From: a virus
Virus record (IMG/VR): IMGVR_UViG_3300023181_000271
Strand: one strand, 5' to 3'
DNA: 64,000 bases
Shown: positions 1 through 64,000 of the stretch, piece by piece
How the letters are laid out: each line of letters opens with the position of its first letter
Numbering within the stretch: the first letter of the stretch is position 1
Notes under the pieces: generated by a model
The model's input: the letters and a program-made list of their open reading frames with translations, nothing else
What the model was told of the DNA's origin: nothing
Databases searched by the model: none
Position numbers and translations under genes: made by a program

Positions 1-220
1 TGCTGCTCTATTTCCGTTGAAATCCCTTTTCTAATTGGAAGTCGCAGCTTTAAGGATAATGTTGCATGTGCGGGCAACATTTTTTTAAAATTAATATTTC
101 ATTGGATTGGTTGACGAGTTAAGTTACAAAATTGAGTTTGAATACGTCATCTTACAATGATTATAATTAGCTGATTAACAATATAAATAAGGAATTTGCA
201 AAAAATATTCTTTAGGAAAA

Positions 221-832
221 TTGAGCAATCATAATTATATTTATAACATGATGAAAGCAAAACACTTACTGTATATATTTCTACTTGTGATGGGACCTGC
301 AGCTATGGCACAAACTACAACTCCGCTTCCTACTTCAGAGAGTATCATGAAAGCCGCCTATGCAAAAGCAGCTAAAGAACATAAAAATGTCTTGCTGATG
401 TTTCATGCCTCATGGTGCGGATGGTGTAAAAAAATGGATGCTTCGCTAAACGATCCGAGTGTCAAAAAAATGATAGATAACAATTACGTTATTGCGCATT
501 TGGATGTATTGGAACAACCTGCAAAAGCAGAACTTGAAAACTCGGGCAGCCTGGAAATGATGACTAAGTTTGGCGGAGATAAAGCTGGCTTACCCTATTG
601 GCTGATTTTAGACGCTAAAGGAAATATGCTAGCTAATTCATTGATGCCTAAAGATGGTGAAACCACGGTAACGGCTAAAGATAATGTGGGCTGCCCGGCA
701 TCAGAAAAAGAAGTCAGCTTTTTTGATTCTATATTGAAAAAGACATCCAAATTAAAAGAAGATGATATCAAGGTTATACATACACGCTTTTTGTTGAACC
801 AACCGGCTCCACAACCCGGAAAAACCAGTTAA
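221..832 (+). CDS. Secreted thioredoxin-like thiol-disulfide oxidoreductase (TlpA-like)
   Basis: Hydrophobic N-terminal signal peptide followed by Ala-X-Ala cleavage-like site; CXXC active-site motif WCGWCK typical of thioredoxin fold. Confidence 0.7.
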   Translation: MSNHNYIYNMMKAKHLLYIFLLVMGPAAMAQTTTPLPTSESIMKAAYAKAAKEHKNVLLMFHASWCGWCKKMDASLNDPSVKKMIDNNYVIAHLDVLEQPAKAELENSGSLEMMTKFGGDKAGLPYWLILDAKGNMLANSLMPKDGETTVTAKDNVGCPASEKEVSFFDSILKKTSKLKEDDIKVIHTRFLLNQPAPQPGKTS

Positions 833-969
833 TCAATGACGTTAGCATGTTCGCTGTTAAGAACTGATAAATATGACAAGGTTATCTCTTGAACAGCTCT
901 AATTCATCATAGCTTTTGACTATTTGCCATAGAAATAAATGATTGTGATTATCCGATCCAAAATCATAG

Positions 970-3297
<2,328 letters not shown>

Positions 3298-3320
3298 GGT
3301 CATCAGATATTAAAAGTTTA

Positions 3321-3349
3321 AGGCACCGTAGTTTCGGTGCCTTTTTTTA
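3321..3349 (+). terminator. Rho-independent terminator of katG
   Basis: Hairpin aggcaccg-tagtttc-ggtgcct followed by T7 run immediately after katG stop. Confidence 0.8.
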
Positions 3350-3505
3350 TAAGAATTTGTTAAATAGTACGTTATCACCTTCATAGGTTATACTGAAGAC
3401 AAATTCAACATCGTACGAAGGTTAGAACTGGAAGGAATTTGAGGATAGCTAAATTTATAGACAAAGATTTAGCCACATCTACCTAAAATTGGCTAAAAAT
3501 GGACC

Positions 3506-3817
3506 CTATAGTTTTAGGGAACTTGACCAGTCCGATAATCTTGTAGCCATTCCATGATGTTGTGCAATGGCTAACAAGTCAATGTCTTTTATTGCGTCTT
3601 GTTGTAAGAAACGGGCACCACGAATCCTTAATTCTCCTAACATATTTCTTTCTAGATCAGTCGTATCAACTGTCGGATCTAATCTCGATTTTGCAGGCAA
3701 AAGAGGTTTAAAACATGATTGACCACGGAAAAGGTCTATAGTACCTGGATCAGGCTTTCCAAGTGAAATTATTTTACTAAAAAAACTCTCCCATCCATTC
3801 CACCCAACTTTTTTCAT
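3506..3817 (-). pseudogene. FRG-domain protein, probably C-terminally truncated fragment
   Basis: Contains FRGQ signature and downstream SDW motif of FRG domain but ends after 103 aa, shorter than typical FRG proteins; lies in decayed accessory region. Confidence 0.35.
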
Positions 3818-3844
3818 TTTCGATCTATGGTGCTAAAACAAGAT

Positions 3845-4141
3845 TTACGAGGCTATCGCAAATGCTTTTATATTTCCAAATTCCTCTGATTTATCAATTA
3901 GCTCGTTCTCTATGTCATAATCGTTCTGCAAGCCCAGCCAGAACCTTGCAGAATTGCCAAAGAAGATACTTAAACGTAGAGCTGTATCCGCCGTTACTCT
4001 TCTATTTCCTTTAATAATTTCTGAAATACGAGTTTGAGGGATATTGGTTTCCTTCGCTAGACGATAAGCAGTAATATTTAAAGGGATCAGAAATTCCTCA
4101 CTTAGAATTTCACCCGGATGAGTGTTAGGTAGCTTTTCCAT
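3845..4141 (-). CDS. higA: HigA-type HTH antitoxin (addiction module antidote protein)
   Basis: Sequence HPGEILSEEFLIPLNITAYRLAKETNIPQTRISEIIKGNRRVTADTALRLSIFFGNSARFWLGLQNDYD is canonical HigA/XRE HTH; likely start at internal Met (MEKLPN). Confidence 0.8.
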   Translation of the reverse strand: MEKLPNTHPGEILSEEFLIPLNITAYRLAKETNIPQTRISEIIKGNRRVTADTALRLSIFFGNSARFWLGLQNDYDIENELIDKSEEFGNIKAFAIAS

Positions 4142-4151
4142 AATACATTTA

Positions 4152-4379
4152 TTAATGATAATCAATAATTTCTACTTCGCTCGCATTTCCGTCCGACCAT
4201 TTGAAAATTATACGCCATTGGTCATTTATGCGGATACTATAGTAATCCTTTAAATCACCTTTTATCCTCTCCAATTTATTAGATGGTGGAATGGTTAAAT
4301 CAGGAAGCATTAGTATGTACATTGTCAATACGTCCATTCTATTTTTACAATTCCTTTTAGGACTTGCCGTTTTCTGCAC
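4152..4379 (-). CDS. higB: HigB-type toxin (RelE/ParE superfamily plasmid-maintenance killer), possibly N-terminally divergent or truncated
   Basis: C-terminal 45 aa (LERIKGDLKDYYSIRINDQWRIIFKWSDGNASEVEIIDYH) match HigB killer protein; toxin-upstream/antitoxin-downstream order typical of higBA; N-terminal third does not match family. Confidence 0.65.
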   Translation of the reverse strand: MQKTASPKRNCKNRMDVLTMYILMLPDLTIPPSNKLERIKGDLKDYYSIRINDQWRIIFKWSDGNASEVEIIDYH

Positions 4380-4418
4380 ATGACACTGATTCTAATGTAT
4401 ATGTAAGAATTACATATC

Positions 4419-4486
4419 AATAAAAAGGCCTCTGAGACACTCTCAAAGGCCTGGGTGGAGCTGAGGAGGAGTTAAATGAACCCTTT
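4419..4486 (-). repeat. Degenerate second copy of ssrA 3' end plus flanking terminator (relic att site of an older integrated element)
   Basis: Minus-sense GGGTTCATTTAACTCCTCCTCAGCTCCACCCAGGCCTTTGAGAGTGTCTCAGAGGCCTTTTT aligns with attL-side AAAGGTTCGAACCCCTTCGGCTCCACACAGGCCTCTGAGATTATCTCGGAGGCTTTTTTTT. Confidence 0.5.
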
Positions 4487-4708
4487 TTACGACTTTTAAT
4501 GCTGGTAAGGGAGGTTAATGAAGAAAATATCATGGTAAAAGAGGCGGAAGAAGAAATTGAATATTGATTGGTTTTAAGAGGCAAGGGGGCTAACGCCGAA
4601 CTTTTTTTATAATCTGCACATAGCCATTCATTTCTTTAATCATAGATAGACTTTGTAATGAACATATATTTTAGGTATTTTTGATGTATACCTTATCAAA
4701 TTGCATTT

Positions 4709-4948
4709 ATGCACACAGTAGATCTTATTTCCAGAAGGATAAATACGCTCATTAGACTTGGTGAGAGGAAAGATGGAGTTTTTTTAACTGATCTTAAGAA
4801 GGAGTACCGCCCAGATCTTCAAAATTTTATTGTAGGCGAAACTTTAGGCTTGCGAGACGGAAAAGTAGTTATAGGCAAAAACACTTATAAAAGATGGTTA
4901 CAAAAGATCAAAACTAATGGTTTTGATTATGATGTAAAGTTTATTTAA
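4709..4948 (+). CDS. Hypothetical protein immediately upstream of fic (stop-start adjacent)
   Basis: 79-aa ORF ending TAA directly followed by ATG of Fic gene; no recognisable motif. Confidence 0.3.
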   Translation: MHTVDLISRRINTLIRLGERKDGVFLTDLKKEYRPDLQNFIVGETLGLRDGKVVIGKNTYKRWLQKIKTNGFDYDVKFI

Positions 4949-5749
4949 ATGGCAATTGAAGATCAATTTAAAAAAATAAACGCCCTTCAAAAACAAATCC
5001 TTAAGCTGGAACCAAATCTAATGAAATGGGACCCGGATTACCTGGAAAAAGTAAAAGTTGATTTTACTTATGCATCAAATAACCTTGAAGGTAATAAGAT
5101 ATCACACGGACAGACCATACAAATATTAAAGGATTTCGTTAGCCCAAAGGATACTTCAATTTCTGATTATCTCGATATCCTCAATCATAAAAAGGTTCTT
5201 GATTTGGTTTTTGAAAACTATAAATCAGAACGTATTACTGAAAGTAACATCAAGAAACTCCACAAAGAGTTGATGAAAAATCCTGCGCAATGGGCAGATG
5301 ATACATATTGCGATCCAGGCAAATATAAGATTTTTGAAAACCGTACATACAGATCTAATGGTAAAGAACATCTATATGCAGAGCCAGAGAAAGTCCAACC
5401 GGCTATGGAATTACTAATTAGGGAGACAAATGAAGCTTTAGACGTTAATTCTACCAATATTGAATTTCACCCATTATCTATAGCTACTCGTTTTCACTTC
5501 ATATTTCTTAATCATATACACCCATTTGGTGACGGAAATGGCAGAATAGCACGTATTTTTATGAATCTTATTTTATTACAGAAAGGGCTTCCCCCTATTT
5601 TCATAAAAGAAGTTGACAAAAAAGATTATCTGGATTGTTTTACAAAGGAAGAAGAACACCCCGGAGTAATGCTTGAATTTATGACAGCACGATTGATTGA
5701 AAGTCTAAAATCAAAGAAAAAGCATCTTCTTGCAAGTTTGAATAAATAA
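4949..5749 (+). CDS. Fic/Doc family protein (AMPylation-type Fic domain)
   Basis: Canonical Fic motif HPFGDGNGRIARIFMN (HxFx(D/E)GNGRxxR) in a 266-aa protein. Confidence 0.9.
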   Translation: MAIEDQFKKINALQKQILKLEPNLMKWDPDYLEKVKVDFTYASNNLEGNKISHGQTIQILKDFVSPKDTSISDYLDILNHKKVLDLVFENYKSERITESNIKKLHKELMKNPAQWADDTYCDPGKYKIFENRTYRSNGKEHLYAEPEKVQPAMELLIRETNEALDVNSTNIEFHPLSIATRFHFIFLNHIHPFGDGNGRIARIFMNLILLQKGLPPIFIKEVDKKDYLDCFTKEEEHPGVMLEFMTARLIESLKSKKKHLLASLNK

Positions 5750-5929
5750 GCTTTACTATATTTATTAACGGTGAGAATGTGAATCTGTATACTAAAATCG
5801 AGTAAGCGCCAAATAATTATCATGTATAGGAAAATGCCATTTTGTATACACGACGAAGATGTCATATAAAGAAGATGGCACTTTCCTATATATGAGATAT
5901 GAAACAGCACCACAGAGGCAACGCCATTA

Positions 5930-6160
5930 ATGAAAAAAGCCTTAAAAACAATTTTAGGTATAATCGTTTTTTCTAGCTTATTTGGAATATCATATGCGTT
6001 TGGAACTAAAGACATTTCACCTATATTAATAGACTATCTTTTTTTCGGAGGTGGAGTTTTATGTTTTGCTTCCATCATTACATTAGGCATACTGGTAATG
6101 GTAGACGATAATTATCCATCGCACTTGCTTGGAGATCTTGACAACTTCACAAACACCTGA
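5930..6160 (+). CDS. Small hypothetical membrane protein
   Basis: 76 aa with two predicted TM helices; no homology evident. Confidence 0.3.
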   Translation: MKKALKTILGIIVFSSLFGISYAFGTKDISPILIDYLFFGGGVLCFASIITLGILVMVDDNYPSHLLGDLDNFTNT

Positions 6161-6223
6161 TCTATATCGTAATGTATATTCCAAATAAGCACAGATGGGT
6201 ATAGAATGAGATTATAAAACAGC

Positions 6224-6254
6224 AAAAAAAAGCCTCCGAGATAATCTCAGAGGC
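6224..6254 (-). terminator. Original host ssrA terminator displaced to the left prophage junction
   Basis: Minus-sense hairpin GCCTCTGAGATTATCTCGGAGGC followed by T8 immediately after the displaced ssrA 3' core. Confidence 0.5.
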
Positions 6255-6259
6255 CTGTG

Positions 6260-6288
6260 TGGAGCCGAAGGGGTTCGAACCTTTGTCT
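6260..6288. repeat. attL: displaced copy of ssrA 3'-terminal core (tggagccgaaggggttcgaacc + tttgtct)
   Basis: 22-bp exact and 29-bp near-exact direct repeat with 63875-63903; corresponds to T-arm and acceptor 3' strand of tmRNA. Confidence 0.8.
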
Positions 6289-6466
6289 ACCACCTTCAAC
6301 GGTGTTTGATGACGGTTTAAGTGGTCAAAAATAGGGTTTGGTTTGGTCATTTGTCAGTGATTTGGTCAGCTAATATTGGTAAAATAAATGATCAAATCAA
6401 ATCCGATTAAAGCAACAAACCCCTGGCTTTCACCAAGGGTTTTTATCATAATTGAAAACATTACTA

Positions 6467-7261
6467 CTAGAATCCTACCAGCTTATAAGTTAATGTTCCA
6501 CCTGGTCCCCATTGTTTAAACTTATCATAGTACTGGTAATTAGCTGAAGCATTAAAACGTCCCAGTTGTATTTTTACACCCGGGCCAGCAGCCACACCGG
6601 TAAACTGATTGTAGGTTGATACAGTTTGTATTTCTGCATGAAAAGGCAATACTTTTTTATCAAATCCAATATAATTTACATGATCAACAGTGAAGTACCT
6701 GCTATCTGATGTGACTGACATTAACTCTCTATTTTTCCAAGGCGTGAACCATTTTGATTTATTACCTTTTGCGATCGTAATACCGAATCGCCCCATGAAA
6801 TCAGCTGTGGCTACCGGAGATAATGCATTAGGAGGAGTAAACTTAAGATCCAGTCCATTGCCGTTATAAGTGTAGAAAAGATTTTTCAATGAATCTCGTT
6901 CGGCAATAAGTTGTAATTTCTCTGCTTTATACTGAGCAGCAATGACAGTAACTTCTTTTAGTTGCTTGGTTCTGATATCAAGTGCGAGAGCTGCAGTATC
7001 AACTATATCTGGAATGTCTGTTTTATCTACATTTTCTACAGGGGTATGATTGCCCGTAATATCCAAAATCACACTTTCAACACCGTTTGCTTTTACGGCC
7101 CTGGCTATTTCTTTTGCTTCGGTTAGGATCTTTTTTTCCACCTTTTGATTCTTTTCCTGAAGTGTGGATGCAACCTGGTGTTCTTTGAACCATCCCACTG
7201 CCATACAAATCAAGCCAATAGCGAGAGCAGCTATGATTAGGTAATACTTTAAGTTTTTCAT
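6467..7261 (-). CDS. Lysis-cassette membrane protein (N-terminal TM, coiled coil, beta-rich C-terminus); spanin-like candidate
   Basis: Last gene of the lysis operon, start overlaps stop of upstream gene; N-terminal hydrophobic helix and periplasmic coiled coil. Confidence 0.35.
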   Translation of the reverse strand: MKNLKYYLIIAALAIGLICMAVGWFKEHQVASTLQEKNQKVEKKILTEAKEIARAVKANGVESVILDITGNHTPVENVDKTDIPDIVDTAALALDIRTKQLKEVTVIAAQYKAEKLQLIAERDSLKNLFYTYNGNGLDLKFTPPNALSPVATADFMGRFGITIAKGNKSKWFTPWKNRELMSVTSDSRYFTVDHVNYIGFDKKVLPFHAEIQTVSTYNQFTGVAAGPGVKIQLGRFNASANYQYYDKFKQWGPGGTLTYKLVGF

Positions 7262-7262
7262 A

Positions 7263-7559
7263 CTATTGTTCTTTAACTATGTCTTTAGATTTATTAAGCT
7301 TTTTAGTGGTGATACTGTCTTTTTTCTCAGCTTCGACGGCCTGATTTAAAATAATACCGTTCTTGATCAGTAGCGAGGTATTGAGTATATCGTTCTTACT
7401 CCGCTCTGCCTCATACCTCTTTTCGCATTCCTCACAATCACTTTTCTTCAGTACTGTGTATAGCAGGAGAACTACCACCGCGAACAGTGAGACCACTGTT
7501 ACACCCCATGGATACTTCTGCATTTTTTCGGGTGTGGGTATTTTTATTTTCTCAATCAT
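7263..7559 (-). CDS. Putative holin or i-spanin-like protein (single TM + coiled coil)
   Basis: 98 aa, one TM helix (VTVVSLFAVVVLLLYTVL) followed by charged coiled-coil segment; immediately downstream of endolysin with overlapping stop/start. Confidence 0.35.
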   Translation of the reverse strand: MIEKIKIPTPEKMQKYPWGVTVVSLFAVVVLLLYTVLKKSDCEECEKRYEAERSKNDILNTSLLIKNGIILNQAVEAEKKDSITTKKLNKSKDIVKEQ

Positions 7560-8116
7560 TACGCTGCATATTTAAGTTCTGCTTTTGCGAGACTGATATT
7601 GTACGGTTCGCGGCCGTATTTAATTGCAAGTTCTTTGTACCCGCCACCATTGTAATAAGTAGCGACAAGGTGCCAGTTACGTTCCTTAATTGCTTTCCAA
7701 AGTTTAGGATCTGTTTGTATGAATTTTACGATCCCTTTCACCTGTTGGTATTCGGATGCTTTAAAAGCATCAACCATTGCGTCTACAGTTTTAAATCCTA
7801 ATCGCGCATGATGAAAACCCATTATTTGTCCTAAGCCCCAGCTGGTAGAAAGCATTGCAGCAGTTGCATTTAACTTGAAGGCATTAGAGAATGCTTTATA
7901 TTCCTTATCCTGGTTATCTACCTTATTGATTGACCACAAACCTGAAGGTGCGAATGGTGCTTTTTTCTTAAACCAAGCTGGTTCAAATTGAATGACGATC
8001 CTTCCATTAATAAATCCCTTGCCTCCTGACTCAACGCTGATAAAAGCCATTAATGTGGCATAATTTATATCTATTGATTCGGCTAAGCCTTCGATTTCTT
8101 CGCGTGTTAAATTCAT
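7559..8116 (-). CDS. Endolysin, N-acetylmuramidase (DUF3380/PF11860-like) family
   Basis: ISVESGGKGF catalytic-Glu region and overall similarity to phage N-acetylmuramidase endolysins; likely start at internal ATG (MNLTREEIEGL) rather than the GTG at 8143. Confidence 0.65.
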   Translation of the reverse strand: MNLTREEIEGLAESIDINYATLMAFISVESGGKGFINGRIVIQFEPAWFKKKAPFAPSGLWSINKVDNQDKEYKAFSNAFKLNATAAMLSTSWGLGQIMGFHHARLGFKTVDAMVDAFKASEYQQVKGIVKFIQTDPKLWKAIKERNWHLVATYYNGGGYKELAIKYGREPYNISLAKAELKYAA

Positions 8117-8143
8117 AATACAACTGATTATTAGATGTATCAC

Positions 8144-8239
8144 AAATTTACCCCCACGATAAAGGCGGACTGGTTTTAAGGTTTTACCATTGGCTATTGG
8201 TAACTATAAAGTAGGTAACAAGTTACTATTGCTGAGCAC
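8144..8239 (-). promoter_or_regulatory. Copy A of ~95-bp conserved upstream element (ends in GTGGGGGTAAATTT just before start codon)
   Basis: Near-identical blocks shared with 14424-14526; contains TTACCA-N8-TGGTAA palindrome. Confidence 0.5.
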
Positions 8240-8489
8240 TTTGAATAAGATCAACTTTACCGTACAAATTAGATCAGCACGGAAAACCGTCAAATAGAAT
8301 AAATTATTAATAATAACTTACAAAAACTATTATGTTTACAGCTTTAGCAGAAATATTAAAAGGCGAGTCCGTAATACAGAACACACCTTTTAATGGGGAT
8401 TTTCAAGCAGTTATAATGGGTGATCAAATCAGCGTCACATTCGATCTGGAGTCAGATATGTATCTGTTTATCCGATTAACGAAATAGTC

Positions 8490-11162
8490 CTACCAATGAT
8501 CATTAGGCCCCTGCCCAATATACCTTCCATTGATGTATTTTCGGGTTTGTGGACCAGACGAACTAATCAATTCGTAACCAGTAAGTCCCGGATTTTCCCT
8601 GAAATAAATCTCTCCTTTTACCATTATTACGTCGCCAGATGTAACATTTAGTGCTACATTCTGATTAGCACCTTCCGCTGCTAATTCCAAGGCAATATTA
8701 ACAGTATCGTCAAGGCCGGGTACAGTACCTTTTTTGGGTCTTTTATTCTTCAGGTACCCAATTTGGCTGATTGCTCCACCACTGCTGCCCGGAATCAGGT
8801 CTGTCCCAAATGAAAATTCGTTATACTTATCGCCGGTATATCTTGATGACCCCCTAATGATGGCGAAGTTATTACCTTCTGGAAGCGCAGGAATGGTGGT
8901 ACCATCACTTAAAATTGCTCCCCTGGATAGTTTCCATCCAGATGTCTGTCCATCGGCTGTATTCCCAGATTCTGTACCGATTGTAATGTCCCCGGATATA
9001 TTGGCTTTACTCATATAAACGCTGCCATCATCCAGTACTCTGAATGGTAAATCAGCATCTCCTAATTGTCCACCAGCTCCAAAGCGAATTGATTGATCAC
9101 CGGCATCAGTAACGCCACTTATGAAGGCATTCCCTAACCCTGCTGAACCTACATTCAGTAAGCCTTCAGTATAAGAACCATCAAGCATCTGTACTTTGCC
9201 TTTGAACGTACCCTCATCAAGGTTTATCTCTAATTCATTACCAACAATAATTCCCCCCTCAATTGTTCGTCCATAAATGCTTACTGATCCATACACAGAT
9301 TTTAAGTTCCTGTAATTATCAATCACACTATTTGCTATCCCTATCCAGAAATGGTAAAATGTAGGATCCTGATCAACTTTAATTTGAGCATCCGAAACCA
9401 AGATGCTGCCATCTGCAGTTGTACGGTTACACTTCGCATAGATATAATAAACTTTAGCAGGATCCAGTCCAGAAACAGTTGCTCCTGGAACATTCCAGGT
9501 TACAGGAGCCGGAGCAATAGTAGTATGAACTAATTTTCCAGCAGACCAGTTTATCTTATTTACATCCGCTTGATAGTTACTTATAAAGTTCAATCCGACT
9601 AGTACCAGTTGCTGACTTGTATCCCCTGTCTGAATCATCAATGCACGTAAGGTTACTGGTGAAATAGCTTCGGTAAATATCTGCTCAGTTCCCGGATCAA
9701 AGTATTTATTTAACAGCTCCTGAGAAGTTTTCCAAAGCATACGGGAACGCTGGATATTTGTAATTTGGGCAATATTTAAAGCCTTGGTTACCTTCTCGGC
9801 TTCATATGTTACCCTTGCATAACTTGATCCCAATGCCAAATCTGAAATTCGCAGTACTGGATATAGGAATGGCTCGTGTAAATCGCGCTCAAAAGAGTTT
9901 ACCCTGATATTCTTATCAATAACGATATCAGAGTCCTTGACACCTACATAGTTCCCTAGATCAAGCGTGATGTTATTCCGCTTAAAGTAAAACTTATCAG
10001 GCGGCACCTCATAAGCCACCCTTGGTGGTGAGAATTCAGCAAAGTATTCGTTTCCCTTGGTAAGTAAGAACTGCTCCCTCTCAGAAACATAAGAGGGAGG
10101 CATTACCAAGTCATAGAAAAAGTAAGTATCACCGATTTCAGGCTTCATTAAAGCACTTGGCAATTCCAATGCCTTTTCTACTTCATTTTTAATGATTGTA
10201 ATAGTTCGAGTAGCGTGATTGTATCCTCCTTTAGGAATTTCAAACCAATAACCAGCCAGGTTCCCTGTTAAGAAAGAAACCTTAGGTCTTAAAGTTGGCA
10301 ATTCCTGTGTATTGATATCAAAGTCAATTCCCATATCAGAAAAAACAAAGGGAGTGGTCACGCTGGAGACCATACCAATACGTTCAGGCTTAATGTCGGG
10401 AAAGTTGATTACAGCTTCTATTTCATCCGGGCCATACTTTGGCCCTTGAATATAAGGAGTACCTTCTGGAAGCATCAAATTTGGCTGTCTGTTCCTATAA
10501 TTTACTGGTAGGTTCTGATCAGATCCTGTAACATAAAGTCTGCTGAATGCTGCCTTTGAGTCAACATTTGTACGGATTAATCCTCCTCTTAATCCTTTAT
10601 CATATCCGTACTCGAATTTATGACCGGTGACTACACCACGCTTATTAAAATGGATAGTTTTACCAACTACCCACCATTCCGTTTCAAAATCTTTAGCAGT
10701 ATTATCAATAACGGTTAAAATAGATTCTCCATCAAAAGAAATTAGCTTAGGAACCGAATCAATACATTCTCCCCTACTCCATCCGGACTGTGTACGGTTA
10801 GCGTTGGCCACAATCAAATCCAGCATCATACTTGCATTAGCCATGACCTCTGTTTTGATCACTGTAAGCGCATTGATGCTATCATAGAACATCATGATGG
10901 GTTTAGCCAATCTATAGTATTCAGCTTGAAACGTCATTCTGTAGCTGAATGACATACTACTGTTTTTAGTTGGCTCATCCATTTGGTTCAGATAGTAAGT
11001 CTGGCCATAAACAAACATCGTATCACCAATCTGGAATTGATAAGCAGCAGGAGAATTAAAGGTGATAGGAACAATGTCCTTAACCATTATTTCTTTCTCC
11101 TGCTGACCCTTCGGCCAAACTGTAGCAATTATAGCATCGCCTCTTTTAATGTTGTATAACAT
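8490..11162 (-). CDS. Large tail/baseplate structural protein (890 aa)
   Basis: Position at distal end of tail module after fibre gene; size and beta-rich composition typical of siphovirus tail tip/host-specificity proteins. Confidence 0.55.
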   Translation of the reverse strand: MLYNIKRGDAIIATVWPKGQQEKEIMVKDIVPITFNSPAAYQFQIGDTMFVYGQTYYLNQMDEPTKNSSMSFSYRMTFQAEYYRLAKPIMMFYDSINALTVIKTEVMANASMMLDLIVANANRTQSGWSRGECIDSVPKLISFDGESILTVIDNTAKDFETEWWVVGKTIHFNKRGVVTGHKFEYGYDKGLRGGLIRTNVDSKAAFSRLYVTGSDQNLPVNYRNRQPNLMLPEGTPYIQGPKYGPDEIEAVINFPDIKPERIGMVSSVTTPFVFSDMGIDFDINTQELPTLRPKVSFLTGNLAGYWFEIPKGGYNHATRTITIIKNEVEKALELPSALMKPEIGDTYFFYDLVMPPSYVSEREQFLLTKGNEYFAEFSPPRVAYEVPPDKFYFKRNNITLDLGNYVGVKDSDIVIDKNIRVNSFERDLHEPFLYPVLRISDLALGSSYARVTYEAEKVTKALNIAQITNIQRSRMLWKTSQELLNKYFDPGTEQIFTEAISPVTLRALMIQTGDTSQQLVLVGLNFISNYQADVNKINWSAGKLVHTTIAPAPVTWNVPGATVSGLDPAKVYYIYAKCNRTTADGSILVSDAQIKVDQDPTFYHFWIGIANSVIDNYRNLKSVYGSVSIYGRTIEGGIIVGNELEINLDEGTFKGKVQMLDGSYTEGLLNVGSAGLGNAFISGVTDAGDQSIRFGAGGQLGDADLPFRVLDDGSVYMSKANISGDITIGTESGNTADGQTSGWKLSRGAILSDGTTIPALPEGNNFAIIRGSSRYTGDKYNEFSFGTDLIPGSSGGAISQIGYLKNKRPKKGTVPGLDDTVNIALELAAEGANQNVALNVTSGDVIMVKGEIYFRENPGLTGYELISSSGPQTRKYINGRYIGQGPNDHW

Positions 11163-11180
11163 ATTTTAGATCGTCTATAA

Positions 11181-13856
11181 TTAAAGTCCAAACCTGTGCA
11201 TTATATTTAAGTCGTATTTAAACCGCCTAACCATTTCCGAATTACCTGCTTGATTCGGGTGTGTTCCATCATTGAATAATATGGCGTTTAATCGGGGGGC
11301 GGGGTGCGTGCTATCTATTGTAGGGAAATTTTGCAAAGCCGTACACAAATCAAACTTTGCGCCTTGCTTACCAAACGTATCTATCCTCGAATTTACAGCG
11401 ATATGTAAATCATTAGTTACGCAAGTAACATGATTAAGTATCAATTCAATACCATTGGTTGCACAGAAATCTACGATTGATTGGTACTGTGCAACAGTAC
11501 CAATACCATTTATACCTATTTTAACAGAAAGTATTCTAGGTTTAATGTATGCTATCTCATTAGTAAGCGCGGTAATACAGCCTGCTACAGTCTGCCCGGC
11601 CATAGACACATTGCACGCATCATTGTTATAGTAGTCCATTAACTGAACAGCCCAATTTTTATAACATCTACCATTATCTTCAGTAATACTATCACCTGTA
11701 AAAGCGATATACGGTCTGAAAGGCCCATAAATTGAACATTGACCTACCGAAATAGATGTGCCTGACACCAACTCCATGCAATAGAAGGGCCTATGATTTC
11801 CTGCGCCTAAATCATAGTTTAAACCATTTAGATAATCAAACCGAACTTCTACCATAGCTAAAGACCTCGGATCTATTAGCCTGACAATGGTTAATGTAGC
11901 TCTTCGTTCTAACTCAACCCAATATTCTAACCCGGGAGTTATTGCGAAAGTTATAGCGGTAGTGCCAATAATCGTAGTGGTAGCACGCCTGTTGAGATTG
12001 ATTATAAGATTAGGGATATCTATTACACAGCTTGTGTCATATACAAAATTGGCATTAACAGTACCTACCTTAAGTATGCTATCTGCTTGTGGAAATATTG
12101 ATTGCCTGAACAATCTCCGATCAGAGGTATACTGTCTATTTAATATAAGTTTCGAGCCAGCTGTGGTACTTGTCGCAAGCCCGTTAGATAGTACCCAAGC
12201 ATTAAGAGTCCACTCAGTTGTTGGTTGTGAAAAGTTATATTCATAAAACTTAGTCGACCTGCCTAAATTTTTTGCAATTGATGTTAAAGTATCACTGGAC
12301 TTTTTTGCAATATCTTTTACGCCTACCCAATCTTTACTAACCATATTAACAAAGGCTCCTTTTAGCGTGCTAGTACTTGAAAATACATCACCTGCAGTAT
12401 TATAGTAGCAGTTAAACTGAGTTTGCAAACTGGAATCACTAGTATAGGCAATAGCCACACCTTTAAAAGCAAGATATTGCCCTTGATTTACAACTATAGG
12501 CCGCTCCAGAGTCTGAGTAACAATGTTTCCTGAATATGACCTAATTGATGGACTTACGTCAACAAGAGAAACAACAGTAACCACACCAGCTACTATCTCA
12601 CAAATTTTAACTTGTGTAATTTCATCAATAATTGGACTGGTGGATTGAAAAATAAATTGATAAATACTTTTTGGTTTGTCGATCGGGACGCCATTCATAA
12701 TAAATGAAGCATATCCTGAATAGACTGCATATGTACCACTCAGCCAATCAAATGGTATGATTGGCGTCAGGCTTTCCTTATAACCGGCATATAAGTCCTT
12801 TTGCATCAAAGTTAGATCGTCAATCTTACTGCTACTTACGTATGTAGCTGTAAAAAATAGCTTAAAAGTTTGAGTAGTAGTTATGGATGGACTATCACCT
12901 ATAGCTAGAATAGAATTACCTAATGCAAATGCCGTATATCCAGTTACAGGCTGCTCGTACAACGATATTGTTGGAGAAAAGCCGATATATACATCAGAAG
13001 TATACACTTTATTGATCGTATAAGTATTATCACCTACAACAGTAGAGATCGGTATCTTGTCCAATAATGTAAATGAGTTGCCTACTTTGGAAAATAATTG
13101 TATGAATCCATTGGATGCGGTGCCCGCTTTTAAATATATGTACTTAGTTCTTTTATTGGCTGGTATAAATATATTTGCATCCACCCAATTTTGACCAGTA
13201 ACAGCTGTAGTTGCTGTGCCGCTAGTTGTAATGGTCTGAACCACATCAAGGCCATCCAGTACTGGTTTAAATAATTCTGAAGGAACATACTTAGACAGGT
13301 CGCTAACATTAGCCTTACTGAGTAAATCATCAACCCATACAGCAGATGTTCCTGGCACATCTGTAGATAATGCTGCTCCGCTTGAAATCCAGTATTTGCC
13401 TAAATAAGCTACGGCCATACCTAGACTATACGCTTGAGCAACCCATGATGGTATACGCGAAACTCCGGCTGTACCTGCTGCGCCTCGAATATCAACAGCG
13501 TTGGCAATAACTGTAGAAAAACCAGTTGCAGTAACATAGCTATTGATATTCTCAGTGGGCTTTGTTCCGGCTCCACCTGTATAATCAACTAATTTCTGAA
13601 CAATCCTGGTTCCATCTACAACATTAGCAAATACAGGCTGCCATCCTTTATCTCCCGGAAGTCCCCGTTCAGAATAAACCTGCCAGTAGGCAGTATTCGT
13701 GGGGAGCGTACCGGCAGGTACAGATCCAGATGTCGAAACAAGATATGACGCACCTAAATAACTAACAAAATCAAGATATTCATAATTTGCAGTAGCTGCA
13801 TTCCATGTTCCCCGTGGAGTATTACCTACCTTCCCTAAATTTACTGTTGTTGCCAT
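11181..13856 (-). CDS. Tail fibre/receptor-binding protein with C-terminal SGNH (GDSL) esterase domain
   Basis: 891 aa; C-terminal blocks FTGDSITEDNG (block I GDS), GINGIG (block III) and DGTHPN (block V DxxH) of SGNH hydrolases; Gly/Thr/Ser-rich fibre-like N-terminal region. Confidence 0.65.
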   Translation of the reverse strand: MATTVNLGKVGNTPRGTWNAATANYEYLDFVSYLGASYLVSTSGSVPAGTLPTNTAYWQVYSERGLPGDKGWQPVFANVVDGTRIVQKLVDYTGGAGTKPTENINSYVTATGFSTVIANAVDIRGAAGTAGVSRIPSWVAQAYSLGMAVAYLGKYWISSGAALSTDVPGTSAVWVDDLLSKANVSDLSKYVPSELFKPVLDGLDVVQTITTSGTATTAVTGQNWVDANIFIPANKRTKYIYLKAGTASNGFIQLFSKVGNSFTLLDKIPISTVVGDNTYTINKVYTSDVYIGFSPTISLYEQPVTGYTAFALGNSILAIGDSPSITTTQTFKLFFTATYVSSSKIDDLTLMQKDLYAGYKESLTPIIPFDWLSGTYAVYSGYASFIMNGVPIDKPKSIYQFIFQSTSPIIDEITQVKICEIVAGVVTVVSLVDVSPSIRSYSGNIVTQTLERPIVVNQGQYLAFKGVAIAYTSDSSLQTQFNCYYNTAGDVFSSTSTLKGAFVNMVSKDWVGVKDIAKKSSDTLTSIAKNLGRSTKFYEYNFSQPTTEWTLNAWVLSNGLATSTTAGSKLILNRQYTSDRRLFRQSIFPQADSILKVGTVNANFVYDTSCVIDIPNLIINLNRRATTTIIGTTAITFAITPGLEYWVELERRATLTIVRLIDPRSLAMVEVRFDYLNGLNYDLGAGNHRPFYCMELVSGTSISVGQCSIYGPFRPYIAFTGDSITEDNGRCYKNWAVQLMDYYNNDACNVSMAGQTVAGCITALTNEIAYIKPRILSVKIGINGIGTVAQYQSIVDFCATNGIELILNHVTCVTNDLHIAVNSRIDTFGKQGAKFDLCTALQNFPTIDSTHPAPRLNAILFNDGTHPNQAGNSEMVRRFKYDLNIMHRFGL

Positions 13857-13857
13857 G

Positions 13858-14418
13858 TTATTGTTTCGTTAAAATGAGTTGTTTTCTGCTATTCAAAGCA
13901 AAAGTGTATGTTGATTTGTCGTCCTTGGTTACCAGCAAGTCCATATTTGCGTCTACATTAAAGAAGAATTCACCATCAGTTTTATAGGGGACTGGCTGTA
14001 ATATTTCATCAAATGTGAATTGAACCTCTACTGCTATTTTACTTGTAAGATTGGTAATACGGTGCCAGCTGATCCCATCAGGCTGTAATCTGGCATTCAT
14101 CTTCACTCCAAGATGTACAGCCTCTAAAGTCACATAAGGCTGATATAGGAATCCTGGTAAAGCGATTTTTGTCGAATTATAAATGCTGATATTATCGCAG
14201 TATACGATCCCTTTAATAGTTGGTGTTCGCGGCTTTTGAATTACTGGTGCTAATAAATCATATTCCAGTATACCCTCAGCCCATTGATATTTATCTGGCT
14301 CTAACGTTCCAGCTGGTTTCTCAAAACTGTCGGCCGTTGTTAAATCCCGAGTAGGCAGAATGTTGAGTGCCTGAAAAAGGTTGTAACCATTAATATTGTA
14401 TTGCGCTGTGATCGCCAT
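13858..14418 (-). CDS. Hypothetical tail-module protein
   Basis: 186-aa ORF between beta-helix gene and fibre gene, preceded by conserved 95-bp element. Confidence 0.4.
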   Translation of the reverse strand: MAITAQYNINGYNLFQALNILPTRDLTTADSFEKPAGTLEPDKYQWAEGILEYDLLAPVIQKPRTPTIKGIVYCDNISIYNSTKIALPGFLYQPYVTLEAVHLGVKMNARLQPDGISWHRITNLTSKIAVEVQFTFDEILQPVPYKTDGEFFFNVDANMDLLVTKDDKSTYTFALNSRKQLILTKQ

Positions 14419-14423
14419 AAAAC

Positions 14424-14526
14424 AAATTTACCCCCACTATGAACAGAGGCCGGATTTATGGTTTTACCAATAGCCAATGGTAACGAACAAGCACGCGTAA
14501 CAAGACAAGGCTTTCTTATTGAGCAC
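14424..14526 (-). promoter_or_regulatory. Copy B of ~95-bp conserved upstream element
   Basis: Shares aaatttacccccac...ggttttacca-N8-tggtaac...gtaacaag...tattgNtgagcac blocks with 8144-8239; central 20-bp palindrome inverted relative to copy A. Confidence 0.5.
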
Positions 14527-15853
14527 CTACACCTACGAATTTTGATTTGAAGGTTGTAAGATCGGTAACCGCCTCCTGCCAAGTGTTTAAGTATAGATTA
14601 CCAGAATCCTTTACAATATTACCCCCATTTGAATTGGTCATATTTCCGATCGCATTAGCGGGCCTGTACATATCAAATCCAAAGTTGTTGTAATATGAAA
14701 TTTTACCGCCCGTATTATAAGTATCCAGCATCACCCCTTCCCAGTCTTTAGATATAGTAAGGTGCCCAGCTGTATTATTATATACATAAGCATCGGTATA
14801 ATTAATAACTCCTTTATGTGAGGTTAAGAAATCTACTATATGCTGTGGTGCCTGTAATTCAAATGCGCTATACTTCCAGCTGTTATAAACGATATTATTA
14901 TAAATCTTAATGTCCTTCACCGTGCTGCCAAAAGATACGCCCCAAGCCCTAATTGCATTTCCCTGATGGTTAGTGATCTTATTATCATGAAATGAGCCAT
15001 TGCCGGTAATCATGAAAATACCATTATGAATGCCATTAGGTGCCGACTTATCGTAGACATTATTGATATTGTTCACTACGTTACCTGCAATCTCATATCC
15101 ATCCAAAGCGGATGCGTACATGACTGTGCCAATAGTCGGGCAGTCTACAAATTTGTTATTCAAGATTTTTATCCCTGACATATAGGTGGTAATTCCACCA
15201 TCGCTGTAACCTCCTCCTAGCCCGATACCTTGTCCTACATTGGTGAAGGAGCAATTTTCTATACGCCAATCTTTTGAATTGGTTTTATCTGTACCATCCC
15301 AGATCCCTGCATATTCATAGGTGATCACATTGCTTTTAATATTCTTAAAAGTCAAATCATGCAGGTAAATTCCTGTACAGAAACCCCTAATATTGACAGC
15401 ACGATACGATTGATCAGCCATTGTTAATCCATACAACTCAAAGTTATTTGCATTATTAATATCGAATGAACTGTAGTCTGAATTAATTGTAACCCCTGTA
15501 GCATCAATCACAACATTGGTGGCACTGGTAAAACCTATGCTCCAATAATTGCCCGGTTTAATTTTGAACTTCTTATTTGCAAGTACACCTAAATCAAGCC
15601 TTCCGGAGCCGGTACCTACCAGGATCCAAGTAGGATGAGACAATAGGTAATCTTTGTAGGCTTTGGTCACGACAGACTTCGCCACACTTCCAGTGATCGT
15701 TAGTACGGTTCCATCGGAATACTTTACCGTATTGGTAACGACTGATGCGCTCGTATAAGAAATAGTTTTCCCATCAATAGGGAAAGATCCTGTTTGTGCT
15801 GATGCAAACATAGTGTAGCTGATCAGCAATAGCGTTAATAGTTTTCTCATCAT
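14516..15853 (-). CDS. Sec-signal right-handed beta-helix (pectate-lyase-like) protein; candidate depolymerase or secreted moron
   Basis: N-terminal signal peptide MMRKLLTLLLISYTMFASAQ; multiple PbH1-like repeats (NCSFTN, ILNNKFVDC, IAGNVVNN, FHDNKITN, IYNNIVYNS). Confidence 0.6.
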   Translation of the reverse strand: MMRKLLTLLLISYTMFASAQTGSFPIDGKTISYTSASVVTNTVKYSDGTVLTITGSVAKSVVTKAYKDYLLSHPTWILVGTGSGRLDLGVLANKKFKIKPGNYWSIGFTSATNVVIDATGVTINSDYSSFDINNANNFELYGLTMADQSYRAVNIRGFCTGIYLHDLTFKNIKSNVITYEYAGIWDGTDKTNSKDWRIENCSFTNVGQGIGLGGGYSDGGITTYMSGIKILNNKFVDCPTIGTVMYASALDGYEIAGNVVNNINNVYDKSAPNGIHNGIFMITGNGSFHDNKITNHQGNAIRAWGVSFGSTVKDIKIYNNIVYNSWKYSAFELQAPQHIVDFLTSHKGVINYTDAYVYNNTAGHLTISKDWEGVMLDTYNTGGKISYYNNFGFDMYRPANAIGNMTNSNGGNIVKDSGNLYLNTWQEAVTDLTTFKSKFVGVGAQ

Positions 15854-15866
15854 ATTATTTGTTAAA

Positions 15867-18800
15867 TTATCTTCCTACTCCCTGTTGCGCTTTCAATTGA
15901 TCATCCATCTTTCTGTTCATGGATACCAGTGAATTTTCAATGCTTTCTAATCGATTTGTGTTATCGGCTGTCCTGAGCGTATTAGCTGCAATCTTCTGAC
16001 TTTCCAAAAGGTTTAATGAACTCATATTCAATATTTGAATCGCAGTCAAACCCATCGGTTTAAGGATGTTATTTGTTTCCAATTGCGTTAACCTGAAACC
16101 TGCAAAATGCCCCGCTAATACATCTGCTTGTGTGGCTGTAATTGCTTGAATTCCGCTTTTAATTGTTCCTGATGAATCATCAGAACCTAATAAATTTGAC
16201 CCAGTAATCTTTTTAAACTCTTCAAATTTCTTTAAAGCATCGCCAGTAAGGGAGGTGAACAATCCATTTAAGGTGGCAATCTCATCAGCAGTTAATTCAT
16301 CGCCACTCTGCGCGGCCTTATCAAATTCACTATAAAACTTCTCCATAGCACCAGCAAGCACTTTATTCTTAAATATGCTTAGCGCCGCGTCATCCATTGT
16401 CTGTTTAAAGAAATCTGCCAGATCCTGAGCAGACGTTTTACCAGAAGCAAACATCTCAGCGAGTGTATTCGTTAGATTGTCGGAAGTAGTACCCGTGAAT
16501 AGTTCCGATGTTTCTTTAGCCAAATCAGCAATAGCCTGTTCAGCATCGTATCCTTTCTGCTCTAATTCCTTCAACCGCTCAACTAAGGCCTTAGCATCAC
16601 CTTCCAGTTTACCTTGTGCAAGTAGATTGCTTAACTCCTGAAAGCTTTTACCCTGGAGACTTCCATAGGTCTTGTCTACTTTTGCTTTACGGAACCAGGT
16701 ACCATGCGTATAAGTCTCATTAGCGATGAACGACTGGCTTTGCAACTTCGCCATGATCTCTGCAGCTTCCTTCGTATATGCTTCGTTCTGCGACTTTCGT
16801 AATGCCAACTCATCCCTGATACCTTGCAGTGCAACCTTATTATTCCTGACCGTTTGAAGTTGCCTTTCCTTCAACATATCCTGATATTCACGTTCGCCAG
16901 CAATTGCATTGATATAGAAATCTTCAACCTCTTTACGAGCAGCAGCGTTCATCTCTTTTACTTTTTTTCCAATAGACAAGAGCCCTGTTACAGCAGTTAC
17001 TGCTTTAGTTACTCCACCAACGATATCTCCACTTGCAAAAGAAGAAAAAGAACCTGCAGCATCTGATCCAACCTTAACTAGTTTGCCAATCGTATCTAAT
17101 AAGTATCCCGCCTGTGTATCGTTACCACCTAATGATGTCGATAACTCATCGAAACTACTTGATAAGGCACCAAGGTCTTTAGATACTCCAGCAGCAAACT
17201 CAGAAGATGTTCCTTTTAAATAACTAAAGTTTTCAGCAATCTTATCACCCCAAGAAGCAGCACCATCACCATTTTTATCGATCTCCTTAATCTTAATACC
17301 GATAGCCGCTAACCTGGTAATGATTGCTTTGTAATCATCTTCGCTTAAAATGATTTCATTACCATCTTCGTCCTTTACATGAAGCTGATCACTTACCCTC
17401 TTAAATTCATCCTTTAAGTTTTGAAGATTACCTTTATCAATTCCAATTTTAAAAGATAATTTAAGTGCATCTAGGCTTTTCTGAACTTTGATAACTTGTT
17501 CTGCTGGTAAGGTGCCGGATCCTAGAACACCCTCTAATGCCCTGATCTGTTGAACCAATTGTTCTCTTGTCAGAATTAAAGCTTCTTCTGCCGCCCTTTT
17601 ATACACAGCAGACTTCTGCAGCATAGCTGACGACAATTGGTCAATTTCATCCTGGTATGCCTTAGTACGTACAGCACGATTACTAGCATTAGCATCACCA
17701 GTCATTTTTTCAAAATCAGCATTAAACTTCTCAGTCGCTGTAGTTTTAGCCTGTTGATAAGTAGCATTGGTAAGCAAAAGAGCGTTATAATTATCCCTTT
17801 CTTTTTTCTGCTCTTCTTTGATACGATTTGCAACAATAATTAAACGCTCCTGCTCCGGACCAGATAGAAGCTTTCCATTTATAGAATTAGATACCCCCTT
17901 ATAGATTAGCTTTGAGTACTCATCTTTCAGTGTATCCAGATAGTTTTTAGTACTTCCTAATTCAGTAGCAAACCTTTTCTTAGCAGCAGTTTCACCAATT
18001 TCTTTTTTTGCCTGTTCGAAGTCAGTATATAATACTTTTTGTTTATCCAGTTCAATAGTTAACTTGGCAGTATTCTGTCTATAAGTTACTGCCGCAAGTT
18101 CTTTCTTCTCACCTTCAGCCAAGCCGCCTGCATCTACACTTAATCCCTTTGCTTTATTTTTAACATCCTTATTAAATGCAGCCGCTTCAGCTCGCATCTT
18201 AATATACTTATCCTTTACGGACTCAATTTCCTGTTGATCAGCGGACAATTGTCTATCTGTACCGGCCTTTATAAGTTCAGCAATCTTTGTTTGTAAATCA
18301 TTTCTCGCTTTTAAGGCTGAAGCATATTGATTCTTTTCTGTAATGCCAGAGTTGTCAATACCACCATTGGCAAGTTTTAACTCTTTTCGTAAGTCTTTTA
18401 ATTTCTTAAGATTCGACTGATATTGTGCAGTGGTGTATCCCAGTTTCTTATTTGCATCTACAAGCGCTTTGATATCTGCCTTAATATCATCAGTAGTTCT
18501 ACCTTCTCCTCCAGCGCCATCGAAAGTCTCCTGAACAGCACCATAGAGACCAGTATAAGATTTTCTAAGTTTATCAACAATGGATTGTTGCTGCAATAAA
18601 GGAGCCTGCAGATTTTTGAACCTGTCAACAAAAGGTTTAATTGCAGCTTCAGAATTCTTAGGATTTTTAGCGTATTCTTTAGCATAATTGGATTGCTCAT
18701 ACAACCGATTCAACTTGCTTTGCTGAATATCAATCGCCTTTTTTAAAGAAGGTTCATCAATATTAGTATCAACAATCAACTTTGATTTGATCGTAGCAAT

Positions 18801-21002
18801 ACCTTCGATCTTATCCCGGTTAGCAAGAATTGTAGATTGTCTTTCTTCAGCTTTGATAGCTGCAATAGCATCTGCATTTCTTTTTGCAGCAGCAGTTGGT
18901 CCAGATAATATATCACCAAAACCACCACCAAAACCTTTAGCTAGCGTGCCAAATCTACTAATTATCGTATCCAGGTTCTTGATCAGTATTGTTGCAGCGT
19001 CGATGCCTCCTTTGAAAAACTGGCCAATGCTACTGTCAGGATTAGTAGTTACATTGGTAATGGAATTACCTAATTTATCCCATGATGCAGCAAGGTTGTT
19101 GTTTTTCTCTTCAAAGTTTTCTGATAAAATAGTATGCTCCTCATAAAGGTCATTACCTGTTTTAACTTTCTTACTTAAGCTTTCTTGATTTAACGCCAAA
19201 GCTGTTATTGCATTGGTTGCAGCACCAACTTTAAAACCTAATGTACCCAGTCTATCGTTAAACTCAGTCGTAGTTGGATTGCCAGCTTTCAATCCTTTGA
19301 AGAATAAGTCCAGTGCCTGTTTAGAGTCTGTATTTACAAGTTTGGTGAACTTTTCTAACGTTAAAGTTGAATCAGCAAGCTGAGCAATCGCAAAGTACTT
19401 TTCTCTCTTTCCGGATAAGGAAGATATCAACCTACTAGTTGATGATGCTGCAATCTGAGCACTTACCCCTGCCTCTGACAAGACTGCACCATAAGCCAGC
19501 ATAGTCGGCAATGATAACTTTGCTACCCGAGCTGCACCAGCAGTTCTTAAAGTGAAATCTTGAAGGAACTGAACGTTAATTGGTCCAGTGTGGGATATAC
19601 CAAGAATAGCAGATCCTACCTTTTTAAGTGACTCTTCTAAACTAATATTCTCCTTTGAAGTCAGCTTATAGATTGAAATGATTTTTCCTAATGATCGGGC
19701 GACCGTCTCAGCACCACCTGGGAACTCCCTTTTTAAGACAACTGCTAATTGGTCAATAGTCTCGATATAACCTACAAGATCTTTCTTTGCAACCGCAAGC
19801 TGCCCCCCAACAAAACCAGTGTCTAACAGACCAGATAAATTGGTTCTTGTATCAACATCCTTAAGTGTAGTAACTAATACTCCTACCTCTTCCGTTGACT
19901 CCCTTGCGGTCCTTTTTATATCGGAAATACTATCAGACAATTCTAAGTTAGCATGGAATACACTTTTTATTGCTGCCACTGCTGCGTACAAAGTCAAGTA
20001 TGAGGCCACCATGCCAACAATCTGAGAACCTAAACCTGATAAAAATCCACCGGTCTTTTGGATAGCGTTTCCAAACTCATCAAAACCTTTTTTTCCAGCA
20101 CTATTTAACCTTTGTAATTCCTCCTGAGTCTGACCAATCTTTCTGTTTAGCGCAACGATGTTCTCAGCACCCTTAGCAGTATTTGGCTGTGCACGTACAG
20201 CATCAGAATAAATCTTTAGCCTATTAGTAAGCGTCTCCTGATAGCCGATCGTCTTTTTGATCGCATTCCCTACCTCATCAAAACCGGCTTTTCCGGCATT
20301 TTTTGTTTTGACAATTGCTGCAGCTGTTTCCTCTAGTTTACGATTGTACTTAGCGATAAGTTCAGGATTGGTCATTGATGCTGCACCATTCTTATAAATT
20401 TTTTGCAGCTCAATCAATCTATTTAAAGTTCCAACAGGACGTTCAATGGAAACTTTCATTGCATTACCCAACTCGTCAAAACCATCTTTACCAATATTTT
20501 TGGTTCTGGTAATCTGAATAGCAACATCAGCAAGCTTTTGATTGTATTTAGCAATTGCATCAGTATTAGCCATCCCAACTAATCCAGCTTTGTAGATGTT
20601 TTGTAATTCTATTAGCCTGGCAAGTGTACCAACTGGTCTTTCGTAAGACGTTTTAATCGCATTACCAAGGTCATCAAAACCTATTTTACCAATATTGGTA
20701 AGCCTCTTTATTTCAGCTTCAAACTCTTGAATCTTTTGATTGTATTTTTCAATACCAGCAACAGACATAGCGGAATCTGCAGAGGCTTTAAACTCAGCCA
20801 ATTTTGCTTTAAGCCTTTCAAGAATTCCATTATTAGCATCTGCAATTTTCTTAGCAAATCCTTCCACCTTTTCACCCTGAGCTGTGGCATTGCTTGCCAG
20901 CCCATTCACCTTGGTGTTCATGGTATTTATCGTCGCATTGAAGCTCTTATCGTTTATCGTTGCATCAAAATGTAATCCACCGCCTGTTGTTGAAGTGCTC
21001 AT
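15867..21002 (-). CDS. Tail tape measure protein
   Basis: 1711 aa, coiled-coil rich, internal ~44-aa tandem repeats, TM-like segment, located between chaperone and distal tail genes. Confidence 0.9.
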   Translation of the reverse strand: MSTSTTGGGLHFDATINDKSFNATINTMNTKVNGLASNATAQGEKVEGFAKKIADANNGILERLKAKLAEFKASADSAMSVAGIEKYNQKIQEFEAEIKRLTNIGKIGFDDLGNAIKTSYERPVGTLARLIELQNIYKAGLVGMANTDAIAKYNQKLADVAIQITRTKNIGKDGFDELGNAMKVSIERPVGTLNRLIELQKIYKNGAASMTNPELIAKYNRKLEETAAAIVKTKNAGKAGFDEVGNAIKKTIGYQETLTNRLKIYSDAVRAQPNTAKGAENIVALNRKIGQTQEELQRLNSAGKKGFDEFGNAIQKTGGFLSGLGSQIVGMVASYLTLYAAVAAIKSVFHANLELSDSISDIKRTARESTEEVGVLVTTLKDVDTRTNLSGLLDTGFVGGQLAVAKKDLVGYIETIDQLAVVLKREFPGGAETVARSLGKIISIYKLTSKENISLEESLKKVGSAILGISHTGPINVQFLQDFTLRTAGAARVAKLSLPTMLAYGAVLSEAGVSAQIAASSTSRLISSLSGKREKYFAIAQLADSTLTLEKFTKLVNTDSKQALDLFFKGLKAGNPTTTEFNDRLGTLGFKVGAATNAITALALNQESLSKKVKTGNDLYEEHTILSENFEEKNNNLAASWDKLGNSITNVTTNPDSSIGQFFKGGIDAATILIKNLDTIISRFGTLAKGFGGGFGDILSGPTAAAKRNADAIAAIKAEERQSTILANRDKIEGIATIKSKLIVDTNIDEPSLKKAIDIQQSKLNRLYEQSNYAKEYAKNPKNSEAAIKPFVDRFKNLQAPLLQQQSIVDKLRKSYTGLYGAVQETFDGAGGEGRTTDDIKADIKALVDANKKLGYTTAQYQSNLKKLKDLRKELKLANGGIDNSGITEKNQYASALKARNDLQTKIAELIKAGTDRQLSADQQEIESVKDKYIKMRAEAAAFNKDVKNKAKGLSVDAGGLAEGEKKELAAVTYRQNTAKLTIELDKQKVLYTDFEQAKKEIGETAAKKRFATELGSTKNYLDTLKDEYSKLIYKGVSNSINGKLLSGPEQERLIIVANRIKEEQKKERDNYNALLLTNATYQQAKTTATEKFNADFEKMTGDANASNRAVRTKAYQDEIDQLSSAMLQKSAVYKRAAEEALILTREQLVQQIRALEGVLGSGTLPAEQVIKVQKSLDALKLSFKIGIDKGNLQNLKDEFKRVSDQLHVKDEDGNEIILSEDDYKAIITRLAAIGIKIKEIDKNGDGAASWGDKIAENFSYLKGTSSEFAAGVSKDLGALSSSFDELSTSLGGNDTQAGYLLDTIGKLVKVGSDAAGSFSSFASGDIVGGVTKAVTAVTGLLSIGKKVKEMNAAARKEVEDFYINAIAGEREYQDMLKERQLQTVRNNKVALQGIRDELALRKSQNEAYTKEAAEIMAKLQSQSFIANETYTHGTWFRKAKVDKTYGSLQGKSFQELSNLLAQGKLEGDAKALVERLKELEQKGYDAEQAIADLAKETSELFTGTTSDNLTNTLAEMFASGKTSAQDLADFFKQTMDDAALSIFKNKVLAGAMEKFYSEFDKAAQSGDELTADEIATLNGLFTSLTGDALKKFEEFKKITGSNLLGSDDSSGTIKSGIQAITATQADVLAGHFAGFRLTQLETNNILKPMGLTAIQILNMSSLNLLESQKIAANTLRTADNTNRLESIENSLVSMNRKMDDQLKAQQGVGR

Positions 21003-21005
21003 AGT

Positions 21006-21290
21006 TTATAGCCCTAAATCTTTTCGTAATTCTGCTGCCTCGTCTTCAGGAGAAATGAAGACTTCATCATCTGGTTTATTCTTGCTTTTGGTTTCAGTAT
21101 CAGGGATAGTTGCTAGCTCCATCATAAGATTCATCCAACTCATATCCCATAGTACTTCAGCTCTTGTACTGCCTGGAAAGAACTTTCTGTAAGCATTAAT
21201 TAAACTCCAAGGGCTATTATCCCCCTCATCATTGCTCGGCCTCTCTATTCCTGTTCCATCGCAGGTGTCGCAACCTTTTCCGGCACACTC
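21006..21290 (-). CDS. Predicted -1 frameshift extension (T part) of tail assembly chaperone G/GT
   Basis: Open -1 frame overlapping 3' end of the 170-aa gene and running to 3 nt before the TMP start; candidate slip site GGAAAAG near 21273-21281; encodes CPECAGKGCDTCDG zinc-knuckle-like motif. Confidence 0.45.
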   Translation of the reverse strand, partial: ECAGKGCDTCDGTGIERPSNDEGDNSPWSLINAYRKFFPGSTRAEVLWDMSWMNLMMELATIPDTETKSKNKPDDEVFISPEDEAAELRKDLGL

Positions 21291-21757
21291 AGGACATTCG
21301 ATCCTTTTATTAAGAGAGTAGAGTTCATAAAACCCGGTATACCGGCCATGCTTAGTGAAGCATTTAATAACCTGTAAAACTGTGCATCAGGTAGCCATCT
21401 TAAATATTCTATTAGAGCCTTTGACGGTTCTTTTTTGTTATTCTGAATACAGAGTGCAACTACGTATAAATAATCATCTGTATGCTCTTTTATAGCCTTC
21501 CAGCATTTATTTACATCTATTTTGCCATCAGTAAATATGTCCTGTGTTATTTTTAAGGCAATGGATGAAACCCTGTATCTGTTACCTACTAAAATTGGGC
21601 TGATTTCAAAAACTTTTACTTGTTTCATCAATCCAATTTTCATCAGTAGCTTTTCAAATACATTGGTTGGCTTGATAATTATAGTTACAGTTTCAGATTT
21701 ATCAGTGACAGCTTCACCGACCTTTATTAATGCTTCTAATTGTTCAATATCTGTCAT
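21245..21757 (-). CDS. Tail assembly chaperone (gpG-like)
   Basis: 170-aa acidic protein between major tail protein and tape measure gene, with overlapping -1 frame ORF. Confidence 0.6.
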   Translation of the reverse strand: MTDIEQLEALIKVGEAVTDKSETVTIIIKPTNVFEKLLMKIGLMKQVKVFEISPILVGNRYRVSSIALKITQDIFTDGKIDVNKCWKAIKEHTDDYLYVVALCIQNNKKEPSKALIEYLRWLPDAQFYRLLNASLSMAGIPGFMNSTLLIKGSNVLSVPEKVATPAMEQE

Positions 21758-21760
21758 ATG

Positions 21761-21787
21761 AAAAGTAAAAGCCCCCGGGTTGGGGGC
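21761..21787 (-). terminator. Intrinsic terminator after major tail protein gene
   Basis: Minus-sense hairpin GCCCCCAACCCGGGGGC followed by TTTTACTTTT. Confidence 0.55.
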
Positions 21788-21795
21788 TGTAAAAA

Positions 21796-22299
21796 TTATA
21801 CTCCGAAATCGATCGACATTGCTGGTGTAGCTGCCTTATCTGGTGTTAATACTTTACCTGTCCAGTCAATTTGACCAAACTTAGTTTTATCAAAACCGAA
21901 GTTGGCGGTACCAATAAGCTTCATTTTAACGAAACTGAATTTTATACCAGTTTTAGTTTCTGAAACTACTGATTGGTTAACAGTTACTGATGCACCACCT
22001 ACAGGGGGCGACCATACACCGTTAACAACAGTACCACCAAAGAACTTCTGCATAGTTAAAGCAGTAACTTTATAAGTGCTGGCTGTTAAAGTCCAAACTC
22101 GGCCTTTAGTTTCAATCTCATCAAGAATCTCATCTGACTCTTCTGTTTCGATTTCTGTTGTTTCGGGCACAGAGGATACTAATGATGCAGTTCCCTTTAC
22201 GGTCTCACCAAGAATCTCTGTTAAAACGGTGCCCATACCTCCGTCAAGAGCAGGATCACCCATTGTAATAGCTTTTAAGCCATATACTTTCTTTGCCAT
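21796..22299 (-). CDS. Major tail protein
   Basis: 167 aa, position upstream of chaperone/TMP, followed by partial terminator as usual for abundant structural proteins. Confidence 0.65.
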   Translation of the reverse strand: MAKKVYGLKAITMGDPALDGGMGTVLTEILGETVKGTASLVSSVPETTEIETEESDEILDEIETKGRVWTLTASTYKVTALTMQKFFGGTVVNGVWSPPVGGASVTVNQSVVSETKTGIKFSFVKMKLIGTANFGFDKTKFGQIDWTGKVLTPDKAATPAMSIDFGV

Positions 22300-22310
22300 A
22301 ATTATTTAAT

Positions 22311-22751
22311 TTAAATTGACGAGTAAAACTCTATTCTAAAATTGATGTAGTGCATGTTGTTCACATCATCCATCACCGTGTCTTGTTGGTATTTAAAGCA
22401 GTATTGTCCAGCTTCATCCCATATCTCTCCATCTTCATCTGCCCCATCAGCAAAGGCTTGATTACCTAGTTTAGCCAGCACTAATAACCTGGCTGTATCA
22501 GGTTGTGATCGATCTGGATTGTTATCTGGTAGTTTCAGATTTGGCACATAAATATTTACATTGAGCACTGCCTCGTCCACATCACCTTTAACCAGTGGTA
22601 AACCATTTATAACTACATCTTCAAGTTCTGAGTTAAGAGGTTTTTGATACTTGCACAGCTTACCATTGGGTTTTTTTAAACTATTTACCAATACACTGTT
22701 CTCTATGTGCTGAAATAGAACATTTACCACCTCAATTGATGTAAATCCCAT
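22311..22751 (-). CDS. Tail completion / tail terminator-like protein
   Basis: Position in head-tail joining block; size 146 aa. Confidence 0.4.
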   Translation of the reverse strand: MGFTSIEVVNVLFQHIENSVLVNSLKKPNGKLCKYQKPLNSELEDVVINGLPLVKGDVDEAVLNVNIYVPNLKLPDNNPDRSQPDTARLLVLAKLGNQAFADGADEDGEIWDEAGQYCFKYQQDTVMDDVNNMHYINFRIEFYSSI

Positions 22752-22753
22752 GG

Positions 22754-23206
22754 TTACCTAAGTGAATTTTTAATCTTTTCCATTGCTGTGATCAACTGCT
22801 CTTTTGCCAATATCGAACTAGCTGTTAGTACATCCTTACCCTTGCTTTCAACTGATGCCGCGTAATCCATTCCAGCTACCACAATCAACACATATCCAAT
22901 CGACAATCCTGATGCTAACTCATTCGCCAACTGCTTGCCGGTAGACATACCTTTTTGCTTTTCGGTACCCCTTTCTGAAAGTTGATAGTTCTCATACTGC
23001 TTTTTACCATTTTTCAAAACAATGTAGCCTATCGAACTTCTCAGATTGCCTGTTTGATCCAAGTAGGTATTATTGCTCCTTGCATTGTTGACGAATGTTT
23101 CACCGATATATTTAAGCCTCGAAATAATAACCTGGTCAATCCTATCCGTTTTAACCTTGATCATCTTTTTCACATCATCAGGCGAAAATTTAGGTTTGAT
23201 TCCCAT
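22754..23206 (-). CDS. Head-tail joining protein (neck protein)
   Basis: 150-aa ORF in connector block. Confidence 0.4.
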   Translation of the reverse strand: MGIKPKFSPDDVKKMIKVKTDRIDQVIISRLKYIGETFVNNARSNNTYLDQTGNLRSSIGYIVLKNGKKQYENYQLSERGTEKQKGMSTGKQLANELASGLSIGYVLIVVAGMDYAASVESKGKDVLTASSILAKEQLITAMEKIKNSLR

Positions 23207-23541
23207 TAGGCTTGTATCGATAAATTCATCTGTCCACGTTTGAATCGTTTTATAATACCTGAAGCAATCAGATCTCCATCTTTATCATAACCTTTAAAGT
23301 CAATCCTTTCAGGAACATCCTTCTGATCCAGGGGAGCAAACACATCCCAAGCATACTCTAAATTTTCACCATCATTAGACGGAATCAACTTACCTTCAGA
23401 ATTTGGCTCAAACCGGCATTTAATTCCGATCGTAACATTTGATCCAGGAATGATCACCGTATCCCCGTTTTCATCAGTACCGGTAGAGCCACCAATCACA
23501 TCGAACTTCAATATGTCCGGATACTGGATTACCATAACCAA
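23206..23541 (-). CDS. Head closure protein
   Basis: 111-aa ORF in connector block, overlapping start/stop with neighbours. Confidence 0.4.
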   Translation of the reverse strand: MVMVIQYPDILKFDVIGGSTGTDENGDTVIIPGSNVTIGIKCRFEPNSEGKLIPSNDGENLEYAWDVFAPLDQKDVPERIDFKGYDKDGDLIASGIIKRFKRGQMNLSIQA

Positions 23542-23861
23542 CTCCCATCTTCAATGGTACCTTCCACTTTATCAGAATCAATATCTGGCATACCCCAACG
23601 ATTCAAGTAAATTAGCCTGGTAATTCTTAGTGAAGCTTTATCATTTAAAGTCAGGGAATAACCACCTTCAGTCACGTTACCGGAAGTACAGGCTACAAGT
23701 ATTAATTCTGCTGCTGCTAATTCAACATCTTTTCTTAATTCTTTGGTATACGGAGCTTCTCCGTCCAAATCTGAATTAATCAGAAAAGTAGTATAACTTT
23801 CCTCACTAAGAGGAAAGTTAATTAAGCTTTTCAGCGTCTTTAATATGGATTGATCCGGCAT
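23529..23861 (-). CDS. Head-tail adaptor (DNA-packaging gp6-like) protein
   Basis: 110-aa ORF immediately downstream of major capsid gene. Confidence 0.4.
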   Translation of the reverse strand: MPDQSILKTLKSLINFPLSEESYTTFLINSDLDGEAPYTKELRKDVELAAAELILVACTSGNVTEGGYSLTLNDKASLRITRLIYLNRWGMPDIDSDKVEGTIEDGSWLW

Positions 23862-23869
23862 GACTATTC

Positions 23870-24955
23870 TTAGAATGAACCTTTACGGTTTGTATTCAGA
23901 ATGAACGACTGATCAATAGTATCCCATGATGGGAACGCATTGAATTCGTAAGCAGTTGTTTCAACAACAGGATCCACTTTACTGAATTTCTTAACCAAAC
24001 TACCATTGTATTCAGCATAGGTAACTTGCTTTTGAGGACGTTCTTTCTCAACCATTGGTGCAACGTGAAGTTTACCAATTGGGCCATCTGGTGTAAATAC
24101 AATGTTATCCACGTTCCATGGGTTACTGTATTTCACTTTACCATCCATTTCCACACCAATCGATGCATTGAACGCTCTGATAGTTGGGAACTCGTTAGCT
24201 GAAAGATAGGCGTTTACCTTTGATAAATTTAAATCAAGGTTATCAGTTGTACCTTTTGAAAGCATACCAAATTTAGCAAGAACCTCATTCGATTCCAGTA
24301 ACTGGTAGACTTTTGAAGGGTGCATTCTGATCACACCACCGGTTACACCTAAATCTGCTAAAGGCATGAAGATGTTTGTCTTCAAATCTTTCAATGGCGT
24401 TGCACCAGCAGGATTAGACCATACCTCGCCAACTGTACCGCTCTTGTGTGAATCTGGCATACCAAAGTTCACATCATATTGCGTAACCATACCAACATTA
24501 TCCTCGTTGGTGAATTTTAAATAACCACCGGATGATAAAAGTTTAGCTAACCACAAATCAATAGTTTTGTGTGGAGCGGTTGAGCAGAACGAAATATCGT
24601 CATATACTAAATCCAGCAAACGATTCATATCAGGATCAATCTGTTTGGTTAGAGTGATATACTTCATTAACAGATCTTCATCCATAGTACGCTTTCCACG
24701 GATTGATGGAATCTTACCAGACTCTTCACGCAATACGTCACGGGCATGCTCCGGAGCAGATACGTTAAAAGCGGTAACGTAACCTGCTACGCCAGCTTTA
24801 CGATCGCCAATAACAGATTTCCACTCTAAGCTATCCACTGGCTTTTTAGTAAGCAGTGATGGCCAGTAAATGGCAGCATACTTAGCCTGGGTGTCATTGA
24901 TGTAAGTTTGCAGGTTCTTTTTTTCTGCAAGCTCTTTTATAATTGTTCCTTCCAT
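23870..24955 (-). CDS. Major capsid protein (HK97-like)
   Basis: 361 aa; position after scaffold/decoration genes; composition and length typical. Confidence 0.75.
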   Translation of the reverse strand: MEGTIIKELAEKKNLQTYINDTQAKYAAIYWPSLLTKKPVDSLEWKSVIGDRKAGVAGYVTAFNVSAPEHARDVLREESGKIPSIRGKRTMDEDLLMKYITLTKQIDPDMNRLLDLVYDDISFCSTAPHKTIDLWLAKLLSSGGYLKFTNEDNVGMVTQYDVNFGMPDSHKSGTVGEVWSNPAGATPLKDLKTNIFMPLADLGVTGGVIRMHPSKVYQLLESNEVLAKFGMLSKGTTDNLDLNLSKVNAYLSANEFPTIRAFNASIGVEMDGKVKYSNPWNVDNIVFTPDGPIGKLHVAPMVEKERPQKQVTYAEYNGSLVKKFSKVDPVVETTAYEFNAFPSWDTIDQSFILNTNRKGSF

Positions 24956-24961
24956 TGTCTA

Positions 24962-25564
24962 TTAGCGTTGTTCAGAAAAAATGATTAAACCTTTCAGGGC
25001 ATCTTTCACCGCCTGAGGTGCTGCCCATGGCAGACGTCTGTTGTACACAATACCTTGACGAACTACAGGAGCATCTTCGTTTTCACTGATATACCTGTGA
25101 TTTCTAAGCATACCGTTTACTGCTACTTTTAAAGCTCCAGCATTAGCACCACTAGCAGCAGAATGAAACAATACATCACCTACAGCCATAGCACCTAATG
25201 TGGTACCAACTGTAACGATATCGTAATCTGCATTACTCGTGTCTAATGTTCCAGCATAAGAGGCACCTCCAACAGTTTTGGCAAATACATCACCTGACAC
25301 AAATAGATGGGCCTGATCTTTATTTAGCTTAGCAATCTTATAAGTAGTTGCACCAGCAGCAGCTACCTCAACGATAACAGCTGTTTTTAATATGGTGACT
25401 AACCTGGTATTCTCGTCGAAATTGACAAAGGCTCCCGCCCTGATAATCGAATCTTCAACCAAGCCCACATTACTTAAAGTTCCACCACCTTTATAATCGG
25501 AGTGGACTTCAATAAATACTGGAGGGGACATGGTGTCTTGCTTCTTTTTGTTTTTTAATCCCAT
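24962..25564 (-). CDS. Capsid decoration / head-associated protein
   Basis: 200 aa Ala/Gly/Val-rich protein between scaffold and capsid genes. Confidence 0.4.
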   Translation of the reverse strand: MGLKNKKKQDTMSPPVFIEVHSDYKGGGTLSNVGLVEDSIIRAGAFVNFDENTRLVTILKTAVIVEVAAAGATTYKIAKLNKDQAHLFVSGDVFAKTVGGASYAGTLDTSNADYDIVTVGTTLGAMAVGDVLFHSAASGANAGALKVAVNGMLRNHRYISENEDAPVVRQGIVYNRRLPWAAPQAVKDALKGLIIFSEQR

Positions 25565-25565
25565 A

Positions 25566-26270
25566 TTAAATTTCTTGAATGTTGATACCTGAGTCTTTCG
25601 GTGCTACAGTCTCACCGTACTTTTTACTCGCTTCAGCAAATGCGCTCTCGGTTACCAGGCTACCTTTTAAGACAGTACCGTTTCCGATCGCTTCATTTAC
25701 TACCAGTTGTTTGGTTGCAGTCCACTTGGTATCAAGCTTAGTTATCGCTTCTTCTTCATTGAAGTTTTCACCGATATGAACATCGTCTACCCAATCTTCA
25801 GGAATGCCTTTTGCTTTCGCAGCAACCTTTAATTTGGATCGTGTTTCATTAAGCTGGATTTGTTGGTTTGAAGCAGCAAAAGGGGCCATGGCCGCAGTTA
25901 CCGCATCTGCAATCATTTTTGAAATGTCTGCTGGTTGACCGGATTTCTTTTTAGGAGCAGGATCTGCATCGTCATCATCATCATCGTCGTCATCTGCAGT
26001 TTTCTTTTTCTTAACTAGATCAAACTCTTTTTCAAGGTTTGTTCTTACAGATCGTGCATTCCTACTTGTTTCCTTTTGGATCAGTTCAACCACATCGTCA
26101 AAGGAGATAATGGAAGTATCGAGGTCATCAATGGTGCTGTCGATTTCTTCTTCCTTAGTGACTTTCGCCTCAATCTTATCGAGTAACAGGTCAATCCCTT
26201 TTTGACTTAATTTTTTAAGCGAACCGGCTTTTGTTAATTGCAGTTTCGCTAAGATTTCTTTTCTGAACAT
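25566..26270 (-). CDS. Scaffolding protein with poly-Asp tract
   Basis: 234 aa helical charged protein upstream of capsid gene; D10 stretch ADDDDDDDDDAD. Confidence 0.6.
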   Translation of the reverse strand: MFRKEILAKLQLTKAGSLKKLSQKGIDLLLDKIEAKVTKEEEIDSTIDDLDTSIISFDDVVELIQKETSRNARSVRTNLEKEFDLVKKKKTADDDDDDDDDADPAPKKKSGQPADISKMIADAVTAAMAPFAASNQQIQLNETRSKLKVAAKAKGIPEDWVDDVHIGENFNEEEAITKLDTKWTATKQLVVNEAIGNGTVLKGSLVTESAFAEASKKYGETVAPKDSGINIQEI

Positions 26271-26354
26271 AGCAGTTTTTAAGCTTTTTGAGAATAAGCC
26301 TAAAATTACCTAGGATATAAACGCACCTTGATTTTTACAAATCACCATTGACCA

Positions 26355-26762
26355 ATGGTAATACTTTGCTATATTAAAAGAAAATTAAACGAACTCATGG
26401 GATTACAAGAAAAGTACACAAGCTACATAAGAGGAACAGAACAGGTAGAAGACCTAAACAAAAAAATCGACTATGCAGAGAAGCAAGTGATAGCACATAA
26501 AACATATGCTAAAAATGACAGTTGGGTACTAGCTGATGTTGTTGACAGTCTAATTAATAAGCAGAATGAAATAAAAACACTGACCGATAAAAGAGATAGT
26601 CTTGTGAATAGTAATAAGACTCTTGAAACTGAAATTTATGACATATTCTCGCACATCGATAATAAACCAGTAATGATGCAGATCAGTGGTGCGAACATAC
26701 TTGTGTCAGTCGTTTTTGATGGTGATGGAAATAGAATGTTTTCATCCACTCATCATGGTTAA
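26355..26762 (+). CDS. Antisense-oriented hypothetical coiled-coil protein (moron candidate) inside head module
   Basis: Only plus-strand ORF within 20 kb of minus-strand structural genes; fills a 488-bp gap; convergent overlapping stop with head-morphogenesis gene; probable start at MGLQEKY (26397). Confidence 0.45.
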   Translation: MVILCYIKRKLNELMGLQEKYTSYIRGTEQVEDLNKKIDYAEKQVIAHKTYAKNDSWVLADVVDSLINKQNEIKTLTDKRDSLVNSNKTLETEIYDIFSHIDNKPVMMQISGANILVSVVFDGDGNRMFSSTHHG

Positions 26763-27826
26763 ATTTTAACATCATTAGCAGTTACCCAGTCCGGCTTTCG
26801 TTTCCAGTTATCCATTTTACCAGCATTGTCATTTACATAGTTAGTGAAGTTTTCTGGAACAGTATTAATCACATCTTTAAATTTGAAGTCTTTTGCAGTT
26901 CCATTGAAGATAGCAGTTTCATAACGATCATATTCTTCAGGACTGGGTAACTTAGCTATACAGTAACAAAGGCAGTTTACGTGCCATTTTAACCACAGGA
27001 ACCATTTAGGATATACACCTTGTAAAGAATCGCAAATATCAACTTTAGGGTGATTATTAGAAAGGTTTACCTGGTAACCTAATACAAATGGTAAAGACTT
27101 ATACCTGACCATATCTGCTTGACGGTAACTATCATTAGTAACGTTTCTGGTAATTCTCATAAAGTTTTTAAAAGGAGATCGGTAGACACCTTGACCAGGA
27201 GCACCCAATTCAGTATAATACTTTTGAGCTGCTTTTGATAATCTTAGCTTAGATTTTCCTTTTGCAGTAATATATCTTACTCGTCTAAATAATGGCTCAG
27301 GGTTTTGCATGTATGAAACTTGATCTCGGGCCATATCATTTGCTGATTTACCTTCACTTAATCCAGCAAACAGGTTTTGTTCGATCTGTCCCTGAAGCTG
27401 ACTAGTATATTTAAGTACACGATCTGATAATCCTAAACCAGCACTCTTTTGAGTGATAAACTCTTCTAATGCAGCAGTATTAGGATTATATATCATTTTA
27501 TTAACGGTATCACTTATCTTTGGTGATCCATAATGCTGATGAATTACAGCGCCATTCTTTTCAGTAGATAATTCCCATTGTCCTTTCACCCCATTTATCA
27601 AAGTGATATTGACTTCTTTACTAAAAGCAAGTAAGATATTATCTACTTTTTTATTGAATTCTGGAAAATCATTAATACTAAACGTATTGCCTTTAGGCTT
27701 TAAATTAGTAGCCTCCCTATATATTCTCGCTATCACCTTACGGTATAACACTTCAATCTGTTTTTGATATTTCTGAATATCCGCCAAGTGCATTGCCTCA
27801 TACTTTTTATTAATATCGTCCGACAT
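26759..27826 (-). CDS. Head morphogenesis / minor capsid protein (SPP1 gp7-like)
   Basis: Position directly after portal gene; ~355 aa; start likely MSDDINKK at 27826 because upstream Met codons overlap the portal terminator. Confidence 0.55.
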   Translation of the reverse strand: MSDDINKKYEAMHLADIQKYQKQIEVLYRKVIARIYREATNLKPKGNTFSINDFPEFNKKVDNILLAFSKEVNITLINGVKGQWELSTEKNGAVIHQHYGSPKISDTVNKMIYNPNTAALEEFITQKSAGLGLSDRVLKYTSQLQGQIEQNLFAGLSEGKSANDMARDQVSYMQNPEPLFRRVRYITAKGKSKLRLSKAAQKYYTELGAPGQGVYRSPFKNFMRITRNVTNDSYRQADMVRYKSLPFVLGYQVNLSNNHPKVDICDSLQGVYPKWFLWLKWHVNCLCYCIAKLPSPEEYDRYETAIFNGTAKDFKFKDVINTVPENFTNYVNDNAGKMDNWKRKPDWVTANDVKI

Positions 27827-27841
27827 AATATATATTTTAAA

Positions 27842-27874
27842 CAAAAAAAGCTAACGGGAACCACTCCGTTAGCT
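27842..27874 (-). terminator. Intrinsic terminator after portal gene
   Basis: Perfect 9-bp stem AGCTAACGG/CCGTTAGCT with 8-nt loop followed by T7 in minus sense. Confidence 0.6.
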
Positions 27875-27962
27875 AACCAAACCTAAACCAAACTATTACT
27901 ATGAAAATTATCTATTTCAAATATACAAACATTATGTTCTAATTGTTCCAAATTAGAACATA

Positions 27963-29390
27963 TTATTCAACAATTGTACTTAATTCCTCATTTTTAAGCA
28001 GTATATTTTCCTTATCCCCATCCTTAACCAAAGGATTCAGCTCTACAGCTGTTTGGCGGCTCATGATAGCTTTACCACCTACAGCCAAACTTAATGAATT
28101 TAAGTAATCTGCTGTGTTGTCAGGAAGTGGATTACCAAACTCCATGCTTACCTCCAAATTAGCTATTTCTGCAGCCATAGCACTTGAATTATCAATAACC
28201 TTAGTAATGAATGCTTTCAAGATATTATTTTCACGATCGTGAAGTTCTTCATAAGTACCATGTTGGCTCATTGCCTTTAATAGTGGGCCAAAGTATTTCA
28301 TTTCTAAAGCTTTCCCGGAGTCCTGTCCCAATGATGCTCCCTCCTGAGAATGCAGATCAACTGTATCAGTAAAATACAGGATAGCACGCTCCAGATCTTC
28401 CTGCTCGTTTTTCACCATGTCGATACTCATCTGTGGCACAAGGTAGGAGGCTTTAGCACCAGCCTGGAGAACTACAACCTTTCCAACTTCGTTGGCGTTA
28501 GGTAAGCTGATCGGTTTACCACCTTCTAGTACCAGGATAGGATCACCGGTGCGATCAATATTATCCGCCCGGGTGGATGATGAGTATTCTCGACGAACAA
28601 TTATTTTCTGAACCAGTGCCCATTCTGGATCTTCCTGCATTGCCCAAACCATAGGTATCTTTCCTATAATATTTGTTTCTGGAAGTACATTCCATGATCC
28701 ACCGTCACGATTGCAGTTATAAATAACATCAGCAGTGTAAACATCAAAATGCTGAATTTTTTTATTTCCAACTGCCACGCTATATTCCCGGCCTACAGCT
28801 TTTAATACACCGTAATTATCAAAGCTTACATGGATTGTGTCTCCCAGTGATTTTGCAAGTAGAATACACTTGACACTATTTGGAATACTTAAATCAGTTT
28901 TATCAGCATTAGAATCACGATACGGTACAAATAATTTAACACATTCTGTTTCCGATTTCATGATCTCTGCGCACTTTTGATCCTTAGCATTCATACGCAT
29001 ATCTTTTCGTAAATCAGTCAGTGCCTTGAACGCCTTATCTGTGCCGGTACTTTCCTGTTTTAGCTTTACGGGTTTGCCATAAATAAAGGCAACAGCAGAT
29101 TGAACGATCTTACGTTGATACGGTAATGGCAGATTCCAGCTGGTCACAATTTTGCCCTTTACTAAATCCTTATCCGGACGTTTCATAATCTCGTGATCAT
29201 CAATATTCCATTGTGATAAAGCAAGCGCTACCTTATCTTGTCGATTAGTAAACTTGCCTTTTGCTTTTTCAATTGACCCTTCGGTAAGCAGCGTTACCAG
29301 GTCTTTGTCTTCTTCTGCCATTCCTAATAGGGATTTAATTTTACCGATTACACTCATTACCGTAAAGTCTTTAAATAATGATCCATACAC
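27963..29390 (-). CDS. Portal protein
   Basis: 475 aa, immediately downstream of terminase large subunit; size and order typical. Confidence 0.75.
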   Translation of the reverse strand: MYGSLFKDFTVMSVIGKIKSLLGMAEEDKDLVTLLTEGSIEKAKGKFTNRQDKVALALSQWNIDDHEIMKRPDKDLVKGKIVTSWNLPLPYQRKIVQSAVAFIYGKPVKLKQESTGTDKAFKALTDLRKDMRMNAKDQKCAEIMKSETECVKLFVPYRDSNADKTDLSIPNSVKCILLAKSLGDTIHVSFDNYGVLKAVGREYSVAVGNKKIQHFDVYTADVIYNCNRDGGSWNVLPETNIIGKIPMVWAMQEDPEWALVQKIIVRREYSSSTRADNIDRTGDPILVLEGGKPISLPNANEVGKVVVLQAGAKASYLVPQMSIDMVKNEQEDLERAILYFTDTVDLHSQEGASLGQDSGKALEMKYFGPLLKAMSQHGTYEELHDRENNILKAFITKVIDNSSAMAAEIANLEVSMEFGNPLPDNTADYLNSLSLAVGGKAIMSRQTAVELNPLVKDGDKENILLKNEELSTIVE

Positions 29391-29680
29391 CTTTTGCCCT
29401 TGTCAGTGATATCACTATCAAAAGTCAAGTTGTTGCGTTCTTGATAGGTCTTCATGATTTCACTGGAAACGATATTATATTCCAGGTTCTTTTTAACAAC
29501 AAAATACATTTGGTATTTTTCATCCATCAAATCCGCAAGCTCCTGATCCCACGGTATATTTTTCCTTTTGCAGATGATCTTATCTAAAACCTGTGTGCTG
29601 CAGATATAATCAATCTGTTCAGGAAGGATCTTACCAAAATCCATTGCTTTTAAGTTGGGTTTAATTCTAAATCCTCTCAT
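29357..29680 (-). CDS. Hypothetical protein between terminase and portal
   Basis: 107-aa ORF overlapping portal start. Confidence 0.3.
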   Translation of the reverse strand: MRGFRIKPNLKAMDFGKILPEQIDYICSTQVLDKIICKRKNIPWDQELADLMDEKYQMYFVVKKNLEYNIVSSEIMKTYQERNNLTFDSDITDKGKRCMDHYLKTLR

Positions 29681-29688
29681 ATTGTTAT

Positions 29689-31236
29689 TTAATAAAATCC
29701 TAAATCTGCTTTTGATACACCTTCCATTTCCACTACATATCCTTCACCAAAGTCTTCAGTTATACCTGTTAAACAGTCTTCAGCATCATCATGTGCATTG
29801 CCACCTGCAGCCTTATAATTCTTTAGTGACTTATAGAACTTCGGCCATAATGTTTCCCAGCCGACTGGAAAGTGAATCATATTCATAACATCAGCTGACT
29901 TCGTGTAGATCCTGACATCTTTGTTATCTCCCTGGTGAAACCATTCAATCTTCGTTTTCGTATTACCTATCAACCGTAATTCACGTTCCACATTACGAGC
30001 AAAGCCCCGGCCCCCATTATTACTTTCAAATAGTCCCCGTTGCACTTCTTCCCGGGCCAGCTGCTGGGCAACCTTTATTTCAGTTACCTCCATCTTCTCC
30101 TGAGTGTAAATCACATCAGTCACAAATATGCCAGTGTCGAGTTCATCGTAAGCTATTGAACACAAGTAATCCTCTCCTGTATCAGCGGTATCTACATGAG
30201 CTTTTTTCATCCGTTTAGTTGTGAACGGAAGGAAACCTGGAGTATAGGTTTTAAACAGCCCATAAAGATATCCTTCTTTCGGTTTAGGATCCATCATGTA
30301 TTGGCGACCAAATATGATAGGGAAATCAACCTCCATCTTTTTTAATTCAGCCAGCTCATGCTTAAATGGCCACAATGCATATTCATTCCCCTCAGTATCT
30401 GTTTTGATAACCGGGATGCTTAGAACATACCATTTGTTCTTATCAGCTTTAGCCTCTTCCAGATCGTAGGTATATTCTTCCTGGCTCATGATAAATCCAC
30501 ATAGATCATTCTCATGCAACCGCTGCATAATGATGATAATAGGAGTATTTCTGCTGTTTACCCTATTCCGGATCGTACTATTGAAACGCTGATTAATTCT
30601 TTCCCGCCTGGTATCAGAATCCGCATCATCTGGTTTGATAGGGTCATCTATGATCAATGCGCCATTAAATCCTGATTTGATATTCAGATCCGCAAGCATT
30701 CCATCCAGTTCAGCTAAGAACTCTTCTTCGTCTTTCTTTTCCTCATCATCAACCTTACCGGCACCGAAACCAGTAACCTGTCCACCGGCCGCTCTTGCAT
30801 ATACTCCACCACCATCAGTAGTGTACCACTTCTTCTTAGCATCAGAATCTTGTTTGATCTGAACATGCGGAAACATTTGCTGGTAGGCTTCTGATTCCAC
30901 CATATCCCGGATAGCCTCCGAATTATCGAGGGCTAAATCATCTGAATAAGAAAGATGGATAAAAGATGCAGATGAGTTTAATGCAAGGGCATGGGCTACA
31001 AAATTCTTTACTGCCAGCTCAGTCTTACCATAACGCGGTGCAATGTTGATCATCACTTTGGTCAGCTCACAGCGCAATACGCATTCCAGTACATTACAGA
31101 TCTGCTGGTGATGATCACCGATTACAAATTTTCTATTTTGGGATTTTTTAAATAGGTACCTAGTCTGAAATAGCAGACTGGTCTTACTCTTAAGAGTAGC
31201 CGTTTTTACCTTCTTTATTTCTTCCCTGGTCAACAT
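29689..31236 (-). CDS. Terminase large subunit
   Basis: 515 aa; Walker A NIAPRYGKTE near N-terminus, acidic ATPase/nuclease architecture. Confidence 0.9.
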   Translation of the reverse strand: MLTREEIKKVKTATLKSKTSLLFQTRYLFKKSQNRKFVIGDHHQQICNVLECVLRCELTKVMINIAPRYGKTELAVKNFVAHALALNSSASFIHLSYSDDLALDNSEAIRDMVESEAYQQMFPHVQIKQDSDAKKKWYTTDGGGVYARAAGGQVTGFGAGKVDDEEKKDEEEFLAELDGMLADLNIKSGFNGALIIDDPIKPDDADSDTRRERINQRFNSTIRNRVNSRNTPIIIIMQRLHENDLCGFIMSQEEYTYDLEEAKADKNKWYVLSIPVIKTDTEGNEYALWPFKHELAELKKMEVDFPIIFGRQYMMDPKPKEGYLYGLFKTYTPGFLPFTTKRMKKAHVDTADTGEDYLCSIAYDELDTGIFVTDVIYTQEKMEVTEIKVAQQLAREEVQRGLFESNNGGRGFARNVERELRLIGNTKTKIEWFHQGDNKDVRIYTKSADVMNMIHFPVGWETLWPKFYKSLKNYKAAGGNAHDDAEDCLTGITEDFGEGYVVEMEGVSKADLGFY

Positions 31237-31238
31237 AA

Positions 31239-31739
31239 TTAAAACTCTTCCTCTAAAGCTTTTGCATACTGCCTCACCTCTTCATCGGTTAGTGGCACAT
31301 TGTAGTTGATGTTATTCATCTTACCATCCACCTTAAGTGAATTACCCCATCCTTCGGCTTTACCTTGTCTGTCCAGGTAGAACTGAATACTTGAATCACT
31401 TCCTTGATCGATGCGGAGCATCAGCTTATCCACTACATGATCCAATACACCAAGCTTTATATTTTTAAATGCCTCTTCAAAATCAGGATCATCATTAACG
31501 TAATTGTGAAAAGTCTTTCTAGTAATGTTCACCATGGCACATGCATTAGTGATGTGGCCACGACATAGTTTGACCGCATGCAGAATGATACGCTTCTTCA
31601 TTTCGAAGCCTTTAGTATTGATATCAGCCTTGCATCCCTTCATGAAAGCGGCTTTCTTATCTGCCATGGATTTCTCCATCTTTTTGATGACACCCTTAGT
31701 TGCGCTCTCAGTACATGGTTTTGCTTTAGATTTTGCCAT
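31239..31739 (-). CDS. Terminase small subunit
   Basis: 166 aa basic N-terminus with HTH-like segment, immediately upstream of large subunit. Confidence 0.6.
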   Translation of the reverse strand: MAKSKAKPCTESATKGVIKKMEKSMADKKAAFMKGCKADINTKGFEMKKRIILHAVKLCRGHITNACAMVNITRKTFHNYVNDDPDFEEAFKNIKLGVLDHVVDKLMLRIDQGSDSSIQFYLDRQGKAEGWGNSLKVDGKMNNINYNVPLTDEEVRQYAKALEEEF

Positions 31740-31831
31740 TGTCTTTTACCTATTAACCCCGGGACTTATGCCCGGGGTGTCTTCACTGTTTTGCCGGCCA
31801 TTAAATCCGGTATTTATATTAATCAAGTATG

Positions 31832-31902
31832 CATGAGTGAAAGGATTCGAACCTATATCAATAGTTTTGGAGACCACTATTCTACCTTTGAACTACACTC
31901 AC
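31832..31902 (-). tRNA. Phage-encoded tRNA-Trp (anticodon CCA)
   Basis: Manual fold: acceptor GUGAGUG/CACUCAU, D-stem GUUC/GAAU, anticodon stem with loop CUCCAAA, T-arm AUAGG-TTCGAAT-CCUUU. Confidence 0.65.
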
Positions 31903-31905
31903 GTT

Positions 31906-32163
31906 TTAAACATTATTTAAACCAACGCACCCGCCACATAAAATAAGGGGTTTCTTTTCTTCGAAGATGTTAACTGAAATTATCTTCTTGTTGGTTCCAC
32001 GAGAGAAATAAGCTTTATCATTACTATTTGAATATTCTGAACCTTCTTCCTTCACTTCAATTGTAACCCATGGCCCATATTCACCTTCAGACATCTTAGC
32101 CCCCATAATCTCAGCCTTAAGTGCTACTAAAAACTGATCAACCTTTTGTTCTGTATCCAGCAT
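31906..32163 (-). CDS. Small hypothetical protein between the two tRNAs
   Basis: ORF trimmed to internal Met (MLDTEQ) so as not to overlap tRNA-Gln. Confidence 0.3.
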   Translation of the reverse strand: MLDTEQKVDQFLVALKAEIMGAKMSEGEYGPWVTIEVKEEGSEYSNSNDKAYFSRGTNKKIISVNIFEEKKPLILCGGCVGLNNV

Positions 32164-32177
32164 ATAATATATATTTG

Positions 32178-32251
32178 TTGACCTGGAAGGACTCGAACCC
32201 TCAATCTTCTGAACCAAAATCAGACGTGCAAACCAATTACACCGCAGATCA
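32178..32251 (-). tRNA. Phage-encoded tRNA-Gln (anticodon UUG) with U1-A72 pair
   Basis: Manual fold: acceptor UGAUCUG/CAGGUCA (U1:A72 as in bacterial tRNA-Gln), anticodon stem UCUGA/UCAGA with loop UUUUGGU, T-arm GAGGG-TTCGAGT-CCUUC. Confidence 0.65.
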
Positions 32252-32257
32252 ATTTTA

Positions 32258-32464
32258 CTACGCTTTTTCGTGAAACTTCAATACCTCATCAACTGCATTC
32301 TGCAGGTCTGTAACTACATCTTCTGAATGTCCACCACCGATTGTGATGATCACCCTTGGATGAGTTGTCATGATATCCACTGATACCTCGCCATTTGCGA
32401 AGGCCTGACTTGTTTTTTCCCGGTCCAGTGGGAACTTAGTTTTTAGCTTTGCCATATTATTCAA
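32258..32464 (-). CDS. Hypothetical protein
   Basis: Co-oriented ORF in early/late transition region. Confidence 0.3.
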   Translation of the reverse strand: MNNMAKLKTKFPLDREKTSQAFANGEVSVDIMTTHPRVIITIGGGHSEDVVTDLQNAVDEVLKFHEKA

Positions 32465-32984
32465 AAAATTTGTGTTCGGTTTTGATCAGCTCGTAAAGCC
32501 GGTAAGTCTCAGACTTAAATTCTTTATAAGCACGGAAAGCAACGATGACACATGATATCCTTTTCTTTAAAATATCACGGGAACAATTCAGTTCCGCAGC
32601 CATTCTGCTTAAGATGAATCTTTTCAATCTGATATTGCTGATGCTTAAAACCTTCTCAGGCTGATAAAGTAGCATAATCACGGAAACCAGAAGATCTCTA
32701 TTCTCTGATATCGATCTGTTTCCTCCTTTATTAATCCATACTTCGCTATTAATCCCCTTAATGGCTTTGAAAGAACGTACAACTAAAGGAATTAAAGACA
32801 CATCTTCCAGGGATGCCGGTAACTCTTCATCCAGCCTTTTACGGATACATAAATCCACTTCCGGATACTCTCTGCGTAGGATATTTGTGATTAAAGCTGA
32901 ACTGTATTCCCTCATATGAAGTAAAGATAAAAACAAATGTTCTAATTGTTCTAATTCAGAACATAAATAAGTGAATTTTTTCAC
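32457..32984 (-). CDS. Hypothetical protein (preceded by ATGTTCT motif)
   Basis: 175-aa ORF; conserved operator-like motif 20-45 bp upstream. Confidence 0.35.
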   Translation of the reverse strand: MKKFTYLCSELEQLEHLFLSLLHMREYSSALITNILRREYPEVDLCIRKRLDEELPASLEDVSLIPLVVRSFKAIKGINSEVWINKGGNRSISENRDLLVSVIMLLYQPEKVLSISNIRLKRFILSRMAAELNCSRDILKKRISCVIVAFRAYKEFKSETYRLYELIKTEHKFFE

Positions 32985-33060
32985 TTATCATATGGAAAGA
33001 ATTAAAAAGCCCCCTACAAATCAATGCAGAGGGCAGGGTACTATGAGGTGTGTGGTGTTT

Positions 33061-33426
33061 CTAATTTACCATGTTTAAAGAAAGTGAATAATCGTAAATC
33101 GTATCTATGATATACTTCTCAATGATAAGGATCATTCTGTCTACTTCTACTTTGCTTGATTTTGCAATAAGCTCTTTGGTCTTATCCTTGGTGTGATCTT
33201 TAAATAATTCGATAAGCCGCAAAGTTACGTGAGCCGCGCCTTTCAACCGGATCAATTCTTTGATTGTGCTGTGTGGGGTGAACATCCAGCATAAACAATG
33301 CTCCCTGTAAACAGATATTAGGATATCGTTTTCTTGAAGGTGTTTAGGAGCTAAAAAGACTTGAACGCCCTTAGATTCAAGTTCTGGCTTTTCTAATTTT
33401 TCAGTGATGATTTTATAACTCTTCAT
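33061..33426 (-). CDS. Hypothetical protein
   Basis: 121-aa ORF divergent from plus-strand HTH gene. Confidence 0.35.
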   Translation of the reverse strand: MKSYKIITEKLEKPELESKGVQVFLAPKHLQENDILISVYREHCLCWMFTPHSTIKELIRLKGAAHVTLRLIELFKDHTKDKTKELIAKSSKVEVDRMILIIEKYIIDTIYDYSLSLNMVN

Positions 33427-33530
33427 ATGTTTTTCGGGTTTGGTGGATTAAAGCTAAAAAAAAGATTTAAAAAAAGCCCTATATCTAGGGTTTATTTGTG
33501 AATAATATTTATCTTCTTTAGTGGTCGATA

Positions 33531-33773
33531 ATGACCGACAAATCCCAGATATCACAGATAGATGCTGCAACCCTTAAGACGGTTGGTTTAAACATACGTA
33601 AGTACAGGAAACTAAAAGGATTAACTCAAAATGAATTAGCCGATCTCGCAATGATATCTAGAAGTCAAGGTCAGGCATATGAATATGGGACTATTAATCA
33701 AAGTGTAATCAGCTTAAGAAAAATTGCGAGTACTTTAGGGATCAGTATGTCCAAGCTTTTCGATGAGCTTTAA
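33531..33773 (+). CDS. XRE-family HTH transcriptional regulator (Cro/C1-type)
   Basis: LKGLTQNELADLAMISRSQGQAYEYG helix-turn-helix; plus-strand inside minus-strand early region. Confidence 0.7.
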   Translation: MTDKSQISQIDAATLKTVGLNIRKYRKLKGLTQNELADLAMISRSQGQAYEYGTINQSVISLRKIASTLGISMSKLFDEL

Positions 33774-33974
33774 CTACTTCATAGCCTCTATAATCTTTTC
33801 CTCAACAAATTCGACCTCTCCCTGAGTAAAATTCGTGATGTTAGTGAACTTCCCTTTTGTATCGAAATAGCCACAGAAAAGACCATTTAAAATAATTTGG
33901 TGCAAATTCTTTTGATCGTTAACTGTACGAACCAATATATTTTTCCCGTTTATTTCTAAGTGTAAGCCATCCAT
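33774..33974 (-). CDS. Hypothetical small protein
   Basis: 66-aa ORF convergent with HTH gene. Confidence 0.3.
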   Translation of the reverse strand: MDGLHLEINGKNILVRTVNDQKNLHQIILNGLFCGYFDTKGKFTNITNFTQGEVEFVEEKIIEAMK

Positions 33975-34004
33975 AGATCAAAATTACTAATTAAATTAGT
34001 ATAA

Positions 34005-34244
34005 TTGCAAATGGAACAATTCAATATTACTTTAGCCGGAGATGTGGAAGTTACGATTAAGCCCAGGAGAATTGTAAAGGATGTGCTGGTGTTTGATGTG
34101 TACATTGAAGATAAAATCCACGGAACAGTTTACCCTGATCACGGATTTGATGATGAACCTCCACTGGTATGGAGATCGCACGATAACTTTGATCCGTACC
34201 TTGTTGGTCTGATCGGCAAAATGATTGAAGAACATGATGCATAA
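34005..34244 (+). CDS. Hypothetical small protein
   Basis: 79-aa plus-strand ORF followed by hairpin gccctgcattgctgcaaggc. Confidence 0.35.
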   Translation: MQMEQFNITLAGDVEVTIKPRRIVKDVLVFDVYIEDKIHGTVYPDHGFDDEPPLVWRSHDNFDPYLVGLIGKMIEEHDA

Positions 34245-34415
34245 AAAAGCCCTGCATTGCTGCAAGGCTTAAAACATGTGTCGCTATCCCTGCTACTGGA
34301 CGTAGATAGCCAAATCCATAAAGCTCCGTGTCCTACACCACACATCCCCCTGTTCATTCAGGTGTTTTTATCTTACAACTATTGAAGGTTTTTAAATCCA
34401 ACAATAGCCAATATT

Positions 34416-34769
34416 TTATTCACAGACAACTATTTCAGATACCCTTACACCATTTCTACGGATGTATGCACCAACACCTTCCTGAAAACAAGTATCGTAT
34501 CCAGCCGCTGTAACTTTCTTTTTTGATATCCTGCCAACTATAATACCATCGGCTTTCGCTTGGTTAATAACAGCCTTTGCCTGCACATCAATTGATTTAT
34601 AAAATCGATCCAACTTTTCTTTAGCCTCAGCATGGATTGATTCTATTATTTTATCTGAAAGTTCTTTATCAGCTTTTAATGGCTCTTGAAGCATATCTGT
34701 CAATGACTGTTGGTCTTTTTCAGATAGATTCATTTTACTGCCTAATGTTGGTATTTGTCCATAACTCAT
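34416..34769 (-). CDS. Hypothetical protein
   Basis: ORF in co-oriented early-gene array. Confidence 0.35.
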   Translation of the reverse strand: MSYGQIPTLGSKMNLSEKDQQSLTDMLQEPLKADKELSDKIIESIHAEAKEKLDRFYKSIDVQAKAVINQAKADGIIVGRISKKKVTAAGYDTCFQEGVGAYIRRNGVRVSEIVVCE

Positions 34770-34788
34770 ACTGCAGGTTCTTTAATGG

Positions 34789-35124
34789 TTAATTATTTTT
34801 ATGAGGTATAAAGAAGATCCCTGGTTTATCAGTAAGATATTCAATAGCCTGTTTTACTTGATCGTACTTTATATCTCCGTTCGATAATGCATTAGCAATA
34901 TCAGTGGTGGTAACTTTTTGTACTTCACTCAAAGCCATATACATTGGAATGCCTACACTGAGTAGTTGAGCTATGTCTATCTTATGTGCCGATCCTTTCA
35001 ACTTAATAGCTTGATAAGCGTTCAATACCATATCTGTCTCTTTATCAGTTGTGGGTATTGCCTTGCAAATCATACTTAACATATCAATTTCAGTCTGAGT
35101 GATTTCATTTGGTTGCATACTCAA
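34789..35124 (-). CDS. Hypothetical protein
   Basis: ORF in co-oriented early-gene array. Confidence 0.35.
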   Translation of the reverse strand: MSMQPNEITQTEIDMLSMICKAIPTTDKETDMVLNAYQAIKLKGSAHKIDIAQLLSVGIPMYMALSEVQKVTTTDIANALSNGDIKYDQVKQAIEYLTDKPGIFFIPHKNN

Positions 35125-35141
35125 ATATATTGTTTTTGGTT

Positions 35142-35522
35142 TTAAAATGGAAGATCATCTTCTTCTCCAGGTGGATTGGTTAACAGGTGATCAGGATTAT
35201 TATCTTTATCATACCAGCATAGGAAATTAGCAAACCAGTTTATTACTGATGTTGTATCTGTTAAGTCCTGTGTATAATATTCTTGAAAGTAATGAAGAGA
35301 CAGGTCACTAGGATTATGCTCATCGATGAACCGGACCAGAATACCTACCTGCATTTCAAAAGGGATATCAATAAGATACACTTTTCCAAATAGATCAGTC
35401 CATCCTATCGCGTCTGTATATTTATCAAACCAATCAGTAAATACTTTCATGGCCACAGGATATTTTGCTCTTATATCTTCATCAAAGAAGTTCTGTTTGT
35501 TTAGGTTAGTCTTTGCTTCCAT
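35142..35522 (-). CDS. Hypothetical protein
   Basis: ORF in co-oriented early-gene array. Confidence 0.35.
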   Translation of the reverse strand: MEAKTNLNKQNFFDEDIRAKYPVAMKVFTDWFDKYTDAIGWTDLFGKVYLIDIPFEMQVGILVRFIDEHNPSDLSLHYFQEYYTQDLTDTTSVINWFANFLCWYDKDNNPDHLLTNPPGEEDDLPF

Positions 35523-35524
35523 GG

Positions 35525-35707
35525 TTACGGTTTTAGTAGATCAAGTGTGAAAGGTTCTATTTGTGATGATAATTTTAAGCCTTCATCAATGCTCGCAATG
35601 AGTCTTAGTGCCATCTGCTTGTTGTCTATTGATGTGAGAACCTGATGAGCATTACCATTGTCCATTTCGACGCAAATAAGTATTTTGCTGATGTTTTCGA
35701 TTTCCAT
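35525..35707 (-). CDS. Hypothetical small protein
   Basis: 60-aa ORF tightly packed between neighbours. Confidence 0.25.
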   Translation of the reverse strand: MEIENISKILICVEMDNGNAHQVLTSIDNKQMALRLIASIDEGLKLSSQIEPFTLDLLKP

Positions 35708-35709
35708 GA

Positions 35710-36252
35710 TTATTTCTTTTGGTCTAAATTTAATCCAGTATCAACCCAGCTTCCATCTTGTATTAATCTAAATGTTTTTACTACCGCGAAGTTGGTTAAC
35801 CTGAAATATTCTACCTTCATGCCGTAGTCACCAGCATTTAGCTTTTTAATCACCGCCTGTTCAATCTTATCAGGATTTAATTCGTGCATGTCGTGTTTAT
35901 AAACAAACTCTGCAATTTCACTCATTGCCATATTAGCCAATGTCAATTCAGGATGGAATAAAGATTTATAAAGCTTTTCCATATCATTGATAGAATAACC
36001 CAAAGCACTATTTAGGGTAACGGTTGATAAGTCCTTTGATGTTAATGTTTGAACTGGCATAGCTACCACCCTTAGTCTATTTGACTGGATAAAAACACTA
36101 TCGAGATATGGTATCCTAAAATACATGCCGCCAGTCAACAATTTAATATTTTTACCTCTTCTTACTCTTATTCCTTGTTCCCATGGTTGAACTATGATCC
36201 ATATCTTAATGGCATTTAATAGGTACTCTAAGAAGTCCTTTACTTGATTCAT
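35710..36252 (-). CDS. Hypothetical protein
   Basis: 180-aa ORF in early array. Confidence 0.35.
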   Translation of the reverse strand: MNQVKDFLEYLLNAIKIWIIVQPWEQGIRVRRGKNIKLLTGGMYFRIPYLDSVFIQSNRLRVVAMPVQTLTSKDLSTVTLNSALGYSINDMEKLYKSLFHPELTLANMAMSEIAEFVYKHDMHELNPDKIEQAVIKKLNAGDYGMKVEYFRLTNFAVVKTFRLIQDGSWVDTGLNLDQKK

Positions 36253-36779
36253 ATTCTTTGATTGATTACTGATTTAATTAAATTGATTGTTTCGAGGGTG
36301 CACAGATCAGTTGGCGTTCGCCTGATGATCACCCATCCCTGAGCAATAGCCAGGTTATTCTTATCCATATCACGCTGGATGCCGGTACCTGATGAATGGC
36401 CGCTCTTCCCTGCCATGTGAATGCCGCCCTCCTGTTCAATAGCAATTTTTAATTGTACCGAATTCGGGTTAATTGGAATCGCATAGTCAAACCTGTACAG
36501 CCGTTCAGTACTAAAGAAGAATTCCGGCCATACATCCAGTTGCAGTTCCATCTGCACCAGCCTCATGAAAGGTTCAATTGCAGCGGCTTTATTCTTAATA
36601 TTCCGATCGTCATCTATCCAGCCGGTTTTATTGACGTACTTCGCTCGAGTCTTTTTCTTTGGCTTATCCAATCCCCGGGCCGCTGCTACTGCAGGCGGTA
36701 AAAGCTGATCACCAATGAGCACGTAACCGCGATCAAGACAATCTTTGTAAACGGCTTTTAGGATGGATGCTGATTTCAT
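36249..36779 (-). CDS. DUF559/Vsr-like endonuclease-fold protein
   Basis: Motif pattern LKIAIEQEGGIH ... QRDMDKNNLAIAQGWVIIR resembles DUF559 (hxVExDG..H ... D..R...L...GW.V.R). Confidence 0.4.
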   Translation of the reverse strand: MKSASILKAVYKDCLDRGYVLIGDQLLPPAVAAARGLDKPKKKTRAKYVNKTGWIDDDRNIKNKAAAIEPFMRLVQMELQLDVWPEFFFSTERLYRFDYAIPINPNSVQLKIAIEQEGGIHMAGKSGHSSGTGIQRDMDKNNLAIAQGWVIIRRTPTDLCTLETINLIKSVINQRI

Positions 36780-37414
36780 TTAGCGATAGGATGATTACGT
36801 TCAATGTTCCTATCCTTCATTTCCCAATTATAATCCAAAAGATAATTATGAGAATTACCGACCAAATTATATTTATCCGGACTGAATGATAATTTAAAGA
36901 ATGTCCTCATAGTCGGCTTAGCGATGTAGGCAACCTTATGGATATTGAACTGATCAAGCCTTAATAATTCGCATTCCTGATACTGGTAATCAAGATCAGG
37001 AATAGCCTGAGCAGACATTTCTTCGATACTGATCTTATGATCCTGTGTAAGTTCAAAGGGACTGTGGTTAAATATTGTACCATTATTATTTGACCAGATG
37101 TAATTTATATCATCAGTCATAAACCCATCTGAATGCCAGCCATCGCGATTGAAAGAACATCCTTCAGCCTGGTACAAATGCTTAACGGTTAAATAAACAT
37201 TTGAGGCATCAAGATTATCGTTACCGAAATTATACGCAAAGTTCCAAATACATTTCTCAATCAGTTCTGAAAATGGATTTAGCCTATCTTCCCAAATAGC
37301 CTCCATTTGACCGGCTAATTTGATAGGCAGATACTGATAGAACATCATCTCTTTGCAATCCACCTCAAAAGTCCCTAATGAGGTAGGTAATTCACCGTAT
37401 CTTACTTTCTCCAT
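36776..37414 (-). CDS. Hypothetical protein with HxD motif (possible Fe/2OG-oxygenase-like; speculative)
   Basis: DGWHSDGF segment; no other family signature recognised. Confidence 0.3.
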   Translation of the reverse strand: MEKVRYGELPTSLGTFEVDCKEMMFYQYLPIKLAGQMEAIWEDRLNPFSELIEKCIWNFAYNFGNDNLDASNVYLTVKHLYQAEGCSFNRDGWHSDGFMTDDINYIWSNNNGTIFNHSPFELTQDHKISIEEMSAQAIPDLDYQYQECELLRLDQFNIHKVAYIAKPTMRTFFKLSFSPDKYNLVGNSHNYLLDYNWEMKDRNIERNHPIAK

Positions 37415-37839
37415 GGCTGTCTGTTGTTATAATTCTGTTTACGCTTCTTACCGCCCTGCTTTGCTGCTTTTTCATACCATGGACGGTCATCATGGTGGTT
37501 GATTATTATTGGAGAAGAAAACTCTTGTGCAGCTTTATTAAATGCCAATGCTGCTTTCTCAAATTCATGAGCCAGATTCCTTACAGGTGCACGCATAGCT
37601 TCAATCATTGCAAGGATATCATCTAAAGGCCTCCCAGCTTTCTCGCAGATATCTGTCAATCTTTCAGGTGTGATGATCACCACATCGGTGCTTAGATTTT
37701 GACACGCCAATTCAATTCTGCTAGGCATATGAGCAGCACCGATAATTATTACTTGGTCCTCCTTAGCAAATAGCTTTGAATAATGTTCCTTTACATTCCG
37801 GATCCGCTCTTCCATTTGTTCAGTTGTTAGTTCGTTCAT
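37402..37839 (-). CDS. Hypothetical protein
   Basis: Likely start MNELTTEQ; lysine-rich C-terminus. Confidence 0.35.
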   Translation of the reverse strand: MNELTTEQMEERIRNVKEHYSKLFAKEDQVIIIGAAHMPSRIELACQNLSTDVVIITPERLTDICEKAGRPLDDILAMIEAMRAPVRNLAHEFEKAALAFNKAAQEFSSPIIINHHDDRPWYEKAAKQGGKKRKQNYNNRQPWRK

Positions 37840-37841
37840 GG

Positions 37842-38363
37842 CTAATACGGTAAGTAAAGACAACCAGCACATTCAATATCACCTTCACAAAAACAAGATT
37901 TAGGTAATTCTTTATTACACGTTGGGCAATGTCTCGTATACTCCCACAAGCTAAGTGCCCCTTTTACATTCTCGATCGGCTTGTCGTACAGTACCGGATT
38001 TTCCAGCACCCAGTTCCAGATGTATTTCTGGCCTTTGCGAAGGATATGAATGCCAGTATCCGGACATTTATCGAATGCCATTTGTTCAGCCCAAATTGAT
38101 TCATGGTTCAATACACAGTCAACTATATCCACTTCACCGATGATGGCAGAAAATACATGATCATCGAAATTATCCCTGAATATAGTTGGGGTGTTATGCA
38201 GTACGGTAGTTTGCTTATCAGTAAACTGGTAGATCGCAGCCTTAGCTGATGCATGAATAAATATCCTGCCTCGGAATTTAGTCCTCCAGGTGCGGTTCTC
38301 AATATCTTTGATACCATGAGCGATCAGTGTCGCCCATGGCTGCTTTATACTTAGTGCTTTCAT
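37842..38363 (-). CDS. ASCH-domain protein with C-terminal Cys-rich zinc-binding tail
   Basis: N-terminus MKALSIKQPWATLIAHGIKDIENR is the ASCH signature; CPTCNK...CFCEGDIECAGC cluster at C-terminus. Confidence 0.7.
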   Translation of the reverse strand: MKALSIKQPWATLIAHGIKDIENRTWRTKFRGRIFIHASAKAAIYQFTDKQTTVLHNTPTIFRDNFDDHVFSAIIGEVDIVDCVLNHESIWAEQMAFDKCPDTGIHILRKGQKYIWNWVLENPVLYDKPIENVKGALSLWEYTRHCPTCNKELPKSCFCEGDIECAGCLYLPY

Positions 38364-38704
38364 TACTGCTGATCTAAAGGATTATAAACACTGATATTCA
38401 TCGGGTGGAATTGCTCACGAGGACCGAAGCCTATAACTTGTGGTAATCCAGATACCTCATCAAGCCCACCATATACGGGCTTAAGGAATAAGCACTGATT
38501 ATAGTAAAGCCTTCCGGTTCTCTTAAACTCCTCCATTTCTTCAAGGCTGAACTCAAAGCACACCGTTGCCGGGCACATTGGATCATTGGTGTTTAAGTTG
38601 ATGAATAGCGTATTGTATTCATCTTGGTTCTCAGCCAGTGGCGTGTTGAACTGTTCGGTTCTGATTGATTTCATATTAGTATAAAGGATTAGGTATGTGA
38701 ACAA
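38363..38704 (-). CDS. Hypothetical protein
   Basis: ORF in early array. Confidence 0.35.
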   Translation of the reverse strand: MFTYLILYTNMKSIRTEQFNTPLAENQDEYNTLFINLNTNDPMCPATVCFEFSLEEMEEFKRTGRLYYNQCLFLKPVYGGLDEVSGLPQVIGFGPREQFHPMNISVYNPLDQQ

Positions 38705-39077
38705 TTGGCCGCCAGTGGGTAGCGCCTCCGATTGAGATATCTGCAGAATGGTATTCTACTCTCGACCTACGATCAATAAACATAAACAGGTACTCCCCGG
38801 GACAGAAAGGCATATCTTGAGGAGACTCAATCTTAGTCCAACCGTTGTTACGGTCAACACCTTCCAATGATTCTAAAGAGATCATAAAACCTTTATGGTT
38901 AAACCCTAGTCCCTTGATCAGGCCGTGATCATAAGCAGTACCGTAACCAGTTAAGCTGTATTTCAATTCTGGTTCTTTGAGTTGCAGGATTCCGCTTTCA
39001 TTGACCATATCCTTGATTTGATCCCAATCAAAGCCAGCTACGGCCCACGATTTTTTTATAAACTCTTGCTTATTCAT
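38676..39077 (-). CDS. Hypothetical protein
   Basis: ORF in early array. Confidence 0.35.
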   Translation of the reverse strand: MNKQEFIKKSWAVAGFDWDQIKDMVNESGILQLKEPELKYSLTGYGTAYDHGLIKGLGFNHKGFMISLESLEGVDRNNGWTKIESPQDMPFCPGEYLFMFIDRRSRVEYHSADISIGGATHWRPIVHIPNPLY

Positions 39078-39301
39078 GTGATTCGGTTTTTAGGTTTAGT
39101 AATATTCCGTTGATTAGATAGAGGGCAGCAGCTGCAACGTTCAGCCAGAAGCATACCCATAGTATTTGGTCTAAAGTCTGGTTCATGCTTACCTGATTAA
39201 ATATGCGATACATATTGGTGAGAAGAGGATTATTGTACCTATAATGATCAGTGTGACCTTGCGCTTTGATACATTGCGACCTGAGCCTATGTTTCCGATG
39301 T

Positions 39302-39658
39302 TCATAGTTTGCTGATTAAAATAGAGCGTTCCCAAATCTGATACTCGTCAGCTTTACGGCCTTCAGCAATCGAGTGTATTGCATAAGCAATATTAATTTC
39401 CTTCGACACGCCAACCTGATCAAGTATACCTGTAACCAAACCTCCTTTGTACTTTCGGAGCTTATAATATGATGCGTCCAATAGACTTCCGGTTACGGCC
39501 CACCAGAAATCAATTCCAGCTTTCTTCATCTGCCTTTCTGATACATCAAAGTCATCGGGCACGGTAGCTAAACAATATTGAATACCGAATGATGTTACGG
39601 TTGTACTTACCTTTGAAGGCTTAAAGGCGCTTATGCCTGGTTGTGTTAAAATGATCAT
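39302..39658 (-). CDS. Hypothetical protein
   Basis: ORF in early array. Confidence 0.35.
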   Translation of the reverse strand: MIILTQPGISAFKPSKVSTTVTSFGIQYCLATVPDDFDVSERQMKKAGIDFWWAVTGSLLDASYYKLRKYKGGLVTGILDQVGVSKEINIAYAIHSIAEGRKADEYQIWERSILISKL

Positions 39659-39664
39659 AATATT

Positions 39665-39862
39665 TTAGTGTTTTAAGGTTTCTAAGGTTATTTCTGAATG
39701 ATCAATGAAAGACTCCACTGACTTGGCTAATGCAGCCTTCTTCTGTTCCAGTACATTGATGTACATAAATCCGCTAACTAGCATACAGAGAGTCAGCAGG
39801 CCAAGCATAAGCATGGTCATCTTTTTAATTGGTTTCATACGAGAAATGATTAATTTTTGCAC
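39665..39862 (-). CDS. Small membrane protein
   Basis: 65 aa with one TM helix (MLMLGLLTLCMLVSGFMYI). Confidence 0.35.
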   Translation of the reverse strand: MQKLIISRMKPIKKMTMLMLGLLTLCMLVSGFMYINVLEQKKAALAKSVESFIDHSEITLETLKH

Positions 39863-39910
39863 CAGAAAACCCCGCTTATCTCTAAGCAGGGCGATTGTAA
39901 GTAATTTTGT

Positions 39911-40267
39911 TTAATAATTATTCCCAGGAAATGATGCGCCTGGAGGAAATGTAGTTTGTCCTGGTGCTGTACGGTGAAGCACCATTTGTGTGAGTCCTCC
40001 TGAAATTTGTTCATACGTAAAATATTCGTACGGGTGGCATACAGCGTAATATCCACAATAACAAATACCTGTATTGTGAGGGAATGTACCCGGCCCTTCA
40101 CCAGGAGGATTCTGAGGATCAACTACGGATACAGCATGATCGGCATGTGTTAAGTCTTTCTTCAATTCAATTTTAGATTTTGAATCGGGCGTAACATTTG
40201 ATTCTTTCTTGCAGCCTACACCTAGTGTAACTGCAAATACCATTAAGGCGATAATAAGATTTTTCAT
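39911..40267 (-). CDS. Small Cys-rich lipoprotein
   Basis: Signal peptide with lipobox-like LGVGC; CYCGYYAVC motif. Confidence 0.45.
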   Translation of the reverse strand: MKNLIIALMVFAVTLGVGCKKESNVTPDSKSKIELKKDLTHADHAVSVVDPQNPPGEGPGTFPHNTGICYCGYYAVCHPYEYFTYEQISGGLTQMVLHRTAPGQTTFPPGASFPGNNY

Positions 40268-40332
40268 TTGCCACGAAAGCCCCGCTGATCTGAACCAGCA
40301 GGGCTAGATTTAACGCATCCACGCGGTCGGTC

Positions 40333-40542
40333 TTACAATTTTTTATCAAGATACATCTTCAATATAATCACCATAGCTTCCGTTAAAGGGTAGCCATCCA
40401 CGATCAGTATATCGTTCTCCCAGCCAATTACAGTATCACCTTTCTCGGAATCATCATTTGGTTCACCGATGTAGATATCACCATCTACAATCACAAAAGC
40501 AGTCTCTTCAGACTTTACAGATAAAATCTCATTCATTTCCAT
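40333..40542 (-). CDS. Hypothetical small protein
   Basis: 69-aa ORF preceded by ATGTTCT motif. Confidence 0.3.
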   Translation of the reverse strand: MEMNEILSVKSEETAFVIVDGDIYIGEPNDDSEKGDTVIGWENDILIVDGYPLTEAMVIILKMYLDKKL

Positions 40543-40722
40543 TATCGAAGTTTTTAAATAGAAAAAGGCTTATCCCCAGTTTGCGCTTCGACTCGCTCCC
40601 CAGAGATAAACCTCTTTTAAATGTCTTTAAACAGTCCTAAGTCGAAGTATGAACTGATTGATAAACAAATGTAATAAAAAATGTTCTATATGTTCTATTT
40701 TAGAACATTTTATTTAAAAAAA

Positions 40723-41388
40723 TTAGTGCATCCGGCTGATTACAGCATTTAAATTCTTCTCCTGATCAGGGGTTAATCTGTTATGTCTTTTGAAAAGATA
40801 AAGCAGATGGGCCAGTTCACTGTTACGGTGATAGTATTTACCCAGCAGGATATTGTCAAAGTTCCTTTTGTTTTTGTGCAGGAATGGAGCAGGTTTAACA
40901 ATCGTTCCCTGGTACAAACTTCTGGTATAGATCAGGCCGGCATAAGATGGCACCTCTTCTGGTTTAATCAATCCTTCAGGACATGCATAAAAGAATTTGT
41001 TTGGCAGCTTTTCAAATGGTTTTACAAAGTTAATATAGCTGGACTCCGAATGCTTTTCATACTTCTTTGTTTCGGGATTATACCTTGATTCACTTGAAAT
41101 ACCAAATCTGGTACACGGTAAGCAAACAGCAATCTCATTTCTCCTCGTGAATATCTTGTGCTTATCGGTTTTATGTGTAAAGTCTTTCTTAAAGTCCTGC
41201 CTGCTCACCTTCACCTCTACCTCCACACTGTAGCCGCTTTTGCTGATAGCAAAGAAGTCGCTTTCCCAGTCGAATATGAAAGTATTGAACAGCGGGTAAT
41301 CGTAATTACCGAAGAGGACCTTTACAGCCTCGTGTACTTCGCGTGTTGTCATGTTTGGTATCGGTTTCGATGTTGTGAATAGGTCCAT
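40723..41388 (-). CDS. PD-(D/E)xK-like nuclease candidate (VRR-NUC-like)
   Basis: Segment DWESDFFAISKSGYSVEVEVKVSRQD fits D-x(n)-E-x-K nuclease core. Confidence 0.35.
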   Translation of the reverse strand: MDLFTTSKPIPNMTTREVHEAVKVLFGNYDYPLFNTFIFDWESDFFAISKSGYSVEVEVKVSRQDFKKDFTHKTDKHKIFTRRNEIAVCLPCTRFGISSESRYNPETKKYEKHSESSYINFVKPFEKLPNKFFYACPEGLIKPEEVPSYAGLIYTRSLYQGTIVKPAPFLHKNKRNFDNILLGKYYHRNSELAHLLYLFKRHNRLTPDQEKNLNAVISRMH

Positions 41389-41417
41389 AGTGGTAGTTAT
41401 GTAAATTTACATAGGTT

Positions 41418-41801
41418 TTAAATCCACACTTGGAGCATGGTAGTTACTCTTAGATGTGGGTAATCATGATTGTAGTGATTCCATCCTAAACCTGCGAATG
41501 GGAGGTAAACTATTCCATCATAGTAAACAGCAGCATACCATCCAGATTCCTTCTTAGTTCGATCGTGTGATCTCATAATGCAGGGATATTCAGTGTTCTT
41601 ATCAAACTTCTTAAACCTGCTGCAATTAAATCCCAGGTTAGCGATCGTTTCTCTAATTTCTTTTGCCTTCCATCTTGCATTGGTACTACCACCACGAGCT
41701 GCAATGATCTCAGCAAGCTCATGCCCTGTAAGCATACCGATAAGCGATGCAATGAAATGATCATCACCGAAGTCCACCAGATCTATTTCGTACTTTTCCA
41801 T
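41418..41801 (-). CDS. Hypothetical protein
   Basis: 127-aa ORF. Confidence 0.35.
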   Translation of the reverse strand: MEKYEIDLVDFGDDHFIASLIGMLTGHELAEIIAARGGSTNARWKAKEIRETIANLGFNCSRFKKFDKNTEYPCIMRSHDRTKKESGWYAAVYYDGIVYLPFAGLGWNHYNHDYPHLRVTTMLQVWI

Positions 41802-42008
41802 TTAGTGATACCAGTTATGGTGACACCTTAAACAATATGCTTGACCGCCACCAATACCATGATTTGAAACCAGTATAGGGATTGTACAGTTACACCAAGT
41901 TCCGCAATCATCAGTTGTAGGCTTAAGATAACCGTACAGAGGTGATTTACTTTGTTTCTGTTTATCTGTTTGCGCTGCCATAATTACAATTTTTGAAGGA
42001 TTATCCAA
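41802..42008 (-). CDS. Small Cys/His-rich zinc-finger protein
   Basis: CGTWCNC ... CLRCHH motifs. Confidence 0.35.
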   Translation of the reverse strand: MDNPSKIVIMAAQTDKQKQSKSPLYGYLKPTTDDCGTWCNCTIPILVSNHGIGGGQAYCLRCHHNWYH

Positions 42009-42526
42009 GTGCCGGTTTGTGATTCTGCAGTTATGTAAGCTTCTTTAGAAAGGTCGGCAATCCTATTTCCTGCTACAGTTTTACTATTCATAACTGCTTC
42101 AAATGGGTTTATACCGTAACACTCATTGACCTGCATCAATGATGCAAATGATTCTTTAGCAGAATCGCAATAACGCAAATGGTATTTTGGTTTTTCAGTC
42201 ATGTAGTCAATAAATAGCCCTGCTTTTTTAATCTCAACGATTTCCGCACATTGCTTTTCGGTAAGACCCTTTGATTTTCCTAATATCTTAAACTCACCAT
42301 CTGGCAATTTAATGGCTGGTAATGTGATATGTTCAGGTAGCTTACTTACCCTCGCTAAAGCTTTCTCTAACCTATCAGGTGGAAACATCTCATCTTCTCC
42401 AATATCAGTGGCAGGGTTGTCAGCTTTAACAACCAAGTATCCCATGTTTGCAAATGCGCTTACATAACGATCGGGCATAAGCACCGCCAGCCCTTCAAAC
42501 TTTTCTGTTTTGATTTCTTTGATCAT
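41984..42526 (-). CDS. Hypothetical protein
   Basis: 180-aa ORF. Confidence 0.35.
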   Translation of the reverse strand: MIKEIKTEKFEGLAVLMPDRYVSAFANMGYLVVKADNPATDIGEDEMFPPDRLEKALARVSKLPEHITLPAIKLPDGEFKILGKSKGLTEKQCAEIVEIKKAGLFIDYMTEKPKYHLRYCDSAKESFASLMQVNECYGINPFEAVMNSKTVAGNRIADLSKEAYITAESQTGTWIILQKL

Positions 42527-42783
42527 AGTTTCCGTTTTCTATTAAGCCAGGCATCAAACTTGGCATCATCAATTTTATTGTCATGTGTTGCAATCACATA
42601 CTCATCGGTTACAACCTTTGCAAAATGCTTTTGCAGGCTCGATAGCAGATCGAATATCTCGACGCTGGAGAAGTCGTTTGAACCTACCACATCCATTTTA
42701 TTGTCTGATTCAGGCGTTAAGGTGATGGTGCACTTTCTAACTTTCCTTTTGCCGAATACGGCCATGCCTTTAATCTTTGCCAT
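42523..42783 (-). CDS. Hypothetical protein
   Basis: 86-aa ORF. Confidence 0.3.
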   Translation of the reverse strand: MAKIKGMAVFGKRKVRKCTITLTPESDNKMDVVGSNDFSSVEIFDLLSSLQKHFAKVVTDEYVIATHDNKIDDAKFDAWLNRKRKL

Positions 42784-42955
42784 TACTGATTTTATTTTAG
42801 ACTGATCCTAAACATTGGCTTTTTTTCACTTCCACACCATAGACGATGCTTTCTACCTTCCTCCCTAGTGAAGACGATACCGAAAGTAATATTCGGGTTA
42901 TTAGTTTTAATGAACTCCAAAAGGTCGTTGTAGTTTTTAGTCATGTAATCCATAA

Positions 42956-43792
42956 TTATTCCCCGGTTAATTGTTTACGATACCATTCGCCTGTGATCGC
43001 TCTGTATAGTAATGATAAATCTTCAACAGAGGTTACCGATGTTAATTTGTCTTGTCCGTTTGATTTTACTAAGTAATGTTTAGCTTCTTTATATGGTCTT
43101 GAAAGATATAAGCCTGACATTTTTGGATGAAAATAGCTATTTCCTACTTCTTCAAAACCCTGAGAAATTAAAATATCGTGATCTAAACTAACCACCTTAA
43201 CCGTACTGGCGGGGGCTTCGTAATGAGGGCAATTTGTCTGTTGATTGATTTGCCTATTTAATTCATCACTTAGCAGTGTAATGCCTTGTAAAACTTCGCT
43301 GTATGGAATGTTTGATGTATGGCAGGTAAAAGATAGTTTGCCGTCTATTACTTCAAATTCACCGCTTAGGTTCTTTGTATCAGTACTGGCAGTGGATGAT
43401 TTGAATTGCGCCTCTTCTTCGTCAAATGTTTGGTTTATACTTTTAACAGCCCAGCTGTAACGCTCGTTATCCCTGTAATGATTAGAGGACTTATCGTAGT
43501 ATTCTGCATCAACTTTATCTAAAGCTATTTGCCTTGCTGTCTTCACTTGCTTACCGGCACTTGAAAGGGATGATCTTCTACCAGCGTACATTTCTGTTGC
43601 CTCCTGAAAGTTCTGGCACTGGTGAATAGATTGCGGTTTAGATCCGACAGGGATTGTTAAATCTCCCATCCATTCAATATGAGAATCATTCTCACGTGTT
43701 CCGGTCTGAACCTGCTCATCCAACTCACTTGCTAAAAAGGTGCAATTAGTTACATTGTTATGTAGGATTGATTTGTTGGCTATTACTTTCAT
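42956..43792 (-). CDS. Hypothetical protein
   Basis: 278-aa ORF. Confidence 0.4.
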   Translation of the reverse strand: MKVIANKSILHNNVTNCTFLASELDEQVQTGTRENDSHIEWMGDLTIPVGSKPQSIHQCQNFQEATEMYAGRRSSLSSAGKQVKTARQIALDKVDAEYYDKSSNHYRDNERYSWAVKSINQTFDEEEAQFKSSTASTDTKNLSGEFEVIDGKLSFTCHTSNIPYSEVLQGITLLSDELNRQINQQTNCPHYEAPASTVKVVSLDHDILISQGFEEVGNSYFHPKMSGLYLSRPYKEAKHYLVKSNGQDKLTSVTSVEDLSLLYRAITGEWYRKQLTGE

Positions 43793-44070
43793 GATTCTGG
43801 GTTTATAGTCCGTTCCTCACCACAGTGGGAGCATCTGAACCGGTTAACAAAATGCTCTCTAGGAGCGCCTATAATTTGTTTGAAATCATGCTCGCCACCA
43901 TTAGCACAAGGCAGAATATACTCCATTGTGCACCTGATGTATGAAACTGTAAAACCAAATACCTTTTCACATTCCTCACATTCTGTTTCAAATTGTTCAT
44001 CCTGTTCATGACAATCATCTGGAATGTCATTTAATTTTTCACAATACGGACACGTTAGTTTATCGCTCAT
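43789..44070 (-). CDS. Zinc-ribbon protein
   Basis: CPYC ... CEECEK ... CSHC paired-Cys motifs. Confidence 0.4.
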   Translation of the reverse strand: MSDKLTCPYCEKLNDIPDDCHEQDEQFETECEECEKVFGFTVSYIRCTMEYILPCANGGEHDFKQIIGAPREHFVNRFRCSHCGEERTINPES

Positions 44071-44344
44071 TACGCACCTCCTTTACTTCAAAGCTTCGAT
44101 TTGCCGCCAGTTCAGCATCACGAACCACCACTAACCCTAATCCGTACTCTTTAATCACCTCACGGGCTTTATTTTGCGCTTCCTCCAAATTGTACACACT
44201 GCGTACTTCTATCTTTCCAGTCATTACTTTGAACTTCGACGGCTGGTACTTCTCAATGAAGATTTGAAGATCGCTCTTCTTTAAGTTTTTTAATGCTCTT
44301 GGAACTATCGCCAAGCTGTCATTTATTGCTAACATTTTACTCAT
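44060..44344 (-). CDS. Hypothetical protein
   Basis: 94-aa ORF. Confidence 0.3.
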   Translation of the reverse strand: MSKMLAINDSLAIVPRALKNLKKSDLQIFIEKYQPSKFKVMTGKIEVRSVYNLEEAQNKAREVIKEYGLGLVVVRDAELAANRSFEVKEVRNER

Positions 44345-44403
44345 AACTATCTGTTTTCTTTATGATTGTGTAATTGGTGAATTTTATTAATTGAAAGTTT
44401 TCA

Positions 44404-45156
44404 TTATTTAAATGGAATGTTTTCACTTTCCAAAGAGAATATTTGCTCAAAGTATTTATTGAGTGCTATCTTCTTCGATCGTGGAATAACCTTTTCATTT
44501 GAGGCCATAAGGGCTTCTATCTGGATATTGAAGCGTCTTGCCTCTTCTACGGATAAAGGATTTTGTAAGCGTTTGTATTCTTCTGCCCGGGCCAGCTCTA
44601 CCATTTCAAACTTCTCTTTCGGTGTGAATGGGATGAGTCCTTCGCTATCGAGAAAAGCGTACACAATGTTTCCTAAATCGTCATAAAAACCTTTGATTTT
44701 GTATTTTTCATACGCTTTCTGTGCAAATTCAATACGATTCTCCCGGGTTAATTCTTTGGATGGTTCAGGTAATGCTGCAACTGGTAATGTCTTTCCCAGG
44801 TTAGCACGGTAATCGCTGACAAGGTATCCGATGATAAACTTTTCAAAGGTGACAACACTAACTCCAAAGAATTCACCATACTCACCTCTGATACCTTTGG
44901 AAAAGCAGTTACTAATTTCGCCTACCCTCAGCTGCTTGTAATCTTTCCGGATGCTGTTGCTTATTTCGCTTACCAGGATAGTCATAGTCTGCTGATCTGG
45001 AACGGCCCAGCCTAAATGGGTAATGGATTTCATGACCTGTGCAAGAACTTCATTGTGGACAGTTTTGTAATCTTCCAGAAAAGCTGGTTGATTTTGAAGA
45101 ACGTGCTGCACTTCTGAACTTTTATTAGTGGTTGTGATTTGGGTTTTGTTTTCCAT
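44404..45156 (-). CDS. Hypothetical protein (replication-module associated)
   Basis: 250-aa ORF immediately downstream of replication initiator. Confidence 0.35.
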   Translation of the reverse strand: MENKTQITTTNKSSEVQHVLQNQPAFLEDYKTVHNEVLAQVMKSITHLGWAVPDQQTMTILVSEISNSIRKDYKQLRVGEISNCFSKGIRGEYGEFFGVSVVTFEKFIIGYLVSDYRANLGKTLPVAALPEPSKELTRENRIEFAQKAYEKYKIKGFYDDLGNIVYAFLDSEGLIPFTPKEKFEMVELARAEEYKRLQNPLSVEEARRFNIQIEALMASNEKVIPRSKKIALNKYFEQIFSLESENIPFK

Positions 45157-45157
45157 A

Positions 45158-45961
45158 TTAAAGTTTTAATCTTTCATACATATCGAGCGCGGCCTGCACT
45201 CCTTTTTTTGGTTTTTCCTCAGTTGATTTTTTGACAGCCACTTCAATTGATCGGTTGATCCATCCTGAGGCAGCAGATTTCCAATTGGCCATTTTATTTT
45301 TTCCAACCATCCAGTTTTTTGAGCAATAAAAATCAATGAACTTTTTAGCTTGGAAGTTGCAGTCGTGATCAGACCATTTTGTTTCATTTACTTTCTCTGA
45401 AAAGAAGTTGGAAACATCAATGTGTGTGGGAGGGGAAAATGTAGTTTTCCCACTTATAGTTTTCTCTGTTTTAGGTTTAGGTGTTTTGTTGTTTTGTTGT
45501 TTAGGAATATTCCCTGTGCTTTCCTCATGCATTCCCTGTGCTGTACCAAGTGCGTTCCCTGTGCTTTCTGCATGCTGTACCAAATTTTGGTATAGCACAT
45601 TTATCTGAAAAAAGGCAGATTGATACTGATTTGGTCCTTTTTCATAAATAACATACCCTCCATCAACAAGCTCTTTAATGGCTGAATAGTAAGTGTTCTT
45701 TGTTATGCCAGTCATGCTTAAGACCTGACCAAATGCAACTCTAAATCGATCTTTCCACCCACACCTATTATTGATCTGCAGTAGCGACAAATACACTATA
45801 GAGGACGATGGTTTTAAGTCCATGTCCAACTCACACTTCTGCCAAAAAGCATTAATCTGCTTTATATAATCCATACTGCCTATTGAAGTAATACTATCCC
45901 TGCGCACCATTAAGGTTGTCAGCTTGTTTTCTGGTACCGGATGGGTACAAAGAAGGTGCAC
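45158..45961 (-). CDS. Putative replication initiator / DnaD-like replisome organiser with internal iterons
   Basis: N-terminal winged-helix-like region, conserved C-terminal W-rich region; three 12-bp direct repeats ATTCCCTGTGCT inside the coding sequence (lambda O-like arrangement). Confidence 0.45.
   Translation of the reverse strand: MHLLCTHPVPENKLTTLMVRRDSITSIGSMDYIKQINAFWQKCELDMDLKPSSSIVYLSLLQINNRCGWKDRFRVAFGQVLSMTGITKNTYYSAIKELVDGGYVIYEKGPNQYQSAFFQINVLYQNLVQHAESTGNALGTAQGMHEESTGNIPKQQNNKTPKPKTEKTISGKTTFSPPTHIDVSNFFSEKVNETKWSDHDCNFQAKKFIDFYCSKNWMVGKNKMANWKSAASGWINRSIEVAVKKSTEEKPKKGVQAALDMYERLKL
45509..45566. repeat. Iteron-like direct repeats (3 x (A/G)TTCCCTGTGCT, ~22-24 bp spacing) = candidate origin of replication
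   Basis: Copies at 45509-45520, 45531-45542, 45555-45566, preceded by (GTTTT)n simple repeat 45481-45505. Confidence 0.5.
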
Positions 45962-46059
45962 AGGGATAGTATTGAATGTCTTACGGCTGACAACCGGGAC
46001 CGCAATTTAATTAATTATTTCGGAATTGTTCTACTTGTTCTAATTTAGAACATTATGTA

Positions 46060-46440
46060 TCAAAAAAAAGGAGCATCAGCGTTTATTTTAGACTGCATTA
46101 CGATCACACATTTATTACCAGTTAGATAAGGAAGGAATAAGTTCACCCATCTATAAACGCTTACAGCAGATACCCCGATGGTTAGACCAATCTTCTGAAA
46201 AGAATACCCTTGGCGGTATAATTCATATGCATAAGCCTTGGTACGCAATTCATATCTGTTATTGGTAGAGGACTTCTGGTGATCAGGATGTGATTTATAT
46301 TTCATTTTTAAACGTTGTGTTTCAATGCCTCGCCAATTCCTATTCAGTTTCAATCCGATTGCTTTATCAGACATTGATCCTGAATGCTGCCTTATAAATT
46401 CTAATTCCTCTTCTGTATATCTACTGTACTTAGTTCCCAT
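46060..46440 (-). CDS. HTH-domain protein
   Basis: Two HTH-like segments (KAIGLKLNRNWRGIETQR; KIGLTIGVSAVSVYRWV). Confidence 0.4.
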   Translation of the reverse strand: MGTKYSRYTEEELEFIRQHSGSMSDKAIGLKLNRNWRGIETQRLKMKYKSHPDHQKSSTNNRYELRTKAYAYELYRQGYSFQKIGLTIGVSAVSVYRWVNLFLPYLTGNKCVIVMQSKINADAPFF

Positions 46441-46620
46441 CTTAAAATAACTTTAACTGTTCTGGTTTAACTTTTGGTGGCTGGTAATTGTCTCGCTCCC
46501 ATCTTTTTTTTAATTCTTCGGCCGGCAGGATCTTGCTAACCTGGTATTCTCTCTGGTGGATCAACTCTTGAATGTATTCGTAATCAAGTAATCCGGATGC
46601 CCACTTTTCAAAGGCGTTCA

Positions 46621-47568
46621 TTAGTATTTAGACATTACACAATGTCCGTGACTCATTTTATACTCAATAAGTTCCTCGTCAGTCATGTGACCAAATTCAG
46701 CAATAGCCTCCTGAAGTATTTCAGGTAGAAGCTTTTCACCTTTAACCCCTAAATTTTTACCGACCCTATGGCTCCACTTAGCAATTTTATTAGCTTCATA
46801 ACGAACCCAATCATACCAATCAGCAGGATGAAATCTAAATAACCACAGTATTTCAATTTTACTTAGGTAAGGACAGAACTTGCAATTAGAAGGAAAGGGT
46901 AATTTAAAATTTGTATGGTTTAAAATATGATCGTGAACATTCCACCGCGCAATTCCTTCCAAAACAAGCGGGTAAATCTTTTCTACCGCTAACCTAAACC
47001 ATAATGGGACCGGGTTTTTATGCTTTTTAAAGGCATCTGTTTGGTTTGCTTTAAGTTCCTTTTTGGTAGCTTTTTTAATCCTCTGCTCCTCGCCTGCGGC
47101 TATACCAATGATCATTCTAATTCTACTATGGTCCTTAGCAAATTTCTTAATGAAATTCTTACCTTTTGGTTGAATGACTGAATTGTAACCGTAATATTTT
47201 TTAGCGATATAATGATCTATAAAATTATAGATAGGCTTAATTTTTAGATTATCTGTGCATGATCTCGGCCCCATTAATGACATTATCGAATCATTTTTAA
47301 TAAACTGTCCCTCTAAGGTCTGCCACGTTGCAGGATGATATTCGCCATTAGTTAAAAAATAAAACTCAATTCCATATTGGTGGCAGAGGGCTTTGATATA
47401 ATTCACGTGTTCATATGTGTGCTTATGTTCATTACCAGGGTCCGACTCTACTACAATGAAATGACCTTTAACATATTTTTCTCTAAACTCTTGATAAAGC
47501 ATTATACGATACAATATGTCAGTACTATCCTGTCCAGCTCCGAAAGATAAAACGGTTAATTGTTCCAT
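46621..47568 (-). CDS. PAPS-reductase-like PP-loop ATP pyrophosphatase family protein (DndC/CysH-like)
   Basis: N-terminal PP-loop variant LSFGAGQDST (cf. SGGKDS); 315 aa; several conserved Cys. Confidence 0.7.
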   Translation of the reverse strand: MEQLTVLSFGAGQDSTDILYRIMLYQEFREKYVKGHFIVVESDPGNEHKHTYEHVNYIKALCHQYGIEFYFLTNGEYHPATWQTLEGQFIKNDSIMSLMGPRSCTDNLKIKPIYNFIDHYIAKKYYGYNSVIQPKGKNFIKKFAKDHSRIRMIIGIAAGEEQRIKKATKKELKANQTDAFKKHKNPVPLWFRLAVEKIYPLVLEGIARWNVHDHILNHTNFKLPFPSNCKFCPYLSKIEILWLFRFHPADWYDWVRYEANKIAKWSHRVGKNLGVKGEKLLPEILQEAIAEFGHMTDEELIEYKMSHGHCVMSKY

Positions 47569-48305
47569 TATGTAGCCTCCATTTCTGCAACTTTTATAGG
47601 ACGAACCTGCATTGTGGTAAGATTCAGATAAAGTCCATGGTAATCAATCCTTCCATCAGTAATTAACTTCCAAAGTAAGTTGCATCCTAAATTTGCCAAA
47701 GTAGAATTAATAAATAAATCCTGCTTACCTAACGCTTCCGCGAGTGAACAGCTGGGCCCTTGATTCTTCTCTTTAATTTTTTTTAAATCAAAAAGTTGAG
47801 TAACACTTTTAAGTTCTTCAGAGAACAGTGTTCCAAGAACTACCTGGCCAGTCTTTTGAGAATTTCCAAAATCCAACCAGTAGAACCGCTTACCGTATTC
47901 GTAACCACCAGTATTTGTATATATGCCCTTTCCAATTTCAATTCTTGTTTTTGCAGTATCTACACAGGTGATGAGGATGTTTGCATGATTGAGTGTATCA
48001 AACTTAGCATTGATCGCCTCCCATTCAAAACCGAAAAACCTGTTTATTCTGGTAATAGATATGATTGCTTTATTCAATCCTAAATCACCTGGAGAATACA
48101 ACTGTCTGCCTACATTAGCCATACTTACGGTATCATGATCAAAGGCGCGAACATGAATACCGGGATGACCAAGTGCAACAAGTCCAGTGTGAATTCTGGC
48201 TAAAGCACTGAGTACCTGAGAACCTGTACCACCTACACCGACCAGATCTACCGTAATCTTATGTGTAGGATTTAAAAGATAATTATGTGTCTTATGATAT
48301 GCCAT
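47568..48305 (-). CDS. ThiF/MoeB/E1-like adenylyltransferase-family protein (PRTRC ThiF-like)
   Basis: Rossmann motif VDLVGVGGTGSQVL and overall ThiF-family architecture, 245 aa. Confidence 0.7.
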   Translation of the reverse strand: MAYHKTHNYLLNPTHKITVDLVGVGGTGSQVLSALARIHTGLVALGHPGIHVRAFDHDTVSMANVGRQLYSPGDLGLNKAIISITRINRFFGFEWEAINAKFDTLNHANILITCVDTAKTRIEIGKGIYTNTGGYEYGKRFYWLDFGNSQKTGQVVLGTLFSEELKSVTQLFDLKKIKEKNQGPSCSLAEALGKQDLFINSTLANLGCNLLWKLITDGRIDYHGLYLNLTTMQVRPIKVAEMEAT

Positions 48306-49012
48306 TATAAGATAGATTTAAGGGATATTTTTACCTGATGGGAAACCAGTTCATTGATACTGCTCCATTTAAGCGATGGATTTTGGATCATCCTCTTCCA
48401 TACTAGGTTACCGTTTGACTTGCAGAAATTACCACCGTGCATAGCTGAGAATTCTGATAGCCAGAACATGTCCTCCCAGTACTTCATGATGTTGCTGAAT
48501 GATAAAATATCAGGCTTCTTAACTTTCGCATTACCAAGGCACACTGATTCAGTGGTTACATTATAGTATGGCGCTCTGTATAATTGCGTATCTTCTGTCG
48601 GTCGCTTATTACTCTTTAATGCAAACACTTTTAATCCTGATTTTGTAGCAGAATAAACAGTTGCTGGTACGTAAGCAAGTCCAGAATCCATTTCTAATGA
48701 AGATGAGAAATGAATCGTCCTCTGCTCTTCTTTGCGGTACCAAACCAAACTGTACTCGCCTGACCCTTCCGATTCACCTTTCAATAAATTCTCCGGAATA
48801 TATCCACTTAACCTAACTTTACCAGCATTATTATCAAAAATTGAATTGGCAATTGCTTCAAGGGTTTTTACCTTCAGTGGCCTGCCCTCTAGCATCTGTC
48901 CATCTTTATTAATCGGATGGCTTTCTAAATAAAAATCATCATGTGATTTATAAGCGATCATAGCCATGAATGGCACGAAGCTTCCATTAAGCTGTTCTGA
49001 TACTTTATTCAT
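48305..49012 (-). CDS. Hypothetical protein (PRTRC protein B-like by size and position)
   Basis: 235 aa, translationally coupled to ThiF-like gene; contains HPIN motif. Confidence 0.35.
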   Translation of the reverse strand: MNKVSEQLNGSFVPFMAMIAYKSHDDFYLESHPINKDGQMLEGRPLKVKTLEAIANSIFDNNAGKVRLSGYIPENLLKGESEGSGEYSLVWYRKEEQRTIHFSSSLEMDSGLAYVPATVYSATKSGLKVFALKSNKRPTEDTQLYRAPYYNVTTESVCLGNAKVKKPDILSFSNIMKYWEDMFWLSEFSAMHGGNFCKSNGNLVWKRMIQNPSLKWSSINELVSHQVKISLKSIL

Positions 49013-50132
49013 TGTTGTAAATTTTACGCACTAAATCGCATGCATGTTCAAAGAATTTATCTATTTTAGGTAACCAAGTATCTCGTTTAAATACCGTAGT
49101 AGTTTCCTTGTTGACCATCAGCCATGCATAGGGAACATCTACTGACTCCTGAGCACCAGAATCTATCAGTTCTCCAAGTTCAATAGCAACACCATCAGAA
49201 TCATCCCACAGTATTGTAAACTGCTGCTCAAAATGAAGTCCCTCGCCATTGTATTCTGTTCCTTCATCGGGATTATAATAGTAGTTCACTATTGATTTTC
49301 GATCTGGATCAATACATAACTGGCAACCTTCGATCATCAAATCAATGATCAAGTGATCGGATTCCAAGCTTTTTATCTCTTCAATTAGTTCATCAGGTTC
49401 CCAGTCACATGATTGGTTGATACTATTTTCAAAGGCTGCAGCATCACCAGATTTGTAAACTTCTAAGCAATCTTCTATCCTTTTGATATTGTCAGTAAAC
49501 CACTCAGCATCTTCTGATCCTTCTGATTCGTCGGTAAGATTTAGAATTTGCTCTTCCAAAAAATCCTGCGCATACATAGCATCACCTTGATACCATAAAT
49601 CTACACCAGTTTTTTTAGAGAACATTTTCAGGAATGACATGAAGGTAATCAGCAGATCTTCGTTTGAATCTATATTTTTGATGATGGTCTTCACTTCAAA
49701 TATATGCCATTGCTCATCCCAATCACATGCTTTATAAATCACAAAGAAATAATCTCCTTTCTCAGTACGGTCAATTTGCCATTGGCAGTCCTGATCAACA
49801 AGAAGGGAAAACTCTTCTTTAATTCTATCGAACAGGCAGGAAGATCCTAAAGGCAACGTATGAATACTGTACTGGTAAGGCTTACTATTTACTATCTGAT
49901 AGTAATTACTTAGTGCATCGAATAACTGCTGATGAAGAGTTTGATCCTTTAAGATAATATCAACTGCAGGTTTGCTTTGAAATATTACGGAATTAAATTG
50001 ACCCAGAATGCTGGGAGCAGCTTTCTTTCTTGCTGCTCCTCGTTTGCATAAAGGTTTTTGTTTCTTATTTCCATTTCGAATGCCAGGCCTAACTTCTTGT
50101 AAAACTGTGGCTCCTGTAATTTGCGCTTGCAT
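49005..50132 (-). CDS. Acidic hypothetical protein (PRTRC protein F-like by size and position)
   Basis: 375 aa highly acidic, basic N-terminal tail. Confidence 0.35.
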   Translation of the reverse strand: MQAQITGATVLQEVRPGIRNGNKKQKPLCKRGAARKKAAPSILGQFNSVIFQSKPAVDIILKDQTLHQQLFDALSNYYQIVNSKPYQYSIHTLPLGSSCLFDRIKEEFSLLVDQDCQWQIDRTEKGDYFFVIYKACDWDEQWHIFEVKTIIKNIDSNEDLLITFMSFLKMFSKKTGVDLWYQGDAMYAQDFLEEQILNLTDESEGSEDAEWFTDNIKRIEDCLEVYKSGDAAAFENSINQSCDWEPDELIEEIKSLESDHLIIDLMIEGCQLCIDPDRKSIVNYYYNPDEGTEYNGEGLHFEQQFTILWDDSDGVAIELGELIDSGAQESVDVPYAWLMVNKETTTVFKRDTWLPKIDKFFEHACDLVRKIYNNE

Positions 50133-50138
50133 GGCCGT

Positions 50139-50360
50139 TTAACCTTTGGTTCCGACTGTTGTTTTGAACTCATAAACTGCTTCATCATCTTTCAGAAATG
50201 GACCACTGACCGTTGCTGTAGTCAGCTCCGGATAATTGTTTGAATAGAAAACCATCACTTCGTCTGGACTAAAAGCATTATTTGGATCTTCCAAAATCTG
50301 ATCTTTACCGTTTAATTTTGCTTTGAAGGTTCTTACTACACCTTGAATATTTAATGCCAT
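50139..50360 (-). CDS. Small ubiquitin-sized protein ending in Gly (PRTRC protein C-like / possible beta-grasp carrier)
   Basis: 73 aa; C-terminus ...TTVGTKG; located within E1-like cassette. Confidence 0.35.
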   Translation of the reverse strand: MALNIQGVVRTFKAKLNGKDQILEDPNNAFSPDEVMVFYSNNYPELTTATVSGPFLKDDEAVYEFKTTVGTKG

Positions 50361-50974
50361 TATGCTTCCTCCTCTTCGTTATAGTTATTTTCCTCAGTTA
50401 ATTCTCCTTCTGGTTGATCATCTTTAAAATCAGCCAGGTAATCAGTTGTATCCGCTTCCTCGGCCACTGCACTGAATATGCTTCCCTGAGATAATTTGGC
50501 GACCATTTCTTTGATCATCTTATCAACCGATTCTGGTTTATCAGAAAAGTCTTTAGCTTGCTTAAGTACTGCTACTGCTTCTTTAATCTTGTTATCCTTT
50601 TTAAAGGCATCAAATTTTGTCATCAATGCAGCGTATTTTTTAAGCTTAGCCTCTTTTTCCTTCTTATCCTGTTCAGCCTTCTTCTTTTCAACCTCATTCT
50701 CTTTTGCTAACTTAGAAGCGCCTGCTTCGAACGTAGCAATGTTTGACATGATACCAGTTGCTGTAGTTATTGGCTGATGGATAATTGAAAGAAATTCCTC
50801 ATCAAGTTCAGCAGGGGATCCAGTGATCAGAATAGGTTTGATATTGGCTATGGCGCCATCCTTGATTTCCGCTTTTGGCATGATCATCACTGTCAGCTGA
50901 TCACCTTTCTTTTTAATGTTTAATTGCAGTTCAGTGTCGTTAAGCATTTCGCTTATGGAATTGAAAAAATTCAT
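50360..50974 (-). CDS. Lys/Glu-rich low-complexity acidic protein (PRTRC protein E-like)
   Basis: 204 aa with KENEVEKKKAEQDKKEKEAKLKK tract and acidic C-terminus EENNYNEEEEA. Confidence 0.4.
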   Translation of the reverse strand: MNFFNSISEMLNDTELQLNIKKKGDQLTVMIMPKAEIKDGAIANIKPILITGSPAELDEEFLSIIHQPITTATGIMSNIATFEAGASKLAKENEVEKKKAEQDKKEKEAKLKKYAALMTKFDAFKKDNKIKEAVAVLKQAKDFSDKPESVDKMIKEMVAKLSQGSIFSAVAEEADTTDYLADFKDDQPEGELTEENNYNEEEEA

Positions 50975-50989
50975 AATCTTGGTTTGGTT

Positions 50990-52681
50990 TTATTTTGAAA
51001 AAAGGTTCATCACACTATCGACGAAGGTTTCTTCGGTTAAATCTTCACTGCCATTTACCGTATTGGCAATTTCACGTTTGTCGTTGATGAGCTGGTAGTT
51101 CCATTCATCAATGGTGTTTTTACCAAGGAAGTAAGTACACATGACATTGGAATGCTGACCGCCCCGATACAACCTATCCTCTGCCTGATCCATGATTGCT
51201 GCGTGCCAACCAAATTCAATAAAGCAAATCTGTGTAGCGACATTCTGCAGCCCATCTACACCGGTACCACCGGCTTTCAGGTTAAGGACAATTACATCGA
51301 TCTTCGGATCCTTTTGGAAGCGTTCAACTGCTGCCTGTTTAGCATTGCCATCATCAGCTCCAGTAACGCGTACCGACCTGGGAAACTCCTGCTGAACTTT
51401 AGCTACAACTTCTTTTAAGCTTGCGAACACTACAACCTTTTGCCCTTGCTCAATCAGATCCTGAATAAATGAAAAGGCATCTTTAAGCTTTCCCCGGGCA
51501 CTGATGTTCTTCAGAATACCAATCCTCACCATCACCTCACCTTTCATTGATTTTTTAACGGACTCTTCAGACTGCTTTTTGATGTTGATCATGTAACTTT
51601 CCAAGTCAGCCTGAGCATGCTGGTATTCTCTTCTATGCGTAGCATCCAGTTCGCAGCTTATTACTTGTCTGGATTTATCCGGTAGAAACTTTTTAATTTC
51701 AGGATCTGTTTTATTCCGACGAAGGAAGCAAATCAGGTTCAGCCTGTAGTTCAACTCTTTTAAATTGCTGGCCTCTTTAGGACCAGAGCAATAGCGTTTA
51801 ACAAAAGCAGCGTATCCCCCAAAATCCTTTAACCTGTCCATGATACCAAGCTGGGAAACTAAATCGATCGGCTTATTCACGACAACTGTACCGGTAAGTA
51901 GCAGTATAGTTTCTTTCCCGATACAAAGGCCTTTGGTTAATTTGGTAGAGATTGCCTTGATATTTTTTACCTTATGGCTTTCATCTACGATCACCGCCTT
52001 AAAGAAATCAAGGTATTTCTGTTTAAAATGGATATGCTCCAGGCGCAACTGTTTACCTTTTGGTACCTCATCAATATGATCAACGAAATACGTTTTCAGC
52101 GATTCATAGTTGACAATAAAGAATTGCGACATACCAACCCGGAAGAACTCCATGAACGTTCCCTTGATGCTTTTCTGAAATACAATCCCTTTACGATGGA
52201 TATTAGCGTTGATCTCTTTAACCCAGTTTAGTTTTACTGCATCCGGACAGATGATTAAGCAAGGATAGGAAGCCTCACCCATCTGGCTTAGACCTTCGAT
52301 TGCAATAATCGCTTCAGTTGTTTTACCTAAGCCCATATCATCACCGATGATCACTCTACGGTGTTTCAGGATATAAGCAACGGCACCTGGCTGCCATGGT
52401 CTCATTTCCCTTTTTGTTGGGATGCTGATTTCAAGTTCAGGCAAAGCTGGTATTACAAATACCTGTTCAGGTTCAACAGCTGCACTATTGTGAAAATCAA
52501 GATCGTATTTATCAGCGAATGATTTTACTGCGATGTGATGGGTTACCGGCACGGTCCAGAACTTATCAGTACGATCAAATTTTCTTTCTGGAAGAAGTTT
52601 AACGGCTTCTGCTATTTTAGGTCTGAAAGCAAATTCAATCTTGTAAACCTTTCCTACTTGCATTATGGTTCCTACGCTCAT
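50990..52681 (-). CDS. SNF2/RAD54-family helicase
   Basis: Motif I DDMGLGKT, motif II DESHKVKN, C-terminal helicase domain; 563 aa. Confidence 0.85.
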   Translation of the reverse strand: MSVGTIMQVGKVYKIEFAFRPKIAEAVKLLPERKFDRTDKFWTVPVTHHIAVKSFADKYDLDFHNSAAVEPEQVFVIPALPELEISIPTKREMRPWQPGAVAYILKHRRVIIGDDMGLGKTTEAIIAIEGLSQMGEASYPCLIICPDAVKLNWVKEINANIHRKGIVFQKSIKGTFMEFFRVGMSQFFIVNYESLKTYFVDHIDEVPKGKQLRLEHIHFKQKYLDFFKAVIVDESHKVKNIKAISTKLTKGLCIGKETILLLTGTVVVNKPIDLVSQLGIMDRLKDFGGYAAFVKRYCSGPKEASNLKELNYRLNLICFLRRNKTDPEIKKFLPDKSRQVISCELDATHRREYQHAQADLESYMINIKKQSEESVKKSMKGEVMVRIGILKNISARGKLKDAFSFIQDLIEQGQKVVVFASLKEVVAKVQQEFPRSVRVTGADDGNAKQAAVERFQKDPKIDVIVLNLKAGGTGVDGLQNVATQICFIEFGWHAAIMDQAEDRLYRGGQHSNVMCTYFLGKNTIDEWNYQLINDKREIANTVNGSEDLTEETFVDSVMNLFSK

Positions 52682-52914
52682 TGTTTGTATACTCCTTTCC
52701 TGTGCAACTGCGCATGCAGTCTGGTGACGTGACCTTTCAGCCCTCTGATTTGGTTATCTTTATATTTGATTTCTTCATCCTTGCGTTTGGATGAATCTTT
52801 CCAGTATCGAACATCAGCCTGTAAAGCTTTTCGTTCTTTCCCTGTTAGTTCTGGTTCAGGATCTGGTGGCACGACAATTAGATGTGATGGCCATGGGCGT
52901 TTATGATCCTCCAT
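52678..52914 (-). CDS. Hypothetical protein
   Basis: 78-aa basic ORF. Confidence 0.3.
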   Translation of the reverse strand: MEDHKRPWPSHLIVVPPDPEPELTGKERKALQADVRYWKDSSKRKDEEIKYKDNQIRGLKGHVTRLHAQLHRKGVYKQ

Positions 52915-53338
52915 TTTCCACCTCCTTCAGTAATTCAGGGTTTTCGTAGATGTTGCCCATCCTTTCAAAACTTTTAGAATAATGTTCAAAATTCCAATCA
53001 GGAGTATCAGATGGATGACCGCCCCCAACATGCTTTAATTCCCATCCGAAACCATTGTGTTCAATAACATAGATGGGAAACCAATAACTCTCTTTTGTAC
53101 TTATAGAGTTATTGTGATACATAATAATATCGCCCTCTGCTAGCTCATTACCTTCAATATCATCAAGCCCTACATATTGAAGGACTAATAAATCTTCCAT
53201 GTCATCACCATGCCAGCAGTTAGTTCCAGGATCCACACCATCTAATGTATTTTCTGTTACGAAATCAGTACCTAATCCATATACATCAATCATACGTTTC
53301 TGTACGGAATGCCATGCTCTAAATTTAAATCTATGCAT
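52901..53338 (-). CDS. YopX-family protein
   Basis: N-terminal FKFRAW and C-terminal GNIYENPELL hallmarks of YopX. Confidence 0.75.
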   Translation of the reverse strand: MHRFKFRAWHSVQKRMIDVYGLGTDFVTENTLDGVDPGTNCWHGDDMEDLLVLQYVGLDDIEGNELAEGDIIMYHNNSISTKESYWFPIYVIEHNGFGWELKHVGGGHPSDTPDWNFEHYSKSFERMGNIYENPELLKEVENGGS

Positions 53339-53549
53339 TCGTCACCCCCTTATCTTCATGACCCGGGCAACCAGTGATAGGATCGAATCCCTCGCAACCT
53401 TCACTGCCAATTAATAATTCACCTTGTTCTTGTCGACCTTCAAGCTCGTGTCTAATGTCAGGAGCAAATCCACCGAATAAGTCTTGCAGCTGAGAATCAG
53501 ACATTGAAAGCGCACGGTCAATGCGCATGTGAATACAATGTCTACTCAT
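53331..53549 (-). CDS. Hypothetical protein
   Basis: 72-aa ORF. Confidence 0.3.
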   Translation of the reverse strand: MSRHCIHMRIDRALSMSDSQLQDLFGGFAPDIRHELEGRQEQGELLIGSEGCEGFDPITGCPGHEDKGVTNA

Positions 53550-53902
53550 GGTTGGTACTCCTTTCTGATTTGCTCATGATCATCGTCGGTTAAGAAATCA
53601 ATAATCACTGGTGTGCTGTAGTAACATTTTTTAGTTTCTGGCAGATTCTTTAAAAAGCGAAGAGCAGTGGCTGCAGTATGGATCGCTTCGGTTCTTATTT
53701 CATCAAAGGTGCCGGTACCTTCATCCAGCAGGTTACCCGCCCTAACCAGTTCACCTGATTCTTCTGCGACAAAAGCAATTTGCTTAACATGGCAGTCTGG
53801 CCATACTGGATGCTTCTTTTCAGCGCGTTCCACTTCCATCATGATTTCCATGATCAGTGTCGCTGTCTCTATATTTTCTGTAGTTATTGAAAGTGTAGTC
53901 AT
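53546..53902 (-). CDS. MazG-like nucleotide pyrophosphohydrolase candidate
   Basis: EKKHPVWPD ... VAEESGELVRA ... EAIHTAATALRF resembles MazG/dNTP-PPase EExGE motif. Confidence 0.45.
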   Translation of the reverse strand: MTTLSITTENIETATLIMEIMMEVERAEKKHPVWPDCHVKQIAFVAEESGELVRAGNLLDEGTGTFDEIRTEAIHTAATALRFLKNLPETKKCYYSTPVIIDFLTDDDHEQIRKEYQP

Positions 53903-53965
53903 TGGTTAAAAGTTAAAACATGTTCTGTTTGTTCTAAAACAGAACATGTTAGTTAAAAAAAAGAG

Positions 53966-54622
53966 TTATTCTAAGTCTGATGCAGCATCATCAAAGTCCA
54001 TGGCGTACTGCGAGTCTGGTGCATATTTACCATTGTAATAAGCAAGTACTTCCTGAGCACAGTGTTTAACGACACGATACAACTCATCACCGAATTCGTA
54101 GGCATCCTGATCACCGAAAAACTCCGCTGGCTGTGATAATGGCAACATTCCTTTACCACGTGTGTATCTGTGACCTGTTAGTGTTACTCCGGTTTCAGCA
54201 TCATTGATAGCAAAGCCGGTTACCTTAAATCGGTTTAATGGATTGTCACGATCTTCTCCTTCATAGTTTTCAAAGGCAGATGGCTCAATAAAGTTCCCAT
54301 GCATATCATAGGCTTCTTTTTGCATGCAGGCAATTATCAAGTGGCATCTTAATAAATCAAAGGCGTAATAAAGATCAGGGTGAGGTAAGAACGGGATAGG
54401 CTCCTTACCAGTGTTTTCAAACTCCCTTAATTCAACCACACCATTTGCATTGGCAAAATCCCTGGTCACAACTTTAATGTACTCAACGTTAACCCCGCCT
54501 TTACCTAAACTGGCTTTAGTGATCTTAATCTTTGTGCCGGCCTTTAGTTCATGCGACTCTTCAGCTGCAGCTTTCTTTTCTTCCAGTTCGTCCTGGGTAA
54601 TTGATTTTGTTGATACTCTCAT
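53966..54622 (-). CDS. Hypothetical protein
   Basis: 218-aa ORF. Confidence 0.35.
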   Translation of the reverse strand: MRVSTKSITQDELEEKKAAAEESHELKAGTKIKITKASLGKGGVNVEYIKVVTRDFANANGVVELREFENTGKEPIPFLPHPDLYYAFDLLRCHLIIACMQKEAYDMHGNFIEPSAFENYEGEDRDNPLNRFKVTGFAINDAETGVTLTGHRYTRGKGMLPLSQPAEFFGDQDAYEFGDELYRVVKHCAQEVLAYYNGKYAPDSQYAMDFDDAASDLE

Positions 54623-54634
54623 ATATTGATTTAA

Positions 54635-55156
54635 TTAATTGTCGAAAAAAAACACGATTCTGATATCCATATCACCCACATTACATTGCAGTAGCTTCAT
54701 GTTCTCTACCAGACTGATCAGGTTTCCGTTATTATCAAACCACTCTCTGTAAACGTAATCTGGTGCATTAGTTGATTGGGACCATGAGGTAGGTAATTCA
54801 CCGGCATCAAGCTTCTCTGCCTGATCTTTTGATATCATGCCGCTGTACTTCACTTTGGCATCCGGCAAGTAATCCAGTATTTCCTGTAAGGTTAAATAGC
54901 TGTGACTATGGCCATAGGAACCTTTATCCTCAACTGCATCAAGATATTGTTTACTTGCATCAGCAGGGATTCCTTTTGCTTGATTTATTGGAATGTTATT
55001 ATCGTAATTTCTAACGTCAGCCAGTATTGCAAATAGTGTGTAGCACCGATCAACTCCTAAATCACTATTCAAATTCACCCATGAACCGTTTATTTTCCGT
55101 TCTGTGAACAGATGTATATCGCAGCCCATATTAAAATTCTGGTTCTTTAGGTTCAA
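54635..55156 (-). CDS. Hypothetical protein
   Basis: 173-aa ORF. Confidence 0.35.
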   Translation of the reverse strand: MNLKNQNFNMGCDIHLFTERKINGSWVNLNSDLGVDRCYTLFAILADVRNYDNNIPINQAKGIPADASKQYLDAVEDKGSYGHSHSYLTLQEILDYLPDAKVKYSGMISKDQAEKLDAGELPTSWSQSTNAPDYVYREWFDNNGNLISLVENMKLLQCNVGDMDIRIVFFFDN

Positions 55157-55541
55157 TATATTCTACAGTGGCACCCTCCGACATTTGAAAGATTACACCC
55201 GCTTCTGATTTTGCAGGAAAGTCTTTAATGTCGCCGGTGATGACCAGTTCAGGTATCCAGTTGACTAAAGTCTTTTCTTGCTTCTCACTTGGAAAGTGCT
55301 TAACGACTTTTGAGCTGATGAACTTTCCAATACTTTCAGCGATCGGAACAAACGATAATGTATCGTAGTCCACTTCTGAATACATGTAGCCAGAACCATT
55401 TTTAAACTGGACATAGATCTTATGCTCCAGCATACTTGTGCCGACAAAGGCAACATTACTGGAAGGTTTTTCGATGATCTCAAATCCATCGAGGATAGGA
55501 TCAACAGCGTACGTGCCGCTGGAAAGAGTGATTGTTTTCAT
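55131..55541 (-). CDS. Hypothetical protein
   Basis: 136-aa ORF. Confidence 0.35.
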   Translation of the reverse strand: MKTITLSSGTYAVDPILDGFEIIEKPSSNVAFVGTSMLEHKIYVQFKNGSGYMYSEVDYDTLSFVPIAESIGKFISSKVVKHFPSEKQEKTLVNWIPELVITGDIKDFPAKSEAGVIFQMSEGATVEYIEPKEPEF

Positions 55542-55753
55542 TTGGTTTTAATTAAGAATCGATTAGCTTTTTCAGTTAAGGATATTTCGCCTTTTTCATT
55601 GGTTGTATAATAACCCAGATCCTCTAATGAGCATAGTTCATCAGCGAGTTTACGGTATGAACCGTTGAAGTATTTTAATAAAGGTTTGACAGGCGAACTA
55701 TCTCGAATGCATTTCAACATGTTTATTTTACTCTTCACATGACGTTTTTTCAT
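55538..55753 (-). CDS. Hypothetical protein
   Basis: 71-aa ORF. Confidence 0.3.
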   Translation of the reverse strand: MKKRHVKSKINMLKCIRDSSPVKPLLKYFNGSYRKLADELCSLEDLGYYTTNEKGEISLTEKANRFLIKTK

Positions 55754-55754
55754 C

Positions 55755-55943
55755 TTAAAATAATTTTGTTTGGTTAATAATTCTGTCTGGACCGAGGATT
55801 GATTCAGTAGCCTCGTCTACCATCTTTTCCAGCTTAACTGAAACTGTTAAGGCCACTTGTGCCTTGGTTCGGAAGTACTCATTTTGAGTAATCCTCATGC
55901 GCTCAATAAGCGCAGCGTATTCTTTAATATCCATATTCAACAA
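55755..55943 (-). CDS. Hypothetical protein
   Basis: 62-aa ORF. Confidence 0.25.
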   Translation of the reverse strand: MLNMDIKEYAALIERMRITQNEYFRTKAQVALTVSVKLEKMVDEATESILGPDRIINQTKLF

Positions 55944-56184
55944 ATCTCAGGATCGCCATTTTATACCCAACAGAGAACATTAAATCACCGTTCATTTTTA
56001 AGCAATCTTCACGGTACATTTTATCAATGTCTTCATCGGATATTACTGATTGCTTATGAGAATTGTGCCCAGCCATAAAAGCGAACTTTATGATAAATAG
56101 TTCGTGATCAGAAAATTGCCCTAACGCCTGTTTTTGCTTCATTACGCAATAATCTTCGGCTAATTCTTCTATTGATTTTTCCAT
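55924..56184 (-). CDS. Hypothetical protein
   Basis: 86-aa ORF. Confidence 0.3.
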   Translation of the reverse strand: MEKSIEELAEDYCVMKQKQALGQFSDHELFIIKFAFMAGHNSHKQSVISDEDIDKMYREDCLKMNGDLMFSVGYKMAILRFVEYGY

Positions 56185-56876
56185 TATGCTGAAATTTTAA
56201 GTCCATCAAAAAGCATCCAGTACTTGAATGCTAAATCTTCATATTGAGCCTTACCATGCTCATACAGTTTCCTGCTCATGTCGGTCAGCGGTGCATTCCG
56301 ATCAATTGCGATCTTGAATATCTTCTGGTTCTTTTTGCTGATTCCGATCAGCATGTCTTTGTTTGTTCCTTCAATATCCATGTACCATGCCCGGGAGCGG
56401 AAGTATCCGAAATGCTCACAAGCTGCCTCAAACTGGCTTTGTGTTTCGGCTGCGGTTGACTTGATATCACCACCCATCTTCCAGGCTCTTACCAGTAAAT
56501 CCCATTTGCAACGGGTACCAGCTGATAACGTGAAATCAAAACCGTTGTAGTTCATCAGCCAGTTATACCTGGTAGATATCGCTTGGAAGTCTGCAGCATC
56601 ACTGATCATCTTTGCAAAAGGATCTTTGTAGTAAGCGCGCTTCATTGCTTTAGCCAGTTCAAAGTCTTCTGCAGTGTACCGGTACGATTGATATTTAACA
56701 GTGAGATTAAACAGATCAACTTTATCAGGCTCGGTGATCAGGTTATCCAGCAGCGTTCCAAATGCATAAGCGTATTCCTTATCGCCAAATTGAGGCTTAG
56801 GATGCAGCAATTCTTGCAGGGCAGAAAGGTCGGAGTTAGATACCTCCGGCCTTCCAAAGTATGGATCATGTGCCAT
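56184..56876 (-). CDS. Hypothetical protein, candidate nuclease partner of RecT
   Basis: 230 aa; position downstream of RecT module. Confidence 0.3.
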   Translation of the reverse strand: MAHDPYFGRPEVSNSDLSALQELLHPKPQFGDKEYAYAFGTLLDNLITEPDKVDLFNLTVKYQSYRYTAEDFELAKAMKRAYYKDPFAKMISDAADFQAISTRYNWLMNYNGFDFTLSAGTRCKWDLLVRAWKMGGDIKSTAAETQSQFEAACEHFGYFRSRAWYMDIEGTNKDMLIGISKKNQKIFKIAIDRNAPLTDMSRKLYEHGKAQYEDLAFKYWMLFDGLKISA

Positions 56877-57033
56877 TACAGAGGTTTGTTTTCAGATATG
56901 AAATCAACAACTTGTTGTATAGAGCAACAGTAATCTTTACCCAAAGTGTCAATCATCTTTTTAAGATAATTAAGTGTGATATTTTGGGGCAGATTAACCT
57001 GTACTGATTTGTACCTTATCTTCTTTGCCATGA

Positions 57034-58257
57034 CTATGCTACTTTAGAGGTTACCGCCTTAACTTCTTCAACATACTCGATGAAAGGATTGTCGATCTTC
57101 TCACCGGATTTATTATTTTGCTTTTCAGCAAAGGCTCTCATCTGGATCAAAGTTTTTTTACCAAAGTCTTCTACTGACAGGCCCTTACCTTCCTTTTCAA
57201 AGTAAAAGATGAATATAGCCCCCCATCCATCGGTGGTCAGGACATTGATCTTTTCTGCAACTTTGGTTTTACCTGCAGTCTCTTTAACCTCAGCAATTGC
57301 AGCAGTGGTATCAAATAAGGTACTGGCAGTTTCAAGAGCAACAGTATTTTGCACAGTAGCTTTATCCTTTGCCTCCTGTTCATCTTTCTCACGTTTCAAT
57401 CGAAGTTCATCAGCGATCTTGCGATCTTCCGCAACCTTTTCAAGACGTGCCTTTTCTTTTGCACCAGCTTTAGCAATCTCTTGCAGTTCCAGAATACGAG
57501 AAGGAATCAACTCTAAAGTATTTGATTTCTCAACCTCCATATTCTCTCTGAACATGGCAGCTAACTCATCATATAATGCTTCACGCTCATCAGTGATAAT
57601 TTTATCTACCTCAACCTGATCGATGTATGTAGCGAAAACAGTAGGTTCTAATTTTCTGAATGCATCAATAGGATAAACAATAGGACGATCTTTAATATAC
57701 TGCTCAATTTCTGCCCTGTTTTCCAACGTTAATGCATTGTACTTTTTGCTTACTGATCCTTTGAAGTCAGCCAGTTTGGTATTGAAAATCTCACGGATAC
57801 TACTTTGAATATCAGCTTTGATAGAGATTTTTTCTTTAGCAATATTTTGCTGCTTAAGAATTTCCTGTTCTTTTTTTCTTTGCTCATTAGCTTTGAATGT
57901 AGCCCATTTATCACGAGCAATTTGAACTTTTGCAGATACCGTATCTGCCTTTTTAGGATCCAGTTTGTTTTCCTGAGAAGTAAATAATCCCGCAAGCCTT
58001 GTCATCATCTGTGTAATCGGTGCTCTACGTTCATTTAATATTTTCACAGCACCTTTAGCTTTTAATTGCCAAGCGTTCAGATCTGAATCTATTGCATCGC
58101 TCATTCCTTCAGCCTCGATAGTGTCCAGAAGAGCCTGAGCACCTTTAACAGCTTTATCAGCTAAGGTTTCATTTGCAACCAGGATTAAACCTGCGTTTTC
58201 CATTGTGGTAGATATTTCCTCTACATTTATATTTGATATCGCTGTAGTAGTTGACAT
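57034..58257 (-). CDS. Coiled-coil protein of recombination module
   Basis: 407 aa, extended heptad/KE-rich regions, immediately downstream of RecT. Confidence 0.35.
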   Translation of the reverse strand: MSTTTAISNINVEEISTTMENAGLILVANETLADKAVKGAQALLDTIEAEGMSDAIDSDLNAWQLKAKGAVKILNERRAPITQMMTRLAGLFTSQENKLDPKKADTVSAKVQIARDKWATFKANEQRKKEQEILKQQNIAKEKISIKADIQSSIREIFNTKLADFKGSVSKKYNALTLENRAEIEQYIKDRPIVYPIDAFRKLEPTVFATYIDQVEVDKIITDEREALYDELAAMFRENMEVEKSNTLELIPSRILELQEIAKAGAKEKARLEKVAEDRKIADELRLKREKDEQEAKDKATVQNTVALETASTLFDTTAAIAEVKETAGKTKVAEKINVLTTDGWGAIFIFYFEKEGKGLSVEDFGKKTLIQMRAFAEKQNNKSGEKIDNPFIEYVEEVKAVTSKVA

Positions 58258-58346
58258 TGGTTCTTATTTTAAGATGGTTAAAGGCGGTGACTGCAACTGA
58301 CAAGGTTGTTTTTCTATGGTCACCGCCCGGTTATGAATTGGGTTAA

Positions 58347-59345
58347 TTAAAATTGTGGTTCGTCAGAGGTATCGATCGAGGCGAACGTTGTAGTTTCAAC
58401 AGGCTGACTGATTTGAGCTTCTTCTAATGCCTGGGTAAAATCATCTTTAGCTTGCGGTACCTCCTCGTGATCAACATCTTGGAACGATTGATTTCCAGTT
58501 TCATCAGGATCAAAACCATAATCAACTTCTGATGGCAGAATCTCTTCTTCCATAGCTGGTTCAAGCGTAGAAAACTTACCTGTCGGTACTTTTGGATAGC
58601 TTTTAAAAGCGTGTTTTAAAGTTTTAGCCTTCAGAAAACCAGTATCAATTTGTCCACCATTCGATACATAAAGAGCATTTGATTTATCGCTGGTGGCTGT
58701 GCCATAATTGTTTTTGTTGGAATAAGCACGAAGTCTTTCGACTTCTTTCATATCCAGATAAGGCATTTCAAAACTTCCATCGTGACGTTCAATACGAACA
58801 AAGCATGCTACGATCTTAGCACCGTCAGGACGAGGAAGTTTGGCATCATATTCTTTAGCGACTAATTTGCCTTTGTCGTTGATACCGATTTTGAAGTTAT
58901 CGCAATCATAAACTACGATCGGATTGTCAGCATATTTGATCTGACCAGAACGCATGCGCATTTTTACTTCGCCATAAGGAGAAATAGCAAGCTGTGCGCG
59001 TTTCTCATAAACTGGTTTACCTTCCACTTCACCCACTTTAAAGTTACGGGTAGTGATATAGCAGTCAGGTTTATTTCCCTGCTCTAAGCTTAACTGATTA
59101 ACATTAATATCTAAGAATACACCGTATAACGATAAAGGGCTACATTCCCGTAATACTGGTGTTTCAGATAATAATTTTTTGTAGTTGAATACCTGCAAGT
59201 GATATTCCTGTTCGCCTCGCTCATTACCATTAAACTGGTTGTGTAGGGTGATGAACTTATCTTTTACAAAATCTAATTCCACCAGTTCGATAGCTGGTGT
59301 GGCTTTTAAAGTCGCCATTACGTTTGTTACAACTGCTTTTGACAT
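58347..59345 (-). CDS. RecT-family single-strand annealing protein
   Basis: Conserved blocks (CSPLSLYGVFLDINV, SPYGEVKMRMRSGQI, VACFVRIERHDGSFEMPYLDMKEVERLRAYS) align with RecT core; acidic C-terminal tail. Confidence 0.65.
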   Translation of the reverse strand: MSKAVVTNVMATLKATPAIELVELDFVKDKFITLHNQFNGNERGEQEYHLQVFNYKKLLSETPVLRECSPLSLYGVFLDINVNQLSLEQGNKPDCYITTRNFKVGEVEGKPVYEKRAQLAISPYGEVKMRMRSGQIKYADNPIVVYDCDNFKIGINDKGKLVAKEYDAKLPRPDGAKIVACFVRIERHDGSFEMPYLDMKEVERLRAYSNKNNYGTATSDKSNALYVSNGGQIDTGFLKAKTLKHAFKSYPKVPTGKFSTLEPAMEEEILPSEVDYGFDPDETGNQSFQDVDHEEVPQAKDDFTQALEEAQISQPVETTTFASIDTSDEPQF

Positions 59346-59346
59346 G

Positions 59347-59538
59347 TTAATTTTTATTTATAGGTGCAAGGTGATACTTGATTAAATTGTTGGTGACCGG
59401 GATAATGGTCTGAATGTTAAAGGATCTATCCGGGAGGTGCAGTTGATTCCTAATTTCTAAGGCCCATCGGTTAAAGCCTTCTGTGGAGCGATCGTAATCA
59501 ATGGGAACAATCGTTCTATTAATATATAATCTTCCCAT
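59347..59538 (-). CDS. Hypothetical small protein
   Basis: 63-aa ORF. Confidence 0.3.
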   Translation of the reverse strand: MGRLYINRTIVPIDYDRSTEGFNRWALEIRNQLHLPDRSFNIQTIIPVTNNLIKYHLAPINKN

Positions 59539-59708
59539 TACGCTGCCCTCCTTTCTGTTTCATTACGTTCATCGAATACATCCTTGCATGATAGTTCGCA
59601 AAAGATGTGGCCGGCACTGTAGAATTTCTCGTGTGCAAATGGCTGTTTGCATTCAAAGCATACCTTATGTTTTGAAATCTGGTAGGTTGTGGTTACTTTT
59701 GACATTGG
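59538..59708 (-). CDS. Small C4 zinc-ribbon protein (not in ORF track, 56 aa)
   Basis: Manual translation MSKVTTTYQISKHKVCFECKQPFAHEKFYSAGHIFCELSCKD...; fills gap between annotated ORFs. Confidence 0.3.
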   Translation of the reverse strand, partial: PMSKVTTTYQISKHKVCFECKQPFAHEKFYSAGHIFCELSCKDVFDERNETERRAA

Positions 59709-60029
59709 TTCTTATTTTTAGTGGTTTATTTAGCTACTTTAAGTAAGGGAGCGTCTATTGACAGTAGGCGCTTCTTTTCCTTTACAATCTTTTCATTGTG
59801 AGCAGCGATAAACTCTAACCTCCAATTTCTCCAGAACTCCTCTGTAAAAACTGTGGACGATTGTTTATCTGTGACTACTCGCATTTATTCTTTACTTAGC
59901 GGTTTTACTGATTGGTGAACGTAGTCATCGGTAATGCCGACGATATCGTTAATGCGTTCAATTTTGGAAAGGAAGAAGTTTCTCATTTGAAGAAGCTCTT
60001 CTTCCAGCTCCTTAATTCTTTTTTGATCT

Positions 60030-60272
60030 TTAGTTTGCATCTGCTAGTGTTTTATCCTTGCTCCTACTTACTATTACCGCTGAATTATCAGCATTGAAGT
60101 TTACACTGTATTCCCTTAATGGGTGCCTATCCTTGATAGTGCTACTTACCATTGTTCGCAGATATTTTTCTCTTTCAGGGGGAAACGCTAACTCATATCC
60201 TTCTTTAATTCCTTCTACCAATTTGACCGCGGATACACCTGGTATTGGCTGTGCTAACTGTAGTATCTCCAT
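60030..60272 (-). CDS. Hypothetical early protein
   Basis: 80-aa ORF. Confidence 0.3.
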   Translation of the reverse strand: MEILQLAQPIPGVSAVKLVEGIKEGYELAFPPEREKYLRTMVSSTIKDRHPLREYSVNFNADNSAVIVSRSKDKTLADAN

Positions 60273-60277
60273 AAATT

Positions 60278-60541
60278 TTAATTAACTAATGACAATGCTT
60301 TTGCTGCATATTCAGACAACTCTGCCTTACATCTACAGCCTGTTTTTCTTCTGATATTGACAGAGGTATTTACCACCGTTCGGTAGCTGATATGTAGCAC
60401 CTCCGCTATAAGTTTGTCCGATAATGAAATCAGCGCCAAAACTTCTTTTTCTCTCCTGCTCAACCCTGGGTCGATGAGAATATCATACGGCTTTTCTACT
60501 AGGCCGATAATTAATGTTGATTTATTTTGTACAGTTATCAT
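60278..60541 (-). CDS. LuxR/GerE-type HTH regulator (first gene of leftward early operon; Cro-like role candidate)
   Basis: LSRREKEVLALISLSDKLIAEVLHISYRTVVNTSVNIRRK = LuxR C-terminal HTH; divergent from repressor. Confidence 0.6.
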   Translation of the reverse strand: MITVQNKSTLIIGLVEKPYDILIDPGLSRREKEVLALISLSDKLIAEVLHISYRTVVNTSVNIRRKTGCRCKAELSEYAAKALSLVN

Positions 60542-60714
60542 TTTGGTAGGTTGTTACTATATGTGAGTTCTGAATTAATAAGTACCTTTGTTATTGTTAG
60601 GTAACACAAATATACCTGTTTTAGATATATATCCAAATATATATTATAACCAAAACAGATATATTTTATAAATACCTGATTTACAGTATTATAATTTTTA
60701 ATTATATAACCATT
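60542..60714. promoter_or_regulatory. Divergent promoter/operator region of immunity switch
   Basis: AT-rich 173-bp region with repeated TAGGT(A/T)..AC half-sites and a 17-bp imperfect inverted repeat CTGTTTTAGATATATAT / ATATATTATAACCAAAACAG. Confidence 0.5.
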
Positions 60715-61479
60715 TTGGATATTAATAATTACATAGTTAAAGCATTCAAGGAGAGTAACATCAAGCAAAAAGACGTTATTAAGGATTTAGGTATTCCTCA
60801 ATCATATGCTTCTGCCTTAATGAATGGCAAGAGATCTATAGGTAAGGAAATGGCTGAGAAATTAAGTTCATTATATGGTTTTGATAAACTAGCATTATTG
60901 ACAAGTGAAATATCTACGGTGCCAGTAATCGAAGCTAAACCGATACGGTTAGCCGACCCCGAAGGATTAGAAGCGACAGGAGACAGATTTTATAGATTGC
61001 CAGATGACACAATTATTATGCAGACGCCCGTTATACCCTATAAAGCTTACGCCAGCTATTTAAGAGGACATAGTGATCCTGAATTTTACGAAGGGCTGGA
61101 AACATTACCGGTACCAGTTGATAAAAATCACAAAGGTGCATATTTGATATGGGAGATTGGCGGAGAAAGCATGGTTAATATAACCTCATTTGAAATGGCC
61201 AGAAAAAGCATTTGGCCGGGGCAAAAAGTTATAGGCAGGGAATTAAGAAGAGAGCACTGGAAATATAAACTACATATAAACACAACTGATTGCTGGATCA
61301 TAGTTCACCGTGAGAGAGGTATTGTGTTGAAGGAAATAACTGAACATAACATCGATACTGGAGAAATACTACTTCATTCATGGAATCCAGATAAGAAAGA
61401 ACATCCAGATTATGCTGTATTCCTAGACGAAGTTGATCAAATCTTCAATGTAGTGGACCCTTACGGGAAAATAAGATAA
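60715..61479 (+). CDS. cI-like prophage repressor (XRE HTH + S24 LexA-like peptidase domain), apparent TTG start
   Basis: N-terminal HTH IKQKDVIKDLGIPQSYASALMNGKRS; C-terminal GGESM Ser nucleophile motif and downstream Lys of S24 family. Confidence 0.8.
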   Translation: MDINNYIVKAFKESNIKQKDVIKDLGIPQSYASALMNGKRSIGKEMAEKLSSLYGFDKLALLTSEISTVPVIEAKPIRLADPEGLEATGDRFYRLPDDTIIMQTPVIPYKAYASYLRGHSDPEFYEGLETLPVPVDKNHKGAYLIWEIGGESMVNITSFEMARKSIWPGQKVIGRELRREHWKYKLHINTTDCWIIVHRERGIVLKEITEHNIDTGEILLHSWNPDKKEHPDYAVFLDEVDQIFNVVDPYGKIR

Positions 61480-61488
61480 TATATAATT

Positions 61489-62052
61489 ATGAAAATAAAA
61501 TTATTAACACTCTCCCTGGTTTTGATCTCATCATTGTCTTACGGGCAATTTTTTAAGATCACAACTGGTGGTTTTATTAATGAGGCTGACACAAGCAAGA
61601 ATTTTTATGTGATGGATCACACGAAGTTAACTAAGTCTGAATTATATAAAAAGTCTTTAATCTACTTCAACGGACTATTTGCTTCACCTAAAGATGTGAT
61701 CAGTACTGTCCAGGATGAAAGCATAACCCTGAACTTTGTTGAAAGGTATAAAATCGTGATGGGTTATTTATGGAATGTAAATATGAGTTATACATTCAAC
61801 TTTAAAGACGGTAAGGTAAAAGTATCGGCTCCTTACATTAATAAGATTTACAATGATGGGTTAGGCAATATATCGATCAATGTAAATGGCCGACCTGAGA
61901 ATTACCCTATTTACAAAAGAAACGGCAAAGGCGAAATTAGAGGCTCAGATGGATTAAAGACAAAAACTATACTAGAAGGTAAGGCGAATCAATTTGTACT
62001 ATCTTACATAAATGATCTTATTGGTGATCCAATTAAAAAAGATAGCTGGTAA
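61489..62052 (+). CDS. Secreted protein co-transcribed with repressor (lysogenic-conversion/moron candidate)
   Basis: Signal peptide MKIKLLTLSLVLISSLSYGQ; 187 aa. Confidence 0.5.
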   Translation: MKIKLLTLSLVLISSLSYGQFFKITTGGFINEADTSKNFYVMDHTKLTKSELYKKSLIYFNGLFASPKDVISTVQDESITLNFVERYKIVMGYLWNVNMSYTFNFKDGKVKVSAPYINKIYNDGLGNISINVNGRPENYPIYKRNGKGEIRGSDGLKTKTILEGKANQFVLSYINDLIGDPIKKDSW

Positions 62053-62234
62053 TGAAAGAAGAATCAGAATCTGACAGACTGCAGCGATTGAGTGATGAAG
62101 AATTTGCCCGTACCGGTGTATTCAATGCAAATTTCAAGATGGATATCACGATCACGGAAAATGATATGATCAAAGACCTGGTAAACAAAACAGCAGGTAA
62201 AAATATAAAGATTGATAAACCAAACAATAACTAA
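62052..62234 (+). CDS. Hypothetical small acidic protein
   Basis: 60-aa ORF. Confidence 0.25.
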   Translation: MKEESESDRLQRLSDEEFARTGVFNANFKMDITITENDMIKDLVNKTAGKNIKIDKPNNN

Positions 62235-62628
62235 ACTAATGGCAACGATAGATAAACAAATTAAAATGCAAATGGCTGCTCGGTTTAAACAATTTCGAGA
62301 GGAAGAAGGACTCAGTCAGGATGCTATTGCTGAAAAGACCAGTACACCCAGGAGTAATATATCTAAATATGATAACGGATCTTATAACCTACCAATTGAC
62401 TTCATTTTAGATTTGAAGAAATATTATAGGTTGAGCATTGATTGGCTGTTTACAGGCGAAGGATCACATAAAAGTGAAGTGGTTAAAAACAACACTTTGG
62501 TAACAGATATAAAGACGTTAAATGATAATAATATATATCTGCATGCTGAACTTAAATCATTGAAAAAGGAATTTTATAAGATGCATGCTGATTTTTACGA
62601 ACTTAAAAATACATTTAAGGCAGGTTAA
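62212..62628 (+). CDS. XRE-family HTH regulator (WLFTGEG type)
   Basis: LSQDAIAEKTSTPRSNISKYDNG ... IDWLFTGEG; probable start MATIDKQ (62239). Confidence 0.6.
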   Translation: MINQTITKLMATIDKQIKMQMAARFKQFREEEGLSQDAIAEKTSTPRSNISKYDNGSYNLPIDFILDLKKYYRLSIDWLFTGEGSHKSEVVKNNTLVTDIKTLNDNNIYLHAELKSLKKEFYKMHADFYELKNTFKAG

Positions 62629-62646
62629 AATCTCCTGCCTTTTTTA
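62617..62646. terminator. Bidirectional terminator between HTH gene and integrase
   Basis: Hairpin AAGGCAGG-ttaaaatctc-CTGCCTT followed by T6. Confidence 0.55.
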
Positions 62647-63863
62647 AACTCGGTTTCTTGAGTATTAATTCCCAGATCACGCATGTAGATCATAGTTGTA
62701 GCCAGATCCCGGTGCCGGAAGAGTTTCATAATTTTATGCAGATCTTCTCCATCCTCCCCTAAATGCACAGCCCTGGTATGCTTGTAACAATATATACCAT
62801 CACGATCTCCTAGATTTAAAGCTGTCTTGTAGGGTTTAAATAACCGCCTGAAGTAATCATCCCCTACTTTAGTTTCACCACCTAAGAACGCTCCATCCCG
62901 GTTCCTTGCAAAAACATAATCGTTTGAAGGCATCTGATCAATTTTCAATTCAAGTAGTAATTCCCTAAAATCTGGATAGATAGGTATGTATTCGGTTTTC
63001 CTATTCTTAGCGGTTCCACTGAGAACACGTAATGTGTTTTGCTTAAAGTTAATATCACCAGCTTTTACCCTGTTACCTTCCGATACATTTCGCAGGCCGG
63101 CATAATAGATGAAGCTGCAAAATGTATACAGCAATGTATCACCATTTTCCTGCATCATTTCTTTGAGTTGTTTAAACTCCCAATCATTTAATGCCTTGTT
63201 CCCAGGTCGGTCTACCCTTGCCCGGCTTAAGGTAAGGGTGGGTACTTTATCAATATAATCATCATAGTTATTGTAAAAATAATTGAAGAAGGTAGTGATA
63301 TCTGTCAGATAGTGATTATAGGTTTTTCCGGACCAGTTACGTTGCAGCTTATAGTAGGTCATGAAATCCAACACATGCGCTTTTTTTATATCTCGCAGCA
63401 ATACCTGATCATATTCATTCTTGATCAGCCAATTCTTAAAAAGGTTTAGTTCGAGTGAATACTTATGCATAGTGGTTTTCTTGACTGTGATTTCAGCCAG
63501 GTACTTATCTATGCAAATTGAAATTGTGCGCTGTTTGTTGAGTAAATTTTGAAGTGGCCGATATTCCTCAAAGGGTGACCATCCTTGTTTTAAAAGATCA
63601 GTAAGCTCATTTTTAAAACCCTTACCGTATTCTCTTCTTTCAGTTTTGGTTTTGAATTGATTGAATCCAAAATTATATCTAAATCTTTCGTATTTCCCAG
63701 TTAATGGATGTTGATATTTAATCCAAACGAACCAGTCTTTAGTAAGATCACCATTCTTTGGTTCATAAATAAAAGGGCCTTCCCACTTCGTTTTCAAATT
63801 CTCAGGTTTGTCAGTTTGGTCTGTTAATTGGTCAGCCGCAATATTAATGCGACTGACAATCAA
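62625..63863 (-). CDS. Tyrosine-type site-specific integrase (TTG start)
   Basis: C-terminal catalytic region with HTRAVHL ... FRHRDLATTMIYM (HxxR ... Y); adjacent to attR/ssrA. Confidence 0.9.
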   Translation of the reverse strand: MIVSRINIAADQLTDQTDKPENLKTKWEGPFIYEPKNGDLTKDWFVWIKYQHPLTGKYERFRYNFGFNQFKTKTERREYGKGFKNELTDLLKQGWSPFEEYRPLQNLLNKQRTISICIDKYLAEITVKKTTMHKYSLELNLFKNWLIKNEYDQVLLRDIKKAHVLDFMTYYKLQRNWSGKTYNHYLTDITTFFNYFYNNYDDYIDKVPTLTLSRARVDRPGNKALNDWEFKQLKEMMQENGDTLLYTFCSFIYYAGLRNVSEGNRVKAGDINFKQNTLRVLSGTAKNRKTEYIPIYPDFRELLLELKIDQMPSNDYVFARNRDGAFLGGETKVGDDYFRRLFKPYKTALNLGDRDGIYCYKHTRAVHLGEDGEDLHKIMKLFRHRDLATTMIYMRDLGINTQETEFKKGRRF

Positions 63864-63874
63864 CGTTTTAAGAG

Positions 63875-63903
63875 TGGAGCCGAAGGGGTTCGAACCCTTG
63901 TCC
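63875..63903. repeat. attR: ssrA 3'-terminal core reconstituted at prophage junction
   Basis: Direct repeat of 6260-6288. Confidence 0.8.
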
Positions 63904-64000
63904 AGTTGTGTGGCAAATTATGCCTTCTACATGCTTATTTTCCACTTTGTTTTCGGGATCAGACGGGCCGGAAACCTACCTTGCCTTTCTCCTTAGGTAC
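63875..64000 (-). ncRNA. ssrA: tmRNA (ssrA), 3' ~125 nt; gene continues beyond window
   Basis: Minus-sense ...UAAGCAUGUAGAAGGCAUAAUUUGCCACACAACUGGACAAGGGUUCGAACCCCUUCGGCUCCA: tRNA-like T-arm/acceptor, CGGCUCCA terminus and the conserved AAGCAUGUAG block as in E. coli tmRNA. Confidence 0.7.

What the first reader, a model, noticed from the sequence alone, without database searches (positions are those of the whole stretch)
3350..6259. Decayed older island next to the prophage: second degenerate ssrA-3'-end/terminator copy plus FRG fragment, HigBA and Fic
At 4419-4486 there is a degenerate copy of both the ssrA terminal core and its terminator: minus-sense ...GGTTC..CTCCTCAGCTCCACCCAGGCCTTTGAGAGTGTCTCAGAGGCCTTTTT versus ...GGTTCGAACCCCTTCGGCTCCACACAGGCCTCTGAGATTATCTCGGAGGCTTTTTTTT at the prophage junction. 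It lies 1.8 kb left of attL. The DNA between katG and attL encodes only mobile-element-type cargo: a truncated FRG gene, a HigB/HigA pair whose toxin is N-terminally atypical, a Fic protein and small ORFs. No integrase is present. This suggests successive integrations at ssrA, with an older element decayed and pushed away from the gene by the newer phage.
Basis: partly seen in the sequence, partly recalled or inferred. Interest (0 to 1): 0.55.

Follow-up and report, generated by a model that had tools for sequence, protein, structure and literature searches.

The report
Serine-integrase scar bounding small gene cassettes
The "decayed ssrA copy" is real, but it is the left junction (attL) left by a large serine integrase that targets the tmRNA gene, and it marks one boundary in a short array of integrase-less toxin-antitoxin/Fic cassettes that other Pedobacter genomes carry in different combinations.

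Summary
Observation confirmed. Window 4420-4486 matches the terminator plus ssrA 3' end at the prophage junction (score 53-56; best elsewhere 22).

Interpretation partly right. The copy is not a randomly decayed ssrA end. About 28 distinct copies of the same ~190-bp repeat (REP) occur in Pedobacter-type contigs, all with the same "degenerate" form: terminator hairpin, GTGGAGC, 15 nt, CGAACCCTT. True ssrA has 10 nt at that spacing.

That 5-bp shift is the attP-versus-attB signature of large serine recombinases (LSRs). A free 45-kb phage carries the same layout inside the 3' end of its LSR gene. In locus L099, an LSR gene abutting ssrA would read in frame into a REP. So REP is an attL that also encodes the orphaned last 36 codons of the integrase.

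The window holds three cassette units:
- FRG'-HigA-HigB', with both FRG and HigB truncated.
- ORF79-Fic.
- ORF76, left behind by a 1088-bp deletion of an MNT/HepT cassette.

None contains an integrase fragment. A tyrosine-integrase prophage (6288-63873) inserted later, and prophage-free strains exist.

How the cassettes move (accretion, with excision from alternative attL sites) is inferred, not shown. The nearest precedent is the Dehalococcoides ssrA islands.

The parts
3478..3526 (.). 49-bp fragment resembling an internal piece of a DUF1016/YhcG nuclease gene. Possible remnant of a further cassette at the truncated end of FRG.
   Evidence: 86% identity to L106rc 4906-4954, inside a DUF1016_N/YhcG_C gene pair. 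Weak evidence.
3506..3817 (-). FRG-domain gene truncated at its 3' end: 103 aa where the full gene has 240.
   Evidence: Pfam FRG positions 4-78 of 94. 88% identity to the first 100 aa of the 240-aa FRG protein in array C1. Nucleotide homology to C1 stops at window 3523.
3845..4165 (-). HigA antitoxin, intact. Probable true start gives 98 aa, 3845-4141.
   Evidence: TIGR02607 antidote_HigA E = 5.4e-30. 97% identity to the 98-aa C1 protein.
4152..4379 (-). HigB toxin remnant. Only residues 25-75 are HigB, equal to residues 43-93 of the 93-aa protein. The 5' 42 codons and the promoter were lost in a ~160-bp deletion.
   Evidence: Pfam HigB-like positions 43-91 of 91. 92% identity to residues 43-93 of C1 HigB. 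C1 6157-6321 has no counterpart between window 4301 and 4305.
4422..4451 (-). Intrinsic terminator: U-run 4422-4426 and 12-bp hairpin 4427-4451. An ssrA-type terminator belonging to the distal side (B half) of the junction.
   Evidence: Fold -19.3 kcal/mol, z = -3.7, 0 of 200 shuffles as good. Aligned to the terminator at 6224-6258.
4455..4461 (.). GTGGAGC, the antisense of the last bases of tmRNA (GCUCCAC). Inferred crossover region shared by attB, attP, attL and attR.
   Evidence: Pairs sharing the upstream cassette are identical up to this heptamer and diverge immediately after it. The same heptamer occurs in the free-phage attP and at the L099/L117/L118 attR junctions.
4457..4567 (+). P' half-site plus the orphan 3' end of a large serine recombinase gene: 36 codons, GAEEELNEPFLRLLMLVREVNEENIMVKEAEEEIEY, with stop TGA at 4565-4567. 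It contains 15 nt and then CGAACCCTT.
   Evidence: 18 of 28 distinct copies keep the frame and the stop position. Synonymous share is 42% in this frame against 25% and 16% in the other two. It is in frame with the L099 LSR gene. The spacing equals that of the free-phage attP.
4420..4610 (+).
   Evidence: nhmmer E = 9e-61, model positions 2-192. Breakpoint profiles.
4709..5749 (+). ORF79 (4709-4948, no family match) plus a Fic-domain protein (4949-5749): the cargo of the second cassette.
   Evidence: Pfam Fic E = 2e-16. 98% nucleotide identity in L086/L094/L110, whose katG is only 79% identical. Also present in Pedobacter westerhofensis and Pedobacter sp. MC2016-15.
5818..5897 (.). 80-bp palindromic element in the cassette 'tail'. 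It recurs upstream of the junction terminator in several unrelated cassettes.
   Evidence: DNA fold -16.4 kcal/mol, z = -5.7. Copies in L096rc, C1, L102rc, L106rc and L114. Function unknown.
5892..5919 (.). Truncated junction: tail motif ATGAGATATGAAACAGCA plus the first half of a terminator (CCACAGAGGC). This is the deletion scar where a REP and an MNT/HepT toxin-antitoxin pair (1088 bp in L086) were lost.
   Evidence: Window 4422-5919 and 5918-6268 flank L086 10971-12059. L086 genes carry NTP_transf_2 and HepT domains.
5930..6160 (+). ORF76, a small hydrophobic protein. It is the surviving ssrA-proximal part of the MNT/HepT cassette.
   Evidence: 98% identity to L086 12071-12301, where it follows MNT/HepT. 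No Pfam match.
6224..6258 (-). Intrinsic terminator that serves ssrA directly in prophage-free strains.
   Evidence: Fold -21.9 kcal/mol, z = -4.8. Contiguous with ssrA in L081, L082, L084, L085, L087 and L088.
6259..6287 (.). Displaced true ssrA 3' end. It is the prophage attL core, and together with the terminator it still looks like an intact serine-integrase attB.
   Evidence: 28 of 29 identical to 63874-63902.
62625..63863 (-). Tyrosine integrase of the 57.6-kb prophage (6288-63873).
   Evidence: Pfam Phage_integrase E = 1.4e-13.
63872..64000 (-). 3' part of ssrA (tmRNA gene), cut by the window end. The prophage attR core is 63874-63902.
   Evidence: Rfam RF00023 47.6 bits, model positions 236-374. 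The full gene scores 117 bits in L085.

Best explanation
**Shown or strongly supported.** The feature at 4420-4610 is the attL junction left by a mobile element that uses a large serine recombinase (LSR) targeting the 3' end of ssrA.
- Its left part is the host-type half (B). This comprises an ssrA-type terminator and GTGGAGC, the last bases of tmRNA.
- Its right part is the element half (P').
- In this LSR family the attP lies inside the 3' end of the integrase gene itself.
- Integration therefore leaves the last ~36 codons of the gene at attL. At attR, the gene body reads on into antisense ssrA.
- P' looks like a damaged ssrA T-arm because the integrase binds the same motif (CGAACCCTT) in both sites. 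The motif sits 5 bp further out in attP than in attB.

**Inferred from comparisons.** In Pedobacter such junctions separate compact 1-2 kb cassettes without an integrase. Their cargo includes toxin-antitoxin pairs, Fic proteins and nucleases, arranged in tandem downstream of ssrA.

**Proposed mechanism, inferred only.**
1. An LSR element integrated next to ssrA can excise using any older attL further out.
2. In doing so it carries the neighbouring cassettes with it.
3. After integrating in a new host it can excise from the inner attL.
4. That leaves a cassette behind and regenerates an attB next to ssrA.

**State of the window.** It holds a worn three-cassette array: FRG'-HigA-HigB'; ORF79-Fic; ORF76. 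A tyrosine-integrase prophage later inserted into the ssrA T-arm.
For: **The similarity is real.** Score 53-56 against 22 or less for unrelated sequence in the window.

**The 'degenerate' form is a conserved family.**
- A metagenome scan with the variant core found 20 loci.
- These hold 41 repeat matches, partial ones included, and 28 distinct copies of the variant core. All share GTGGAGC, 15 nt, CGAACCCTT.

**REP is a coding remnant.**
- 18 of 28 distinct copies keep 36 codons with the stop at the same place.
- Synonymous share is 42% in frame against 25% and 16% out of frame.

**Link to an LSR.**
- In L099 a Resolvase+Recombinase gene abuts ssrA.
- It reads through a terminator hairpin and GGT GGA GC into antisense ssrA.
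- The far end of that 12.8-kb island is a full REP, in the same frame.

**Family-wide pattern.**
- 14 of 23 homologues examined end in ...SGGAEG-RT-VQ, which is antisense tRNA/tmRNA.
- 8 of 23 end in ...SGGAE-x3-(I/N)EP..., the P' type.

**Free-phage attP.**
- P0009 sits on circularly permuted ~45.2-kb contigs in many samples.
- Its DNA reads hairpin, GTGGAGC, 15 nt, CGAACCCCT.

**The 5-bp shift.** True ssrA has 10 nt where P' has 15. A 5-bp shift between attP and attB is the published ZD-motif geometry of serine integrases (PMC3783163).

**Cassettes are modular.** The same cassettes occur with different neighbours:
- FRG-HigAB, 96% identity, is followed by Fic in the window but by MNT/HepT in C1.
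- ParE/antitoxin is followed by four different units.
- Imm32+SoFic sits next to ssrA in L108 and next to a REP in C2.
- ORF79-Fic is 98% identical between backbones whose katG is 79% identical.

**No integrase debris.** tblastn with the LSR finds no fragment in any array or in the 64-kb window.
Against: - No LSR gene is in the window, so the link rests on one locus with both ends visible (L099) plus the family-wide pattern.
- The distal ends of the L117 and L118 islands were not in the DNA held.
- Canonical serine integrases recombine only attP x attB, or attL x attR with a directionality factor. No such factor was identified.
- The accretion-and-drop model has no direct evidence: no circular junctions and no polymorphic excision were seen.
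- The codon-position signal is moderate. It was also measured on copies pre-selected for an open frame.
- Homologous recombination between the 80-bp conserved zones could shuffle cassettes without any integrase.
- Within the window's species the island shows no presence/absence polymorphism.
Confidence: 0.75

Rival explanations
1. An older island with a tyrosine integrase entered ssrA and duplicated its 3' end. It then lost its integrase and most of its genes, and the duplicated ssrA end decayed by random mutation.
For: There is a terminator plus ssrA-like stretch 1.8 kb from attL. FRG and HigB are truncated. There is a 1088-bp deletion scar. Tandem islands at ssrA are common (PMC3146451).
Against: The differences from ssrA are not random. 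The same 5 extra bases and the same substitutions occur in about 28 copies that flank unrelated cargo. They are open in one frame with a conserved stop. They match a serine-integrase attP in a free phage. Contiguous identity to ssrA is only the 7-nt GTGGAGC. No integrase pseudogene of any kind lies in 3350-6259.
Confidence: 0.07
2. REPs are genuine LSR attL scars, but the small cassettes were never mobile units. Each is what remains after a complete LSR element integrated and an internal deletion removed the integrase and most of the cargo.
For: Deletions do occur in this region: the HigB 5' end, the FRG 3' end and the MNT/HepT block. Within the window's species the island is fixed.
Against: More than 20 cassettes contain no LSR fragment. 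Each ends in an intact terminator-GTGGAGC with host-type geometry, and most hold complete gene pairs. Identical cassettes occur with different neighbours. After a normal integration the site next to ssrA is attR rather than attB, so repeated integrations would need attB to be regenerated each time.
Confidence: 0.15
3. REP is an intergenic repeat that spreads or is homogenised by homologous recombination or gene conversion. It would be a species-specific repeat like the repeats of a chromosomal integron or a REP/BIME element, with no current link to a recombinase.
For: There is an 80-bp highly conserved zone in every copy. Arrays hold up to 8 copies at 0.9-2 kb spacing. Cargo is rich in toxin-antitoxin genes, as in chromosomal integrons.
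Against: All copies have one orientation relative to ssrA. Where the context is visible they lie downstream of ssrA or a displaced ssrA end. There is a frame-specific conservation pattern and a conserved stop. REP is in frame with the L099 LSR and has the same architecture as the free-phage attP. No integron integrase or attC-like structure is present.
Confidence: 0.05

Closest known systems
Dehalococcoides ssrA genomic islands with the serine recombinase DsiB (McMurdie et al. 2011, PMC3146451)
   Same: Both have tandem islands downstream of the single ssrA gene, bounded by repeats of its 3' end. Both are driven by a large serine recombinase next to one boundary. Many of those islands (15) lack the integration module and were proposed to be cis-mobilizable by accretion.
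   Different: The phylum differs: Bacteroidota (Pedobacter) here, Chloroflexi there. Units here are 1-2 kb and carry toxin-antitoxin, Fic or nuclease cargo, against multi-kb rdhA islands there. The inferred crossover here is at the acceptor-end GTGGAGC/terminator junction, against the T-loop there. The repeat here is not a simple 20-bp direct repeat but a B|P' hybrid that encodes the integrase's own C-terminal tail. No DsiA-type partner or six-gene integration module was seen. Relatedness of the two recombinases was not tested.
Serine integrase att-site architecture (LI/A118 integrase; Rutherford et al. 2013, PMC3783163)
   Same: A shared distal motif lies 5 bp further from the crossover in attP than in attB: 15 nt against 10 nt before CGAACCCTT here, and positions 16-24 against 11-19 in LI. 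The hybrid attL and attR products are as expected.
   Different: Only the right half-sites could be compared here. The left half is a terminator hairpin. Binding was not tested.
Cis-mobilizable elements (CIMEs) and accretion in streptococcal ICEs (reviewed in PMC5704250; named in PMC3146451)
   Same: [quoted passage not shown]
   Different: CIMEs are usually seen as deletion derivatives of ICEs with tyrosine integrases. Here the units are far smaller, number up to 8 in a row, and are tied to a serine integrase.
Integrases whose att site lies inside their own gene: archaeal SSV-type 'suicidal' tyrosine integrases (PMC8371274); Myxococcus phage Mx8 int (from my own knowledge, not checked)
   Same: Integration splits or alters the integrase gene and leaves a gene fragment as a marker of the integration event.
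   Different: Here the enzyme is a bacterial serine recombinase. Only the last ~20-36 codons are exchanged, so the gene body stays intact. The review states that self-disrupting recombinases are known only in archaea.
Chromosomal integron cassette arrays
   Same: Both are arrays of short, mostly one- or two-gene cassettes separated by a conserved repeat, rich in toxin-antitoxin systems.
   Different: Here there is no IntI tyrosine recombinase, no attI and no attC hairpin sites. Cassette genes lie on either strand. The array is anchored at ssrA.

Membership tests
attL site of a large serine recombinase (B|P' hybrid) | One half derives from the host attB and the other from the element attP. | tested here: met
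   The left half is an ssrA-type terminator plus GTGGAGC, as next to true ssrA. The right half has the layout of the free-phage attP P' side, and in L099 it is in frame with the LSR gene.
attL site of a large serine recombinase (B|P' hybrid) | The distal recognition motif is shifted about 5 bp outward in the attP half relative to the attB half. | tested here: met
   The sequence is GTGGAGC + 15 nt + CGAACCCTT in REP and in L119. It is GTGGAGC + 10 nt + CGAACCCTT in ssrA. The rule comes from PMC3783163.
attL site of a large serine recombinase (B|P' hybrid) | A cognate serine recombinase gene lies in the same element. | tested here: not met
   No LSR homologue is in the 64-kb window (tblastn). 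The feature is met only in the related locus L099. The window's junction is an orphan scar.
attL site of a large serine recombinase (B|P' hybrid) | Recombination is catalysed at the site. | not testable with these tools
   Needs an in vitro or in vivo recombination assay.
Classical tRNA/tmRNA island with a direct repeat of the gene's 3' end (tyrosine integrase) | A contiguous block identical to the gene's 3' end (typically 15 bp or more) lies at the distal boundary. | tested here: not met
   For the relic, only GTGGAGC (7 nt) is contiguous with ssrA. The rest differs by 5 inserted bases and several substitutions that are conserved across copies. The prophage itself does meet this test: 29-bp core, 28 of 29 identical.
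Cis-mobilizable element (CIME) | Flanked by att sites and lacking integration and transfer genes. | tested here: met
   The ORF79-Fic unit lies between the REP at 4420-4610 and the truncated junction at 5892-5919. It holds no recombinase.
Cis-mobilizable element (CIME) | Mobilised together with an adjacent autonomous element. | not testable with these tools
   Only indirect support: the same cassettes occur with different neighbours and in different species.
Integron | An IntI integrase with attI next to the array, and attC sites between cassettes. | tested here: not met
   No tyrosine recombinase flanks any array. The repeat is a coding remnant, not an attC-type imperfect palindrome.
HigBA type II toxin-antitoxin system | A full-length HigB toxin together with a HigA antitoxin. 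| tested here: not met
   HigA is intact (TIGR02607 E = 5e-30). HigB lacks its first 42 residues compared with the 93-aa homologue.
Dehalococcoides-type ssrA-GI | A DsiB/CcrB-like recombinase with a DsiA partner and a conserved integration module. Insertion is in the T-loop. | not tested
   The tandem ssrA arrangement is shared. The inferred crossover here is at GTGGAGC rather than the T-loop. Relatedness of the recombinases was not examined.

The most novel reading that the evidence does not exclude
Pedobacter may carry an integron-like gene-cassette system run by a serine integrase instead of IntI.
- The orphan C-terminal integrase tails (REPs) would be reusable attL sites.
- An LSR phage or island docked at ssrA could then pick up or drop 1-2 kb toxin-antitoxin, Fic or defence cassettes. 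Each such event would also exchange the integrase's own C-terminal tail.
- This would be a bacterial counterpart of the archaeal self-splitting integrases. It would also be a new route for assembling defence and addiction gene arrays.
Probability: 0.35. Interest if true: 0.8.

Novelty: new variant of a known kind. Interest (0 to 1): 0.55.

Why it matters
- A sequence that looks like a decayed tRNA/tmRNA end can instead be a precise serine-integrase junction. Island-finding tools that look for direct repeats of the gene's 3' end would misplace or miss these boundaries.
- The geometry GTGGAGC + 10 or 15 nt + CGAACCCTT gives a ready attB/attP pair for a family of about 500 related integrases. This is of interest for genome engineering.
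- If the cassettes are moved by alternative-attL excision, this would be a second, integron-independent way for bacteria to build and reshuffle arrays of toxin-antitoxin, Fic and defence genes. It would also be a bacterial case of an integrase that alters its own gene on integration.

Tried and rejected
- **ARAGORN.** It found no tmRNA in the window or in any locus, even where Rfam scores 117-118 bits. Its negatives were ignored.
- **KatG genome scan.** The closest relatives were only 84-86% identical and had no ssrA nearby.
- **Phage flank similarity.** I suspected that the relic's flank resembles the prophage's left arm, which would imply a shared integrase. Alignment against shuffles gave p = 0.22 for the window phage and 0.89 for the L103 phage. 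Rejected.
- **Third ssrA-like relic.** A possible copy near 3400-3425 (CGAAGGTTAGAAC) did not rise above background in the whole-window scan. Rejected.
- **REP as a structured RNA.** The permissive Rfam scan of 3300-6400 gave only chance-level hits (E 0.011 or higher, all well below gathering scores), none on REP and two on the 5818-5897 palindrome.
- **REP core in viral contigs.** An exact-pattern scan found no matches.
- **Integron analogy as membership.** Rejected: no IntI, attI or attC.
- **Decay of complete LSR elements.** Considered and ranked lower because no LSR fragment exists in any array.
- **Distal ends of the L117 and L118 islands.** These were outside the DNA held.


Full report
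**1. Layout of the region**

| Coordinates | Feature |
|---|---|
| 1027-3297(+) | katG, ending with its own terminator |
| 3506-3817(-) | FRG fragment |
| 3845-4165(-) | HigA |
| 4152-4379(-) | HigB-like ORF |
| 4709-4948(+) | ORF79 |
| 4949-5749(+) | Fic |
| 5930-6160(+) | ORF76 |
| 6224-6258 | Terminator |
| 6259-6287 | 29-bp core |
| 63874-63902 | Second copy of the core, 28 of 29 identical |
| 63872-64000(-) | 3' part of ssrA, cut by the window end (Rfam tmRNA 47.6 bits) |
| 62625-63863(-) | Tyrosine integrase next to ssrA |

So 6288-63873 is a prophage integrated in the ssrA T-arm region. This is confirmed by same-species metagenome contigs. In L081/L084, L082/L088, L085 and L087, window 1-6287 is joined directly to 63874-64000 at 99.8-99.95% identity. 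L085 carries a complete tmRNA gene there (117 bits).

**2.

- The relic aligns with the attL terminator plus core at score 53-56. The attR core scores 49, and no unrelated place in the window, on either strand, exceeds 22.
- Both hairpins are intact 12-bp intrinsic terminators on the ssrA strand.
- The apparent extension of similarity into the phage-side flank is not significant (p = 0.22).

**3. The 'degenerate' form is a conserved family**

L086 comes from another species, with katG only 79% identical. It carries window 4422-5919 at 98.3% and 5918-6268 at 98.0% identity, with an extra 1088 bp between them that encode an MNT/HepT pair. It holds three copies of the repeat.

A metagenome scan with the variant core GTGGWGCTGAGGANGDKTTAAAYRAACCC found 20 loci. 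A profile search found 41 repeat matches in them, partial ones included, and 28 distinct copies of the variant core.

Every full copy (REP) has the same parts, in this order:
1. An A-run and a hairpin.
2. GTGGAGC.
3. TGAGGAKGAKTTAAA, which is 15 nt.
4. CGAACCCTT.
5. About 100 further conserved bases.

True ssrA reads GTGGAGC, then CGAAGGGGTT (10 nt), then CGAACCCTT. The five extra bases and the substitutions that made the relic look decayed are therefore shared by all copies. They cannot be decay in place.

**4. REP is the 3' end of a serine integrase gene and an attL**

- *One locus shows both ends.*
  - In L099, ssrA is followed by a Resolvase+Recombinase gene on the opposite strand.
  - That gene reads through a terminator hairpin and the codons GGT GGA GC into antisense ssrA, with no stop.
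  - The other end of that 12.8-kb island is a full REP.
  - Read from (N)GT GGA GCT, this REP encodes GAEDDLNEPFVRLLMLVRVVNEENILVKVVEEKIEY followed by a stop.
- *REP copies behave as coding sequence.*
  - Of the 28 distinct REP copies, 18 keep 36 codons with the stop at the same position.
  - Single-base codon differences are 42% synonymous in this frame, against 25% and 16% in the other two frames.
- *The integrase family shows two kinds of C-terminus.*
  - The integrase has about 500 homologues.
  - Of 23 examined, 14 end in ...SGGAEG-RT-VQ. This is the antisense of a tRNA/tmRNA 3' end, so these are integrated copies.
  - Another 8 end in ...SGGAE-x3-(I/N)EP....
- *A free phage carries the same site.*
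  - One of those 8, P0009, sits on circularly permuted ~45.2-kb contigs seen in many samples, so it is a free phage genome.
  - Its DNA reads AAAAAAGGGACTTTCGGTGAAAGTCCCCTCAG-GTGGAGC-TGAGCAGTTCGCAAT-CGAACCCCT.
  - This is the same architecture as REP, including the 15-nt spacing.
- *The spacing matches published integrase geometry.* A distal motif placed 5 bp further out in attP than in attB is the published geometry of serine integrase sites (PMC3783163).

The relic is therefore a B|P' hybrid. Its left side is host-type, and its right side is element-type and carries the orphaned integrase tail.

**5. Where exchange occurs**

- Pairs of junctions that share the upstream cassette but differ downstream are identical up to GTGGAGC and then diverge. 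An example is L108 next to true ssrA against C2 next to a REP.
- Pairs that share the downstream cassette become about 100% identical from roughly +80 after GTGGAGC.
- The zone from 0 to +80 is common to all copies.

**6. Cassettes**

REPs separate short units:
- Contig Ga0233344_1000015 has 8 REPs at 0.9-2.0 kb spacing.
- L108 has one cassette between a REP and a complete ssrA (118 bits).

Cargo identified:
- FRG+HigA+HigB.
- MNT+HepT, with or without Sel1.
- Four kinds of Fic protein.
- ParE plus an antitoxin.
- A DUF1016/YhcG nuclease.
- A TPR lipoprotein.
- Imm32+SoFic.
- An AAA_13/HEPN/DUF5343 block.

The same cassette occurs with different neighbours:

| Cassette | Neighbour or context |
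|---|---|
| FRG-HigAB (96% identity) | Followed by ORF79-Fic in the window and by MNT/HepT in C1 |
| ParE cassette | Followed by four different units |
| ORF79-Fic | Preceded by three different contexts, including the isolate Pedobacter westerhofensis |

tblastn with the integrase finds no fragment of it in any array or in the window.

**7. Reading the window**

- *Unit 1: FRG'-HigA-HigB'.*
  - FRG keeps 100 of 240 residues.
  - HigB keeps residues 43-93 of 93, after a ~160-bp deletion.
  - HigA is intact.
  - The unit's own distal REP, present in C1, is gone.
- *Unit 2: REP(4420-4610)-ORF79-Fic-tail.*
- *Unit 3: ORF76 only.*
  - At 5892-5919 the tail motif and half a terminator survive.
  - This marks loss of the next REP and MNT/HepT, which together make up the 1088 bp still present in L086.
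- *Next to the prophage.* The terminator at 6224-6258 and the true core follow. Together they still look like an intact attB for the serine integrase.

HigBA and FRG lie outside the relic, on the side away from ssrA.

**8. Mechanism (inferred, not shown)**

A normal serine-integrase integration leaves attR, not attB, next to ssrA. Yet every small cassette ends in a host-type terminator-GTGGAGC that restores attB.

The simplest account is accretion:
1. An integrated LSR element excises using an older attL further out, and takes the neighbouring cassettes with it.
2. After integrating elsewhere it excises from the inner attL.
3. A cassette is left behind.

This is the cis-mobilizable-element idea already proposed for the integrase-less ssrA islands of Dehalococcoides (PMC3146451). 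I have no direct evidence for it: no circular junctions were seen and no directionality factor was identified. Simple deletion of complete elements, or homologous exchange in the 80-bp zone, remain possible.

**9. Comparison and novelty**

- Tandem ssrA islands with a serine recombinase, including integrase-less members, are known in Dehalococcoides. That sets the kind.
- Several things differ here:
  - The host is Pedobacter.
  - The units are very small and carry toxin-antitoxin or Fic genes.
  - The crossover is at the acceptor end.
  - The attP lies inside the integrase's own 3' coding region, so each junction carries an orphan integrase tail.
- A review of archaeal integrases states that recombinases which disrupt their own gene are known only in archaea (PMC8371274). 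This is a milder bacterial, serine-type analogue.
- I rate it a new variant of a known kind.

**10. Verdict**

| Question | Result |
|---|---|
| Observation | Confirmed |
| Confidence that the relic is a serine-integrase attL | About 0.85 |
| Confidence in the cassette-accretion mechanism | About 0.4-0.5 |
| Overall interest | 0.55 |

Noticed in passing
window 63835-63885 (minus strand): In the lysogen, the ssrA 3' end is followed by phage DNA with no convincing intrinsic terminator (-8.9 kcal/mol, z = -0.9). The original terminator is displaced 57.6 kb away. tmRNA transcription may run antisense into the integrase gene.
   Followed up: partly
window 27932, 32935, 40679, 46024, 53918: Five copies of a 30-54-nt motif, ATGTTCTAATTGTTCTAATTTAGAACAT, containing an inverted repeat, are spread through the prophage. 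Possibly operator, promoter or terminator sites.
   Followed up: no
window 20053-20760: Four tandem 198-bp repeats (65-78% identity) lie inside a prophage gene. This probably reflects a repeated protein domain in a structural protein.
   Followed up: no
window 31831-32251: The prophage carries two tRNA genes on the minus strand, tRNA-Trp (CCA) and tRNA-Gln (TTG).
   Followed up: no
window 5818-5897; also L096rc 2019-2114, C1 14357-14455, L102rc 3246-3335, L114 10898-10973: An ~80-bp palindromic element (z = -5.7) recurs just upstream of the junction terminator in several otherwise unrelated cassettes. Its function is unknown. It could be a cassette-end signal or a small mobile palindrome.
   Followed up: partly
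window 3478-3526: A 49-bp stretch at the truncated end of FRG is 86% identical to an internal piece of a DUF1016/YhcG nuclease gene seen as a cassette elsewhere. It may be the trace of a fourth cassette.
   Followed up: partly
L117 10001-11707 (P0001), L118 6859-8607 (P0004): In integrated copies the serine integrase ORF has no stop at the junction. It runs about 60 codons antisense through ssrA. Its last conserved codons (EKG...SGGAE) encode, on the other strand, the terminator hairpin that serves ssrA.
   Followed up: partly
L116 9617-11091 (Pedobacter sp. MC2016-15): The ORF79-Fic pair (93% identity to the window) lies next to a tRNA gene rather than ssrA, and only the last 45 bases of a REP are kept. 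This hints that the cassette has moved to, or been fixed at, a different RNA-gene site.
   Followed up: partly
L114 13040-13075 (Pedobacter westerhofensis): A displaced true ssrA 3' end (GTGGAGCCGAAGGGGTTCGAACCCTT) is followed by non-ssrA DNA. This isolate also has a further element inserted between its cassette array and ssrA.
   Followed up: no
all loci with ssrA (L085, L108): ARAGORN reported no tmRNA in loci where Rfam finds complete tmRNA genes at 117-118 bits.
   Followed up: yes

What the first reader, a model, noticed from the sequence alone, without database searches (positions are those of the whole stretch)
6260..6288. Prophage integrated into the 3' end of ssrA; att core equals the tmRNA T-arm plus acceptor 3' strand
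A 22-bp exact (29-bp near-exact) direct repeat tggagccgaaggggttcgaacc(Y)ttgtc occurs at 6260-6288 and 63875-63903. The right copy continues into a tmRNA-like body containing the conserved AAGCAUGUAG block, and the integrase begins 12 bp away. The left copy is followed by the original host terminator. The two repeats delimit a 57.6-kb phage with a complete gene set. The cI-like repressor carries an S24 autopeptidase domain, so the phage is probably SOS-inducible.
Basis: partly seen in the sequence, partly recalled or inferred. Interest (0 to 1): 0.65.

Follow-up and report, generated by a model that had tools for sequence, protein, structure and literature searches.

The report
Prophage inserted in tmRNA gene
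A 57.6-kb temperate phage sits in the 3' end of the tmRNA gene (ssrA) of an uncultured Pedobacter-like bacterium, and near-identical strains lack it; this is a well-documented but ordinary way for phages to integrate.

Summary
A 23-bp exact direct repeat (22 bp as reported, plus one g) lies at 6259-6281 and 63874-63896; none is expected by chance. The right copy is the 3' end of a tmRNA gene on the minus strand, cut by the window end (Rfam RF00023). The left copy is a displaced ssrA 3' fragment followed by the host terminator.

Metagenome contigs 99.8-99.95% identical in the host flank carry a single core copy and a full-length tmRNA (117 bits). Their sequence equals the outer arm of the left copy joined to the inner arm of the right copy, so they are true empty sites.

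The 57,615 bp between the repeats encode one coherent tailed-phage genome. Integrase relatives (56-84% identity) in five other Sphingobacteriaceae loci all sit directly 3' of ssrA.

Three corrections:
- The integrase probably starts at the TTG at 63797, 77 nt from ssrA, not 12 bp.
- The repressor has no Pfam S24 hit. Its fold and an invariant Ser/Lys pair do support a divergent cI/LexA-like domain, but no Ala-Gly cleavage site was found.
- SOS induction and current excision are unproven.

This is a new member of a known kind, of low to moderate interest.

The parts
6259..6281 (-). int-distal att core copy: the displaced host 3' fragment of ssrA (1 nt of trailer, discriminator, acceptor 3' strand, T-stem 3' strand, T-loop, 2 nt of T-stem 5' strand)
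   Evidence: Exact repeat. Its left flank is identical to the flank of the intact ssrA in empty-site contigs.
6282..6288 (-). phage-derived near-repeat extension (tttgtct, against host cttgtcc); marks the phage side of the crossover
   Evidence: Empty sites carry the cttgtcc version only.
6230..6256 (-). original host ssrA intrinsic terminator (12-bp stem plus T-run), separated from the gene by the prophage
   Evidence: The same sequence directly follows the full tmRNA in L002, L003, L005, L006, L012 and L013.
6282..63873 (-). prophage body; the element is 57,615 bp counting one core copy. Nearly all genes are on the minus strand.
   Evidence: The region is absent from near-identical contigs.
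6342..6369 (-). cluster of (C)TGAC(C/A)AA motifs inside the int-distal prophage end; candidate arm-type integrase binding sites (inferred)
   Evidence: 5 of the 11 window matches to CWGACMAA lie within about 100 bp inside the two ends, all on the minus strand.
6417..6442 (-). terminator-like hairpin after the last phage gene
6467..7261 (-). last phage gene (264 aa, no family match)
7559..8143 (-). endolysin (muramidase). The 98-aa ORF downstream at 7263-7559 has a hydrophobic stretch (holin candidate, inferred).
   Evidence: phrog_1224 E 4.5e-45; PF11860 Muramidase on the identical gene in L007; no Pfam hit for 7263-7559
8490..13856 (-). two ~890-aa tail fibre or receptor-binding type proteins
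15867..21002 (-). tail length tape measure protein (1711 aa)
   Evidence: phrog_25337 E 2.5e-30
23870..24955 (-). major head protein
   Evidence: phrog_29 E 8e-28
26759..27844 (-). head morphogenesis / minor head protein
27963..29390 (-). portal protein
   Evidence: phrog_64 E 2.8e-49
29689..31236 (-). terminase large subunit
   Evidence: phrog_38 E 1.3e-83. Best GenBank phage match is 53% aa identity.
31239..31739 (-). terminase small subunit (weak match)
   Evidence: phrog_309 E 1.2e-4
31831..32251 (-). phage-borne tRNA-Trp(CCA) and tRNA-Gln(TTG)
56184..59345 (-). recombination module: RecT (58347-59345) and PD-(D/E)XK exonuclease-like protein (56184-56876)
   Evidence: PF03837; phrog_412
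60278..60541 (-). first early gene, LuxR/GerE-type HTH, divergent from the repressor
   Evidence: PF00196
60715..61479 (+). cI-like repressor: N-terminal HTH_3 plus a divergent S24-like C-terminal domain (S152, K206)
62212..62628 (+). second HTH (HTH_19) protein next to int
62625..63797 (-). tyrosine integrase. The probable start is the TTG at 63797 (390 aa); the longest ORF starts at 63863 (412 aa).
   Evidence: PF00589 51.5 bits against a cut-off of 27.1. R258, K286, R364, H384 and Y393 are invariant or nearly so. Start codon evidence.
63807..63835 (-). three CWGACMAA motifs in the int-proximal arm (candidate arm-type sites, inferred)
   Evidence: conserved in L015-L019
63823..63864 (-). phage-supplied stem-loop 11 nt after the tmRNA discriminator, with no T-run; conserved with compensatory changes
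   Evidence: -23.1 kcal/mol, z -4.5. 3 of 15 pairs show double changes across 5 loci.
63874..63896 (-). int-proximal att core copy; the 3' end of the functional ssrA gene
63872..64000 (-). 3' part of the tmRNA gene (model positions 236-374), cut by the window end
   Evidence: 127 nt are 100% identical to the full-length tmRNA of the empty-site contigs.

Best explanation
[quoted passage not shown] The phage's tyrosine integrase exchanged strands inside a 23-bp segment that attP shares with attB. That segment covers the T-loop, the 3' half of the T-stem, the 3' acceptor strand, the discriminator and one further base.

Because attP carries a faithful copy of the ssrA 3' end, the gene is regenerated at the int-proximal junction (63874-64000). 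The original host 3' fragment and its terminator are displaced 57.6 kb away (6230-6281).

Shown: the repeat, the tmRNA identity, the empty site, the hybrid nature of both junctions, the integrase family, its conserved association with ssrA, and the phage gene set.

Inferred: strand exchange in or next to the T-loop (Williams sublocation II type); CWGACMAA arm-type sites; lysogeny maintained by the HTH/S24-like repressor and lifted by RecA-stimulated self-cleavage; present-day ability to excise.
For: - Repeat: exact, with 0 expected by chance.
- tmRNA: Rfam hit on the right copy. Full-length tmRNA at 117.4 bits, E 4e-45, in L002, L003 and L005 (89.3 bits in L006, cut at its 5' end by the contig end), with tag GENNYALAA readable in the alignment.
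- Empty site: it reads host-terminator flank + core + cttgtcc + tmRNA body. That is exactly the left arm of the left copy plus the right arm of the right copy.
- Near-isogenic comparison: host flank 99.8-99.95% identical over 6,287 nt, and tmRNA part 100% identical over 127 nt.
- Independent lysogen contigs: ENA ERZ27228488 and Logan SRR7968062 show the same junctions.
- Integrase: PF00589, with conserved R...K...R...H...Y.
- Conserved target: five relatives (56-84% identity) from Pedobacter sp. Leaf170, Arcticibacter pallidicorallinus, Parapedobacter lycopersici and two metagenomes all lie immediately 3' of a full tmRNA gene.
- Single element: one phage gene set, with no third core copy at up to 3 mismatches.
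- Repressor: HTH_3, lambda cI/LexA fold (3bdn E 4e-6, 2ho0, 1jhe) and invariant G150-x-S152-M153 and K206.
- Precedent: ssrA integration with a 3'-end direct repeat is described in many phyla (PMC3146451, citing Williams 2003, read).
Against: - No attP junction or circular form was found. The pattern core+TTTGTCTACCACC has no exact hit in IMG/VR or the JGI metagenome contigs, and both other contigs carrying the distal phage gene are in the integrated form. Present-day excision is therefore not shown.
- No excisionase was recognised among the small ORFs.
- The window repressor has no Pfam S24 hit, a PDB sequence-profile search saw only its HTH, and no Ala-Gly cleavage site is evident.
- The exact crossover position within the 23 bp cannot be determined from sequence.
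Confidence: 0.93

Rival explanations
1. The element integrated as described but is now a cryptic prophage fixed in this lineage. It no longer excises or forms particles.
For: No attP junction was found in any collection searched. No excisionase was recognised. About half of the ORFs have no family match.
Against: No truncated or split phage gene was noticed in the ORF map: packaging, head, tail and lysis ORFs are full length against their PHROG profiles. Strains with as few as 3 differences in 6.3 kb of flank differ in presence of the element, which implies very recent integration or excision. Both att junctions are undegraded.
Confidence: 0.15
2. The repressor is not a self-cleaving SOS sensor. 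Its S24-like domain serves only for oligomerisation, and induction runs through an anti-repressor or another signal.
For: No Pfam S24 hit for this protein. No canonical Ala-Gly or Cys-Gly site appears in the linker region of 21 homologues. There is a second HTH protein next to int.
Against: Ser152 (in GxSM) and Lys206 are invariant across 21 homologues down to 36% identity, which is hard to explain without catalysis. The best structural matches include the hyper-cleavable lambda cI fragment and LexA. 4 of 21 relatives do reach Pfam Peptidase_S24 at E <= 0.01.
Confidence: 0.35
3. The region is a non-phage integrative island (ICE/IME), or a composite of two tandem elements sharing the ssrA site.
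For: It carries a PRTRC cassette (ThiF/E2-like), which NCBIfam describes by a system name only; from general knowledge it is typical of plasmids and ICEs. From general knowledge, ssrA sites often accumulate tandem islands; one search read this for Dehalococcoides.
Against: There is a single set of terminase, portal, capsid, tape measure, fibre and endolysin genes, and no conjugation genes were detected. Only two core copies exist even with 3 mismatches.
Confidence: 0.03
4. The repeat is a chance or duplication artefact unrelated to recombination.
For: None.
Against: 0 of 100 shuffles gave any match. The empty site reconstructs exactly from the two junctions.
Confidence: 0.01

Closest known systems
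Prophages and islands integrated at ssrA (Williams, 'Traffic at the tmRNA gene', J Bacteriol 2003; examples recalled from memory: E. coli CP4-57, Shewanella CP4So, Vibrio VPI, Salmonella Fels-2; Dehalococcoides ssrA islands, PMC3146451)
   Same: [quoted passage not shown] The intact gene is regenerated next to the integrase, and the displaced 3' fragment lies at the far end. The identity block runs from the T-arm to the 3' end.
   Different: The host phylum is Bacteroidota, family Sphingobacteriaceae. The integrase clade has no close relative in GenBank phages (at most 26% identity) or IMG/VR. Dehalococcoides islands use a serine recombinase, whereas this element uses a tyrosine recombinase.
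tRNA-gene-integrating temperate phages with T-loop (sublocation II) crossover, for example P4/P22-type integrases (classification recalled from Williams 2002, not read here)
   Same: The identity block begins in the 5' strand of the T-stem and extends to the gene's 3' end. The T-stem arms form the inverted repeat around a 7-nt loop that could be the overlap region.
   Different: The crossover position was not determined here. The target is tmRNA rather than a tRNA.
Lambda cI / LexA family repressors (MEROPS S24)
   Same: Two-domain architecture of HTH plus a beta-rich C-terminal domain. The structural matches with E <= 0.001 are lambda cI: full-length cI, the lambda-186 hybrid repressor and the hyper-cleavable cI fragment; LexA follows at E 1.1e-3. 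A GxSM serine and a downstream lysine are invariant.
   Different: Too divergent for Pfam PF00717 or PDB sequence profiles. No Ala-Gly site was recognised.
Bacteroides fragilis temperate phages BF503P/BF486P and uncultured human-gut phage contigs
   Same: Closest large terminases at 47-53% aa identity.
   Different: No DNA-level relatedness was looked for or seen. Different host family. The integrase is unrelated.

Membership tests
ssrA (tmRNA gene)-integrated prophage | One element boundary is the 3' end of a bona fide tmRNA gene | tested here: met
   Rfam RF00023 at 47.6 bits on 63872-64000, 5'-truncated by the window. 100% identical over 127 nt to complete tmRNA genes scoring 117.4 bits.
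ssrA (tmRNA gene)-integrated prophage | [quoted passage not shown] | tested here: met
   23-bp exact repeat, 0 expected by chance.
ssrA (tmRNA gene)-integrated prophage | Related genomes have an unoccupied site with one core copy, and the junctions are attB/attP hybrids | tested here: met
   Six loci (L002, L003, L005, L006, L012, L013) drawn from four contigs (L012 and L013 re-read the contigs of L002 and L006); flanks 99.8-99.95% identical.
ssrA (tmRNA gene)-integrated prophage | A site-specific recombinase gene lies adjacent to the regenerated gene | tested here: met
   PF00589 at 51.5 bits against a 27.1 cut-off; 77 nt (or 11 nt for the longest ORF) from the tmRNA 3' end.
ssrA (tmRNA gene)-integrated prophage | Relatives of the integrase use the same target gene | tested here: met
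   5 of 5 examined homologues (56-84% identity) lie directly 3' of full tmRNA genes.
ssrA (tmRNA gene)-integrated prophage | Excision products (attP circle and restored attB from the same strain) | tested here: inconclusive
   No attP junction in IMG/VR or JGI contigs. Raw reads could not be searched.
Tyrosine recombinase | Catalytic R-K-H-R-H/W-Y residues | tested here: met
   R258, K286, H384 and Y393 are invariant, and H362 and R364 nearly invariant, in 17 homologues. The register of the first His is unclear: the motif reads K361-H362-T363-R364, not HxxR.
Williams sublocation II (T-loop) integration class | Strand exchange within the T-loop, flanked by T-stem inverted repeats | not testable with these tools
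   The crossover is only bounded to the 23-bp identity block, which includes the whole T-loop.
LexA/cI S24 self-cleaving repressor | N-terminal HTH DNA-binding domain | tested here: met
   PF01381 at 30.1 bits against a cut-off of 23.
LexA/cI S24 self-cleaving repressor | Match to the Peptidase_S24 family profile | tested here: not met
   No PF00717 hit at E <= 10 for the window protein. Only 4 of 21 family members hit. No NCBIfam hit.
LexA/cI S24 self-cleaving repressor | S24 fold of the C-terminal domain | tested here: met
   AlphaFold model with mean pLDDT 82. Foldseek top hits are lambda cI 3bdn (E 4e-6), the cI cleavable fragment 2ho0/2hnf and LexA 1jhe.
LexA/cI S24 self-cleaving repressor | Ser-Lys catalytic dyad | tested here: met
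   S152 (G-x-S-M) and K206 are invariant in 21 sequences.
LexA/cI S24 self-cleaving repressor | Ala-Gly (or Cys-Gly) scissile bond in the linker | tested here: inconclusive
   No conserved AG or CG. The conserved segment reads KAY(G/A)SYLRG.
LexA/cI S24 self-cleaving repressor | RecA*-stimulated autocleavage | not testable with these tools
   Needs biochemistry.

The most novel reading that the evidence does not exclude
The phage supplies more than a surrogate ssrA 3' end. It also brings a conserved, covarying stem-loop (63823-63864) that replaces the displaced host terminator. This stem-loop would act as the 3'-processing or termination signal of the tmRNA precursor and would gate read-through from the very strong ssrA promoter into int. 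The longest-ORF TTG start is buried in the stem, and the likely true start lies 26 nt downstream of it. Integrase expression in this Sphingobacteriaceae phage clade would then be coupled to tmRNA transcription and processing. The same prophage also carries a PRTRC (ThiF/E2-like) cassette that is very rare in phages.
Probability: 0.2. Interest if true: 0.5.

Novelty: new member of a known kind. Interest (0 to 1): 0.25.

Why it matters
This is a clean, fully reconstructed attL/attR/attB triplet for a temperate phage of Sphingobacteriaceae, a group with few characterised temperate phages. It defines an ssrA-specific tyrosine-integrase clade found in Pedobacter, Arcticibacter and Parapedobacter.

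It could be useful as an integration tool for these soil bacteria and as a marker of strain-level prophage polymorphism in the source metagenomes. It does not change what is known about how phages use the tmRNA gene.

Tried and rejected
- ARAGORN found no tmRNA in the window or in the empty-site loci, although Infernal scores them at 117 bits. It was therefore not used as evidence.
- A cmscan of the left copy (6100-6500) gave only chance-level hits. The fragment is too short to score.
- An exact search for the int-distal junction sequence (core + phage arm), which would also have caught attP, found nothing in IMG/VR or the JGI metagenome contigs.
- An integrase-based search of IMG/VR found no relative.
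- Look-ups of P0057 and P0059 were not on record.
- A look-up of the last phage gene found only integrated forms.
- Pfam at E <= 10 and a PDB sequence-profile search did not see an S24 domain. The domain was recovered only by structure prediction and motif conservation.
- No excisionase or holin family was detected among ten small ORFs.
- Williams 2003 (PMC142792) is not held in the library. Its sublocation scheme is cited second-hand from PMC3146451 and from memory.
- A third att copy or tandem element was considered and rejected.

Full report
**1. Observation**

The sequence TGGAGCCGAAGGGGTTCGAACC occurs at 6260-6281 and 63875-63896 and nowhere else in the window, even with three mismatches allowed. 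None of 100 dinucleotide-preserving shuffles produced a match.

Direct reading shows that the g before each copy is also shared, so the exact repeat is 23 bp (6259-6281 and 63874-63896). On the other side the copies read T-ttgtc-T (left) and C-ttgtc-C (right), after which similarity ends. The reported 29-bp stretch is therefore 27 of 29 identical. The spacing is 57,615 bp.

**2. The right copy is the 3' end of ssrA**

Rfam's tmRNA model (RF00023) matches 63872-64000 on the minus strand at 47.6 bits (gathering score 47, E 9.7e-16). The match covers model positions 236-374 of 374 and is flagged as cut at the 5' end by the window edge. ARAGORN does not call it. ARAGORN also misses the complete genes found later, so that negative result carries no weight.

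On the tmRNA strand the repeat reads GG-TTCGAAC-CCCTT-CGGCTCC-A-C. These segments are the last two bases of the T-stem 5' strand, the T-loop, the T-stem 3' strand, the acceptor 3' strand, the discriminator, and one trailer base (register taken from the alignment).

**3. The left copy is a displaced fragment with the host terminator**

Downstream of the left copy on the tmRNA strand lies a 12-bp-stem hairpin followed by a T-run at 6230-6256. Nothing tmRNA-like lies upstream of the copy.

**4. Empty sites exist in near-identical strains**

Exact-protein look-ups with the flanking Fic gene and KatG returned metagenome contigs in which the same flank runs straight into a complete tmRNA gene with no phage. 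The flank order is thioredoxin-like, KatG, HigBA, Fic, small membrane ORF, terminator. The loci are L002 and L012, L003 (a 174.7-kb JGI contig), L005, and L006 and L013.
- The tmRNA occupies 11309-11674 on the minus strand and scores 117.4 bits, E 4e-45.
- The tag reading frame GENNYALAA and the G3:U pair of the acceptor stem are visible in that alignment.
- On the far side of the gene lies a PAS histidine kinase.

At the junction these contigs read host-terminator flank, then core, then cttgtccagttgtg... That is exactly the left arm of the window's left copy joined to the right arm of its right copy.

The flanks are 99.81-99.95% identical to the window over 6,287 nt (3-12 differences). The tmRNA part is 100% identical over 127 nt.

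It shows that both window junctions are attB/attP hybrids and that the crossover fell inside the 23-bp identity. The c-to-t differences at 6282 and 6288 are on the phage side, so attP carries AAAGG where the host T-stem has AAGGG. The lysogen's tmRNA keeps the host version.

Two further assemblies carry the same integrated form: ENA ERZ27228488 k141_1362860 (59,854 bp, 100% identical in the two end stretches fetched, window 4161-15749 and 52625-64000) and Logan SRR7968062.

**5. What lies between the repeats**

The interval holds one coherent temperate-phage genome, almost entirely on the minus strand. In order from the ssrA end:

| Module | Coordinates | Evidence |
|---|---|---|
| Tyrosine integrase (PF00589) | 62625-63863 (longest ORF) | |
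| Plus-strand lysogeny block: HTH_19 protein, a DUF4251/DUF4468-like protein, the 254-aa HTH_3 repressor | 62212-62628, 61489-62052, 60715-61479 | |
| Divergent GerE-type early gene | 60278-60541 | |
| RecT and PD-(D/E)XK exonuclease | 58347-59345, 56184-56876 | |
| SNF2 helicase | 50990-52681 | |
| PRTRC-like cassette | 46621-50974 | |
| tRNA-Gln and tRNA-Trp | 31831-32251 | |
| Small and large terminase | 31239-31739, 29689-31236 | |
| Portal, head morphogenesis, major head protein | 27963-29390, 26759-27844, 23870-24955 | |
| 1711-aa tape measure | 15867-21002 | |
| Two ~890-aa fibre-like proteins | 8490-13856 | |
| Endolysin | 7559-8143 | |
| Last phage gene (264 aa, no family match) and terminal terminator | 6467-7261, 6417-6442 | |

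There is one set of each module and no third att copy, so the element is not a tandem or composite. GC content, mostly 36-41% in 2-kb windows (two dip to 34-35%), is close to that of the host flank.

The phage is not close to anything in GenBank phages. TerL reaches at most 53% aa identity, to gut phage contigs and Bacteroides fragilis phages. The integrase reaches at most 26%.

**6. The integrase clade is ssrA-specific**

Homologues are confined to Sphingobacteriaceae-type sources: Pedobacter, Arcticibacter, Parapedobacter and Hufsiella. Five were examined in context, and every one has a complete tmRNA gene ending just upstream of int:
- Pedobacter sp. Leaf170 (L015, 69% by tblastn, 71% by BLASTP)
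- a JGI contig with the same PAS-kinase neighbour (L016, 84%)
- an ENA contig (L017, 82%)
- Arcticibacter pallidicorallinus (L018, 65%)
- Parapedobacter lycopersici (L019, 56%)

The host of the window is therefore most likely a Pedobacter-like member of this family. This is inferred; the window matches a 64,185-bp unnamed metagenome contig.

R258, K286, H384 and Y393 are invariant, and H362 and R364 nearly so, among 17 homologues.

**7.

(a) Integrase start.
- The longest ORF begins with the TTG at 63863, 11 nt from the tmRNA.
- Alignment of six loci shows protein-level conservation beginning only at (T/G)TG-AAA-AC-AA-TGG, that is M-K-T-K-W-E-G-P-F.
- Upstream sequence varies, with indels that are not multiples of three in the more distant loci.
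- NCBI-annotated homologues are 390-399 aa.
- The likely start is therefore 63797 (390 aa), 77 nt from ssrA.

(b) Repressor.
- Pfam reports only the HTH, even at E <= 10. NCBIfam reports nothing. A family profile searched against PDB sequences sees only the HTH.
- In its favour, 21 homologues share invariant G150-x-S152-M153, P168-G169, K206 and S222-x-N224.
- 4 of the 21 reach PF00717.
- An AlphaFold model (pLDDT 82) matches full-length lambda cI, the hyper-cleavable cI fragment and LexA best.
- The S24-like assignment is therefore supported as 'works like'. Formal family membership by profile is not met, and no Ala-Gly site is recognisable.
- SOS inducibility is plausible but unproven.

**8. 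Extra anatomy of the att region**

Between the tmRNA 3' end and int lies a strong stem-loop at 63823-63864 (-23.1 kcal/mol, z -4.5). It is conserved in the four closest of the five related loci, with compensatory changes in 3 of 15 pairs. It has no T-run, and no terminator-like site was found between ssrA and int.

The motif CWGACMAA occurs 11 times in the window, about the number expected by chance overall. However, five of those lie within about 100 bp inside the two prophage ends, all in the same orientation: 6350, 6362, 63807, 63816 and 63828. The int-proximal trio is conserved in the related loci. I read these as candidate arm-type integrase sites. The motif was defined post hoc, so this is an inference.

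**9. What is not shown**

- No attP junction was found in IMG/VR or the JGI contigs.
- No free-phage relative was found.
- No excisionase was recognised.

The presence/absence polymorphism between strains differing by a handful of SNPs argues for very recent activity, but it does not distinguish integration from excision.

**10. Comparison with known systems and verdict**

Integration of phages and islands into the 3' end of ssrA is well established across phyla, with a direct repeat of the gene's 3' end and regeneration of the gene next to the integrase (PMC3146451 and its citation of Williams 2003).

The present case meets every sequence-testable criterion of that class. It adds a new phage and a new ssrA-specific integrase clade in Sphingobacteriaceae. 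It is a new member of a known kind and a well-supported but ordinary finding.

Noticed in passing
window 46621-50974 (-): PRTRC-like cassette in the prophage early region. PRTRC_E (PF19556; TIGR03741 at 70.8 bits against a 37.95 cut-off) is at 50360-50974. An unknown 375-aa ORF is at 49005-50132. Prok-E2_D / PRTRC_B (below the NCBIfam cut-off) is at 48305-49012. PRTRC ThiF (TIGR03736 at 244.6 bits against a 144.75 cut-off) is at 47568-48305. A PAPS-reductase-like protein is at 46621-47568, and an SNF2 helicase lies just upstream. PRTRC_B homologues occur in only 4 of 50,697 GenBank phage records (Ralstonia phages Dina and YO105_4 and one gut contig). PRTRC_E occurs in none.
   Followed up: partly
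window 63823-63864 (-): A phage-supplied stem-loop lies 11 nt after the tmRNA discriminator. It is conserved with compensatory base changes in four related loci (L015-L018; L019 has a different hairpin at the same place) and lacks a T-run. It contains the TTG of the longest int ORF. It may be a surrogate ssrA 3' processing or termination element, or an int regulator.
   Followed up: partly
window 6342-6369 and 63807-63835 (-): (C)TGAC(C/A)AA motifs cluster in the same orientation just inside both prophage ends, accounting for 5 of the 11 window-wide matches. They are candidate arm-type integrase sites.
   Followed up: partly
window 63797 vs 63863 (-): The integrase start is probably the TTG at 63797 (390 aa, MKTKWEGPF...). 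This start is conserved as TTG or GTG in six loci and is used by NCBI annotation of homologues. The longest-ORF TTG at 63863 is less likely.
   Followed up: yes
L004 12380-12619 (ENA ERZ27228643 k141_431069): In a 98%-identical strain the same host terminator is followed by TGGAGC and then by unrelated sequence (TGAGGATGATTTAAATGAACCC...). This suggests a different element, or a different crossover, at the ssrA site. The contig ends 213 bp later. That strain also has an MNT/HepT toxin-antitoxin pair and Imm26/Imm32 genes in the flank.
   Followed up: no
L016 (JGI 3300023082 Ga0247730_1000331): A different prophage occupies ssrA in the same host context (PAS histidine kinase upstream). Its integrase is 84% identical, but its repressor is a different, 215-aa protein that does hit Pfam Peptidase_S24.
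   Followed up: partly
window 31831-31902 and 32177-32251 (-): The prophage carries tRNA-Trp(CCA) and tRNA-Gln(TTG) just upstream of the terminase genes.
   Followed up: no
window 3500-6160: The host DNA immediately 3' of ssrA is low in GC (33% at 4001-6000). It holds an FRG-domain ORF, HigB/HigA, a Fic protein and a small membrane ORF, and it varies between strains (L004). It could be the remains of older ssrA-targeted islands, but no degenerate core copy was found there.
   Followed up: partly
L002, L003, L005 11309-11674; window 63872-64000: ARAGORN fails to call this tmRNA, although Infernal scores it at 117 bits with a normal GENNYALAA tag. tmRNA-based att-site screens that rely on ARAGORN would miss this lineage.
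   Followed up: yes
integrase residues 358-367 (window 62763-62792, -): The box II motif reads Y-C-Y-K361-H362-T-R364-A-V-H367, with K361 invariant. The spacing does not fit the canonical HxxR, and the register of the catalytic His is unresolved.
   Followed up: no
L008, L009 (Logan SRR7967966, SRR7968061): Short contigs of the host flank stop 6 nt past the att core, in the empty-site version. This would fit assembly-graph branching where lysogen and non-lysogen paths merge, and so hints at mixed populations in those samples. It was not verified.
   Followed up: no

What the first reader, a model, noticed from the sequence alone, without database searches (positions are those of the whole stretch)
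8144..8239. Two copies of a ~95-bp conserved leader element with a 20-bp palindromic core that is inverted between copies
Regions 8144-8239 and 14424-14526 share the blocks aaatttacccccac, ggttttacca-N8-tggtaac, gtaacaag and tattgNtgagcac. Each copy ends, in mRNA sense, with GTGGGGGTAAATTT immediately before a start codon (endolysin; 186-aa tail gene). The central core TTACCA-N8-TGGTAA has perfect inverted arms, but the 8-bp spacer is atagccaa in one copy and its exact reverse complement ttggctat in the other. The flanks ggtttt and c keep the same orientation. The element could be a late-gene leader, an RNA structure or a protein-binding site. The flipped core suggests either a palindromic operator read in both orientations or a small site-specific inversion.
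Basis: seen in the sequence. Interest (0 to 1): 0.7.

Follow-up and report, generated by a model that had tools for sequence, protein, structure and literature searches.

The report
Activator-dependent late promoters of a Bacteroidota prophage
The repeated ~95-bp element is most likely a phage late-gene promoter, present three times in this prophage, in which a 20-bp palindromic protein-binding site sits at a fixed distance upstream of a Bacteroidota-type promoter box; the "flipped" core is a small evolutionary inversion that a symmetric binding site tolerates.

Summary
Both copies exist at the stated coordinates, the 8-bp spacers are exact reverse complements, and a third copy (26301-26361) was missed. 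All lie on the minus strand in a tmRNA-integrated prophage of a Bacteroidota, probably Sphingobacteriales, host. Each copy is TTACCA-N8-TGGTAA, then exactly 31 nt, then GGTAA(A/T)TTT(G/A), which contains the Bacteroidota sigma-A "-7 box" TAnnTTTG. That places the dyad centre at about -55.5 from the predicted start site. The architecture recurs in 15 scored sites from about ten related phages, and several follow intrinsic terminators. The 31-nt linker keeps its length but not its sequence. A more distant phage carries a changed dyad (TTACG-N10-CGTAA) at both its head and lysis promoters. I therefore read the element as an activator-dependent late promoter, not an RNA leader. The best activator candidate is an uncharacterised 152-aa protein (32457-32915). 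It co-occurs with the motif, sits directly upstream of it in a head-less derivative, and its model resembles the DnaA DNA-binding domain. The flipped core reflects swapped strong and weak half-sites. It is a real minute inversion (chance about 0.002) with no sign of programmed switching. All of this is inferred from sequence; no transcription start or binding was measured.

The parts
8184..8203 (-). Dyad operator of the lysis promoter. mRNA sense: TTACCA ATAGCCAA TGGTAA. The strong half-site (TTACCATTG on the opposite strand) is promoter-proximal. Centre at about -55.5.
8153..8183 (-). 31-nt linker between the dyad and GG+(-7 box). Its length is invariant across the family, its sequence is poorly conserved, and an A-tract lies next to the dyad.
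8143..8150 (-). -7 box TAAATTTG of the lysis promoter. Predicted transcription start is A at 8138.
   Evidence: box positions from PMC6847099
8117..8138 (-). Predicted 22-nt endolysin leader. The conserved inverted repeat ATACA-N13-TGTAT spans it and extends two bases upstream of the predicted start (to 8140). It is kept in L035 in front of a non-homologous endolysin.
8215..8226 (-). Auxiliary 12-bp palindrome GTAAC-NN-GTTAC upstream of the main dyad, found in lysis-type copies. It is built from the same GTTAC/GTAAC half-motif.
7559..8116 (-). Endolysin gene (PF11860 muramidase) driven by the lysis promoter.
14464..14483 (-). Dyad operator of the tail-fibre-module promoter. mRNA sense: TTACCA TTGGCTAT TGGTAA. 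The strong half-site is distal, i.e. the flipped copy.
14423..14430 (-). -7 box TAAATTTG. The predicted start at 14418 is the A of the ATG, so the 186-aa gene would be expressed from a leaderless mRNA.
   Evidence: PMC6847099; GGTAAATTTGTTTTATGGC conserved in L040, L041 and L054
13858..14418 (-). 186-aa tail-module gene, first gene after the second promoter.
26342..26361 (-). mRNA sense: TTACCA TTGGTCAA TGGTGA.
26301..26308 (-). -7 box variant TAATTTTA of the head promoter. Predicted start near 26296, about 26-nt leader to ATG 26270.
   Evidence: the same box and leader in L061, L063, L064, L065, L069, L070, L072-L074
25566..26270 (-). 234-aa head-module gene, first gene after the head promoter.
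32457..32915 (-). Candidate late activator (152 aa, P0014). An uncharacterised family whose model resembles DnaA domain IV. It lies just upstream of two tRNA genes and the small terminase gene.

Best explanation
Each copy is a late promoter that needs a phage-encoded activator.

Proposed mechanism:
- A dimeric, or paired-monomer, DNA-binding protein binds the 20-bp dyad TTACCAnT-N4-AnTGGTAA, centred about 55.5 bp upstream of the start site.
- From there it recruits host RNA polymerase with the Bacteroidota housekeeping sigma factor to an otherwise weak core promoter. That core has a -7 box TAAATTTG or TAATTTTA, no TTTG -33 box, and G-rich DNA at about -15 to -20 in two of the three copies.
- The window has three such promoters. 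They head the capsid module (start near 26296), the tail-fibre module (start at 14418, which would make the 186-aa gene leaderless) and the lysis module (start at 8138).
- The most likely activator is the 152-aa protein encoded at 32457-32915, made from the preceding early or middle transcript.

The flipped core: because the operator is dyad-symmetric, its orientation is largely neutral. The two halves are usually unequal (TTACCATTG strong, TTACCAAT-n weak), and in the 14464-14483 copy they are swapped. The two window copies have also exchanged sequence with each other by recombination or gene conversion. The palindromic core was inverted in one of them, most simply by hairpin-mediated template switching.

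Status of the steps. Shown: motif anatomy, copy number, fixed geometry, conservation, and covariation across phages. Inferred: start sites, activation rather than repression, the identity of the binding protein, and the inversion mechanism.
For: 1. Host and promoter type.
- The closest named relatives of the terminase are Bacteroides fragilis phages, at 47% identity.
- A relative lies in a Sphingobacteriales MAG.
- Only 4 of 66 ORFs have a Shine-Dalgarno-like motif.
- The GGTAAATTTG block contains TAnnTTTG. PMC6847099 places this at T-12 to G-5 with the start 4-5 nt after the box.

2. Geometry.
- Linker sequences share mostly only 5-21 of 31 bases.
- The distance from the box to the start codon varies (4 nt in 186-type copies, 26 nt in lysis-type and about 30-35 nt in head-type copies), so the box is coupled to the dyad and not to translation.

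3. Position.
- All sites are intergenic and co-oriented with the downstream gene, at the heads of the head, tail-fibre and lysis modules.
- Several directly follow intrinsic terminators: L035 tail, L065, L103 and L056.

4. Portability. The promoter and leader are conserved in front of non-homologous endolysins.

5. Covariation of specificity.
- In phage IMGVR_UViG_3300028586_000799, both the head promoter (L069) and the lysis promoter (L103) carry TTACG-N10-CGTAA in place of TTACCA-N8-TGGTAA, at the same 31-nt distance.
- L056 has ATTTGACAA...TTGTCAAAT centred 41.5 nt from GGTAAGTTTG, against 41.0 nt for the window sites.
- L070, L072, L073 and L074 show further dyad variants at the same place.

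6. Activator candidate.
- P0014 homologues occur in the motif-bearing phages L061/L035, L062, L063, L064 and L065.
- In the head-less L062 element, the non-structural genes shared with the window are one immunity-region HTH gene, two tiny early ORFs, a 94-aa ORF and this gene. The single dyad promoter starts 37 bp after its stop codon.
- The putative helix-turn-helix segment differs between the TTACCA-dyad phages (ELNCS..LK) and the variant-dyad phages (LGTS..LS).

7. Flip.
- The halves are usually distal TTACCAAT and proximal TTACCATTG. They are swapped in the window's 186-gene copy and in the L035 lysis copy.
- Exact reverse complementarity has a chance probability of about 0.002.
- L041 is a crossover product of the two copies.
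- The two window copies resemble each other (21 of 31 linker bases) more than they resemble their positional counterparts in other phages (12-18 of 31).
Against: - No transcription start, binding or expression data exist. Everything is inferred from sequence.
- In Flavobacterium johnsoniae the -33 box is weak in general (PMC6847099). Its absence is therefore weak evidence for activator dependence.
- The head-type box is TAATTTTA, with A instead of the nearly invariant G at -5.
- The DnaA-domain similarity is at fold level only. There is no significant Pfam, NCBIfam or PDB sequence match, and hhalign against E. coli DnaA domain IV gives E = 0.32.
- Co-occurrence of P0014 and the motif is confounded by shared phage ancestry.
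- L062 also shares an HTH gene, two tiny early ORFs and a 94-aa ORF with the window, so other conserved proteins could be the binder.
- The L054 phage has a site, but no P0014 homologue on a contig of its length appeared. I could not read its early region.
- No site precedes the terminase and portal genes.
- In the variant-dyad phage only two promoters were recovered.
Confidence: 0.75

Rival explanations
1. The dyad is an operator for a repressor, for example the prophage CI-like protein or a lysis-timing regulator. It would keep otherwise constitutive late promoters silent in the lysogen rather than activate them.
For: - Dyad-symmetric sites are typical of phage repressors.
- The window encodes several HTH proteins: 60715-61479, 62212-62628 and 33531-33773.
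- The -33 box is weak in Bacteroidota promoters in general, so its absence does not prove that an activator is needed.
Against: - A site centred at -55.5 does not overlap the core promoter, where repressors usually act.
- The G-rich -15 to -20 region and the missing -33 box suggest a weak promoter.
- The head-less L062 element keeps the 152-aa gene immediately upstream of its only dyad promoter, which suits a cascade activator.
Confidence: 0.1
2. The element acts as RNA. The hairpin UUACCA-N8-UGGUAA and its flanks would be a transcribed leader or intercistronic structure that controls processing, stability, antitermination or translation of late mRNAs.
For: - Copy 2 fills the 97-nt gap between two co-oriented genes, so read-through transcripts would contain it.
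- The arms can pair.
- Arm changes in other phages are symmetric, which would also preserve a stem.
Against: - Fold energies are not better than shuffles (z +0.74, +0.71, -1.5).
- There is no Rfam match.
- The conserved downstream block is a promoter box at a fixed 31-nt distance, while its distance to the start codon varies.
- Several copies follow intrinsic terminators, so transcription must restart there.
- The hairpin is followed by A residues, not U residues.
Confidence: 0.07
3. The palindromic cores are sites of programmed DNA rearrangement. They would either flip the 8-bp spacer as a phase switch or serve as crossover sites that shuffle or duplicate the tail-fibre module lying between copies 2 and 1.
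For: - The spacers are exact reverse complements.
- L041 shows a copy-1-left / copy-2-right junction, with the crossover inside TGGTAAAACC.
- The tail-fibre genes lie between two direct copies.
Against: - An 8-bp segment is far too short for known invertases.
- No recombinase gene lies nearby. The only one found is the integrase at 62625-63863.
- An independent assembly has the same orientations.
- The third copy, and most copies in relatives, have no rearranged partner.
- The L041 junction is explained by ordinary homologous recombination between paralogous promoters.
Confidence: 0.04

Closest known systems
P2/186/P4 late promoters activated by Ogr, B or Delta (TGT-N12-ACA)
   Same: - Several late promoters per genome: P2 has four, controlling head, tail and lysis operons (PMC3931495).
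- Each has a conserved dyad upstream of a weak core promoter and is recognised by a small phage-encoded activator.
- The dyad is centred near -55 (the P2 position is from my own knowledge).
   Different: - Different dyad sequence.
- Different host phylum and sigma type (-7 box TAnnTTTG rather than -10/-35).
- The candidate activator is an all-helical protein resembling DnaA domain IV, not a C4 zinc-finger protein.
- One target gene is predicted to be leaderless.
RinA / ArpU / Ltr-type late activators of Gram-positive siphophages
   Same: A small phage-specific activator gene lies just upstream of the small terminase gene and switches on morphogenesis and lysis genes (PMC3152322).
   Different: - Those act on one promoter upstream of terS.
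- Here no site precedes terS, and three sites lie further downstream.
- There is no sequence relationship.
Bacteroidota housekeeping promoters (sigma-ABfr; -33 TTTG / -7 TAnnTTTG)
   Same: The -7 box matches exactly in two window copies, and the start site is predicted 4-5 nt after the box (PMC6847099).
   Different: No -33 TTTG, G-rich DNA at -15 to -20 in two of the three copies, and an added upstream dyad with an A-tract.
DnaA domain IV (DnaA-box binding domain)
   Different: No significant sequence similarity. The candidate is a stand-alone 150-aa protein, and its sites are inverted pairs at promoters, not replication-origin arrays.
Hairpin-associated minute inversions in plastid non-coding DNA
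   Same: Short segments of 4-50 bp between short inverted repeats flip recurrently, probably via hairpins (PMC12371153, citing Kelchner and Wendel 1996).
   Different: Here the inverted segment is the centre of a functional operator in a phage genome. The mechanism is inferred only.

Membership tests
Ogr/Delta-dependent P2-type late promoter | Consensus TGT-N12-ACA dyad | tested here: not met
   The dyad is TTACCA-N8-TGGTAA. The P2 consensus is from PMC3931495.
Ogr/Delta-dependent P2-type late promoter | C4 zinc-finger activator (CX2CX22CX4C) encoded by the phage | tested here: not met
   None of about 55 window ORFs scanned against Pfam matches an Ogr/Delta family. The candidate activator is all-helical.
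Ogr/Delta-dependent P2-type late promoter | Several late promoters with a dyad about 55 bp upstream of the start site | tested here: met
   There are three sites. The centre falls at -55.5 when the -7 box is placed as in PMC6847099. The start sites themselves are predicted, not measured.
Bacteroidota sigma-A promoter | -7 box TAnnTTTG (TAHHTTTG) | tested here: met
   TAAATTTG at 8143-8150 and 14423-14430. The third copy is TAATTTTA, with one departure at G-5.
Bacteroidota sigma-A promoter | -33 box TTTG about 19 bp upstream of the -7 box | tested here: not met
   No TTTG at that position in any of the 15 linkers.
Bacteroidota sigma-A promoter | Transcription starts 4-5 nt after the box | not testable with these tools
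   Needs 5'-end mapping.
Invertible DNA switch (phase variation) | Both orientations present in one population | tested here: inconclusive
   A second assembly from another sample (L019) is 100% identical with the same orientations. Raw reads are not available.
Invertible DNA switch (phase variation) | Dedicated recombinase nearby and an invertible segment long enough to loop | tested here: not met
   The segment is 8 bp. No recombinase is found near any copy, and the only one in the window is the integrase at 62625-63863.
Structured RNA leader or known RNA family | Match to an Rfam model, or a fold clearly more stable than shuffles | tested here: not met
   No Rfam hit in these regions. Fold z-scores are +0.74, +0.71 and -1.5.
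DnaA domain IV-like DNA-binding proteins (candidate activator) | Fold similarity to DnaA domain IV | tested here: met
DnaA domain IV-like DNA-binding proteins (candidate activator) | Sequence-level membership (Pfam Bac_DnaA_C or a significant profile match) | tested here: not met
   No Pfam, NCBIfam or PDB sequence hit, and hhalign gives E = 0.32.
DnaA domain IV-like DNA-binding proteins (candidate activator) | Binds the dyad DNA | not testable with these tools
   Needs a gel-shift or footprinting experiment.

The most novel reading that the evidence does not exclude
The 152-aa protein founds an undescribed family of phage late-gene activators. The family has about 120 clusters at 50% identity and no relative in deposited phage genomes. 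Its DNA-binding domain resembles DnaA domain IV. Each phage lineage would pair its own variant with a co-evolved dyad operator placed 55 bp upstream of a Bacteroidota -7 box. That would give natural sets of orthogonal activator/promoter pairs. The operators would also act as recombination points where late-gene modules are exchanged and where the palindromic core can flip.
Probability: 0.5. Interest if true: 0.6.

Novelty: new variant of a known kind. Interest (0 to 1): 0.5.

Why it matters
- As far as my literature searches show, no late promoter or late activator has been defined for temperate Bacteroidota phages.
- This analysis gives a precise promoter architecture, three predicted start sites (one of them leaderless) and a candidate regulator family. 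All can be tested with simple reporter and gel-shift experiments.
- If confirmed, the lineage-specific operator/activator pairs would be useful inducible parts for Bacteroidota genetics.
- It would also explain how head-less, tail-only derivatives such as L062 keep their regulation.
- The flipped core is an example of a hairpin-type minute inversion inside a functional operator.

Tried and rejected
- Megablast of 7500-15000 against deposited phages found no match.
- tblastn of the candidate activator against deposited phages found no match.
- The exact core-plus-flank pattern in IMG/VR gave only chance hits in coding DNA.
- The genome-contig scan gave 11 hits, 10 of them chance. L016 looked like chance at first but proved real, because it lies in the L062 element.
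- The 186-aa protein has no relatives in IMG/VR.
- In its more distant homologues (L056, L058, L060) the gene abuts the upstream gene with no element. The tail-fibre promoter is therefore not universal.
- I rejected the Shine-Dalgarno reading of GGGGG.
- The sigma-70 promoter and terminator scan around copy 1 was uninformative, because it uses the wrong promoter type for this host.
- I considered a terminator reading of the dyad hairpin and rejected it. The hairpin is followed by A residues on the sense strand and preceded by T residues on the other strand.
- I considered hix/gix-like invertase sites because of GGTTTT/AAAACC. The half-sites are not in inverted arrangement and no invertase gene was found.
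- The endolysin-based search for relatives was abandoned because the L005 endolysin is not homologous.
- The afdb50 fold library was unavailable.
- The strict variant-dyad scan found only head-type copies. The relaxed scan recovered the second, lysis copy among about 100 chance hits.

Full report
**Observation**

Reading the sequence and aligning the two regions confirms the finding. On the + strand, 8184-8203 is TTACCATTGGCTATTGGTAA and 14464-14483 is TTACCAATAGCCAATGGTAA. The arms are perfect inverted repeats and the spacers are exact reverse complements. The flanks GGTTTT and C keep their orientation. GTGGGGGTAAATTT occurs exactly twice on the minus strand.

The dyad pattern is over-represented: 3 hits against 0.25 expected, with 0 of 100 shuffles reaching 3. 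All genes here lie on the minus strand, so I describe everything below in mRNA sense.

**Setting**

- The window is a prophage next to the 3' part of a tmRNA gene, with an integrase at 62625-63863.
- Late genes run from about 31.7 kb down to 6.5 kb. They include terminase, portal, capsid, a 1711-aa tape-measure protein, tail-fibre proteins and a PF11860 endolysin.
- The host is a Bacteroidota. The best named terminase relatives are Bacteroides fragilis phages. Only 4 of 66 ORFs have a Shine-Dalgarno-like tetramer upstream. A related element lies in a Sphingobacteriales MAG.
- The window comes from metagenome assemblies. A contig from another sample (L019) is 100% identical over 16.5 kb and has the same spacer orientations.

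**Anatomy**

All three window copies have the same layout: TTACCA-N8-TGG(T/G)(A/G)A, then exactly 31 nt, then GGTAA(A/T)TTT(G/A). A weight matrix built from the family finds these three sites at 55-71 bits. Nothing else in 64 kb reaches 12 bits, and no shuffle reaches 8 bits.

The downstream block contains TAAATTTG, or TAATTTTA in the head copy. This is the Bacteroidota sigma-A "-7 box" TAnnTTTG. In Flavobacterium johnsoniae it occupies T-12 to G-5, and transcription starts 4-5 nt after it (PMC6847099). Applying that geometry gives the following:

| Promoter | Dyad | -7 box | Predicted start | Consequence |
|---|---|---|---|---|
| Lysis | 8184-8203 | 8143-8150 | 8138 | 22-nt leader to endolysin ATG 8116 |
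| Tail-fibre module | 14464-14483 | 14423-14430 | 14418 | Start is the A of the ATG, so the 186-aa gene would be leaderless |
| Head | 26342-26361 | 26301-26308 | about 26296 | About 26-nt leader to ATG 26270 |

The dyad centre falls at -55.5 in each case. No TTTG -33 box sits at the expected place. The -15 to -20 region is G-rich in two of the copies.

The endolysin most likely starts at ATG 8116, not GTG 8143, for three reasons:
- The ATG and the leader are conserved in relatives.
- The gene caller uses this ATG in L019.
- PHROG alignments begin at residue 10-11 of the GTG-started ORF.

**Relatives**

Pattern scans and protein-guided look-ups recovered the same architecture in about ten related phages or prophages. 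With the window copies they give 15 scored sites, plus variants. The loci are L005/L035/L061, L030, L032, L040, L041, L054, L062, L063, L064 and L065.

- The linker sequence is poorly conserved, mostly 5-21 identities out of 31.
- The distance from the box to the start codon varies by promoter class (4, 26 and about 30-35 nt). The box is therefore coupled to the dyad, not to translation.
- Several sites directly follow intrinsic terminators, so transcription must restart there: L035 tail, L065, L103 and L056.
- In L035 the promoter and leader precede an endolysin that is not homologous to the window's. The element is therefore a portable regulatory module.

**Covariation**

More distant relatives keep the geometry but change the dyad symmetrically:
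- L056 has ATTTGACAA...TTGTCAAAT centred 41.5 nt from GGTAAGTTTG, against 41.0 nt for the window sites.
- L070, L073 and L074 carry further variants.
- Most tellingly, phage IMGVR_UViG_3300028586_000799 has TTACG-N10-CGTAA at both its head promoter (L069) and its lysis promoter (L103). The lysis copy follows a terminator and lies 31 nt from GGTAAATTTG.

A change shared by separate promoters of one genome points to a phage-specific factor that acts in trans and reads the dyad.

**RNA alternative**

The three elements fold no better than shuffled sequences (z +0.74, +0.71, -1.5). No Rfam family matches them. The hairpin is not followed by a U-run. I give this reading about 7%.

**Candidate activator**

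The ORF at 32457-32984, called as 152 aa from ATG 32915 (P0014), lies just upstream of two tRNA genes and the small terminase gene.

- Homologues at 40-77% identity occur in the motif-bearing phages.
- In the Sphingobacteriales MAG element L062, head genes are missing. The non-structural genes it shares with the window are one immunity-region HTH gene, two tiny early ORFs, a 94-aa ORF and this gene. The element's one dyad promoter begins 37 bp after the P0014 homologue's stop codon, in front of the tail genes.
- The family has no Pfam, NCBIfam, PHROG or PDB sequence match and no relative in deposited phage genomes.
- It comprises 121 clusters at 50% identity, all about 150 aa long.
- The putative helix-turn-helix segment reads ELNCS..LK in phages with the TTACCA dyad and LGTS..LS in phages with variant dyads. 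This is suggestive but confounded by phylogeny.

I put about 0.55 on this protein being the binder.

**The flipped core**

Across sites the halves are usually unequal. The promoter-proximal half is TTACCATTG(G), and the distal half is TTACCAAT followed by variable bases. The window's tail-fibre copy and the L035 lysis copy have the halves swapped. The window head copy and the L035 tail copy have two strong halves. So orientation is not fixed, as expected for a symmetric dimer site.

Exact reverse complementarity of the two window spacers is still unlikely by chance: about 8e-4 per pair and about 0.002 for the window. The two window copies also resemble each other more (21 of 31 linker bases) than they resemble their positional counterparts in other phages (12-18 of 31).

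L041 is a direct crossover product. It is copy-1-like up to and including the spacer, then 100% identical to copy 2 for 140 nt, with the join inside TGGTAAAACC.

I conclude that the paralogous promoters exchange sequence, and that the palindromic core was physically inverted in one of them. The direction cannot be resolved, because the L035 tail promoter has TTGGCTAA, close to the window's TTGGCTAT. Hairpin-mediated minute inversions of 4-50 bp are well known in plastid DNA (PMC12371153). The mechanism here is inferred.

Nothing supports programmed switching. The segment is 8 bp, no recombinase gene is nearby, and an independent assembly has the same orientations.

**Comparison with known systems**

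| Known system | Similar | Different |
|---|---|---|
| P2/186/P4 late promoters | Several per genome, with an upstream dyad (TGT-N12-ACA) read by a small phage activator (PMC3931495) | Fails the membership tests: different dyad, no zinc-finger activator, different sigma type |
| RinA-type regulators of Gram-positive phages | Regulator gene lies just upstream of terS (PMC3152322) | Different target layout |

Literature searches found no described late promoter or late activator for Bacteroidota temperate phages. These are negative results from a limited library.

**Verdict**

The best explanation is an activator-dependent late promoter, with confidence 0.75. I class it as a new variant of a known kind and score its interest as moderate (0.5).

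Noticed in passing
window 47568-50974 (-): The prophage early region encodes a ThiF-like E1, a prokaryotic E2 (family D) and a PRTRC_E protein. This is a PRTRC-type ubiquitin-like system inside a phage genome.
   Followed up: no
window 31832-31902 and 32178-32251 (-): Two tRNA genes lie between the candidate activator gene and the small terminase gene.
   Followed up: no
L062 (JAATFQ010000274.1, Sphingobacteriales MAG) 7873-20459: A head-less, tail-only derivative of this prophage type. It keeps the CI-like repressor, three small early ORFs, the activator candidate, one dyad promoter and the tail genes. It could be a tailocin-like element.
   Followed up: partly
L041 (Ga0247809_1058904), whole 1517-bp contig: The gene order is 890-aa gene, divergent 51-aa ORF, promoter, 186-aa gene. 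This is a junction of copy-1 left flank with copy-2 right flank. It implies recombination between the two promoter copies, either a module permutation or a tandem duplication.
   Followed up: partly
window 8215-8226; L005 13604-13615: A second small palindrome, GTAAC-NN-GTTAC, lies upstream of the lysis-type dyad. Its central dinucleotide is TT in the window and AA in L005 (mRNA sense), so it too is reverse-complemented.
   Followed up: no
window 8117-8140 (-): The endolysin leader carries a conserved inverted repeat, ATACA-N13-TGTAT, that ends one base before the ATG. It is kept in L030, L032 and L035, even in front of a non-homologous endolysin. Its function is unknown; it could be a second operator or a translation control.
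   Followed up: no
window 8332-8487 (+), 26355-26762 (+); L005 13090-13530 (-): Small ORFs on the opposite strand abut the late promoters, transcribed divergently from them. The 135-aa one looks coiled-coil-like and its ORF begins inside the head dyad. They may be morons or regulators.
   Followed up: no
L056 6343-6414: A related phage with a different endolysin family has a terminator, then a different perfect dyad (ATTTGACAA...TTGTCAAAT), at the same distance from GGTAAGTTTG.
   Followed up: partly
L058 16400-16450: A 20-bp perfect palindrome, TGTATAATTTAAATTATACA, lies upstream of a 68-aa ORF between the tail and lysis genes of a more distant relative that lacks the TTACCA motif.
   Followed up: no
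window 11181-13856 (-): The 891-aa tail-fibre protein shows weak C-terminal similarity to GDSL esterases. Both Pfam matches fall below their curated thresholds. Homologues in L054 carry GDSL domains too.
   Followed up: no
window 3506-4165 (-): A HigB-like toxin and HTH antitoxin pair lies in the host DNA next to the prophage end. It is annotated on the identical contig L017.
   Followed up: no
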